64,000 nucleotides of DNA from Klebsormidium nitens (Eukaryota; Plantae; Klebsormidiophyceae): positions 1 through 64,000 of the forward strand of contig DF237459.1 of assembly GCA_000708835.1 (NCBI GenBank), read 5' to 3'. Of the stretch, positions 1-64,000 are shown one piece after another. Positions within the stretch are counted from its first letter, which is position 1, and every line of letters begins with the position of its first letter. Under the pieces are notes generated by a model, which was given only the letters and a program-made list of their open reading frames with translations, made no database searches and was not told the DNA's origin. Made by a program: the position numbers and the translations under genes.

Positions 1-574
1 ATGACAAGACTCGACCACTTCGTAGCGAAACTGCTAGCATGATGCCTTCAAATGATCCACAGCGTCACGTATTCGTTGAACATACGTCGCGGGTCACTGT
101 CTGCTAAGTCGGAAATGTAGCTGTTATGTGCATGTGACTCCCCGATTCCCGGCCGGGCGGTCAAATATAGGTCTGATTAAATGTATATCAGCTACATTCG
201 CGGATCAACATACATGCATCATGAGACAAACATGACCGATATGACCGTCTGCAAATAAATGGAATACAGGATTGAAAGAGGACGGTTTGAGTAGGACGGT
301 CTATATAACCCGGGCAAACATTGACACCTCAATTCTGCGTTATCATGCATTCAATGGTTGATCACAACCTATATGCCTGGAAACGGGATTGCATGCGAAA
401 GCCTTGAGAAACGCCGACGACGTTGGCAGTGAGCATGCTACTTTTGCACGGCGAGCTGAGCGCCCACGAAAAACATTGCAAGCATGGGCAACAGACAGAC
501 GCCTATACAAAAGGATGGGCGCGGTTGGTTATGCCGATGTTACTCGGCATGATCGGGTGCCTGGGGGACTGATG

Positions 575-646
575 AGGTCCCACCGAGAATTGAACTCGGG
601 CATTTGGATTCAGAGTCCAACATCATAACCGCTAGATCATGGGACC
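575..646 (-). tRNA. trnQ-CUG: tRNA-Gln, anticodon CUG
   Basis: Reverse complement reads GGTCCCA TG ATC TAGCGGTTAT GAT G TTGGA CT-CTG-AA TCCAA ATGC CCGAG TTCAATT CTCGG TGGGACC T. All four stems pair, discriminator is U, a TTTT terminator lies ~60 nt downstream (509-512) and a TATA-like tract ~30 nt upstream. Confidence 0.9.
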
Positions 647-671
647 GCGGTGGCCTCGCCAGCGGGTTTTC

Positions 672-688
672 AATATATAACCCTATAA
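672..688. promoter_or_regulatory. TATA-like tract between the divergent tRNA-Gln and ATM3 genes
   Basis: aatatataaccctataa lies ~30 nt upstream of the tRNA (minus strand) and ~230 nt upstream of the ATM3 ATG (plus strand). Function is inferred from position only. Confidence 0.35.
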
Positions 689-908
689 GGCAAGAGCCAT
701 TTGCCCGGCCATGCTTCAAGTTTTACCTGCATGCATGCGCCGGCGGTCTGTGTCCTTGTCAAATTCCTGTGAAAAGGTCCCTTTCCATGGCTCCACAGTA
801 CCGTAGTCTTTGAAGTTTGATGAGTTGTTGGAGGAAGCTGGGAGATAGTGAACTTTTTTCAGGATGTCAGCAGTTGGAAGGTAGTGGTTAATCACGTTGC
901 ATACCAGT

Positions 909-3900
909 ATGGATCGAGCTGCGGCGCTCATCTTGCGCCTTTCCAGGCAAGGGAAGGCGATCACTGCTATTGATGCATGCGGGGCCAATGCTCCCAAGGG
1001 GGAGGGTGTCAGGGATCTTCTGAGCACTCAGATTGAGCATCTTTCTCACTGGGTGAGTGGTGCCAATGATCCGCACATCCCAACATGAACAGACTGCATG
1101 GATTGATACCAAAATGCTATGCAGAGTAAAATCAGTGGAAGTTTGCCGGATCTTGCGTGTGCAAGGACGAGGTCAAAAAACACTTGAAATAGATTCATCT
1201 GCCAGCATCTTTGTGGGTGACACTAAATAAGAGACTACAGATCCATAATCACCAACATTTTGAGGCTTCGGGCTTAGGATCGAGTACAAGCATCACCGAT
1301 CAGCAATCGAGCTCCTCTTTCAATTGAAGCATGTTAATCAGATGGAGCACCACCGCTATCATCTTTTATCACTGCACCACTATTTTGACTACCAGATCAT
1401 CTTCGCTATTGAACAAAATAGATCACCGCTCAAAGTTCTGATTAAACAATATTCAGGTTGAAATTTTTTCAGGTTACCCTACACAGTAGCACCATAAACG
1501 TCCTTTAACTTCTGCAAAGAGTACAGTTGGAAAGGAACGAAAGGAAAGGCAAAGAAAATGGCCCCTTGAGATACAATTCTTTGCTTTGACTTGTGCGGTA
1601 TCGTCCACAGCAGACAGCGACTTTATGGTCACCAAGGATTGTCTTTGGGTTACACTTTTTCTGTTTGATTTTGATAAAGAAGTTTGTCGTAAATTCTTGC
1701 AGGTCCGTGCCTCCGCCAGCGGTCTGCCTGCACCATCCCCGCAGCTGCCTCTCCCCCAGACTCAGCTTCAAGACCACTTGCGTTCCAAAGGCAGCCTTTC
1801 AACGCAGAGCCTGAGAAGCTGGACTCCTCTTTCTACCTCATCACTCACACCCCCTCACGGTTTGCTCGCCGCCTCCTGTCTACCACAACCCTCTCTCAGC
1901 ACCTCTAGAGCTTCCTCCGTGCCACTCACTCTACCCAGCAGCTTGCGAATCTTTAGCACGGCTTCCCGAGAGCAAAACGAGGCTGGAAAACCTGCCCCCG
2001 GGAGGGCGGGGCCTGCCGCGGGGGGCAAAGAACGAGTGGGATCGCAGCCCCTTGGAAAGGAGAAGGACCCGGCAGCGGCGAAAGTAGATTCTGAGGAGGA
2101 AAAACCCGTAGCAGATCTACAGATCTTAGGAACGTTGTCAGTGTATCTATGGCCGAAAGACCGGCCCGACTTTAAGCGGCGAGTCGCATTTGCGCTTAGT
2201 CTGCTGGTGGCTTCGAAGGTGAGTTGGGAATGCCGATCTTCGGTCCCTTCCAAAACGCCTCTTGGCATGCTTACTTGATTCACGCTGCTTCGTCCCGTCT
2301 GTGAACACCTCAATCCTACCACACTTGCTTCTTCCCTCTGCTCAGAGAATCCGTATCCTTGAGTGATACATACTAATGGACTTCAAGCTCACTGAATCTG
2401 CAAGTAAGAAAGAAAGATGAAAGAAACGAGATTGTGGTCCTGTGCCCCAGCAAGTGTGCCGTCGCACCCTGGCTAGTGCCGAACTCGCCTCTGTGTCTCT
2501 TGTGGCCATTCATCACTGAATTTTCCCGCTTAGCATATTGATCAGAACCTAAAGACCGCGAAAGATGTTCCGCTGACCTATCAGTCCCCTTAGGACAATC
2601 AAGGGGTCCCGTTCCTGTACAAGTAATCTGTCAATTGAGCCTCCGACGACCTCACTGTCTCCGACCTCCGACAACCTGTGGCCGCTCGATGCGTCCGCTC
2701 CGCATGTGGCGCTTTTGCTTCCTTCTCCAGACCCAATTCTAAAACATACTTTTGGATCCAGTATTTGATCTAATTCAGATGTTAGAACGATTGCCCAAGT
2801 CCAACTTGTAATTTACAGGTTATCAGCGTCCAAGTCCCGTTCCTCTACAAGTACGCGGTCGACGCCCTTTCCGGCCAACCCGCCGTCTCCGACAACCCGT
2901 GGCTCCTTGCTGCGTTCGCATCTCCGGTTGCCCTTCTTGCGAGCTACGGCGTCCTGCGTGCCATGTCGTCACTATCAAACGAGCTTCGGAACGCCGTATT
3001 TGCAAAAGTGGCACAGGGCACGATCCGGGTCGTAGCCAAAAAGGTAAGAAGTTCTGAGTGTTGCAAGGTTCAGGTTGTTGAGGTCCCGACTTTCCGGCTT
3101 CTTTCGCAAGCTACGGCGTTCTGCGCGCCATGTCGTCGATATCAAACGAGCCTCGGAACGCCGTGTTTGCGAAAGTGGCACAGGGCACGATTTGGGTTGT
3201 TGCAAAGAAGGTGAGAAGTACGTAGTTTTGCAAGATTTGGCATGTTGGGGTTCGAACTTTGGGCTTCTTTCGCGAGCTACGGCGTTCTGCGCGCCATGTC
3301 GTTACTATCGGCCGAGCTTCGGAACGCCGAGTTTGCGAAAGTGGCGCAGGGAACGATCCGGGTCGTGGCCAAGAAGGTGAGGGGCTCGGAGTGGTTGAAG
3401 ATTGTAGGAAGTTGAAGCTTCAACGCTTGGCTTTTCCCACGGCTAGGGCGGTTTGCGTGCCAAGTCGTCATTAATAAACGAGCTTTGGAACGCCGTGTTT
3501 GCGAGGGTGACAAAGGGGACAGATTCGGGTCGTCCCCAAAAATGGTTTCCATCAGTATTCTGGCAAGCTACGATCTTTTCTTGGCGCCATATCTCTTTAC
3601 ATCTGGCAAGCTTTTGTCTTTTGTGGCGCCATAAGGGCGTGGTACTTCTGAATGAGCTTTGGGATGCCGTCTTTGAGGTGTCGCAGGAATTCTCCCTGGA
3701 ATGGGAAGCAGATGAGACCTTTTACCCCTTTCAAGGTTTTCAAAACTGCAAAGTTCTTTGTGTTTGGCTCGTCTGAGGAGCGTCGCAAGTTGTCAATGTC
3801 CAAGGAGCTTCACAACCCTGTCTGTGGAAAGGGGGCGACGGGGATGATGCGGTTGGTGAGAATGGGTATAACTGAAGCTCAGTGTTTCAGAAGTTTAGGG

Positions 3901-6900
3901 TCTGTAACTTTCTTGACATATATCCAGTATCCCGGGCCCAATCCAAGGCTGCACCGGTACGAAAGGCTGTTCGTTGTTCGTGAGTCTCTCCCCTCTTGAT
4001 ATTTGCCCAGTTTGTCTCCGCAATTGTCCTCTTGCCAATGAATCCTCTTTGAAAAGCCGTGTGAAACCAGGGCAATTTCTTGTGCTACATTAGACCCTAG
4101 CCGACGATTGGCCCAGCCGCTCGTTAAAGTTGGAGCATCGTCAAGATTGGAGCGATGCAAACAAGAGACGAACGAGGAGGCGGCGAACCGATGGAGCAAA
4201 GTGGACTGATCAAGAAGCCAACTCAGAGATGATTGTTTGGAAGATAGATCGTTGGAAGAGCTCATGTTCCCGCAGGTTTAAGCAAAGGCGAATGAGGAAG
4301 CAGCGAACTGATGAAGCAAACGGCACTGATCAGGGCGCCGATGCATTAGAGAATTGATCAAAGAAGAGTTTACAACCGCAGGTTTTCCTGCACCTTCACA
4401 ACCTAGACCTGACGTACCACCTCAGCCGCCAGACCGGCGCTCTCAGCCGCACGATTGACCGGGGCACGCGCGCCATCAACTTTATCCTTAGCTCCATGGT
4501 GTTCAATATTGTGCCGACATTTTTCGAGGTACGTACTCTCTTTGGAAACGTTGAAGTGGACGGTTCCAGTCCGCCGGATTTCACGGGAGAGTCCGATTCA
4601 TATTGCTCGACACGCTTTTCGTTCCGCCGTACGGTCTCGATGACAATAAGATACTTTTCCTACTTCGTTGGCAGCGGAAAGGCATTCTCGCTTTGCTAGG
4701 TTCGAGGCTCACTAAAATGACGGCTCGTTGTCACAAACGGAAAGAGTCATCGCACCATGTAAGGCTTATACTTCATGGCCAGTTGCATTTTTAAAGAAAA
4801 TTCACTACTTGCGCTGCGCTGGCCTTAACGTGCAAGTTATGACTGCAGACGACGAGGCTTACTTCTGCCGGTTTTACCAACCTGGTAGGCAAGATTTGAT
4901 CAGTAGTAGGCAGAGCTTTGATCGGAAAGGCTGATCTTTTTGCTCTGGCCGTTCTTTATTGCCGTAGAAACGCGAACCCGAGGCTTTGAATCCAAGATCG
5001 GTTCACTCCAAAACGCTCAAATCCCCGATCGTGTAATTCTGCAGATTAGCCTGGTGGCGGGCATTCTGGCTTACAAGTTCGGGGCGCCGTTCGCTTACGT
5101 CACCTGCGGGACTGTTGTCGCATACACCATCTTCACGCTCGTCGTAACACAGGTGAGCGTCCGCGCTTTCAGACTTCTTGACATGTCTTAAGTAAAGCGT
5201 CCGAACAGCACGCGACGTCCGAACCCTATGTGGCTCGGAGGACTGTCGCCGTAAGCACCAGCTAGCACGCCGTTACAGAAGACTTTCGCCAGGCTCGATG
5301 ATATCTGAAAGGCTGTAGGAAAGCTTTCCGAAAAGCGCACGTTTAAAATTAGATTGTGTCCAAGGTATGCTAAGTCAGGCGAGGCGACCAAGAGTCATCC
5401 GATGTGCAAAGTGTTCGACAAGTTCCTGAGATGATACTAGACATCGAAAGACGCATGGAAATCCCAGACTTTGGAAGAATGTCCGAGAGAGGTCATCGGA
5501 CAATGTTTGGATGGCGCTGGCCTTTCTTGTTATGTACGGCAGTCACGGAAACACAGTTCATAAGCAGCCCAGATTGAGCGTCACTACTCGTTGGTTGCCT
5601 CATAACTCGCTCAGCTGGACACGGCGTGCTGGTTCTGAAGAATGAACTCTTCTGGAAGACCGGGGCTGGGTCGAAACCTTCTCATCCACCCCGCCAGGAG
5701 ACGATTACCCCCGAAAGTACTTGGGAAGAGATCGAGAGAATGTGCCTACCTGAGAGAAAGAGGTCCTAGCGGATCGCGTGACAAGGAACTGTCTACTTTT
5801 GCAGTGGCGCACGAAGTTCCGGCAGCAAATGAACGCGGCCGATAACCTGTCGAGCTCCCGCGCCATTGACTCTCTCATCAACTACGAGGTACGTCTTGAA
5901 TGTAATTCACGCCTCCAGTCTTCGCACGTCTTTTTCCGCCTTGCCTTTCTCGTCTCTCTCGTTGCTCCTCTCTCCACAAGGCACCTTGCAAGAGCCTCCA
6001 TTTTGCTTGCGTCAAGGTTCTCGCTTCCTTTGACTGCGGGATGTTGACCAGAAACCCGTGAAGGTGGCGACGTTAGCAAGCGTCTGGGACTACCCGACTT
6101 TTCGATATCCATTGGGTTAGATCCTTGGTAGATCAAGAAAATATGGAAGAATTCGTGCAACGCGTTGGTACAGAGACCCACCAGACTAGCTCGACGATGT
6201 TGCAGGTTTGATTCTTGCTATGCAGCGTCGGATGACTGCTCTTCGCAATTCAGAAGCGTACTTCCGGACCGCACTAAAGTAAATCCGCATTTATCGAAGA
6301 CGCCTTTCGACTTCTGGAGACCGTCAAGTACTTCAACAACGAGCAGGACAAAGGCAGTTGAATTCGATCAAACACAAATCACTATGCATCCAGAACAAAG
6401 CGCGCGTCTCTGTTTCTACGGACGTCAGGACTTCGACAACGAGCAGAGCGATGACTTCTGAATGTTTGCAATTTGGTTCTAATTCAAAAACGGGCGAGCT
6501 TCCGCTTCTGCAGACTGTCAAGTACTTCAATAACGAACAGCACGAAGCCAGGCGCTATGGCAGTTGCCTAGAAGAGCACAAGTCGAAATTTCTTGCGCGT
6601 TCGTATGACTGCTCTCAACAATCCTCACTTTTCGACAGCTATATATCGGTTCGTAATCATTAATGACGCCTTTCCACGTCTGCAGACTGTCAAGTACTTC
6701 AACAACGAGCAGCACGAAGCCAGGCGCTACGACAAGTGCTTGGAAGAGTACGAGGCGGCCGCTCTCAAGACGCAGAGCAGCCTTTCCGGGCTCAACTTCG
6801 GGCAGAACCTGATATTCAGTGGAGCGCTTTCCGGAGCCATGATCATGTGCGCGCAGGGCGTGCAAAACGGGACCATGACCATAGGAGATTTGGTAAGATC

Positions 6901-9900
6901 TGCATTTGCAGAAAAAGTCGATTTTTTCTAGGCTTTAACTTTCGAGGTTTTGTATGTCGACTGGGTGGGTTTCTGAAGAGCCTCGCTCAGCGGAGCGCTG
7001 TCGGGAGCCATGGTTATTGTTGCGTGGCGCGTGCGAAAAGGGACTATGGCCATTGAGGATTTGGCAAGATTCTGAATAATTTGTGCTTGAGTCAGGTGTT
7101 GGCGCTTGAGAAATCATCACTCCGCTTGGTTTTTCCAAGAGAGAGCCTCACATCCAAGGGGAGGAATCAGACCGCTGACGGGCTGAACTCAAATGTGGTG
7201 TCCGGTCAAACGGGCGGCTCTTCCAGCTGTCCATGCCGCTGTTTCTGGATCCTTGAACCCTGAAACTCCCAAATCCTGAAAAGTGGTAAAGCTCCTCGAC
7301 AACAAACGGAAGGAGCAGGCTGCAAACGGGCTGGACATTTCTCTCAGTGGACCGGCTGCTGTTCCAGCTGACCATGCCCTTGCGCTTAAAACCCAAAACC
7401 TCAAGACGAGAAACTGGCAAAGATTGACACTTAACGGAAGGTTCAGACTCTTAACTGGCTGGTTTCCGTTTTGGTGTCAGGTTATGGTGAACGGACTGCT
7501 GTTCCAGCTGTCCATGCCGCTCAACTTCCTCGGGAGCGTCTACCGGGAGACACGGCAGAGCCTGATCGACATGCAGTCCATGTTCTCGTTATTGCAAGTA
7601 AGTAGATACTTCATATCATTTATTCGAGGGTATACTCTTGCAAATTACTCCAGGCTCTCGGCGTGAAGCGAAAGGTTCTCCTTGGAACGAAAGGCTGTCT
7701 CTTAAATCCTTACTGACCCTGCCTCCAGCCGTTTGATCAGTAGTTGAAGACCGAATTTCGCCCCCAACAGAGCATGGTCTGTCCTCACGCTGATTCGGAT
7801 CACAGAAGCTGGAAATTGAAGATTTAGACTGAAAGACACCAGCAGTCCACCGTTGAATCTTGCATCGATGGGAATTTTTGTTCCTTACCGCCCTGAAATG
7901 TTCGAGATCTTTGTGCAACTGTCCGACCGTGTCCTTCGATGAGTCTGTTGAAATCAGTCAGGTCCGTTAGTTTGCAAAACGGAAGCTCAACCTTTTTGGA
8001 GGTTGGCTCCTTTTCTATATCCAAAGGGACCTTTCGGTCCGGAGCGATCGAGTGCCTTGGCCTCAATCCCTGGCGGCACCATCGGCTTTTTCAACGCCAA
8101 CTTTGGGTACCCTCAGAAGACGATCCTGGGCCATGTCTCTTTGAGGGCTTTGTAAGGCAAATTCCGTTTACAAATGGACGCCTGGTTCCGCCAGGATGTG
8201 CCAAATTGGATCTTCGTTTCCAGATCAATCAAGCCGTTGCTTGGGAAAGGACTGACCCTCGGAAGTGACTCCGTCTGGCGCCGCCATCGCCTTTCATTAT
8301 CCAATACGGCGAGCTTTTCTGCAAAAAAATGCGATCTATCATCGGACGTCTGGAAAGGTAATTAGAGCTGATGGCGCTACTAGACAGGTTGCAAGGTAGT
8401 GCCTTTGGTTTCTTCTGCACCAAAGGCTCGATTCAGTCACGGCAAAACTGCCATCTCAGGTGGAACATCAAAAAAGGTGGAGCATGATTGTGCTTGTTGA
8501 CGGACCAACGCTCCAACAAAGCTGTCAAACTCTAGAAACGGTCTCTTGGCGAGGGTACTCATTTCTGACGTCGTTGGAACCCCACCTTCAAAATTCCTCC
8601 TCCAACCAGATCGAGCCTTCGGTCGGGAGTGCCAGACCGTCACGCCCCTCAACCTCTCCGGTGACGCCATTAGCTTCAGTGACGTCAATTTCTGGTCCTC
8701 TCCTAAAGCACGACTCTAGAGCACGTCTCTTTCAAGGTGAAACTCGGCAATCAGTTTGCAAAGTCTTATGCCCCTGTCTTTTCCAACCAGATCGAGCCCT
8801 CGGTTCAAGAGCGGCCAAACGCAACCCCCCTCAACCTCTCCGGCAGCGCAATCAGCTTCAACGACGTCAAATTCGGGTACCTTCCCGAGCGGCCCATCTT
8901 GGACCACGTGTCCTTCGAGGTGCCAGCTGGCAAGAGCCTCGCGATCGTGGGCACTAGCGGGAGCGGCAAGTCGACCATCTTGCGGCTGCTGTACCGGTTC
9001 TTCGACGCGGAGCAGGGGGCCGTGAGTCGTATTTCCATTCTCTTTTTTTGCTTCTGTCCTTGCTTTTGTGGGTAAGGGTTTTGGTCCAAAAACTTTCCGC
9101 TTTACTGTGGGTTTGGGTTTTGATTTAGTTTGTTTACCGTGCCATCTCAGTAGTCTCTTGGGAACTGGCCAGACCGGCACGTCGACCGATTTGCGCCAGC
9201 TGGACCGCCTGTTTGAGGCGGGACAGGGAATTGGAAATTGACTATCGAGAACTCGCGTTGTTTGCAAGTGTCTTGATTTCGTATTCTCCTTGCAAACGTT
9301 CTTGTACTTCTCCCATTCTTTCACCTTAAAACTGTCCGACTTGTACGTCCATTCCAAGGCTGATAGTCGGCCAGACGCTTCCCTTGCGACTTGACTGTTG
9401 CCGAAATATTTTCCAACCTTTCTCCCCGTGATTCAAGGCGACGGCCACAACGTTAGGTAGAGTACATTTCGAAGCCTGCGCAAGTCTGTCAGGGCCTTCG
9501 ATTTCTGTATGTCCTCATTTGAGGTGAAGAAACGGCGGCAAAATGTTCTCTCATATCCGGATCGATGGCCGGTAGCATGAAACCCGGTACACAAATGACC
9601 CCCGTAGGTCTATACTAGTCGTCTCGAGACCTGAAGCGATGGCCAGGATCTTTCCTTGCAGGTCCGCATCGACGACTGTAAAGCACTCAAATCACAATCC
9701 AGCGCAACTCTATGCTGCTTGTCTCGAGGATTGAACCAACGGCCTGATCTTTCCTCGCAGGTTCGAATCGACGGCCAGGACGTGAAGGACGTCACGCTGG
9801 ACAGCTTGCGGAGATCCATTGGGGTGGTTCCGCAGGACACCGTTCTGTTCAATGACACGATCTTTTACAACATCCAGTACGGACGCCCGAATGCTTCCGT

Positions 9901-12900
9901 TGGTGAGGCCATGCACTCCTTGCACACCGAAACATTTCGCTATGCCTGTTACGCCGCGCCTGTGTTTTTGGGGTATTGTCAACGGTTGGTGTCAAAAGAT
10001 TCTTTGGCGCTTAAGCTTGGTAGATCAGTAGACCCCGCAATTCGTTGCGGATCCACTGTGGTTTGTCATCATCACAGAGGCTTCTTTTGTGGTTGAGAAT
10101 GTATCTGACTCATTGTGCGTCAAGCCGGAGTGGCCCCTTGCTACGCTTGAGACGGCTTCGGATCCTTGCATCTTCCAACGGGAACTGTAAATGCACCTTG
10201 GACCCGTCTCTACGTCCCTACCGTTTGGTCGACGCGGTCCAAGCGCTTGAACTCACAGCTTTTGCACTAAAGGATTGTTAAAGATTGCTTGTCTTATGAT
10301 ATTCTGAAGTAGCGATAGGGCTCTCTTAAACTTTAGCAAAAGCTTGAACTTCCGAGGACCCTGTACCCGTCTCGGCCGGGGGTGCAGGGAAATCAGTTTT
10401 CATTCTTGAAGAAATGAAGCCTCATGCTTCGCTTTGTGTACTCTTGTTTTAGTTTCGTTGTCTTTTTCTTAAAAATCTTTACTTTCTGTATGATTTTTCC
10501 CTTTATGTTTGCTATGATCATCTGATCCATAACGGATTCCCGTGCAGAGGATGTGTACAACGCTGCTCGCCAAGCTGCCATCCACAACGCAATCATGGCG
10601 ATGCCGGCAGGGTATCAAACAAAAGTGGGGGAGCGGGGCTTGAAGGTGGTTCGTTTGCAAACGTCGTTCCATCTTCGCAGCAGGACTTTGAATCCAAGCT
10701 GAGAAGCTTCTTTGTGGTTCGAGTTGTTCCCCTTACAGCACTCCTCAGACTGCTTGGCAAGTGAAAGAAGGTTCGAATATCAAGAGATGAGTGGATGTTA
10801 CGCAACACTTTGCATACCGCAACAAGTTTGTTTGTAAGGGATACGAAGGGATATGAAGCAACCGGGGTCGGAGGTCTGTCCACTGAGGAGTGTCTGGGCG
10901 CTGAAACTGCCCTTCAAGAAAGAAATTCCACACCATGTTTTCAAGCGTGCTTCACATCTCTTATTGCAGCACCTTCTTGTCTCGGTGTTGTTTCTCATTC
11001 GAGAATCTGCGAAACTACGTACAACCGGTTTTGTTCAGGGCCTGCATGCGGTATCTGAAACTCTCAGTTTAAACACCTGTCAATTGCCGGTTCTCCTTGT
11101 CTCCTTTCTATGCTTCTGTACTGTGAGTATCTGCTCACTGCTGAATGAAAGTGACTCGCAGACCAGGCTTTTCTTAAGGGGCTCGAGCGCAATGATTATG
11201 GCCCTGCCAGAGCTGCCTAGCGCTCGTCTTCTCTACGCAGCTTATCAATGTGACAGCGTTATTTTGCAAGAACGATTTGTATGGTTGATCGTCGAACACC
11301 CTGTCGCACTCACAGAAAGCTTGTCCCCAAACCTGACGCTCCTTGCTCAAAAAGAGTCTGCGTTAATGTGTTGTGTGTTTTTCTTGTGGTATGAGCGGCG
11401 GGGAGAGAGCAGTTCGTGATTGATTATAGACAAAAGAAAACCTCAAACCTTCACTTAACCAGCATGGGTTAACGAACATTTGACGAGCTCAAGTTGATGA
11501 GCTTCATGCGAGGTCCCGCAGAGCGGACAGATTACTATGACTTACTGACCTCAGGAATCCATCTAAAACGTACTGACCTCAGGAGTTCATCTAACGAGCT
11601 TGGCTAACGAGCACTTGACGAGCTTGGGTTGAAAAGCCATGTGCCTGCTCTTGCACTTGAGCGACGGGGAGAAACAGCGGGTCGATGATGACGCCTACAC
11701 GTTCTAGTTTTTTGCTCAACAGGCTTGGTTCAATGAGCCTTAATAAGCTCGAATCAAACGAGTGTTATCATCTCCCTGCAGTTGAGCGGTGGGGAGAAGC
11801 AGCGGGTAGCCCTAGCGAGGGCCTTCCTCAAGTCTCCCAAAATACTGTGAGCACCGCCTGCGTCATCCGGAAGACGAAAAGTGACATCCTAAATATAGGA
11901 TCCCATAGAGTCCTACGTATTGTGCTTCAGCACCTCAACGTAACCTGTTGCTGTGTGGTTGACATCGGCAATATGCACAACTTTGCACTCCCTCATGGTC
12001 TGTTGCGTTAGCTTCCTGCCTTCCTGTATTGAGCTGTTTTGTCTCCTTGAACAGGGCTTTGCGATTATTGCCCTGACTAACGTTGGCAGAACTTGAAATC
12101 TAGATTGAGCGGCCACCAATCGAAAGAGTCCGCTTCCATCATTTCAACTCTATTGTAAGCCAGTCGCTGAATTCACAAGAACATCATCATTGACCAAGAA
12201 CCATAGATACCTTTTGATTCTAAGCAAACAGCCCATGGAAGCAGACAGCTCCCTTTCTTGATACGATTTTGCGAACGTGCTAATCGACCTTTGCGCCGTC
12301 CTCGTTTGTCAGGTGATTCGATGAAGGTGTCCATCCTCTCCACCTTTCTTTCGTGTTTTAAGCCATCCACAAATCGAAGCATTTACCAAACACTAGAAGT
12401 GCCAATTGATCTCAAGAAACAGCCCACAAAAGATGTCATCATACCTGCTGAACGACCTATGCCCCATCCTCGGCTGGCAGGTTATGCGACGAAGCAACGA
12501 GCGCGCTCGACAGCACGACGGAGGCCGAAATCCTGTCGGCGCTCCGTCAGCTTGCGCAAAACCGGACGTCCGTTTTCATCGCGCACCGACTAACCACTGC
12601 AATGACCTGCGACGAGGTGCGCTTTTGATGTTGCTAACATGCAGTACTTCGTACTTATAATACTTGGTCCGACTTTCCCTCTTTGGCTCTTGGTCTTCGC
12701 CCACTCGTCCTTTTGGGCAGGTGCTCGACACAAACTCCTCGGTCTCGTTCTTCCCTAGCTCAGCGTGCACGATATGTAAGATTCCGTTAGCGACAATAAA
12801 GGTAGATGGATCGTTGTTAGAAGCTCGTTCAGAGACACCGGTCCAACGAGGCTCCCTTTCTTTCGCGACGGACACCCGTCAACAGAAGCCAGAACTGAAG

Positions 12901-13525
12901 GAGCTGAGCAAGGCTGGATTCAATTAGAAACTCTCAAGTCCCGGCACAAAAAAGACCGCCTGGGACTTGGCGGGAGTGGCGCAATTGTGTGCTTGCAAGT
13001 CAGACTCGACAGGGGCACCCAGACTGCTATGTTCATATGCTCAGCGCAGCAGTTACTCGTTTAGGAAACCGCTGGGCTCTTCGTGGCCCCGCTTGCCGCG
13101 TCACAACTGCCTCTTTCCTTGACATTTACTACTAAGAATCATTGGGCTAGACGCTGCACATTGCGTGGCCCGTCTAAATCTGTGCTGGTAAATGAGGTAC
13201 TAAACGCAGAACCCTCAAGATCCGGGAGTCCTCGTGACCGTCTTTTGCGCTGATCCGAACAGCTTTTTCATGCTTGCGCGACGTGAAAAGGGTCTTAATT
13301 CACCCGCGAACAAATGTATTCTGCACAAACCCGGGCCTGATCACAAACCTGATGGTGCCTTTTGCTGCGCAGATTGTCGTCCTCGAGCAAGGGCGAGTAA
13401 TAGAGCGGGGCACTCACGAACAGCTGTTGCAGCTAGACGGTCGGTACGCCCAGATGTGGGCACAGCAGCAGAGTTTAGCCGAAACCGGAGAAGCCGAGCC
13501 GTTGCCAGCGATCGAAGTGCAGTAG
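909..13525 (+). CDS. ATM3: Mitochondrial ABC half-transporter, ABCB25/ATM1-ATM3 family (~790 aa, 14 exons)
   Basis: Exons 909-1052, 1703-2218, 2819-3043, 4382-4528, 5045-5152, 5805-5888, 6686-6892, 7481-7597, 8791-9021, 9761-9902, 10548-10645, 11782-11846, 12481-12616, 13373-13525. All introns are GT-AG and phases are consistent (2373 nt). Motifs: [33 protein letters not shown], Walker [11 protein letters not shown]-loop VVPQD, signature LSGGEKQR, Walker [16 protein letters not shown]. Exon 1 is the least certain. Confidence 0.92.
2595..3690 (+). repeat. Degenerate tandem copies of ATM3 exon 3 halves (one 5' copy upstream, four or more 3' copies downstream, ~166 bp period)
   Basis: The 105-nt exon end at 2939-3043 recurs without indels at 3106-3210 and 3272-3376, each followed by gtgag, and more decayed at ~3438-3545 and ~3560-3690. 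The exon start (gtcccgttcctctacaagta) recurs at ~2604-2625. Confidence 0.9.
6300..7075 (+). repeat. Echo copies flanking ATM3 exon 6686-6892
   Basis: The acceptor + TVKYFNNEQ-coding segment is repeated at ~6300, ~6420 and ~6500. The exon end (SGALSGAM...GTMTIGDL) is repeated at ~6970-7070. Confidence 0.85.
7170..9230 (+). repeat. Echo copies of ATM3 exons 7481-7597 and 8791-9021
   Basis: ttccagctgtccatgccgct-like copies at ~7220 and ~7360; ccaaccagatcgagcc...ctcaacctctccgg copy at ~8600-8695 with older copies at ~8050-8350; a Walker A-end copy at ~9150-9225. Confidence 0.75.
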
Positions 13526-15111
13526 CGAGTCAAGTGATGCAATGTTTTGTTCGACCGTTGCTGCGCAGCAATTTCTCTCGTCGGCTTCTGAATGCCGACA
13601 AGACCACCGTCCATGATTGAGCCGATTCGCGATTTGCGCGTCAACACAAATGCGCGCCATCATGGCATGATGCTGTACTGCCTGCATGATTATGCATGCA
13701 TCTCTACTTTTCTGGACTAATGTGCTCTCTCCCTGCGCTCAGTGCGCATGTGGGAGACAGCGCTTTTTTTCGTCATTGGTTTCGATCTTGAAAATTTAAT
13801 TCGTTCAGTAAATTATTCCACGCCGGTCTAGATTGCTTTCACCGGACAAACCGAATCAACAAATGCCGCGACTGAGAGCCACGCAGGGTGGAGTCACTGC
13901 TACACGCGGCAGGCCTTGGCATTTGTTCTTGGGTTTGCTAAGTAGATAAGCACGCGCATGCAATCATTGTTGATTTGCAGGCCAGCGAGCTTCGCCCGGG
14001 TGAGTACAGTAGCTATGCATTACGCATATGCAAGCATGTCGGACCATTCAATGATTTACTGAAGGACTTTTAAAAGATCGATCTATAGCTAGCTAGATAT
14101 CCCAAGTCAAAAGCTTGAAAAGCTCAGAAAGCGGGCGGCAGGGCCCGGCCCCATTGGACTGCACATACATTGCGTCACATGGCACATCGCTGGCCCGCCG
14201 CGCTGAGTTCCACCCCGGTCCGATCGGCGGCTCTGAAAAGTGCTCAGCTAGCCTGTAGCAGCCACCGTGCCAGGCAGCTTCTTATGACTTTGAAAGCTAT
14301 AGGCCACCGTCCGCGTCTGTTGCCGGCCTCCGCACGGTGCGTAATGCATGGCGGGCCGGGGTTACCGTACGGGCAGCAAGCCTCAGTGGCGCGGGTCCAC
14401 ATGAGCTGCCAAAGAAGGTCTTATTCACCGTCACCGAGAGACCACACCATCGTCGCGCTGATGTAGCTTTAAACGCCTCGGCACAAGCCGATACTAACAT
14501 TAGACTTATCGTCATCAACCTAGCGCATTATGTGATCTGCAGTGAGGTCCTGAGTCTGCCAGGCACTGCAAATTGTAAACAGCGCCATCGATTGATCAGG
14601 GCAGAACCGGCAATCTGGCCGCGCCCTTCGTCCTTCCATTAATTGTTTGATCTGAAGCCTGCTTTAACACACAGGTCAGCTATTTTGGTACTGTTTTGCA
14701 AGATCAGCGCCTGCCTCGACTGCGTTCTTGTATTTTCATATTTGACTGACGATATCAGCTTAGCTGTCATCTTAGCTGTCTAATCAGCTAAGTAGCAGCG
14801 GATCTGACTGGAAATCAACCGCCGAATGTCGGCCACACCCAGCTAATCAGGACGTGCTCGCTCGTGAATTGGCTATTGTAATGCAATTAGTGAGCACGGG
14901 TTATGCAGCCCAACCACATGTGTTTCACCGGCTGCACACCGCCCTCCCGACAAACCCGGCGACTTTGAGAGAGAAGAGCTCGCCCTCTTGTCGCCAAGAA
15001 TTACCGCCGTCCCGCCTACTCTGCGCGAGCGTAAGCGGCGCCGAAACGGACAATCAGAGCGACTTTTGAAACCGTTCAGAGCTGGCCGGTACGTCGATCG
15101 CCGCCGTCCGA

Positions 15112-18100
15112 TCACGCCTGCTTGCCACGTGGCGCGAGCGGGTGCGGCGGATCGTCGGGCCCCTGGTCCTCGGCTCTTTTTAGAATCGAATCGTTGAAGT
15201 AGCGCTGCGTCGAGAGCGCATAGTCGAAGACGGGCAGGTCGGTCGCGTCCGAACCGAACGGGTCCGCGAGCGCGCACGACAGCTCGCGCAGGCCCAGCAG
15301 CGAAACCGTGGTCACGAACATGCCGACGATGGAGTAATAATAGCTGCGTGAGACAGGGGATTGAAAGGGATGATAATAGCTGCGTGAGAAAGAGTTTTAC
15401 AGATGAGTCAAAACAGCTGCGTAGAAAAGGAGTTTGAATTTGAGTAATGCTAGCTCGAAAGAAGAGATTTGACAATGGATAAGTAATCGCTTGAGACAAA
15501 CGATCAAAGATGAGTCAATACTTATTGCCAGAGACAAAAATGGAATATGAGAAAAAGGGACTGAATATAAGTAATACCACCTGCCTGGGACAGGAAAAAA
15601 AGATATCTCACCCGTGCAGAAACCAATGAGGTAACATTTCAAGGAAGAGCTCATTCATCAAGGATTGAAGGCCCGTCGGCAGATGGGCAAACGTGACAGA
15701 GGGAGGGCAAAAGACCTGTCCTCGTAGCAGGAAAGCAGGAGGAAGCAAGAATGATTGCGTATGCAGTAGAATCAGCCAATTTTTTACGTCTGGAAACATC
15801 AATGCATTCAACAATAAGGGGACGTCAGTGCTAGGACGGGTGGGGGTCAATGCGGGTGTGGATGCGGGTTCGGAGCGTGCACCAAAACGGAAATGGAAAC
15901 GAATCCGGAAACGGAAACAGAAGTCGAAACGATACGCAAGCAGAAGAAGGTACCACACGAGTACCGCGTTTAGGAGGTGCCAAACGGACTTCGAAAAGGA
16001 AACGGAAACGGAAACGGAAACGGAGACGGAACGAAAACGGAGATGGGAACGGAAAAGGAAACGGGAACAGAACGGAAATGGAAGCGAATACAAAGCCTTC
16101 GTACCTGTACATACAGTACGTGTATGCGAGCAGAAGAAGGTACCCCACGGGTACCGCATCCAGCAGTGACAAGCGGAAACCGAAGCGGAAACGGAACCGA
16201 AACGGAACGGAGATGGGAACGGAACTTTTGTACCTGTACATACAGTAAGTGTGCGCGAGCAGAAGAAGATACCCGACGAGAACCGCGTTCAGGAGTTGAC
16301 AAGCGGACACCGAAACGGAACCGGAACGGATACGGAGATGGGAACGGAATTTCGAACCTGTACAGACAGTACGTGTACGCGAGCAGAAGAAGGTACCCCA
16401 CGAGTACCGCGTTCAAGAGGTGGAAAAAGGCGAAGGGGACTGGCATCGCCAGAAAGTCATTGACGGTCCCGATATTGGCAATGACCTGCAGACACGGATT
16501 TGGCGTCGGTTCAGTGCCGCAGTCACGCTGACGTCACTCTGCGACAGTCGTCTCTTAAATGCAGTTTCGCAAATACAGATAGAAGGGCGCTGCTGTCAGA
16601 TTGACTTCCAAGGTCGTCACCTTCGGCACTGCTCTGGAGAAAGAGGACTTCAGCTTGTGGACATATATGACGGTCTTGACCGGCGCCAGATGTATGCAAA
16701 CCGTTTGAGTATGCTAAACATTCTGTCAACTGGCACCTCTGGGGGTCGGTTGCTTACGTCGCTCGTGAACGTCACGAACCGGTCCAACTCGACGTTGCTG
16801 ATGTCACCGTTCCGGAAGTGCGCGTAGAAGCGCTGGTAGATCCACATGGCTACTTCCTTGAATGCCTTGCCGTCTGGGAAATCGATCCAAAAACGGGTTA
16901 ACAGACGGGCAAGCGGGATTACTCAAACAGGTTTGAAGGCGAGCGAAGAAACGGGGAGCCGGGTTTGAAAGGGGTTAGGAATGGGTGGAAGATAAAAATA
17001 CTGGATTACGAAGCGGGTAAGTTGGTAAACGCAGAAAAATTAGACCAGGTTACGAAACGCGTTAGCACGCATGCAACTCTGCCGAGGTCTCACCTAAAGT
17101 CATAATGTGTCATAGCGGGGTAGCAAACAAATGGCAAAACCGCAAAACAACAAAAGTCCATTGACTTTTTAGCTATTTCGAGCCACTCAAAAAGGATCCG
17201 GCTCGCCGATACCTGCACTTACCGAAGGCGGTTAAGCACGACCACGGTCGCTACGTGGAGCACAGTGCACTGAAAACGGCGACCTCAAAGGTGACACACG
17301 GGCCTTTAATTCAGTCGCCCAAAAAAGCTGTCTAGCGCGCACTTTGATTGCTTAATTGAGATCTCTTGGAGCATCAAAATCACTGGGGACTCTCCGCAGC
17401 CGGGTGACCTCAGCAGACGTCAGCAGCCCCGTGTCTTCGACGTGCTGCCAGGCCCACGCGCCAGCCCCGTTGGTCTTATAGAACGGCAGGTTCGCGTATG
17501 CCAAAACTGCACGGAAAGCGTTGCTCTTATATAACGGCGGCTTTGCGTATGCCAGCCCCGTTGGTCCTATAGACGGCAGGTTTGCGTATAAGAGAACTGC
17601 ACAGAAAGCGTTGCTCTTATATAACGGCAGGTGCGCGTATGGCAGCACCGTTGGTCTTATACAACGGCAGGTTTGCGTATGCCAGAACTGCACAGAAACT
17701 TAAAGCTGTCGGTCTTATCATAGAACGGCACGTTCGCGTAACTCAAGACTGCAGGTACCAAAAGCGCTTGCTTTAACTATAAACGGCAGGTTATCACTTG
17801 GACAGAACTGCAGCAATGCGTTGCGCTTACACCAGCTCTCGTAATCTAATCTTGAGCGGCAGGCCTGCGTATGCAAGGACAGTATGGACAGCGTCCTTCT
17901 TTCAAAACGGAAGGCTAGCGCACTGTGTCAAAAACTGCGGGAAAAGCGTTGGTCTTGTAGAACGGCAGGTTCGCAAACGCCAGAACCGCACGAGAAGCGG
18001 CCACGTAAGCTGACAATAGGCTGCGTGACGTCACTTTGACATGTATATATGCCAGCGAAAACATTCTCTGTGAGAGTTGAGAGTGATCGGCAGGTCCGCA

Positions 18101-20735
18101 GACGATTCTCAAAACAATGTCCCGGTTTTCAGCACCCTCTGCATTCTCGACAGGACAACTGTCAGGTCATCTGTTACGCGAAGTTTGCTGGCGTCACTCA
18201 CATTCAATCGTGACCATGTAACGGGCGAGCATCAGCCGGGTCTCCCGGGCGCCGGGGCAGCTGCCGTCAGCAAACGTCATCCGCAGGAGGGGCCCAAGCC
18301 GGTTCAGGAACCGTCCCTGCAATCGAGATGGGCTTTGAGTCGTCATCTTGCTCTGAAACCTCGATTTCGAAAGGCTACATCAATCGGGTCTTTCGCGGTT
18401 ATTTTGCTAGCTCCAATCTTTGCAGGAGCCCAAACTGGAACAGCGTCTTGTTTCTTCTGATGCATGTGCTTATTCCAATCAGCTTGTTGAGCGGTTCCAA
18501 GTTGATTCTGCCCTTGCACAATACCCTCCAACTCTGATTATACGTACCGAACCCGTTCTAAGAAACCGGCTCGAGTCGTACGGCTCAGTCTGGAAGAAGC
18601 AGAAGTGAGTTGCTTGAAAAAAGAGTGAATGAAATTGAAATCCGATGCTTATTCAACTGGTCACAAATCAAATGGAACTCGAGAATGACCAATTTGACGT
18701 TTTCGTCTAGTGCCAAAACGGGCGAGCTCACTTTCACAAGTCACGTTCACAAGGCGAGTAAACCGCAGTCTGTTGAAACATGAATGACGAGGAGGAAGGA
18801 CAATGGGCGGGATGCCTCTCGGGTTGGACTAGCGTCTTCACCGAACGGAAAGCCCGCGCATGCGCATTCTGACGGAACACTAATTTTAGATCCAGGATTC
18901 AGCGACACGTTTTCACGGCACTGAGGAAGACCGCCTCGACTTAGGGTGTTCCGAAAATGCAGATTGACGTAACCTGGAATCCTTCATCTGGGAGTACCAA
19001 TTCTCGATGTCTTCTTCCACAGCATCAACGCGGTCTACTATAGCTCTAACCTCCGAGGAATGTGAACGGCTCTTTGGATGATTAAGGCCCGCCTTTCTAT
19101 CACGGGAAAACGTGGGAAAGTGAAGTAGGAACAAGGTCGAGGAAGTAGAGTTCCGAGGTTTCAGAGGTCGAGGAAATAGAGTTTCGAGGTTTCAGAGTTG
19201 TCCGGTCAAAGTTTCTAGAGTTGAGCGGGTAACTGCACTTACGTCCACACGGGTGATGCATTCGTACTGCGCGAAGAAGCGGCTGTAGGCCTGGTTAGTG
19301 TGGAAGACCATGAAGAAGACAATCATGGTCCCGGTAATAACTGCAGGGGAAACCGGAGGTTATCATTAACCATTGCCACCGTTTAGTTGCGGCCCCATTG
19401 ACTTGGATAGGTTCCTTCTTTTGGCACAGGGTTGGATCACACCCGCTTTTCCAAGACCCTGTAGCAGACAACTAACTCTGGTCCTTGAAGCGACGCAGAG
19501 AGATCAGCAAGCGCCGGTGGTGTGTATCCAGACAGTCAGAAAGATGGTGGCGCCTTGTTGCGATAATTCAAAGCAGGAAATCGTACAAGCAAGCAGCGAC
19601 ACGACAAGCCACTGAATGTTTGGTTCCTTCTGCAAGAATCCACATCTGACTCACATGTTCCCACCTGAGGACTGAAGACGGTTTCTGGATCTATATCCTT
19701 AGTTCTGAAAAGGGCCAGTGGAATGCTCTGCCCGAAGGGGCATGCTCTTTCGTAAGTACCCAGCACACGCAACCCTAATCTGGAATGGAGGCAATCCTTG
19801 CACAGCTCATCAGTGCCGGCTGTTAGTACCCTTCCGTAACATTTCGACCCGCTTCTGCAGATTGGGACCAGATGAGACTATCAATGAGGCACCTTCAAAT
19901 CTGGATCTATGATGGGGTCTGCAAATCAACTGGAATACTTGCTGAACAAACCCGTAGTGATGCTGTCGTGCTGATGTAACCTGGCTTTACTAGGCTTCAT
20001 TAAACTATTGTTGAGTTGAGCTATACTTCAGGACCTTGGACTGAACTTCCAGCTCATAAGAGTACCCACGTGCTGACAACATGAGCTGGTTGCGCGTAGT
20101 CAACATGAACTGAGATGACCCAGCTTAAAAACCTTAACTTGAAAGCATAAGAAGGCCAGAGCAACGACTGAGTTTAATTAGCAATATTAATCAGCCCACA
20201 ACAACTTGTGGCCTTCTGTTTTTGTTTTCGAGCCCAGGAGTAAAAGAGAGTCCTATCGCCCATATAAAGGAGATGAAAATACCATCGATAGACAAGTTGA
20301 AGAGCCGCTGCCCTCGGACCTTGGAATAAGCGAGCACTCACCGACTACTGTCGGGGAGAGGAACGGCCACGATTGTTGCTCGCCGTTGCTGCTGGCCAGG
20401 AGAATCGGGTTGTGCGAAACCTGGTAGTACACAGCGCACAGGAACACGTGTACGAGCATGATGACGTAAAAGTCGGGCCGTCTCAGAACCATTTGCAGCG
20501 ATGTTCCCGCAAATCTTGTGAGCGCCGCAAAGGGCGACTGTGGATCGTAGAGTATGGTTCTTGGAGCCACTTTCCTGTCCTTCCGAAGCTCCCACAAGGG
20601 ATTCTCGTGCGTAGCCGGGGGGGGCGGTGAAGGCTTATAAGCATCCCCCTCTTTGTGGGGCATATCCTGAAGAAACTCTTTGTTGATTCTGATCGTGTAG
20701 CTGTGCGCAACGTCGGGGGCTATGTCCACGCACAT
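15112..20735 (-). CDS. Bestrophin/UPF0187 (YneE/VCCN-like) anion channel (~401 aa, 7 exons)
   Basis: Exons 20735-20342, 19340-19243, 18316-18202, 17506-17384, 16873-16758, 16485-16358, 15343-15112 (1206 nt, phases consistent). Motifs FFMVFHTNQAYSRF, MPVPFAFFHLL and GLRELSCALADPFGSDATDLP match the bestrophin FRTNxxYxRW, TPIPFAY and ExPFGxDxNDLP pattern. Two donors (GTGATT, GTTCGA) are weak. Confidence 0.85.
15880..16357 (-). repeat. Three donor-side echoes of bestrophin exon 6 interleaved with (TTCCGT)n hexamer tracts
   Basis: aacgcggt..ctcgt.gggta.cttcttctgct.gc (minus strand) recurs at ~16230-16300, ~16100-16170 and ~15930-15980, separated by ggaaac/ggaacg arrays on the plus strand. Confidence 0.88.
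17507..17995 (-). repeat. Minisatellite built from the acceptor and first codons of bestrophin exon 4 (~10 copies, 35-60 bp units)
   Basis: The plus-strand unit gttggtcttata(g)aacggcaggt(t)cgcgtatgcca.aactgcac recurs repeatedly with increasing decay. Confidence 0.88.
19134..19195. repeat. 31-bp tandem duplication inside a bestrophin intron
   Basis: aggtcgaggaagtagagttccgaggtttcag followed by aggtcgaggaaatagagtttcgaggtttcag (2 mismatches). Confidence 0.85.
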
Positions 20736-22534
20736 GAGCGCCGGCAGGGGCGCGGTCTTCCATAGCTTATACGCGCTTAGTATACAGTTGTAAAGATATA
20801 TCTGGTTGCTGATGTGACAATATTGGGTAAAGGCTTTCCCAGGGTTATAAGAGCTTAGGAAGCGGGTGAGGAGCTAGTTGTCGTTATGAGAAGGGGCTAC
20901 AAAACCGCGGGATGTCGCGGTTTGCTTCTGGGGTGCCCATGAGCGACGAAGCGCAATGTGGGTCACCTTGTATATGAGCTAATGCCTCCACTCTTTGCCA
21001 ACTCTTTGACCAGGGCCTGATCATGAGGCGCAACATTCACTGATCCTCCACGCTTGCAATGCCTGCCAAAATTTATTGAGAGGGTTCATTGACCTCAATG
21101 CTGCCCAGTTGATCAGAACAGCTCATGAATGCCTGGCTGATCCGATCCAAGCATCATCTGACGAAGTTGCTACCCCTGCCGCCCCCGGCTTTCTGCAGGT
21201 AGTGGGCTTATAATCTGAAGTGTAGGAGTGTTCTCCGGAACGAAGTCGACTGGTTGGACAGAGTCTAGGCGTATGTTTCAAGGGAGAGGACTTTTGAACG
21301 CTACTTTGGCTACTGAAACAGTTGAATGAATGAATGCGAGTCTGCTGAAAATGCCAAGGATTTCCGTCAGTGTACCGCTGGCAACTTCGTCACCGGATCC
21401 TGGCGAAGTGCGCGGCCCCTCCTGACAGCGCATGCAGACGCCCTCTTGCGCTCTGGGCCGGGCTTGAAGCTGCCGAACTTTGCATGGAGCTACCGTCGCT
21501 CAAGTTAGGACGCTGGGCCCTGGCAGGAGATCATTCTTGCTCAACACTGTTCAAAGAACTTCTGCTATGGTACATCGGTAGAATTATTCTCTAATTAATT
21601 CGGAGGCGCGAGGCAATGATTATGCTGGCACCGACCGTACCGCGCGCGTTAGCATGATTCGGCGGCCAACTCACGCGCGCGCGCGCGCTGGTCTCCTATG
21701 ATTTTTCACAGCTCGCCCAGCACTCTCAACCGGTCCGCCAATGATGACGCTATTCCTGCAGTGCTGTCTCAGCATCCAAATCCGGTGCAGCGTGCTTGCA
21801 ACGTGGACAATAGTCAAGTTCAGGCCGCTTAGCCAGCATCGAAGAACTGCGGCATCATACTTCCTTGGACTTCCTTGGGACTTCCGAATGCGCTGTGCAC
21901 TGATCATGTCACGATCGTATTTGCACGCCGGGTCTGCATGTGTCAAGCTCGCTAGCTGGAATTCAGGCAGGCCGTCCGGCTGAATCTTCAAACAGGTTGA
22001 ATCGGGTGCTCAGTAGGAAACCGCCGACGATAACTAGCTCAGTCGTGTCGAGTACTCTGCGACTCTGCAAATTATGTTTATGGAGTCAGGTCTAAAGCCA
22101 GCCGTCAGCTTAGCTGTAAAAAGAATATTTGCATGGAACATGATATGGGAACTGGAAATCCTGCTACATATCAACGGCTAACGCTAAAGCATCGAAAGCA
22201 TACTCTCCTACATTCGTTGATTCATGTCTCCCATGTCCAGACTGTCTGGCGACGTAAGTAAGGCCGAGTTAAGTGACGAAGTGACAAGTTTCATATTCAT
22301 GGGCTGATGAGCTGCAGGACGTGACGCAAACCTCCGGCTGGCGCCCCAGAAGCCACACTTCAGCCAATTCATCAGACGATAAGCTTTAGCCAACGACTTT
22401 GTACCAAGTTGGCTTTGAGCCCGCATTCTAGAGTAGACCGTACCAGCTTGATACTAAGTTCTTCATTCGCCTACACAAAGTTTCGAACCGGAAGTCATTC
22501 TTCCACCTCGTTATTGCAAAAAGAATTACACTTG

Positions 22535-25500
22535 CTAGAACTTCGCGCAGGACGCGACCTGCGAAACCGCCGCCTCGAGGTCCTTCATCCCTATCGTCAT
22601 CAGCTCGTCAAAATCGTCGGTCTCCGCGCTCAAGCGCCCGTCCAGGTGCTCGCGCGCGTACTCGGGCAGCGTGCCCGCAAGCCCCCCGTTCCGTTTGCTC
22701 CGCTCTTCCGCCGGTATCCCGCTTTCAATGAGCGCTGCGACGGCATCTCGCGTACAGTCTGGGGCAAGCTTGAAGCCCTGGAGGCACGTGCGTTCCTCAG
22801 CTAGCTTGGCATTCATTATGTCAACGATCTGGAGGGGAGTATAGTCCGGGAACTCAATTATGCGCCCCACGCGACGGCGAAAGCCCTCGTTGCAGTCGAG
22901 AACCTTCTTCATAGGTACCGTGTAACCTGGAGTTCGGTGGAGAAGCAATTTGTTTGCATACAGTATGCAGGTTGTGCCTTCGACTACAACATTTTTGGCC
23001 TTTACACGTTAAGATCGAAAACCTTTATCTGCAGCTATGGGACATAGCTTGTACATCACGCGAGTACAAATGCCTCAAACGCAGGCGAGTCAGACGACTG
23101 TGAGCCCGCGCCTACGCTTGCAAAGCGGCCTTTGATGAAGGAGGCAGATCGCCTTGAAAAGAGCTAGACGATCGAAGGCCTCGACCAGATGATTGAATGG
23201 ACCTGCTTGGTTGTCTTGTAAGAACAAATTCGGAGCCAACCCAAGACTTTGTCAGTTCCACCAGAGTTCAGACCGCATTCCGTATAGTGACCGAAACTAT
23301 CTCTAGCTGGTGGTATATGCGTAGAGACCCGGGTCTCACAAAAGTAAAAAGCGTCCTCGTGAAAGAGCTCTGAGCGAGCTGCCCGTTCCGGCCGCTCTGA
23401 GCCCATACCTTCAATTCAAAAATCCTCAGAATTAATCATTCTCACGCATGTTCAACCCGCCAAGAACTCACCAAGAAGCGCCGTCCGAACAGATAGGTCC
23501 AGCCTTACACTCTACCACTGAAGCTGCTGAAAGTCCTAGAGCTAAAACTTATGTAACATCCAATCAAAGTTGATAGGAAGAGCACATTGATTCAGGATCA
23601 CCTGCAAATATAACCACCAGATCTTTGCTGTCCATCTGACTCAGTATCTCGTCCAGCGCTTCCCGGCCGTAGTCACTCGTGTTGTCTTCCGCCGTCAGCA
23701 GCCGATAGGCCTCGTCAACAAAGAGGATGCCTCCCTCTGCTTTGCGCAGCTGCAGATGATTTCAGGAATTTCGTGAATGCAAACACGGTTGGTCGATCGA
23801 GGCAACCGAAAACCGTGATTGCGATGACGTTGCTTTCGAGACAGAGCAATTCATCCCTCTAAATCGAGTTGGCTGACTCATGTACTCGAGCATTTCCGAC
23901 GCTGTATTTTGCGAAAACTGGTTGTCTCATATCACCAGAGCTCCAAGCTAACGTGCGAGCAAGGAACAACTCAATTGTTCATTTTCGAAAGCCAAGGCCT
24001 CCTTCCTTCCTGGTCGTACTTTCTCTATCTGAAGACGGAATTGGGGAAGAAAGAAATGTTTGACTGTTCACAGGATAAGAAGCTCCATGGATAACGATCC
24101 GTTTATATGATACAATGAAGCTTCAGTGAGTGCTCACCTGCGCACGCGTCTTGATCCCCGTACGCCCAACATAACAGCCGACCAGATCCGTCCTTTGCAC
24201 CTCGACGACTTTGGCATGTCTTATGGCCCCTATGTTGTGAAGAATGTGCGCGAGCATGCGCGCGACCTTGGTTTTGCCGGTCCCAGGGTTTCCAAGGAAA
24301 ACCATGTTTGGGGGCTTGCGGAGACCAATCTCAGCACCTGGAAGTGCTCAGAATGTCAGGTTAAAAAGCGTCCGAACCAGGTTACCCAAACCCCTGCTGA
24401 TGTTGCCGATGAACATAAGGAAAGAAGGCTATCTGCAGGCAAGGTTAATAAGGCAGATGTTTCAACAGTTTGCGTTTTGGCACTCGGTGGCTGACAATTG
24501 CAAGATCGGAACGTATAGGTCCTAGTCTTCTGCCCGTAAGAGATCATTCTGCATCAAAGGAGCGCACTGAAGAATCTCCGCAGAAGCCTCGCAGAAGCCT
24601 CGAAGCAAAGAAAAACATTAGGAAGATGGCCAGATTGCTGAACTGGTACCAAACTTCCAACTGTCTAAGACCATCCTCTGGCTTTTCAGATAGACAATAG
24701 AGAAGACTCATGGATGAACTGGAAGAAGAAGTCAGATACTACAGGAATTGTAGATAGTATAGAGACAGTGAAGAGCAGAACCTTTTACATGCTTCTTAGC
24801 CTGCACAGCTCAAGGAAGCCTTACCTTGGGATCTCCGCTTCTTGTCAAGGGCGTAGCCCTTGCACCATTGGAGCAGCATCTGCTTCAATTCTTCCAGGCC
24901 AACCAATTCCTTGAAATCATTTTCTAGATCATCCTCGTCCCACCATATAATAGGCACCTCTGGCGAATCTTCGTCAGATGACTGTTCATTATTTAATGAA
25001 TGTTCATCAATATCCGAGCAAGTTTCGTTGTCACTTGAACCATCTATTCCATCAGACTCGGAGTCACTCTTGAGTGACGTCCTGTCAAGAGCAGTCACGT
25101 CAATGTCACCCTGCTGTTCAGCTGTGTCGTTTCCATCCCCAACAATGCTAGCTTTGTCTTCCTCTTCGTTACTCGAATCATTAAGTGCATGAAATTCTGA
25201 GGTTTTCGATGAGATATGCGCAGAGTGAGCAACCGCTTCCTCGAATTTGAGCAATGTTTCGACAGAGCCGATCCCACAATCCGCCTGGTCTAGCATTAGC
25301 TGTGTTCTTTGTCTCCAATGACGGCTCGCTTGTGTTGAACCTGTAAGCTCACCCAAAGCGCTGGACAGCCCCGTCTTTAGTTTGTGCAGAGACTCTAAAA
25401 GCCTCTGCACCGTCTGATACTTCGTTGCAGGGTTCCGACGAAACCTGCGCCAGCTTCCTGTTGAATTTTGCAATGTCGAGTTTGAGGGTCCGAGGTGCTC

Positions 25501-25810
25501 GAGACCGGAGGCCACGAATATGGAGACAGGGATGCGCTCTCAGCTTCTCTCCTTCCGAGAGGGCTCTCTGCCACTTGCTGGCTGGATGCAGAGATCTCTG
25601 CGAAACCTCCATGCTTGTCAAGAGCTGGAATATTGCAGAAGATGTGACAAGAGAGACCCCCGCCTTCCCTGCAGCCGGCGTTGCTAAAGACTCGGACAGA
25701 GTTGATGCACGCGAATTGCACAGGAAGCTACCCATAGCAGGGAGGCCATCGCTGAGCTGACCTCCGAGCCTCTTCCGAACCAGCGAGGATAGCAGGAACA
25801 GGCCCCTCAT
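22535..25810 (-). CDS. CbbX/SpoVK-family AAA+ ATPase with a non-ankyrin acidic N-terminus (5' end uncertain)
   Basis: Exons ...-24825, 24337-24138, 23749-23602, 22926-22535. Motifs ELVGLEELK, Walker A FLGNPGTGKT, VEVQRTDLVG, Walker B GILFVDEAY, VVIFAGY, NEGFRRRV and NGGL. The C-terminus resembles the plant ankyrin-AAA family (At3g24530 type, from recall). The N-terminal region switches frame between ORFs 25810-25349 and 25515-24796. Confidence 0.8.
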
Positions 25811-27811
25811 GGCTGCAACCGCATGCTATGGGAGGCGGCGCCTTTTCTTAAGACTTTATAGAATAGCTACCAAAGAAGTGTATGCCTTTGAGGAGCACCT
25901 TCCCTCTTTCAAGCCGGTCAGCAGGTCTGGCGGGCCCTATATGATGTGACCTTCTTTCGAAAGTTTAGGGATCGTTCATGAATCTGATCAGTGGTTGCAA
26001 TGAGCCAATATTAGTAAGCACTGTGTGATACCGGGCGCGCGCAGTGCGCGCGCCAGGGCTATCATAAAGCCACGCACAACCCCGGCGCTGCCCCAGGGGC
26101 CTGCGAGCGGCCGCGCGCGCACTCAATCATTCGCTAGCCCGCGCATCTGGCATGCCATGGCATATAGCCTCAAATGACGGTCAAAGCGGCGGCGCCGCCG
26201 TCACGAGCGGCTGCGAGCTTCTCAAAAGGACATATCTACTGATCCTGGTTTGCAGTAAGCAGACTGCGGCCCACGAATCAGTCGAGATCAAAGTTCGCTC
26301 ATACGTGCTACACATAGCAGAGCCTCGGCACTGTCTGAACGGCCACCCTCAGGCTCGTGCATTTTGTGGAGTCCTCACGCTGTCCGAAGTCCTAATTCGG
26401 GGAAGTCTGGACCGCAGGTTAGTCTTAGGACTATCAGCAGTGGCAGCGCTAGCATGCCTCGCTCATAGCTTGTCTATCAAATAAATGGTGATGATATGAT
26501 AGATTGGAGTATAAACATCTCAACTTAACGTCACCATTTAATGGAATCACATGTACAGCCGACGTGAGGGCGACGCTCTTCGTTGCGGGTGAGCGGCTGA
26601 TCAGGCAGCCGCGCTCTGACAGGCGACCAGTCCGCACATTCCGCGCGCTTTTACTGCTTAGTAAGATCTGGCCAGTGAAGCTTCTACAGCGCGGCATTTG
26701 CATGATTATACATCGAAGGTTGCAAATGGAAGACGAATCATTTTCTCGCAATCATATATAGCGTACATGCACCGATGACTCACTGATGCTTGAAGGTGGA
26801 CATACCGGGGACTCGGACTCATCTCTCATGCATCTAGTAGACTATTCGGAGAATTTGCAAGAACACCAAGATCGTCAGTGGAATGCATCACAGGGCTCCA
26901 GATTTTGAATTACCGGTACATGACGAAGCATAAGCCTGGATCATAAGAAGATACCCGGCCCGGTCGACCACCTGCCAAGTGCCAGGAAAGTGGGCTTGGA
27001 CATAACAGTGGACATGAGCTGTGTTCGACTGAGAGGCGCAGCAGACTCAAAGTAATTGATACCCAAGAAACGAGAGCTTTGAGTAGCTGAGCGCGTGTTA
27101 CGGGCATATGGAATCGGCGTGTCGGGGTTAAAAACAAGGTACTGGTGGAGCGCCCCCACGGAACCGTGACATGCAACCCACACATTTCAACAGAATTTGA
27201 AAATGCACCCCAAAAGAGTGTCTGGTTACTTGCAAGGCTCGAGCCTTCTCCACGATTGGACCCTACGTACCTAATACCTCACAAAATAATCTGATCGCCA
27301 ACTTTTGAAATGCTGAATGCAACTCGCTACGCCTTGCTAGACACTGATCCTACGCGTGCAAAGACGTACCGGTCATGCCAACCAACCAAGGGAGCCCAGC
27401 AGTTTACATCCAACTCATGATCTACAAGCTTGTCCCTTTTCGCTTAAACTGAAGCTACTCTGAGACGGCTGCCACTCGTTCAATTCTCAATATAGCGGAT
27501 CGTGGGCGAGGAAGCTTCTAAGCCGCGGATCCTCGCCACAACCGCCCAAACTCGCGCGCGTCTCGCTCGGCGGACGGAGAACGCCGCTCCCGCCGCTTTG
27601 GCGACAAGACATTCTGCTAATCGGACGTGAAGGCGACTTGGAGGGGCGAGAACTGGCGTCAGCACCCCTATGCAGCCGCGTGCTGACGTCAACGCGAGCT
27701 GCATAATGCACTCTTACACTGGCGACTGTCATGCTTTGACCGGACCCCAATCACGTGTGCTCGCGCGCGGCTACCTTCTCGCTCTGCTGACGTCATTTGC
27801 GGTGCGTGACG

Positions 27812-30800
27812 TCACCACCTGTGCCCGTCGAAGAAGGTGGGCCGGCCCAGCTCGCGCGCGTGCGCGCTCGGGGACGTGACGGGGCGATCTTTCGCGGGCT
27901 CGAGGTGGAAGGCGGCCACGTTGCTCCACAAACAGCCGCCGTCTTGGAACTCGCCCTGCGTAACCCGCACGTAACCCGAGGTTAGGAGCAAGGTCAATTT
28001 AAAGGTTTGCGGCGTTGCGGGTTCGAGGTGGAAGGGCGGCCAAGTTGCTCCCCAGACAGCTGGCGTCTTTGGAATTCGCCCCGCATAACCGGCACGTAAC
28101 CCAAGATTAGAGCAGATCGAGCAGAATGCAAAGAAGGTCAGATCCCACTCTCGATCTCACTTGACCGGGTTCATAGACTAGGTTTGCGGTGCGCCCATCG
28201 TCGTTGCACGACAACTGATTGCGGCGTTGCGGCGTTCCCAAGCAACCGCCGTGCTTGGGAATCGCCCGTGCGTATTACATGATAGAGAGTCAAGTCCCGA
28301 ACAGATACTGAGCGCAGCCAGACTATGTATGTGTCAATTTGCTTCTTGCGTCAAATTCAGCGCAGTACCTTTCAAACTTTCCACCGAACAGCCCAGCTTG
28401 CATCGGCGACGGAATGGACAATCCAGCGGTTTCACTTAAATCAACGCAAATATGCTCTTGCCGCAGGAACCACATCAACTGGGTGAGTTATCGCATGGGT
28501 TTAGAATCCAAATGTGCAAACTGCGACTCGAACCAACGGCCCAACTTCCCAGACCGTTCCGCTCACTTTGACCCGGAAGTAGTAGTCCGCGCCGGAGCGA
28601 AGTCCGCTCAGGTGGAAATGGTCTTCCGTTCCGCTGTAGACCTCGCGGATGACGTTGCTCGTTTTGACGCCCATCAACACCTGCAGGCGGAGGCGGTAGT
28701 CGGAACAATTTGGCAAATCCCGGGAAAGAGCTTCTACTATTTGTGGGTGGATTCGGTTGATTAATCAATGGAACCTACCGGTCAAAACTGAAAGGTCCCG
28801 TCTACGTGGAAACTGAAGAAAGCACTTATACGCGACGGTTGCGAACAACCAGATCTTTCCGACTGACGCCTTTGTCAAGAACCAAGGCAATGAGATCTAA
28901 AACTTCGAGTGGAATTCCTCTTTGCCATGCAGCCGGTAAACCATTCTTTGTCACAAACCCGGCTGAATTCTCAGATTTGAATCCACACAACAACCTATCC
29001 TCGGCATCACATGGATAAAGTGTCTGTCTATCTCAGGACTGAAAAGGCGACTGCGGCGACCTTGGGCTGTGATACCGGGTTTGACGTTGTCACAGAATTT
29101 GAGAACACGCATCACGCGGCTCAGATGAGCGGCATCCAGCTGCCCTGCCAATTGCAGTGATCGGCCCGACGCTATACAAAAATTTGGGCAACAGGTGATT
29201 ACTGAAAACATTATTGAATGGCCAGACCGAAGACCTAGTTGGCTGTGCTGGTAAATCCTTTTTCAGGGCCTCCAATTGACAAAACGGCCAAAGTCGAAGG
29301 CGTTCTGTGGAGAGAAGTCATGGATGCCGGCAAGGTGGGCTTTTGATCAAGGACGCGCTTAAGTCCCTTCTGTAAGGCATGGTAACCGAACTTGGTAAGG
29401 GGCGTCGCCGTCTTACCTTAAACGCAACAGCCCTTTTTTTGTGCTTCGGCGGTACGCGCCAGGTCACGTCGACGGCCCGCGGCTCTTTCGGATCCGCGTG
29501 CGCCTCCGCTGTAAGCGAAGAACAAACCAGGTTGGAAGCGGGTTAATGCGCTACTTAAGCGGTTATCTTTGGCGGCGATAAGGCGGATGTGGATGGGGAA
29601 AAAAATGCAGAATGTCAACAGAAGACTGGATGCAGCAGAAGGGTCTCATTATCCGGAGGGCGCGCGGCTATTCTGGATCCGCGTGCCCTTTTCTGTGAGC
29701 GGTGGACAAAACTGGGCAGACGGGGGTTTGCATTCTGGTCGAGCGGTCAGTTCAAGGCGAGGTCAATTATCTCGCTTCTTCCCCATTTAACCTGAGTCTG
29801 AGTGTCTGAAAATGTAAAATGCCAGTGCGCGATGTTCGAAGGCACAAACGAACCAGCTCGCTCCCAAACCTCTTGCCTTCAAACAGCAAAAGATCTTGAA
29901 AGACTGATAACCCACCTGCAATCTCGTCGTTTCGAACTGCCCGGCTCACAAAGGCCCCCTCCGGAATCTGGATGTCGACCGTGTCCAGAAGGATCAACGA
30001 ATCTGAGAAGAGATAGACACCCTTCGGATCAGAATAGACCGATCGCAGCCAACAATCTGATGGTGCCGCGTAGAGAGTAGTATTTGGTTTCGAACAGCTG
30101 CATATTGACGCATGTTTCCTGGAAGCGGCAAAAGAAGCAACGGGCCTGGGCGAAAGCGAACCGCATGAAATGAATACCGAGAAAAATGCAGCCCTTGAGT
30201 AAGTGTGATATCAGGAACAGACTACTTTTGTCGAAATGAACAGCGAATCTAGAGCTTAGATCGACAATGTCTGGCCTGAACGCAACTTCGAAGACCCTCT
30301 CGACATTTTAAGAGGAATTGCTAACCCGAACAAGTCACCATCCTATTTGCTCGCACAAATGGGGGCGCCCTTCTGCCGCTCGAGTCCCCTCGCTTTCCCC
30401 TTTGCGCCCTTTGCGGCGTTGCAACAACTCAATCAATGAAAGAGGCAACAGCACCAATTGGAGCATTACACACCCGTCCGAGAAGCAAAGTTTCAAAATC
30501 GCGTGACGATATTCTCCCACCGTCTCCGCTTCTCTGCTTCCGCAAGAAAACACAAGTGGGCGGGCAGCAACAAACACTTTCAAAAGATAGGAACAGAAAA
30601 TCAAGCGCTACAAGCTCACTCGTCTTATCGGTTGGATGCCAGCACAGTAGCTTATTGTCCACAAACGCGGTTAGGCGCAGCCTCCTCTCGGGGGATCCCT
30701 CTCCGGGCGCTTCGCTCAGCTTTCGGGGCCGACCGGAGGGATCCCCCGGCAGGCCCGCTTGGCTGCCGCTGAGCCTGGCGGGTCCGGCGGAGTCCGCCGA

Positions 30801-33800
30801 GAAGCCGGCGAGGCCGGAACCGGAGTCGAGGGACTCCCAACAAAGAAGCTCTGCAAAGAAAAGGTCGGATTGCCCCTCGTTGATTTTCGGATTTCTTGGG
30901 TTCTCTCTTTTGTTTCAAGCAGGCTCTTTGTCAATATGTGCTTTGAATCATAACGGTATTCAGTACGACAGGGCGGGTGGGAGCCAGTGATTGGAAACTT
31001 GGAGGCGGCGGTCTGACTCCTGAGCGGAAACGAGGGCGTCGAACCAGAAGATAGAAAACTGAACGCAACGTTCAGCTGACTTCTTTCACTTGAAGAATTC
31101 AAGCCCAGGCGGGTGACAAAGCATGAACAACAACATTAGGCGCCGATTCCTGATTCACGGGCATATTGCAGATTCCCTTAACGTCCGGCCAACTTGACGA
31201 CCCGGCTGCCTAAAAAATAAAGAAACGAAACGGAGGCGACAACTCCAACACGTGGCGATCCAGCGGCACAGATTGGTTGAGGATTCAGTCGCTGCGATGT
31301 CGCCATTTCGAGCGACCGTGAAAGGGAACCCTTTGGCTAATGGGGCGCTGTGAAGGACGTTTTTCGAGTGTCCCCGCTCCAGAATTGGATCTATCGAACT
31401 CCCAATCTATGTTGAAGAGAGAGAGAAGAAGAGAAGTGGAAGAGAGACCTTACGGAAATACAAGAAGAAGAAATAGGAGGTGAGAACCACGCTCGCTACT
31501 TTACGCACCTGTGTCAAACATGAACGCGTCGAAGTAATGGGGGGAAACAAGAGATTAGGAAAGCATTTGACGCTCGTTTCACGCACCTGAGTGGAAGATT
31601 AACGTGTCGAAATAGGAACGACAAGAGCTGAGAAACGAAGAAAATGACAAGGAAAACCCAAGTCCTCTTCCACGCACCTGTGTCGAACATGAATGTGTCG
31701 AAGTAATGGTGGCCCCGGTCGTGGCCGCCGCTGATGAGCAGGTACCGCCCTGCGGCCAGCGGAACGTTGAGCGGAATGAGGGAACGGAAAGTGTGGGCAA
31801 AAGTCAATCTTAGGACACCTGCACGTTATTCCTCAACACGTGCATTACCTCTTGCAAGAAGTGGCGCCTCAGCCAAATCCCCGACCTCAAATTGTGTTCC
31901 ACCTGGATCTTCGGTGACTGGATCAAGGCTTGAAAGAGCGTCCAAACCGCGCCTCCACCCCCTTGAGTATGTTCATCAATGTACATCTTAGCTAGAACCT
32001 TAATCCTCTGAAACCCTAGGATAGTAGATACACTGTACACTAAAACTCTAAACTCACCGATCATTGTTGCCGCATGGCCCTCCCGGGGCGCTGGCGGGGT
32101 GCCCATGACCATTGGGGGGCTGCTCCACTCCAGTCCGGGCACGTTCAGCACGTGTATCTGGAAAGATCACAAAGGCCGCCGAAACTCATCATCCATACGT
32201 TTCTGAGACCAAGGATTCAACGAGAGAACCCAGAAGATAAGCCAACTGAGTCTCAAGTTTGGGTTCTTGTTTGACGGACGAGATCAGACCGTAAAGAGAT
32301 TCACAGATCAGTGACGGAGGGAAAGGAAAGTACGAGCATAAGTTATAACGTAAGAGAGAACTGAAAGAAGGACGAAATGTAATGATAGAGGTGAGTTTGC
32401 ACAAAAATTATTGCTTACGTCATTGCGACATGCGCCGTCCTCGCCGTAGCCGCCGAATGCAAACACGCTTTGCCCATCTTCCGCTGCGGTGAGCGTCATT
32501 CCGCACCGCTGGGGCGGGATTCCGGTCGCGGGGCAGATGCGCCACGTAAACGTCTGCGGTTCAAACAAACACCTCTTTCACCCCAGAGCACGGAGGGATG
32601 TTTTATCGATTGGAACGGCCCGGCTGGTGACGCCACCAATTGATACACCGCCCAAATGGAATCTGAAAAAGAGGACCCTCATTTCTTTGATTTCGACCAT
32701 CGAACCTGCCGTACTCATTCAGATCGGAACATTCAATTCAAGTTGAAATCTCAGCGGATTGCCTCCTGTAAGTCTTATCAAGCACTAAAACCCAGCTTCC
32801 GCAAGAATCCAAGCCCCTACAGAAGATGGTGCCCCTGATATTCGAGTTCGTCAAAACATTTGAACCGCTTGGCGGAAGGAGCGGAACGTTAGAAACGCAG
32901 ACCGCTGACCGACCTCTGACCGGAATCCCTCACATGCAGGCACGCTTTCGCTCAAAAACGCACTGCAGCATTCCTTATCGCGCCCGGAATTGCTTACGCC
33001 AATGACTGACGCAACTCTCTGCACCATAAATGAAGGCCGCGAGGGCATGTTTGCCTGACCGAACGGAAGAACGGATCGGAACAGCGGAACGGAATCAGCT
33101 AGCGGAACGTCTCACCTCGAGGTCTAGCTCGAAGAGGCCCTGCAGGACTTGGATTCCCGGGTCGTTTTCGCTGACGTCACCGCAGTCTCCCCCCAGCAGG
33201 AGTACCCGGTTGCCAACAACCACCATGGCAGCTTTCTCCACCAGGGGGGGCGGAACGCCACTGGTTTTCAGGGGGGTCCACTGCAGGAAAAATCTCAAGA
33301 AATGTGAATCACATGGGCTGTTCCCTGGGGTTCTTTGAAAACCGCAAATCGTCACTGGTCGGATGAGAGGAGGTTATAAACAGCCCCCCCGGTCAATCTA
33401 GAACCGGCTGCTGGCTGGCCCCGCCCTCAAGGCCTATTTGTTGGGAGAAAGATAAACGCCACTCGTGTTTAGGGGAGCCTACTGAGAACCGCTTGGAAGA
33501 AGGAGAGGCTGACTTGGAGGAGCAGGGCTTTCAAACATCGTTGGATTGGATAGCTTCGCTGTTCCCTAGGAATGAATGACAAGGGCATTCGCCGCCTAAT
33601 TTGTACAATAAAAAAGAGAGCGGCGCTTAAACCGTTCCAATACATAAACGGACCCGCCGACTTCCAGGTTTGGTTCAGGAGAAGATTGGTTCCTTACAAT
33701 GCCGGAGTCGACGTTGAAAAGGACGCAGTCGTTCAGCAGCGGATTCCGGCGGCCGCCGAAGACGAGCAGCCGGCCGCGGGGCAGCGCGACCGCGCAGTGA

Positions 33801-36800
33801 CCGCCACGCGCGCACGGCGCGTCGCCGCTCGCGCGCACGCGCTCCCAGAGCGACAGCTCGGCGCCGTACGCGAAGAGTTCGTTGGTGCCAGAGCCGCCGC
33901 GGGTGGTGCCGCCGAAGAGGTAGAGCTTGGAACCAATCTGAGGAGGATAGCAGATGAGGAATGATATGACGTCACATTCTGCCAGCATAAAATCAATGAA
34001 TGGGAAGGCGGTATTCAGGAAGGCTCCGTGAGCGTTCAATGAGTCGACGCTTGGGCGGTGCCGCCAAAGAGACCCAGCTTGGAGCCAATCCGAGGAGGAC
34101 AGCAGATGAGGATTGGTATGACGTTAGATCAGGATTACGTCACTTTATGAGAGTGCCCTATGTTGCGGCTCTATCAACGCGTTCAATTGTTGGTGCCGGA
34201 GCCCCTGGGCGGTGCCGCCAAACAGGTACAGCTTGGTGCCGATCTGAGAAGGACAGTAGGTAGATGAGGATTGGTATGACGTTAGATTCAGGATTACGTC
34301 ACTTTTGAGAGTGCGGTGTACATGACGGCTCTATTAAAGCGTTCAATTGTTGGTGATCGAGCCGCCGCGGGTGGTGCTGCCGAAGAGATACAGCTTGGAG
34401 CCGATCTGACAGAGGAAGCAGATGACATCAAAAGCCATCTTAAATCCCTGTATAGTTGCTTCTAAGAAGGCGGGAGATGCTGATAGGAAAAATGTTGCAG
34501 TCGATATAGTCTTCGCTTCAAGAGAACGCGGTAACGTCACGGCTTCGTGTCGGTGAAGATGCTCAAGTCCCCGGGCACCACTGCGGCACATTGACTCGTG
34601 TCCGGCCCGATAAGTGGAAACTGTTTTCTATCCAGCCAACTCGCGTTTCGTTTTGTATTATCGTGAACAATCGAGTCTTGAAACAGGCCTCGAGATACGT
34701 TTCTGGCAAGCGAGTCGCACTTCCCCTGTGAAAACGAGTGTGCTCATCGGAGGAAATCCGGATCACGTAGAAGGCATGTGCATTTTTATCAAGCGATGCG
34801 GTGAACTCCCACTCCAATAAGGTGCTGCGGGGCTTCATTCCGTGGGCACTTTCGAAATGCTGTCCGTTGTATTCTGGGGGCCGCATGTGGCGTTTTGTCA
34901 TTACAATCAAGCCGTGATAAACACAAAAGAAAACGAACAGAAGGGATTGCGCTGAAGTGACTCGAAACCAACTAATTCTCACCTTGGTAAGCGTGCTCCG
35001 GTCCCGCTCCGTGGGCACGTTCACACTGCTGTCCGTCAGCTTCTGGCGGGTGTGCTGGAGCGTCCATGGCAATGCGCCGACGAAGACGGTGTGCGTGCTG
35101 CGCGCCATTGCTAACCGTAAGTCGTCCGCACTCTGCTGCGCCGTCCGAAGAGCGCCTTCCAGCCGATTGAGGTTACTCTGCAACGAAAATTCGACAGATG
35201 CGTTTACATTATAGTCGCGAAACTGATCTGTTCTAAGAGTTTCTGTTCTAAGAGTTTCTGACGTTTTTCGCCCTCTTCCGATCAACATCCGTTGCTAGGA
35301 AGCGTAGTCCTCCCACCTCTGCCGCGCTGTCCGAAGAGCGCCCTCCAGCCGATTCACATTGCTCTGCAAGAGAACGTTAGTCTCAACTCTTTCGCGGATG
35401 TTTCAAACGTCGGTGAACGCCTCCGAGCTGTTTAGTCTTCGTATTCGCATTTACTGATGGTACGTCGTCCGCACTGTGCTGCGCCGAAAGCCGAGCGGCC
35501 TCCAGCCAATCTGGACTGTTCTGCAAGAGCATGTCTACTTTTGTAAAACTCATCAGTTCTGGTTATCTTCCGATTCCACATTCGCACTTAGGAAGCGTAA
35601 GTCGTCTGCACTCCGCTGCGCCTTCTGGAGGGCGCCTTCCGCCTTCCAGATTACTCCGCTAGAAGAGTTTCAGCTCGTTTCCTTGATTATCTTTTACGAT
35701 AGGAGTGAACTCGCGAGCTCTCCGCCTTTTCCGTCTTCAAAGCTATTCGCTTATGCCTTGGAGGGTAGCATGCCGTCTGCAGTCTGCCGCGCCGTCCGAA
35801 GGGCGCTTCTAGCCGAAACGGGTCAATCTGCAAAATCCTATTCCGAAGAGCGGAGTCGTCAACTCCGAGCTCAGTTTCTGAAGTCCTACATGCTTAGTTA
35901 CTTTCGAAGATCATTTGCTTAGCCTTTCGACAAAAAACAGATGGTCCACTTAGTCTCTCTTGATCGCGTTTGCCAACTCTCCCTTTTACCCTTTCCCTAC
36001 CGTCCTTTCTGTCCTGCCGTGCTCTTTTTCTTTGCTTCCAGTCGAAAGCACACCGAAAGATAGGCGACCAACAGAAGCAAGAAAGCAGGCAAAGTGTCGC
36101 CCTCACCTCGTATATCCGAATCTTCGCCTCCCGCCCCTCTAGTTCTGCCTCTAGTTCCCTTATTCTCGCCAATGTCTTTTCCCGCTCCGCAACGACCGCC
36201 CCCGCCTGCGCCATCTGCTGCCGCGCAATCTCTCGTTCCCGCTCTAGTTCCTGGACCCGCAAGTCTCGCGCCTCTAGTTTCGCCGTGAGGTCGTCGACGG
36301 TCTTTTGGAGGTCGCTCGCGATGGCCGAGCGCGCGGCGAGCTCGCGCTCCATGTCGGCTAGGACGTCGTCGCAGTCCTGGGGGCAGAGCGGAAGCTTAGC
36401 GAGAAATCCGGAGCGGAACTTATCAATATCAAGAGAATCGAGGAGGGACGAAGTCAGGATAGATACAGAGCGCGAAAGTGCCGCATCAAGCGCGAGATGC
36501 CGCACGTGACAATTTGGCTAAGATGTCGTCGCAGCCCTCGAGGCAGAGAGGAAGCTTAGCGAGAATTCCGGCGCTTCAGAAGATTTCTAAAGAACATCAA
36601 AAAGGAAGAAATAACAGGAAGATAGATGAAAAGCGCGAGAGTGCCGCACGTTACATGTCGGCTAGGACGTCGTTGCAGTCCTGGGGGCAGAGCGGAAGCT
36701 TAGCGAACATTTCGGAGCGGAGTCTCGAAGATTCTGACAGACTCGAAAAGTAGGGCCGAAATGAGGATAGATACGAAGCGCGAGAGTGCCGCATCAAACC

Positions 36801-38713
36801 ACACGTAACAATTGGGCTAAGATGTCGTCGCAGTCCTCGGGGCAGAGAGGAAGGTTAGCGAGAAACACGGAAGTGCAGCTTCAGAGACTTTCAAGAGGAC
36901 AACAAGAAGGAAGAACGACAGCAAGATAGATAACAAGCGCGAGAATGCCGACAGTACATGTCGGCTGGGAAGCGTAGTGGTCTTGGGGGCAGAGGGGAAG
37001 CGTAGCGCCACATTCAAGATGCAGGCTTGCTTGGGGTTGACGTAAGGCTATCCTATCTAAAGAACTATGCGTTTCTGCTTGATTGTAGCCTTGACTCCAG
37101 GGCCCGCCAGCGCGGCGCCTGCTAGCGGAAGAGTTGCATTCCCTCGAACCACGAATCAGCCACTTTCGAAACTGACAGGAAGAATGACGATCGGCTCTTC
37201 GCAAGAAAAGCAGCAACGTTCACGTGAATGTAGACAGAAAAGCCGTGCTGTATGCCAGCTGTGTAAAACGTCCCACCAAAATTACAAGGTTCAAAATTCT
37301 AAACAGCCCAATCCATGGCCAGAAAAACAATCTACCCACCTGTTTGACCGTGATGATCTCTCTCCGAAGGTCGTCCCGTGCCCGCATGAGCTCCTCCGCT
37401 CTCTTGTCCGCAAAGGCGGTTCCTAATTTGGCCTGCAGAACGAATCCAAGCGCTAATTGTCAGCCATTTTCGATAACACGAAACCTAGTTTCCAGAGGGA
37501 AAGTGAAAGCCCCCAACGTAAGGGGACGGGTAGGATCTTTATCATGGGAATCGACACTAGGTAGGCCTTAGTCTAGGATCTGACATGCCTCTTAGATGCA
37601 TTTCTCCTGTAAGTAAAAGGACCACTTTCCTCAACATTATTTGAAAGCAGACCGGAAGCGGTGCAATGCATCTGATTCGATTGCCCGTCCAAAACTCTCC
37701 CTCATTGGGGCAGCACGGCTACAGTGAAAGCTCCTGAGCAACGAGAAGGGGTTTAGACTGAGAACACAGATTGAAGAGGGACTCAGACGTGCCGTGCCAG
37801 ACTCTCATTTGTATGTGCTACCATGTCCTAACTGCGGCGTTGGGGTGGTGTGAAAGGTTGCCAGACTAAATAGAAATCTAAGTCTCGAATGGCCCAAGAC
37901 AAAATAAATTTACTTGGATGCTTTCTGGATGATTATGCTGGTGTCTGGTTCTATATCGCATGTGAACTCCTGCAGCTCTATCAGTGTCATCAACCATGCC
38001 AAAACAATCTCCTCAATGATTTTACTTGACATGGAATTCGACAGACACTGGGGGGCAGGACGAGGGCTATATCACAACAGGCATGGTTACCAGGTACGTG
38101 AGAAGAGACCAGCAGGGATCAGCAAGGTCAGCTTACGTAACGGCGAATTGGAGATTGACGGTGCATCTCCAGAACGTCAGATTTCGACTTGACAAGAATT
38201 CATGGCGGAACAGTGCGGTAAAGTGGTTGCATGATTCGCAGATGTCGTCCTCTTTGTGGAAAGAAAGTCAAACAAGCGGGAGCTTTCTTAACATCCAGCA
38301 AACGTAAGCATGATACGGAGGGTAGAATTTATCTTCTTGAGTACGGCATAAATGGGAATCAAGCTCTCTACAAAAGCACAAAGGAAATGCAACAGACAAT
38401 CGGATTCGCAGGGAATGATTTCGAGGGCAGTTTTTAAACAAGTTAATAAATTCAAGTCCGATACGTATTGGCTTCACAGCATTGCAATACTTTTTATGTA
38501 GCCAAAGAACGTATTACTCATCTCAACCCCAAAACAAGGATACATCACAAATTCCATGTCCCTTCCAAGGAAATAGCGGCTCCTTCTTACCTCCTCTAGT
38601 TCCAGCATCAACTGAGCAATCCGCTCATCCTTCTTCAGTGCATCTCTGTCTGCATCGCTGACCCCGTCCGCGGCCTTGTCTGCCTTTGCGCTGCCCTTCC
38701 CTTTCTTCGCCAT
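27812..38713 (-). CDS. Coiled-coil + Kelch-repeat + C-terminal fibronectin type III protein (~686 aa, 14 exons)
   Basis: Exons 38713-38591, 37432-37340, 36376-36107, 35177-34983, 33937-33698, 33280-33116, 32553-32419, 32157-32058, 31749-31678, 30850-30620, 30002-29916, 29508-29417, 28680-28567, 27955-27812 (2061 nt, in frame). Kelch motifs KLYLFGG, ARGGHCAV, LLVFGG, VFAFGGY, PREGHAA, LLISGGH. FN3 motifs VDVTWRVP and LSGLRSGADYYFRVK. The exon 10-11 junction is the least certain. Confidence 0.83.
33940..34430 (-). repeat. Three acceptor-side echoes of the first Kelch exon
   Basis: Copies at ~34050-34110, ~34205-34270 and ~34360-34430 encode IGSKLGLFGG, IGTKLYLFGG and IGSKLYLFGS; two retain an intact CAG acceptor. 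Confidence 0.88.
35290..37010 (-). repeat. Acceptor-side echoes of coiled-coil exons 4 (four copies, 35290-35870) and 3 (four copies, 36500-37010)
   Basis: Plus-strand units ...ccgtccgaagagcgccttccagccga...ctctgcaa and gtcgtcgcagtcctgggggcagagcggaagcttagcga recur in degenerate form at ~150-170 bp spacing. Confidence 0.85.
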
Positions 38714-39417
38714 TTTGGCAGTGGTCAAGCGCAACTCAGAATGTTAACATCAGGACGTGCCAGCTAGCTAATTCATACGCAGATTCATCCTGTATGTATC
38801 GTTTACCTTCAAAATTCAGTCTCTAGGATAGAATATTGTCCCTAGTCCCGCGATTGTTGTGACACCAACCTAGCAGCTGCAGCAGATTCGTTGATGGGAA
38901 CAGTCTAAGGTTGTTCTGCCCAAAAGCATGTTACCGTCACAGTTCAGTCAATGAGTCCAGTGCGGGCCTGGCAAATGAGAAAGCAAGGCTGCTCAGCTGG
39001 GAATGTCTATCGCTGGAGAGTCTGCACACTTTCAGGGAAATGGGCCACATGTAGATTCCTCGCAGAAAATATCTTGAGCATCGCACAATCTGCTCAACTC
39101 GCAACTTGTGCATATCAAGCAGGGCAACTCGAACCTAGTGATGGTCAGGGCTGTCAGAACGCCGGTGAATTCAACTTGCTGCTCTTCAATCAAAGTTTGG
39201 AAGATTCCAAAAGCAAAGTGCGTGTCAGAAAAAGAGCAGCTTGTCAGAAATAGAGCTTGCCATGAGGTTGCCATGGAGCAGCTCAGTGTTTCTGGCTACG
39301 CCATCCATGCTCTAGGACTACGCATCATGCAAAGAACTGGGTCGATGACTGATTGCGTTTGTAGCATGCAGCTTGTCAAAGTCAAAGAGCCGCAAAGCTA
39401 GCCTGCCTAAAAGAACT

Positions 39418-39597
39418 CGGACTAATTTAGGTATAATAAGCGGCAGGTATAATATTAAGCTCCACAGGCTGGGACGGGTGGGGTTAGTTTGGGGGTTAGG
39501 GTGGGTACGGGTGTGGAGCAGGTAGATGGCTGGGTTAGGGTTTTAGTGTTAGTTGGAGCTTATTATACCTAGCTCTTATTATACCTAAATTAGTCCG
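39418..39597. mobile_element. MITE-like element (180 bp) with perfect 23-bp TIRs and a G-rich core
   Basis: CGGACTAATTTAGGTATAATAAG (39418-39440) is the exact reverse complement of CTTATTATACCTAAATTAGTCCG (39575-39597), with subterminal AGGTATAAT repeats. The core is homologous to 46487-46664. No clear TSD was found. Confidence 0.72.
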
Positions 39598-40702
39598 TCA
39601 ATGGCCTAAAAGTGCGCGGGGGAAGCGCGCTGCGCCTGGTGAGCTACCGGTACCTTTCAGCTACCTATTCTCGCGAGTCCGCAATGACAGATTCTACCGA
39701 CAGATGACTCGTCAATCCAGTACATGACATAGTAGTACCTGAGCAGTAGCGTAGTGTGGCCTGCAAGTGATCCTTGGCGCCCAATCGCCCAACCCAATCC
39801 TGATCAACAGTCCGATCAACACCAGTACACCAGTAAGATGCTCGCGCGCACATCATCGATTACTAATCGGACGGTTATCAAAAACGATGAGCTGATCGCA
39901 CGGCCATGCTGGGTTCCAAGCAAATTGGACTTACATAGTGACTGCATGGGGCGCAAACCTAAGGCTGTAGCTAGAGCCCAGCTTTGCAGTTTGAGCAGAC
40001 GGGGAGCAGACTCACCATGCAACGGGTCTTTCCACACCCCTTCCACACAGATCGAGCGGGTGTTCCAAGTTGTTTTGGGCATTCGCTGAGCACTCAAGGT
40101 GTTGCGCGCAAAGTGGTCCGGGTGGCCTCGTGCGACGGTCGACTTGATCATTTAATGCAGAGGTTCATTTCAGCCCCATCACGTTCTGGAGCACGGTGGT
40201 AGTGGCGATTTGATTCAACTGAACACTGACGTACCGCGGTGTTTTTGCGATGAAGTATGACACGACTAGCTGTAAGAGTCGGCGGATGGGACGCGGTAAA
40301 TTAAATACTCGTGCAATGTTTTCTTGGCAACGGCGTTGAACGTTGCGACCCCGCCGCTGTACAGTCGCTCGCCAAACCTGGCAACAACACCCGCTCTGTG
40401 TATAAAGTCGGACACTTGCCAAAAGACAGTGATCAACTTGAAATTGACATGGCGCGCTAGTTAGTGTGCTGTATGTTGGTCGTGTTTGAGGCCCCGTTGC
40501 TCGTGAATAGAGAGAATGTAGATGGTGTTGTACTTTTGTTGGCAGCCTCTCAGCTAGGTGGGCCCGAGAACAAAGACCTAGACTCAGTGCAGATCGTTTA
40601 CCATACACATAAATGACAAGAAGCGTTTCGATCAGGACAACGTAGACAAGCGGGATAAACTGCGCCGATTGCGACCAACATAACCAATTTTTTTCTGTTA
40701 TT

Positions 40703-43700
40703 CTACTTGTTTGACGACATGCGTTTCGTGTGGTCTTGCCATGCAAGCATTGCAGCCCCAACAGCCGGGTCCTGCTTTGATATGACTGCTTTCGCATGGG
40801 GGTATTTTTCTGTAAGCTTCCTGGTCACTTTCTCGGCCACGAAACTGCCGTCCGACAACACGCCTCCTACCAGAACCAAGGGAAATGACGCGGTACCATC
40901 TGCAGAAGGGATCGGAAGTCATATCAATAAAGCGCAAAAAAAGGTTGACGAAAGCGCGAGCTCAAAAGAGGAGGTGGCCTTGTGTCATAGTTCTTTGAAA
41001 GTAGCTTTAGAGGACAAAAAGGTAACAAAGGATGATAAGAAGTGGCTGTATACAGCACGAGGAAAAATTGGACCGCCGGAATCGGGATCCAGTTAAACCG
41101 GTTGCTATGCGGCTGTGATCTACGAACTGATACTTAAAGCCACACCCATCCACGTGCAACATCACGATGGAGTTTTCAACGGCAAGAATGAACAAGAATA
41201 GACTCTTTTCGCAAAAGAGAGAGACAGAGTATAGCCCAAACTTCTGTACCTTCGCCTCCTAGCTTTGGCCGCCACACAACCGCCTCGACGGGGCAATGAT
41301 TGGAAGAGAACGATTGTTGTCGCAAAAAACTGGGGGAGAGAACATGGCTGAATTTTGTACCTTCGCCTCCTAGTTTCAGCCGCCTCACAACCGCCTCGAC
41401 GGTGCTCGCCAGCTCTTCCACAGCCTCTTCTAAGATCCGCAGTGCGACCGCGTCTCCCGCTGCGGCCGTGTCTTTCACGACGGGAACCAAAGCGGCGACG
41501 CGAGCCCACGAGTGGTCCTTATAGGCCCAACTGCGGAGAAGAAACCGAGAGTTTCCGCATCTGCTTCCGAAGGGGATATGACAGTTTTTGCGGCTTTCAG
41601 GGACTGCGACAGAGCCGGCAGATACTTTCTCTACGGCGGCCAACAACGAAGATTATAGAAGCACTCAAGAGGAAAACCAAAGGGCTAAGAGTGAAGACGT
41701 CTCCGGCAACTGATGTGAGTCTCACGCCCCGAACGAACAAGGTTGGTTTGAATCCACCACAGGAGCCGACGGTCACATGAAGGGCAATGGCTGACTAGAT
41801 CAGCGGCGGAACGCGGCCTGCCAGCCCCTGGGAATGAATTCTGCGTGATTGCAAACGAGTTCGCCGTCCTTTGCGGAAACGAGAACGAGAATTGGATGGA
41901 AATCGCATGACCTTGGAGTAAGACACAAGTACGGAAACTCGAAAATCCTCTTTTTCAGAGAAGATGATTAAAGCAGCATGCCAACGTATCTGAGCACCGC
42001 AACAAATCTCGGGATAAACCATCGGACTCGTCTGTGAGTGTTTCCAACTCTCCAAGCAGGAGTATGAGAGACAGAAGAGCAAAGTTTCGTCATCAGCCTT
42101 ATCGAGCAACTCAAGAATTGCTCGAGCGCAGCCCAACCAAACGAAAGCCCATGTGCTCCAGAAAGCAAGGAGACTCGTCTGAAACTGACAGTCGTAAGGG
42201 GGATAGTCACATAAGTACCTGAAAAACCACGACACGTTAGTTAATCAACGGCCTTCGCAGGCTCGCCTGAGCATACCTCTGAGACCGCTTCACCACAATT
42301 GTAAACCCCATGTTGCAAAATGTCAAAAGCTCACCCTATAAGATCCTCTGGTTTCGAAAGCCCCAGCTTCGCGAGGATTGCGCCCGTCAACTTCGTCTCG
42401 GGGCCCCGTCCGTCGTCCGCCCGCATCACTGCGGACAGTGCTTCGGACGCAATAGCGTGGCCGCTGCAGCAATAGGAGTGAGGTGGAGCGGCTCAAAAGT
42501 CTTTTCCAGGGGCAACAGAGCAGCGCCGCTTGAAGGGCAGAACCTGACGCAAGCCTTATTCTATTAGCTCAGGTTTCTGAAGGCATTAGAGCTCAGGTTT
42601 CTGAAGGCATTAGAGCGACTTTCAGTCAAAGTACCTTCGTGAAGCGATTGCAACGGCCGCAGGACATCTGCTGCCCTCGAGCACCTAGCATGATCATGAC
42701 AAGCTCGATTTGTAAAGATATGAGGCTAACACCAGACCCAAAGACGTCCCCGCACCCTCGCCCTCCCTTTATCCCTGCCTGAACCCACCCATCCGGGAAG
42801 GTCGTGTGATCATGAAATGCGCTCATCCTAACGAAGTCAGAAACGACTCTCACCTCCCCCGGTCCCCCAGAGCTGGCCCCGCCCCCGCAGCACGACACGT
42901 TCTCCCATCTTCCGCAACACCATAGGCTATCGTCCCCGTCCCCGCTATAAGCACGCAGCCGTGAAGCTTCCCGCCAGTCCCCGTGGCCAGAGCGGCTATG
43001 GCATCGTTATGGACTGACACGTCAACAGTAGGGTCCGGAAAAATCGACCTGTAGAAACGCGTTGGAAATAGATTGTAAGTCTCTGAAGCGGGTTTGCTGG
43101 TGTTCGAAGAGAGTAAAGACTGAAAGCCCTGCAATCGACGGCAACTGTGTTTGGAGGGCTGCCGTAAGCAAGTAACCGCTAGTTACAGCCAGATGAGACA
43201 CCCCAACTCTAGCCTGACATAGCTTGTTGTTGGCTGGTGAGTTCACTCCTCAAGACGACTTGGCACAAGACCTAAGACGCTGAATAAAGTAGCACATGCT
43301 TTGAACACCACAAGGACTTGCTTCATGGACCAACAGGATCGAGTTTGGCCCATCGCGACACACCTTATTCACCTTTGTACAAAACTTGTGAAAGACTCCA
43401 GATGCTGTTCCAACAAGCGCCACTACAAACAACACGAACTTTTGCAACCATGACGTAAGAGGATAAGTTCAGCTGATCAGGACACACCTTATCCATCCTA
43501 AGACGAGCTCGATGTCAGATGGCCTGTCCACTCCTGACATCCCCATGCAGACTCGTTGCACGGCTGCCCTTGGGACTCGAGCTGCGGAGAGCGCCTTTGC
43601 AATTGCCGCCTCGATTGCCCTGTGAGCCGTCTCCTCTGCAAACCAATGTGGCGACCTTCCGTGAACAACTTCGGTTGTTGCACCATCTGGTTTTTAAATA

Positions 43701-44509
43701 TGGACATGTCGCTCTATTAGTGTTCCACCAGAATGCTCCTTGAAAGGGACTGCACGTATGCTTTTTCATATTGAGGATACATTGTCTCATCCTTTCAATG
43801 TCCTGGTAAGATGGCCAAAAAGCTGTCATTTCAAGAAATAGGCGACCACTCTCAGCAATCCGTTCAGATTCTATCCTGCCAGCTTTGGTTTACCTTTTCA
43901 AAACAGAGTTATGTACGCTGTTTGAGCCTGCAGACGGTCAGAATAACGATTTGTATAGTTCCTCCTAATTGCTGACGATGTTTTAGTGCACCATCTTTAA
44001 AGGACAAGTCTCTGTCCAACAGAGTTAGGCAAACCGTCAATTCCCCAGGGCCCCCCATGCTTGTGTTTAAGAGAGCGCCTGGGAGTCACCTCCCAAGCAG
44101 GCATGCCAGCTTCTTCAATTGAACACCAGATCTTCCTCAATGTGCCCTGCAAACATGCTTGATTGCCGGGGAAAAAAACCCAATCTATAACGACCTCCAG
44201 CTGGTAAAACACCGTTCTGCAGGGCTCTTTCAGCTCCCTCCAGCTCATCAATTTCTGCTCAAACCCTGACACCGAGGTCAATGACGACTCACCCCCAACG
44301 CTGTGGTAATTTGAGCTCCCAGCTGATCCCCCTCCCAGCACATTCCCACAAGCGACAGAATCTGACCCGCTTTTTGGCTCTGCACATTCCATCACGACAC
44401 ACGAAGTATTGGTGCCTCCGCCGTCAACCCCAAGTACGACCTGCGCCCCGCCTCTGTCAATCCACTCCCTCGCAGAGATCTCGTTGGACCAGGGGGCAGG
44501 ATCGGCCAT
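40703..44509 (-). CDS. GNK: N-acetyl-D-glucosamine kinase (BadF/BcrA-D ATPase family; ~351 aa, 6 exons)
   Basis: Exons 44509-44293, 43635-43488, 43048-42854, 42463-42335, 41530-41361, 40899-40703 (1056 nt). Motifs VLGVDGGGTNT, HNDAIAAL, LIAGTGTIAYG, GDRGSG, WARVAALVP, FPLVLVGGVL and DPAVGAAMLA. Confidence 0.92.
42566..42613. repeat. Perfect 24-bp tandem duplication in a GNK intron
   Basis: agctcaggtttctgaaggcattag x2. Confidence 0.9.
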
Positions 44510-45518
44510 GCTACCTGCTCACAAAAGCGACGCTTGCCAACTCTACTTCAGTCTTTACCTAAGTTCACCTTCAACTCTGCTCAGAGTCAGACTGCCTGGC
44601 AACTATATGGCGTTAGTTAACCTGATCTGGTTATGACGAAAACCGAAGGTTAAAAACCTCTGGCGTCAACATCTATGTATTCACGTGAAGGAGAAAGCGG
44701 CATCCCTGTCAACGATCCACGCCTATATAAGAGGGCACGTCTTAATTCATGACTTCACGTACTTTGACACCATCACCCGTGCACGGGTTTAACCAGATTT
44801 GCTTCCCCAGAGGCAATATTCAGGCTTGCTGGGTTTTGCTCGCGCGGTTCGCGGCCGGCACGTTGCAGCCGCGGCCGCGGGCGCTTGTGCTGAGCGCCAC
44901 CGTCCGGCCCCGGACGGTTCAACTTGAACGTCTGAGGTCTCCCGGCAGTCCGGTCATCAGTGCATCTCAATGCATGCATATATGGAGGTCGCAGCGCTGC
45001 CAGGCACCGCAATGAGGCCCGCTCGTCCGGTCCCGGGCCACCTTTCGAATGATGTGCAATTTACCATCGGTAAATTGTGCAAAGCACTTACATATGCGCC
45101 GTGCACCGATCATTTCACACATGTGCGGCGTTCAAATCTACTTAATGCATGATTGATGCCCATATGGCTGAATGGGTTCGAGCCCTGGCCCTTGCTAGCC
45201 GGATCTACAAACGTGGAAAAAGCTTCAGTTGAGATACACGGCCTCAAGAGACTCGTGCCGGACGTGAGCTTTGAAAGTGTGTTGCGGTGTTTGTGACTCA
45301 TATCTTGGACGGGGCCCCGATTGGTACATAAGCGTGACTGCAAAACCTTCTCAAATTGCGCAGCCATTGCACATGACCTGGCCGCTTGGTAGATTGGCTT
45401 GAACGTCCCGGATCATTGGCTTTAAGTGCACAAATCCACCCTATGTGACATCAAACCGAAGACACCAGGGAAACGACTGAGGAAAAGCTTAGGAACATAG
45501 CCTCTCTCCTGACTTCTG

Positions 45519-54241
<8,723 letters not shown>

Positions 54242-54538
54242 GTTTGAAGCTCCGCCTGGGAACAATCCTGTCAGATGCGCGGCCCAGTTCGAACTTTGAT
54301 GAAGAGAGACCATGGAACTGCCTGTGGAAGGAGGGATGTGAGAAGAGTGCTCGCATGCTTCACGGTGTTACCACAGAAAAGCAGAATGCTTTAGAACGTC
54401 AGCGGTAACGACTCCCGTCCCGTTTCGCAAACAGGTTGAGAGGGGGTGTTACCGCTGAAGTGGCAAAAAACCGCCAATTCCCCGGCGCCATGGTGATCCC
54501 TTCCTTCTGAAGCCTGAGCAAACTTCACTTCCCAGAGC

Positions 54539-54572
54539 AGAGTACCTACTAAACTGAGAGTACCTACTAAAC
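54539..54572. repeat. 18-bp tandem duplication in the NSUN5/MYND divergent intergenic region
   Basis: agagtacctactaaac-tg-agagtacctactaaac. Confidence 0.85.
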
Positions 54573-54668
54573 CTCATGATGCCTCAGGCAAGTTTTGTGA
54601 TGCATTTCACGTTGGCGCTTCAGAAGCCTCTCAACAGAGCTCAGAGCCCTTTTCCTGCAATCAGCGCC

Positions 54669-55355
54669 ATGCCTGCTTGTGATGTCTGTGGATGCGAGAC
54701 AAAGAATCGGTGTGGCCGGTGCCAAGCCACTCTCTACTGCACTCGGGCGCACCAGGCGGAAGCCTGGAAGCAACACAGGCCGTCGTGCATTTCGCCAGCT
54801 CCTGAAACAAATGTCCATTTCCCAGGGTATACCCCACAGCCGAGTTATGATCAAAGGGGCGAAGCTAGATGGGCCATGGACTGAGGTACAAATCGACGAA
54901 GACGACCCCATTTGGACGGAAGGTGTGATCTGTCCAGTCCCGCATCTGTTTGGGTGCCTTTGATTATTTGGAGGCACATCCGAAGGGACCCACTTTCTTC
55001 CCCGCGTGACCAAAAGCTCGACAACCAGCCCGCAACCTGGCTCATGATCGATCCGCACACTGGGTTCGCGCCTCCCGCCTGGCAAGGCAATGTAGGCCCC
55101 GTGACGATCGCACGGAGCGATAAGCAGCCGTTGCTATCGGCGCAACTTGACGTGATCCATGAGTTCATGAGCCACTTGCTGGACATGTTTGGTGTGACGG
55201 GAATGCCTGGTTCGGTTCCCCGCGACAGAATGGGCAGGGACGCGTTCCGGCGGTTCTGGCGAATGATGGTGCCCGGGAAGAAAGCGGACCAGCTGGTGTA
55301 TGGACGGAACAGGGCCAATCAAGTGGACTGGGATGCGGTGCCGTGCCCTTGCTAG
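54669..55355 (+). pseudogene. Intronless MYND zinc-finger protein gene with two frameshifts
   Basis: MYND pattern CDVC...CGRCQATLYCTRAHQAEAWKQHRPSC in the first frame. GPWTEVQIDEDDPIWTEGVICPVPHLFG lies in the +1 frame, then VPLIIWRH...DNQPATWLMIDPHTGFAPPAWQGNVGPVTIARSD returns to the first frame, which has TGA at 54882-54884. Confidence 0.7.
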
Positions 55356-58086
55356 TGGGCGAGAGAAAAGGTGAGTTCAAATTTGGCTGGTAATGTGATG
55401 TAAGAGCTCTGACCACGTATGGTCTGTTTCAGCTTGGTTGGAATTCTAGCGAATGCATCTGTGGTTTTGGTTTCAATTGCTGATAGAGCCATTGAGCAAA
55501 TGAGCTGTTAAGGTGCTGTCAAGCTGTTAAGCAGTTCAGCTGCGGTTAAACCGTTGAGCTGCCAGCTTCTTCAGCTTTCTGTCCTCCTAATGAGAAGCTG
55601 CTGATTTCTTCAGGATGTTCCTATCTCTCTCCTTGGACAATCTGGCTGGTGACTCTCTTATATTCAGGGCTGGAGACATGCAAGGCTAGAGTCGGACTCT
55701 GTCCTGCACTTAGAATGAGGCTTGTTAAGCAGCCTCTGAGCATGATGAATCTTCATTCTGAGCGTGGTGAATCTGTTAGCAGTAGCTTTTGTAACTGAGT
55801 GCTGGCAGTACCATTCAATAAAAAGCCTACAAATGTACCTCACGTCGTGAACTACCTCAGACTTCATTCTGCAATCATCTCAGCATGACTGGTGGTAAGT
55901 GGCACTTGAATGCCAGCTGGACAAATGCAGCAACGCAAGGACCAAGGCTGTTGAACCATCAGATGGGTTGACATTACCGATGTTTTGGGGAGGGACCCAT
56001 GAAAGTGTTCTGAGCAACCCAGCTCTGAGAGGTTCCAAAGCCTCAGTACGAGGGAAGCATTTGGAGCTTTGCTGGTGGCTTACCAACTAGTTTACCTTTC
56101 TGTGACTTAGCTGTCGTCCTTCCAGACTTTCGATTTTGTCAACTTCCACTTCGATGATTTCAGAACTCTGGGCAGTGCCGGGAGCTAGAGTGAGCGTGTC
56201 CTGATTCTTTGTCTCTTAGTCTGATGTTTGCAACAGCTGCGGCAGTTAAGGATTGCTTTTCCTTTTCGCTCAGAGCATTGATGATTCCGTTTGAGCGACG
56301 CCCCAATAAATTTTGGCGGAGGAAGTGTCCATAAAGAGAACCGCTTTCAGCCATCGGCTTTGTTTCCAGGTAGTATTTCAGGGCAATGGAAAGCGAAATG
56401 GATCTTCGTCACCAAGTTTGCGGGCGACTCAAGTCCTGGCACACAGTGGGGAACGAGCTCCGGGTTGGCTTCATCGAAACTTCTTGTCTATGAGTAGAGG
56501 ATAAAAGTTAATGTATGAACCATTTCTGTTGGCTTATCAATCTGCGAACGCTTCTTGTTTGTCTGACGTGCAGGTCAACTAGACATGTCGCTGTTTAAAG
56601 GAGGCCTGAACGACGCCTGAAGACAATTTAGCCAGGCCAGAACGACGCTTGAGAACAATATGTAAATAGAGACGGACTAGGGGAGATCGGCACTTTTGCT
56701 GCCCGTTTTCAAACGGCGCGTGAACCCGGATGAGCAGCTCGATGCCATGATGTCGAGTCAAGGCTTTGATGTGTTTGATGCTGCCAGTAAATCGTGCCAA
56801 GAAGCTTTTGGTCGTCTATGCAAAGAAGGCTGTGGAAGCAAGTTTCTCTACAGGTTTGTTTCGGAGGCATGGCTTTGAGTTCCTTGGCCATGTTAATGGT
56901 AAGAACTTTGACAACAATATATAACAACTTTGTTTTTGGATCCGATCACTTACAGCTTCAAATCTGCAAGCTGTCATTACTGAGGAAACGGCTAAAAGCA
57001 ATCGCATCCCAACTTGAATGGGTTGCCTCAACAATGACCGTTGTGGGCGTTTGGGCTTATTGTGGGCACCACAGTGTAAACGTGGAAATATGGTGAACGG
57101 CATCGACTGACACAGTATAGCCTCATGCGGTTTTCACAGTCTTCTCACATGTGCCACTGCAATCCGATGATCGATCTGCGACACATGCACGCGTGATATT
57201 GATCTGTGACACATGTCATACTCAGTGATCTGATGATCTGTTGGAACCATCTCAAAGTTTGTCGACCCTGCCGGATCATATGAATCAGAGTCTAGCGGTG
57301 GAAACTATAATCCTATACCTTTTAAAACCCCCATTCAACCGAAGCCAATTGAAATATCGGCCCTGCGTCCGTAAACGTGTGACTAGTATGCATGGGGCCT
57401 TTCTATTGAAAACAGTTTTGAGTAGAGACATGATACAGTGGAAAGACGAAGGAGGGTACGTTGCATTCGCCGATATCATGCATACATGATGCGCATCATG
57501 CCGCGGCGTTCGTTGGAAACTTCGACTAACCCATGCTTGATATAGAGCTCAGGAAATCTCTCAGCGCTCTCTTTTCCTAGAGCTAGGAAAAAGTACTGAC
57601 GATGTGGCACACAACTTGAACATGTATCGTGTGCATACCTAGTACATATGAAGCAAATTATGAGCGCAAGCGTGGAGATCGTTGAGAGCTGGCTGGGCCA
57701 TCCACCCATGCCGCCAAGGAGCTGGCAATATGACGTGCCCAATGGTCCAACAAAGGGCAGGGGCAGGGGCAGTGGCCTACGATACACCTTCTGCGCAGTC
57801 TCTAGTTAGTCGGTCTCATTATAGAAGGCTTCAAAATCTAAGTTGGTTCGAGGATAAGCAAGGTGCCCTTACATCCTGGAAAGCATCACCTATAATGATC
57901 TCTCTTGCAGAGCAAGCCTAAAGAGTAAGAAAGTTACAACCAGGTCAATACCTTGTTCCTTGTCTACCTTAGCTAGGTTGGAGATGTGATACAGCACCCT
58001 GTTATATGAGTAGGGGCCCAAACTTGAAACATGGCCTCAGGCGCGTTCTAGGACAGGGGTCCTGAAAAGATGGCAGATTTGCTAGC

Positions 58087-58458
58087 TCAGAGGGTCTTCG
58101 CAACAGAAGGGCAGACGCAGGTACACTCCACAGTTGGAGAGGGTGCCAGTGGCCTCTCCGTCAACCCAAGCAAGTTACCATATACAAGGGGAGCGGTCAA
58201 AAGCGTAGCAAGGAAGCCTATAAACACGTAAATGTCAGTGCTTCTGTCGTTCAGAACTTCCGCAACTTCTAAATCCAGTATTTCTTCTTCTGTCAATGTT
58301 CTATCCTCATCCTTTTTGAGGCCCCTGACGATTGTTCGACTTTGACGTCGACGAGGAAGCCTGGGGGAAATTCAGGTGCGTTCTTCTGAAAAATGCCAAT
58401 TCCCAACTCACGCCTGCCCACAGCGCATCGCTTCCCATAGCTTCCTGAACAAAGACAT
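58087..58458 (-). CDS. Possible small orphan membrane protein (2 or more exons)
   Basis: GCCATG at 58458 and a 51-nt GTGAGT...TTTCCCCCAG intron (58411-58361) give MSLFRKLWEAMRCGQALPRRRQSR...TEEEILDLEVAEVLND followed by a hydrophobic segment IYVFIGFLATLLTAPLVYGNLLGL. No family recognised. Confidence 0.35.
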
Positions 58459-59498
58459 GGCGGGCCCGCCTTTACGATCTGGGCTCCTAATTGTTGTTTT
58501 TTTGCCGCAGGGGAGCAGTACTCGAAACCTGCCTGGCAAGAACAAGGACGGCTGCAAACGGCTGATTGTGGGGGCGCCATGAAATGGGTCAACAGGCTAT
58601 GATGAAGGAGCGGCAAGGATCCTGTAGGTTGGAGAAAGCAAGTTTAGGTGTATCTCAGGCTGATCTGCTTCTCTGCTGTTCCCTTATCATTTTTCAGAAT
58701 GAACAGATCGGCCAATTTATTGTCCTCAGTGCACTGGTGGGCCCGGGGCTACTCGACTTAAGGGATCACTGTTGAGCCGGTAGCTGCCGGTTCTCGTCCT
58801 CAGGCTCTGGCTTACACGAAATTTACCGACTGACACCCACGGCAAGTATCCCCGAGCCTGCACGTGACCGTGCCAATACGCTATGTACACGGGGCTGACG
58901 GTTATTACATCGGACGGTTTCTAGGCACTACCGATCATCCGACGGTGCATTTCTGATTGCCTCCTTCCTTTACGACTTGTACGTACGACTTCTCGATGAT
59001 TCGGAGTCCTGAGTCAGCTGGGCTGCCCAGCAAGACTACGGGTCCGAGTCGATCAGTACGGTAATCAGAAGTCTAGGTACCGACTGCTACTGTAGCTGCA
59101 TGAGCTGCATGCTCCTTGCATCATGCCGGTCTGGCCAGTCCTTGCTCAGCATTCAAGTCGCGAGCCGTCTGACACATGTTTCTGAGCTGGCAAATGATTG
59201 ATCGGAGGTTGAGACCGTACAGGATGTTCTGTCGTGAGTTGGAGCTGTCAGACTCAGGGATCTTCTCAGGTTGTGCTTTCAAGGAGCCGTAACGTACGCT
59301 TGCAACGGTTTTTGTCGTGTCTGACGTTGCGTTGTATGCACGGATGACACGTCTGCACCGACAACCTCCTGTGGCAACCTGTGCTGTTCTGCTGTGTGCA
59401 GCCCGTGTGCAGTGACTTCCCATTAAGTTGCTGGGAATTGTCATTACTGTCGGCAATTGTCGGCAATTCCCAATTATTGCTGGGAACCGTGAGACGGG

Positions 59499-59507
59499 AG
59501 TATAAAA
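59499..59507 (+). promoter_or_regulatory. TATA box upstream of the orphan gene
   Basis: gtataaaag, preceded by an array of TTCCCA/TGGGAA half-sites (59417-59486). Confidence 0.35.
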
Positions 59508-59994
59508 GACCTCCAAATCTCACTTTGCAACTTCATTTTCCGAGTTCAAGATTCAGGAGCGCCAGTAGGAGTCGCCGTACTCAGCCACTGCCTGAGGCTC
59601 AAAGCTGCTACTGTCTGCACGTAACCCTCAAGCTCCTAAGTGGATGCTGACTACTCTTATACTCTTGTCCGAGTCAGTCTTGTAACCCTAGATTGGCCTA
59701 GATCATGCACTTGGTTGGGCTTCACTGAATACTCACTGAGGTCTGCCACCTTATACCGGCCAGGCTACTAGCTCAAGTGACCCACTCAACCACCGTGGCC
59801 ACAGACTCTCTCAGTAAATACTAGCACCACTTCCAAAATGGAGCTGGTTCATTGTCCAATATAGCTGTACACCCATACAGCCCATACAGCAAGCCCATAC
59901 TACAGTAAGCACAGCCACCTGCAACCCCACTGCTGGCCTCTTATGATACTGCCAGTGGTACAGTAAAGAGTGTTACTATTGAAATAAGTAAATC

Positions 59995-62141
59995 ATGGGG
60001 CTTTACAACCGTAAGGACTTTGAAGACTTTCAACGGGACCTGCGGGCAGCGCAGGCAGCTGCAACAGCAGAACCCGCAGCACCAAGCTGTACAACCACGT
60101 CCGGGTCAAACGAGAAAGCGCAGGAGAGTCTCCACACGCCAGGCCACAGCAGAGACTTCTTGGCAGTAAGAAGCTCAGCTCCCTTCCATAAAGAGGTAAC
60201 ACGGTGTTATAGAGCTTCTCCATGTTTGTTTAGACAAGGCCGGGCACAAAGGCATGGATCATGCAGACCTGGGGGCTGCAGGTCCTCGTATGATCTCCGT
60301 CTAACACTCTGTTCAACTGGATGAACAGTAATCACACTTACCTTCTTGCAGGAAGGATTCGCAGAACTCCAAGCTGAAGTTGAGGCGGCGCCGGCTGCTG
60401 CCACTAGACGCCTGATCAAGGGCCAGCGAGTACTAAGAGAACAAGCGCCCGCCGGCCCTTTCAACGACGCTGACAACGGAGTATTGGCCGATCTTGTTGA
60501 AGAAACGGAACTGTACAATCATGTTCCACCGAAGGAAGCGCGCCGGCGAATCGTGCTTTCGCAAGAGCAGGTGCGTTATTTCCCTTCGTTAATTAAAAGG
60601 GTGATTTGCCTCTTTAGTTCACAGTTGTATTACCTTATTCACAACCTGGCAAGCGGATCTGGTAGGCTTGCTCTTAGTTTTCAAGCTTCAAGGATCTGAA
60701 AGCGCATGACCTCAGCCGTCACACCGTTTAGTGCGGGAGCTCGAGCTCTTTGTCAGCTGCAAAGAGATGCATCCAGTCTTGGGAAGGGCGCTTGAGACCT
60801 GTTGCAGACTGGATCCCCGCAAAAAATGCCTTTTAAATCGGAGAGTCGGACGTGAAGGTGTCTTGCAGCTCTATGCAGGATCCGTGCTGATCTCAGATGA
60901 CTTTGTCCGTAGAATATGCTGACAGCACAGCTTTCTGCATGCAAGGAGGACGACGGGGATTCGGAGCTCGACGACGGGATTGACCTGGAAAACAGCGAGG
61001 AAGAGTTTCGACCGAGAGCCCCCCAGCCATCCAGAAACATCCGAGGCGTGATCGATGACTCCCCAATTTCCGATGATCTTCACGCGCTGAGACAGATGGA
61101 CATCGAGTTGGACATCAGGACGGAGGCTGCGGCAAGCAGGGAGGGAGACTTCTTGGCCCAATTAGAAGCGAAGTACACTGAGAAGCGCACACAGTCCAAG
61201 GTGAGCTCGACCTGCAAACGGTGGTCATCCAGCTGCCCGAGTGGCCAGTTGCAGCTGAGTGCATGAGTGACAACTGACCTCAGACTGCACAACTTGCAGA
61301 GCATTAGCGGTTGCCAAACGGACACAAGTTTCTCGTTTCCCGATGTCTTTTGTAGCGGCCGGTTCTGTGAGTCCAACGTCACGAGATTGTCCACTCAAAG
61401 ACAGAGGCCCTTGAAGCCGATTGCAATTGCTTGGATGCAGATCTGGGTTCCCGACTGACAAAGTTGGCCGGGCCAACACAGAGACTAATCAACTTGGTTT
61501 ATACTTTGATTTCGATCTGGTCAAAGCTGACAACGAACAAACTTACTGAGTTCCAACATTCTTCGAATGCAGGAAACTAATGTAAGGCGGAAAAGGAAGC
61601 GGACAGGGGGCGATGATGATAGTGCAACGATGCCGCTTCCGGTGCGTGCCAACGAGGTTGAGGCTGGACAGGAACTTGACGTAAGCAACGCTTGAGAGGT
61701 TTCCGCAAGTGCAAACGTGCTTGTGCGAATCAAAGCCCGGGAGTAAAAGTTTCCTGAATGTATGTATTGACTCATCTTAGGGGATTTTTACTCCCAAGTT
61801 GGTAAGGCTTTCGTAGTGACGTCTGCTTAGATGACGAGCTGGTTTGAACGGGGCAGTGTTTGCTCCAAGTGAGCACGTCGACTGGTCGGTTTTGGCTATG
61901 TCTTCTTGCGTTATAACAACAGTTTTCCCGACTGGTTGCAGCCCGGGACTGATGCCGAATTCCGCCCAGGACCGCCAGGCTACCGCCGGGGTGAGGGGTC
62001 CAGCAATCCGAAGCCTCAAATGGTGAGCAGCTTCGAAGCCGGAGTTCTGGACTCTGCTTGCTTGCTCACTTGCCTGCCTAGTAGGTTCCTGCAAGCTACG
62101 GAGTGCTGGACAGGAGCGCCGATTTTCCAAAGCTGCTTTGA
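59995..62141 (+). CDS. Orphan acidic protein with a putative NLS (~311 aa, 6 exons)
   Basis: Exons 59995-60195, 60352-60570, 60931-61200, 61573-61680, 61942-62022, 62085-62141. All introns are GT-AG phase 0 and there are no internal stops. Contains RRKRKR and an acidic tract EDDGDSELDDGIDLENSEEE. The last two exons are uncertain. Confidence 0.58.
61739..61795. repeat. Palindrome unit A
   Basis: GGGAGTAAAA-(37 nt)-TTTTACTCCC, perfect 10-bp arms. Confidence 0.85.
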
Positions 62142-62210
62142 AGTCCGGAGGGATTTCTGATGATGGGCCTAAAGAATAGATCAGGCAAGAGATGCGGGAT
62201 CACCAGAACA

Positions 62211-62374
62211 GGGAGGAAAACGCCCTTCTAAGTATAGCAATTGACTTATCTCAAAGGGTTTTTACTCCCGACCCTTGAGACTAGAACGCTCAAATCCTGA
62301 AGGGCGCTGCAAGACAGGGAGCAAAAACTCTCCTAAAGTATAAGAATAAGTCCACTCAGGAAGTTTTTACTCCC
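62211..62374. repeat. Palindrome units B (62211-62269) and C (62317-62374)
   Basis: GGGAGGAAAAC...GTTTTTACTCCC and GGGAGCAAAAAC...GTTTTTACTCCC, both followed by GACCC. The spacers are AT-rich and alignable with unit A. Confidence 0.85.
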
Positions 62375-62413
62375 GACCCCCTGCCATACCTCCTCACACC
62401 GGACTGTCTCCTC

Positions 62414-64000
62414 ATGCAGGACACGTTCGGCCAGGGCTGGTTCTACAAGAAGGCCGAGGCGCTCGCATACCAGTCTGACAACGACCATGCGCTCATCGTT
62501 GCCAGTGACATCAGCGCCGGCAGCGGGGCCAAGAAATACACCAGCTTTGCTGACGTGGACGCTCTCGTTGCCTACCTGGAGTGCTTGCGGGCCAGCGAAA
62601 TCTCTCCGTGCCTCAACGAGTGCCTCGAACAAGACACCCCCTGCTTGATGTACTTCGACCTGGACTACTCCGTCCCGGCGCAGGCTGATGCCGACTTTGA
62701 GGAGCGCTCAGGGCACTTCTTCCAGGTTGCGCGCCGCTTCCTCAAGTAGGTCCTCGAGATTCCCCCTGAAGCAATCGCTTTCCAAATAGCCACGGCCCAC
62801 GGCCCGGCTGCTTCTGGAGACGGGTACAAGCACAGCTTGCACGCGTGCGTCCCAGGGTTCTACCTCACCGGCTGCAAAGCCCGTGCAGCATTTAAAAACG
62901 CCCTACAAATGTTCACTGCAAACCCTCCCGAGGACCTGCGGCGCAGCTGCGAGTTCCTCAGGTACCAAAAGGCGAACGGCAAAGAGGACTGCATCCTCGA
63001 CTTTGCTGTGTACGGGCGGGGCCAGCTGTGGCGCACTCTCTACTCCGAGAAGCTGGGAACGGGTCGCCCCCTCGTGCCATCAGTCGGCAGCTCGGACAAG
63101 GTGGAAGACCACCTGGTGGGCATCTACAGCACGGTCCCGACAGCGTCGGCGCTGAAACCGTGTTCGACCGACCTGCTGGTGGCATACACCCGGCCAGCTG
63201 GCGGCGCGCGCGCACGCGGGGAAAGCCAACGGCCCCAACCGAGGACTGCTGTGGCAATCCGAGCGCAGTATGCCGACGAAAGGCCCCAACCCGTCAGCCC
63301 ATTGACCCAAGTCGAATGCGACCGGCTGCTGAAGAGGTACCAGAGGGATCACCCTGGAGCTTCGATCGCTCGGGCTCCCGAGCATCTTGGTGGCACCATT
63401 TTTGCGGTGCACTTTGATGTTCCGGAACCGTACTGCTGGATTGCAGGGCGCGCCCACCAGTCCCCTGGCAACTCTTGTGGTTATCTGGTCTACGACAGGG
63501 CCCACCCATCAAAGGCCCTGTACCGCTGTCACGCTGGTGATTGCAGGTAAGCTGTCACGCGCCCTCAGATCAGCTCGTCACCAATTATTGCAGCAAAGCG
63601 TGCTTGCTTCGAATGTATTCAGAATTTGTCACGCGCCCTACTTCTGAAGAATGTGAAACACTTGCAAAGATGCTTAAGTTCGTTGCACGATCCTGGATCA
63701 ATTCCGAGCACGCGGCCAAGCTTTTGGTAAAGGTTCGCACGCAATTGAAGCATCCGTTCTTGATCGTTTGCAGTGGGACCGGCAGCCATGGCCAGAGACT
63801 CCAACGCGTTTTGCTTCTTGATGGGGACCACATCGAGAGCTGGACGGAAGAGTACGAGCTGGTTGGGCGGATGCGCGCATACCCTGTGCCCGATCTGAGC
63901 CCCGGCGCGACACCTCTCACGACGATGGTGATGGCCAACATGGGGGCCGGGAAATCAAAGGCGCTGTTGCAGAAGCTCCTTCCAAAGATTCCCCCGAGTG
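62414..64000 (+). pseudogene. AEP primase-polymerase + Zn finger + UL9/origin-binding-type SF2 helicase (3'-truncated by the window; one in-frame TAG)
   Basis: AEP motif I YFDLD, motif II KHSLH, motif III LDFAVYGRGQLWR; PrimPol/UL52-type Zn finger CWIAGRAH...YRCHAGDC. After a GTAAGC...TTTGCAG intron (63547-63773) the frame continues as WTEEY...MRAYP...MVMANMGAGKSK (Walker A). In-frame TAG at 62747-62749. Confidence 0.85.

Follow-up and report, generated by a model that had tools for sequence, protein, structure and literature searches.

A spliced primase-helicase gene with a premature stop and its multi-copy family in the alga Klebsormidium nitens

Gene structure and state of the copy

The window (i.e., the whole stretch of DNA that was analyzed, 64,000 nucleotides from Klebsormidium nitens) is intron-rich eukaryotic DNA of about 51% GC and ends inside a forward-strand gene for a PrimPol-like AEP domain, a C-H-C-C zinc finger, and the start of a UL9-like SF2 helicase. 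The GC content at this locus resembles that of host DNA. The upstream neighbors, 3-15 kb away, are spliced ordinary host genes. The features are listed below with the evidence on which each is based.

50214-55372, reverse strand: RsmB-type methyltransferase gene (RNA contigs, Pfam)
54578-56986, forward strand: MYND-finger gene, spliced from 55368 to 56572
59995..60165, forward strand: exon 1 (predicted start), low-complexity N-terminal region, stop-free, donor GTAAGA (database model P0097 at 100%)
60352..60570, forward strand: exon 2 (P0097; an RNA contig of run X8 joins it to 60946; an X7 contig has a loose end)
60946..61200, forward strand: exon 3, acidic linker, AAG acceptor, phase 0, stop-free (RNA contigs of X6 and X8)
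61573..61641, forward strand: exon 4, basic RRKRKR stretch (an RNA contig of X6 spans both junctions)
61942..62022, forward strand: exon 5 (RNA junctions in X6 and X7)
62420..63546, forward strand: exon 6, PrimPol-like AEP domain and C-H-C-C zinc finger (sequence; 50% identity to the intact paralogue P0003)
62657-62665, forward strand: AEP motif I, DLD (sequence)
62747..62749, forward strand: premature TAG between AEP motifs I and II
62834-62842, forward strand: AEP motif II, SLH (sequence)
62993-63001, forward strand: AEP motif III, ILD (sequence)
63434-63544, forward strand: C-H-C-C zinc finger (sequence)
63547-63773, forward strand: phase-2 GT-AG intron directly after the last zinc-finger cysteine, frame kept (sequence, paralogue homology, database model)
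63774..64000, forward strand: exon 7, cut by the window end, start of the UL9-like SF2 helicase (Herpes_ori_bp match of P0002; match to the origin-binding protein of HSV-1)
63934-63957, forward strand: Walker A, ANMGAGKS, in exon 7 (sequence)

Four introns of the gene (60571-60945, 61201-61572, 61642-61941, and 62023-62419) are removed in RNA-type contigs from four runs of a single study, the source of all splice evidence for this gene; the "RNA" status of a run is a guess, assigned where its contigs show spliced joins. Upstream of exon 6 there are five exons starting at 59995, all in phase 0 and without stops, and four of their five introns were seen spliced. The remaining one, between exons 1 and 2, was seen spliced in none of the five RNA-type runs, which consist of assembled contigs and in which non-coverage is therefore uninformative; likewise, the lack of coverage of the gene in run X9 counts for nothing as absence. 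The donor of exon 4 is placed later by the database model (61681) than by the RNA junction (61641). An earlier reading of the window made from the sequence alone (hereafter the sequence-only reading) had the protein start at the ATG at 62414. This ATG overlaps the acceptor of intron 62023-62419 and lies within a segment that is spliced out in an RNA contig of X7; since this last upstream join enters exon 6 at 62420, it is not the start. The in-frame GT-AG intron of the same reading does stand, at 63547-63773, in phase 2 and with the frame kept; its junction (63546/63774) is predicted from the frame, paralogue homology, and a database model, and was present in spliced form in none of the five RNA-type runs (again contigs, with non-coverage uninformative). 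Ahead of exon 1, RNA-type contigs span 59568-60038, which suggests a 5' untranslated region of about 450 bases, and a TATA-like stretch at 59496-59508 is overlapped by a half-site of the intronic repeat described below.

Just upstream of the gene, an unspliced transcript of about 0.9 kb (57720-58687) was detected in X7 and X8 and was not covered in X9. Three of its ORFs were scanned without a Pfam match, and it could belong to the same unit as the primase-helicase gene. Further upstream, the MYND-finger gene abuts or overlaps the 5' end of the methyltransferase gene, and one RNA contig joins both. Repeats were also observed elsewhere in the window: a short dispersed repeat in an intron of the methyltransferase gene (52285-52480), matched by many DNA and RNA contigs that then diverge; two copies, 76% alike, of a MITE-like element of ~180 bases with inverted ends (39418-39597 and 46487-46664); and degenerate tandem repeats of ~90-165 bases (2933-3542, 15933-16430, 17460-17999, 33881-34425, and 36350-37007), mostly between or inside host genes.

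The premature TAG at 62747 is the only stop among the seven exons within the window. It is unchanged and unspliced in an RNA-type contig of X5 (62533-62787), which derives from a second study; DNA contigs carry it without difference, and one X7 contig touches it. Because the X5 contig bridges the TAG without difference, sequencing error, editing, and removal by splicing are all excluded for this stop. We also considered an intron beginning at the GTAGGT with which the TAG overlaps, and rejected it, as contigs are unspliced there and homology runs on. Two database models match the window at 100%: P0097 terminates at the TAG, and P0002 begins after it. The latter comprises 863 aa, lies on a 66,265-base contig, and extends past the window; its C-terminus is ~100 residues shorter than those of the longest paralogues, which we infer to fit a contig that ends within or just after the gene. 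Beyond the window, P0002 reads VCVNP, with proline where the other 11 of 12 aligned clade and near-outgroup rows having the motif carry serine. The sequence-only reading took the TAG for the only visible lesion, and this is correct for stops in the seven window exons, but the proline at this nearly invariant serine is a possible second lesion further downstream. That reading also proposed a recent inactivation (e.g., CAG to TAG). Recent loss would agree with the motifs being intact and splicing still taking place; CAG to TAG is no more than a candidate origin of the stop, as the aligned column varies among paralogues.

With motifs II and III missing from a truncated product of fewer than 400 residues, the most that it can yield, this copy is likely dying and non-autonomous. 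We consider it very unlikely that the stop is instead read through or recoded, such that the copy remains functional with a regulated, low output of full protein. Such recoding would agree with the TAG being the sole stop in seven exons, with the intactness of all AEP and most helicase motifs, with the splicing of the transcript, and with the candidate recoding signal found on relatives (see below), but no examined paralogue has a stop at that column, the proline of P0002 replaces a nearly invariant serine, and no editing was seen at the TAG. The bases that follow it are not known to form a leaky stop context.

Protein domains and the algal clade

All of the motifs reported by the sequence-only reading (i.e., the three AEP motifs, the C-H-C-C zinc finger, and the Walker A sequence) are present. 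Pfam searches with three separate pieces of the window gave nothing significant. Model P0002 matches Herpes_ori_bp above the cut-off (Pfam, E 9.6e-12), as that reading had anticipated, and the best PDB match by sequence for its helicase core is the origin-binding protein of HSV-1 (E 4.7e-5). The later SF2 motifs expected downstream were found in P0002 as well, specifically Walker B (LDEVN) and motifs III, V, and VI. Both domains lie in one frame, through the in-frame intron in the window copy, as single models in P0003, P0004, P0160, and P0163, and also in intronless relatives. [quoted passage not shown] Its best whole-length structural matches (E 1e-33 to 1e-20) were giant-virus "replication origin-binding" proteins of Bodo saltans virus, catovirus, marseillevirus, and others. 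A search of 1.84 billion representatives yielded 317 matches at E up to 0.001, many of them 1,000-1,200 residues long and with both domains. Full-length relatives with 28-32% identity are encoded in viral contigs of 234 and 548 kb, and the 548-kb record (L002) has NCLDV capsid and PolB genes alongside the relative. The match of P0004 to Herpes_UL52 is weak (E 0.005). An orthologue of cellular PrimPol, single-copy and stand-alone, was ruled out by the fused helicase and by the multi-copy clade among viral proteins.

The primase-helicase fusion itself is already known. Excerpts of PMC11253617 describe it for giant viruses and mriyaviruses, with AEP joined to UL9-like SF2 helicase in mimivirus R8, ASFV pF1055L, ostreid herpesvirus 1, and some Yaraviridae. 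Thus, of the proposal that this is a one-polypeptide primase and UL9-like helicase of viral ancestry, the domains and the ancestry hold (by Pfam, PDB, and fold), whereas the architecture is not new according to the same excerpts (PMC11253617).

Ten further named K. nitens models, 35-93% identical, fall into the clade of the window copy (KFL_011070010, 003120135, 005960040, 009210030, 001380250, 004310010, 003120020, 001380210, 010630010, and 007230010). This bears on the count of intact paralogues that the sequence-only reading had proposed; among the named models KFL_003120020 and KFL_001380210 are intact, P0003 and P0160 are intact as well, and several clade models are partial or missing a domain. 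The closest named relatives of the window copy are all K. nitens models, and among 30 clusters looked up there was no orthologue named outside this species. Clusters at 90% identity contain 5, 7, and 7 members, which may come from different strains. The named models occur on different scaffolds, although two paralogue pairs share scaffolds by locus tag. Short matches to the AEP and Walker A regions, followed by divergence as expected of paralogues, were also seen on further contigs from the same DNA sample. The catalytic motifs are kept across copies at ~35% overall identity, which suggests that the copies diverged while under selection.

Phylogenetic trees pointed to a single algal clade. In the helicase tree (128 rows), all 14 algal-type rows formed one branch (SH-aLRT 98) whose sister was the intronless P0039 (97), and a mixture-model helicase tree of 46 rows likewise placed 10 of 10 algal rows on one branch (99; sister support 98). 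Rows with fewer than 280 residues of the core were left out of the helicase trees, except for seven algal-type fragments added by hand. In the AEP tree (135 rows), one branch with a support of 99 held all 29 algal-type rows, and nested inside it was P0170, in which the clade's AEP is joined to a D5 helicase. The trees were quick searches without bootstrap and gave long-branch warnings outside the algal clade, for which reason we name no viral donor. All relatives outside the clade are viral or unnamed intronless proteins. The closest outgroups, P0039 and P0145, are intronless and lie on contigs of ~4 kb, and they are possibly a living virus or element ancestral to the algal clade. No locus of Klebsormidium type was recovered in five scans of viral contigs and two of metagenomes, for which the clade, its sister, the leader, or the sites served as queries; one metagenome scan had no match, and the four matches of the other were all distant, AT-rich, intronless relatives.

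Two further arrangements were observed among the relatives. In the unspliced fragment P0152, a D5-like stretch, which we take to be the D5 C-terminus, comes before the zinc finger and the C-terminal half of the AEP of the clade, a possible sign of nesting or recombination between copies. Related primase genes are also found on small contigs that are AT-rich or compact (L060 at 2772-7401, L008, and L011), and the upstream ORF of L060 presumably resembles a retroviral-type integrase, which would point to Polinton-like elements carrying this replicator.

Many of the database entries are unspliced ORFs, and probable intron positions were taken from where these ORFs (and their protein ends) terminate. 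Of 41 fragments examined, 12 contain the zinc-finger end, 11 of them from the clade. Among these 11, nine stop one residue past the last cysteine, one stops four residues past it, and one enters unrelated sequence, whereas the outgroup P0145 continues through the zinc-finger end into the helicase linker. In about 13 helicase fragments, with every subfamily represented, similarity ends at a second position that they have in common. We infer from these breaks that two introns were probably present in the common ancestor of the clade, and the position of intron 63547-63773 is likely common to the family. Two ancestral introns would imply the multiplication of an intron-bearing DNA unit. Introns older than the spread favor a mobile element over a single endogenous virus, neither being proven, and their retention would speak against both retrotransposition and the repeated entry of a viral gene without introns. 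The sequence-only reading had envisaged either a single viral gene intronized in the host or a new self-synthesizing element. These results favor the mobile-element option; the gene is one member of an old multi-copy clade rather than a single capture, and its introns appear older than the spread.

Leader, intronic sites, and origin of the family

Several paralogues carry a leader in which a hydrophobic tract is followed by G(G/C/A)(V/I)ExNPGP. A profile of the region upstream of this motif matched 16 proteins at E up to 0.1, all of them K. nitens or unnamed transcriptome models, and a rebuilt leader profile matched 21 proteins among the sequences gathered. Atlas searches with the leader produced no usable match, which speaks for neither absence nor novelty. 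Primase modules are present in 10 of the 21 and are of four kinds: the clade's AEP with UL9-like helicase, the clade's AEP with D5, a distant AEP-UL9 type (P0187), and Prim-Pol with D5/SF3. P-loop NTPases, weakly recognized, are present in six leader proteins, one of which has a weak match to trypanosome RHS (E 0.002, far below the cut-off); the leader-bearing NTPases presumably resemble Crinkler/RHS proteins. NPGP was found in 18 of the 20 leaders viewed and the aspartate of the canonical GD(V/I)ExNPGP in none. The leader's 2A-like motif is a candidate ribosome-skipping signal, bearing in mind that a 2A motif alone does not predict activity (excerpt of PMC3708506). The window copy has no leader and no NPGP motif (leader profile over the six frames of the window, best E 1.2), and models P0004 and P0160 are likewise without a leader. 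P0187 (KFL_002940130) represents a second, distant AEP-UL9-like lineage with the leader and falls outside the window's clade in the trees. Three proteins that share the leader (P0191, P0195, and P0196) are isoforms of one Trinity gene from an unnamed transcriptome, and the two of them that were viewed run on into different NTPase cargo, so that the leader is transcribed with varied partners.

The introns of the window copy contain three inverted-repeat sites, none assigned to a strand:

61739..61795: intronic inverted-repeat site 1, GGGAGTAAAA...TTTTACTCCC with a 70% AT spacer (DNA hairpin z -1.9)
62211..62269: intronic inverted-repeat site 2 (DNA hairpin z -1.4)
62317..62374: intronic inverted-repeat site 3 (DNA hairpin z -3.4)

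They measure 57-59 bases and take the form GGGAG(N)AAAA, a spacer of ~70% AT, and TTTTACTCCC. The paired form was observed three times against 0.00 expected in 100 shuffles, which, as the pattern was drawn from these very sites, shows recurrence and not function. Only the paired form is enriched; half-sites with two mismatches are not (22 in the window versus 16.8 expected). A diverged copy of 62186-62377 exists on another contig of the same DNA sample, and no target-site duplication is visible at the paired sites. A single match to the paired-site pattern in viral contigs, phage-like, was judged to be chance, and a lone sub-threshold miRNA match on site 1, obtained with Rfam over 55-64 kb, was rejected. 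In HSV oriS, UL9 binds inverted boxes that flank an AT-rich spacer (excerpt of PMC12543377). The algal sites resemble this layout in having paired inverted sites and an AT-rich spacer, although their sequence is unrelated to the oriS boxes. By this analogy they may be candidate origins of the primase-helicase; they could equally be short non-autonomous repeats unrelated to it.

Our preferred reading, to which we give about an even chance, is that the window copy is a stop-broken, spliced member of a virus-derived mobile replicator family in Klebsormidium. The protein that this gene encodes likely carried out replication for the mobile DNA of the family. Modeled on UL9, an intact copy would bind a paired inverted site and its SF2 helicase would then open the AT-rich spacer; the AEP domain would prime synthesis in the manner of PrimPol, and elongation would be left to host polymerases. 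This one-protein initiator model draws on likeness to UL9, PrimPol, and CyRepA1. The family would have multiplied at the DNA level after gaining introns, and the leader would mark the shared front end of an element, with replication modules and other cargo being exchanged after it. Several results support such a mobile family, specifically the 10 further K. nitens models and 90%-identity clusters of 5, 7, and 7 members, i.e., many dispersed copies with young subfamilies, the single algal clade in both helicase and AEP trees, the shared ORF breaks at two places, the module swap to a D5 helicase in P0170, the leader on 21 proteins, 10 of them with primase modules of four kinds, a CyRepA1-like helicase (E 5e-35, below the family cut-off), and three paired sites laid out like HSV oriS (PMC12543377, in excerpt). 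Against it, we found neither a transposase or integrase upstream of the gene nor a terminal repeat or target-site duplication there, no Klebsormidium-like locus was recovered in the metagenome or viral-contig scans, the window copy is without leader and NPGP while no leader has the canonical aspartate, the shared introns are read from ORF ends with splice support from one study, and the inverted sites could be unrelated short non-autonomous repeats, another copy of which exists elsewhere.

A lesser but real possibility is that the locus is a remnant of endogenous viruses, either a giant virus or a small nucleus-replicating virus of Polinton-like or mriyavirus-like type. The introns would then be viral or gained after integration, and the rest of the provirus would lie downstream or have decayed. 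The outside relatives, all viral or unnamed and intronless, and the L002 record with its NCLDV capsid and PolB genes speak for this, and since the window ends inside the gene, remaining viral genes could lie downstream. In excerpts of the literature, SF2 and SF3 helicases interchange in mriyaviruses (PMC11253617), NCLDV core genes occur in K. flaccidum (PMC5294986), and 2A motifs are typical of viruses (PMC3708506). On the other hand, spliced host genes occur 3-15 kb upstream and no viral gene separates them from the gene, the locus has host-like GC, the leader also heads non-replication NTPases, and no viral contig matched the clade or the leader. Within the window, no NCLDV hallmark gene cluster was seen upstream of the gene; capsid, packaging ATPase, integrase, and transposase were not recognized there by ORF reading and Pfam on nine selected ORFs, nor were an HUH nuclease or terminal inverted repeats seen in 56-64 kb.

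The leader-bearing NTPases and the host-type, spliced introns bear on a further reading, which we regard as unlikely: a domesticated, fast-turnover host family built on a captured viral replication gene, whose leader is shared with Crinkler/RHS-like NTPases. The family would be used in conflict with viruses or transposons (e.g., as a decoy or sensor) and would have grown by tandem and segmental duplication. The two paralogue pairs on shared scaffolds (by locus tag) and the six leader proteins with P-loop NTPases, one with the weak trypanosome RHS match (E 0.002), fit this origin, as does the occurrence of Crinkler/RHS-like proteins in free-living eukaryotes (excerpt of PMC5289972). However, several models are partial or missing a domain and the window copy is broken, no named orthologue was found outside K. 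nitens among the 30 clusters, and four primase-helicase types behind one leader would fit replicons better than one host function.

A bolder form of the mobile replicator family is tentative and rather unlikely. It would be an undescribed class of capsid-less, self-priming mobile DNA in Klebsormidium that encodes a polyprotein with a 2A-like leader, the second half of which is either NTPase cargo or an interchangeable primase-helicase from giant viruses or plasmids (PrimPol-UL9 twice, PrimPol-D5, and Prim-Pol-D5). Its UL9-type members would carry oriS-like paired sites in their introns, with gene and origin as one unit. No description of the algal primase-helicase family was found in the literature searched (most subscription papers lay outside the search), and what looks undescribed here is the context, i.e., a multi-copy spliced algal family, its shared introns, the leader, and the paired sites. 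With a nuclear, spliced family that includes intact members and has candidate paired sites in the gene, a tractable enzyme-origin pair would become available. If the family is mobile, an element type driven by a replication initiator would join the transposon classes of eukaryotes, from a streptophyte alga and thus a relative of land plants, and the range of 2A-like signals, RNA viruses and retrotransposons, would widen to include DNA-replication genes. Should it prove to be provirus debris and nothing more, it would still mark an old, intron-bearing virus lineage of streptophytes.

Comparison with known systems

The AEP and UL9-like SF2 primase-helicases of Nucleocytoviricota have the same domain order and catalytic motifs as the algal protein. 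Unlike them, the algal gene is nuclear, with at least six introns and a long acidic N-terminal linker, and it has many diverged copies in one algal genome, a 2A-like leader on algal relatives, and no viral neighbors seen upstream. Herpesvirus UL9 is the best PDB match of the helicase core both by sequence (E 4.7e-5) and by fold (E 1.7e-15), but the similarity is confined to that core, and the UL9 of orthoherpesviruses is without an AEP domain (excerpt of PMC11253617). Cellular PrimPol of the human CCDC111 type shares the AEP fold (TM 0.66 over the PrimPol chain) and the C-H-C-C finger; it differs in that its sequence match is weak (E 0.09) and the algal protein is helicase-fused, multi-copy, and lineage-restricted. 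Likewise, the match of the helicase region to CyRepA1, a plasmid replication protein of cyanobacteria, covers most of the model (E 5e-35), with a score of 121.5 that is below the family cut-off of 200, whereas the algal N-terminal domain is a PrimPol-like AEP.

The leader resembles that of 2A-bearing non-LTR retrotransposons (ingi, L1Tc, CR1, and L2), in which a hydrophobic tract followed by (V/I)ExNPGP lies near the N-terminus of a mobile-element protein (excerpt of PMC3708506). In contrast to these, the algal leaders have G, C, or A in place of the aspartate and their cargo is a primase-helicase or NTPase, with a reverse transcriptase match in none of the 18 proteins scanned; the window copy lacks the motif. 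The Polinton-like viruses and mriyaviruses of protist genomes, as described in excerpts of PMC10120064 and PMC11253617, also have many copies per genome and interchangeable primase-helicases, and many of them have no processive polymerase of their own. The algal gene differs from them in being intron-rich, and genes for a capsid, a packaging ATPase, an integrase, or an HUH nuclease were not seen in its upstream flank, nor was a terminal inverted repeat.
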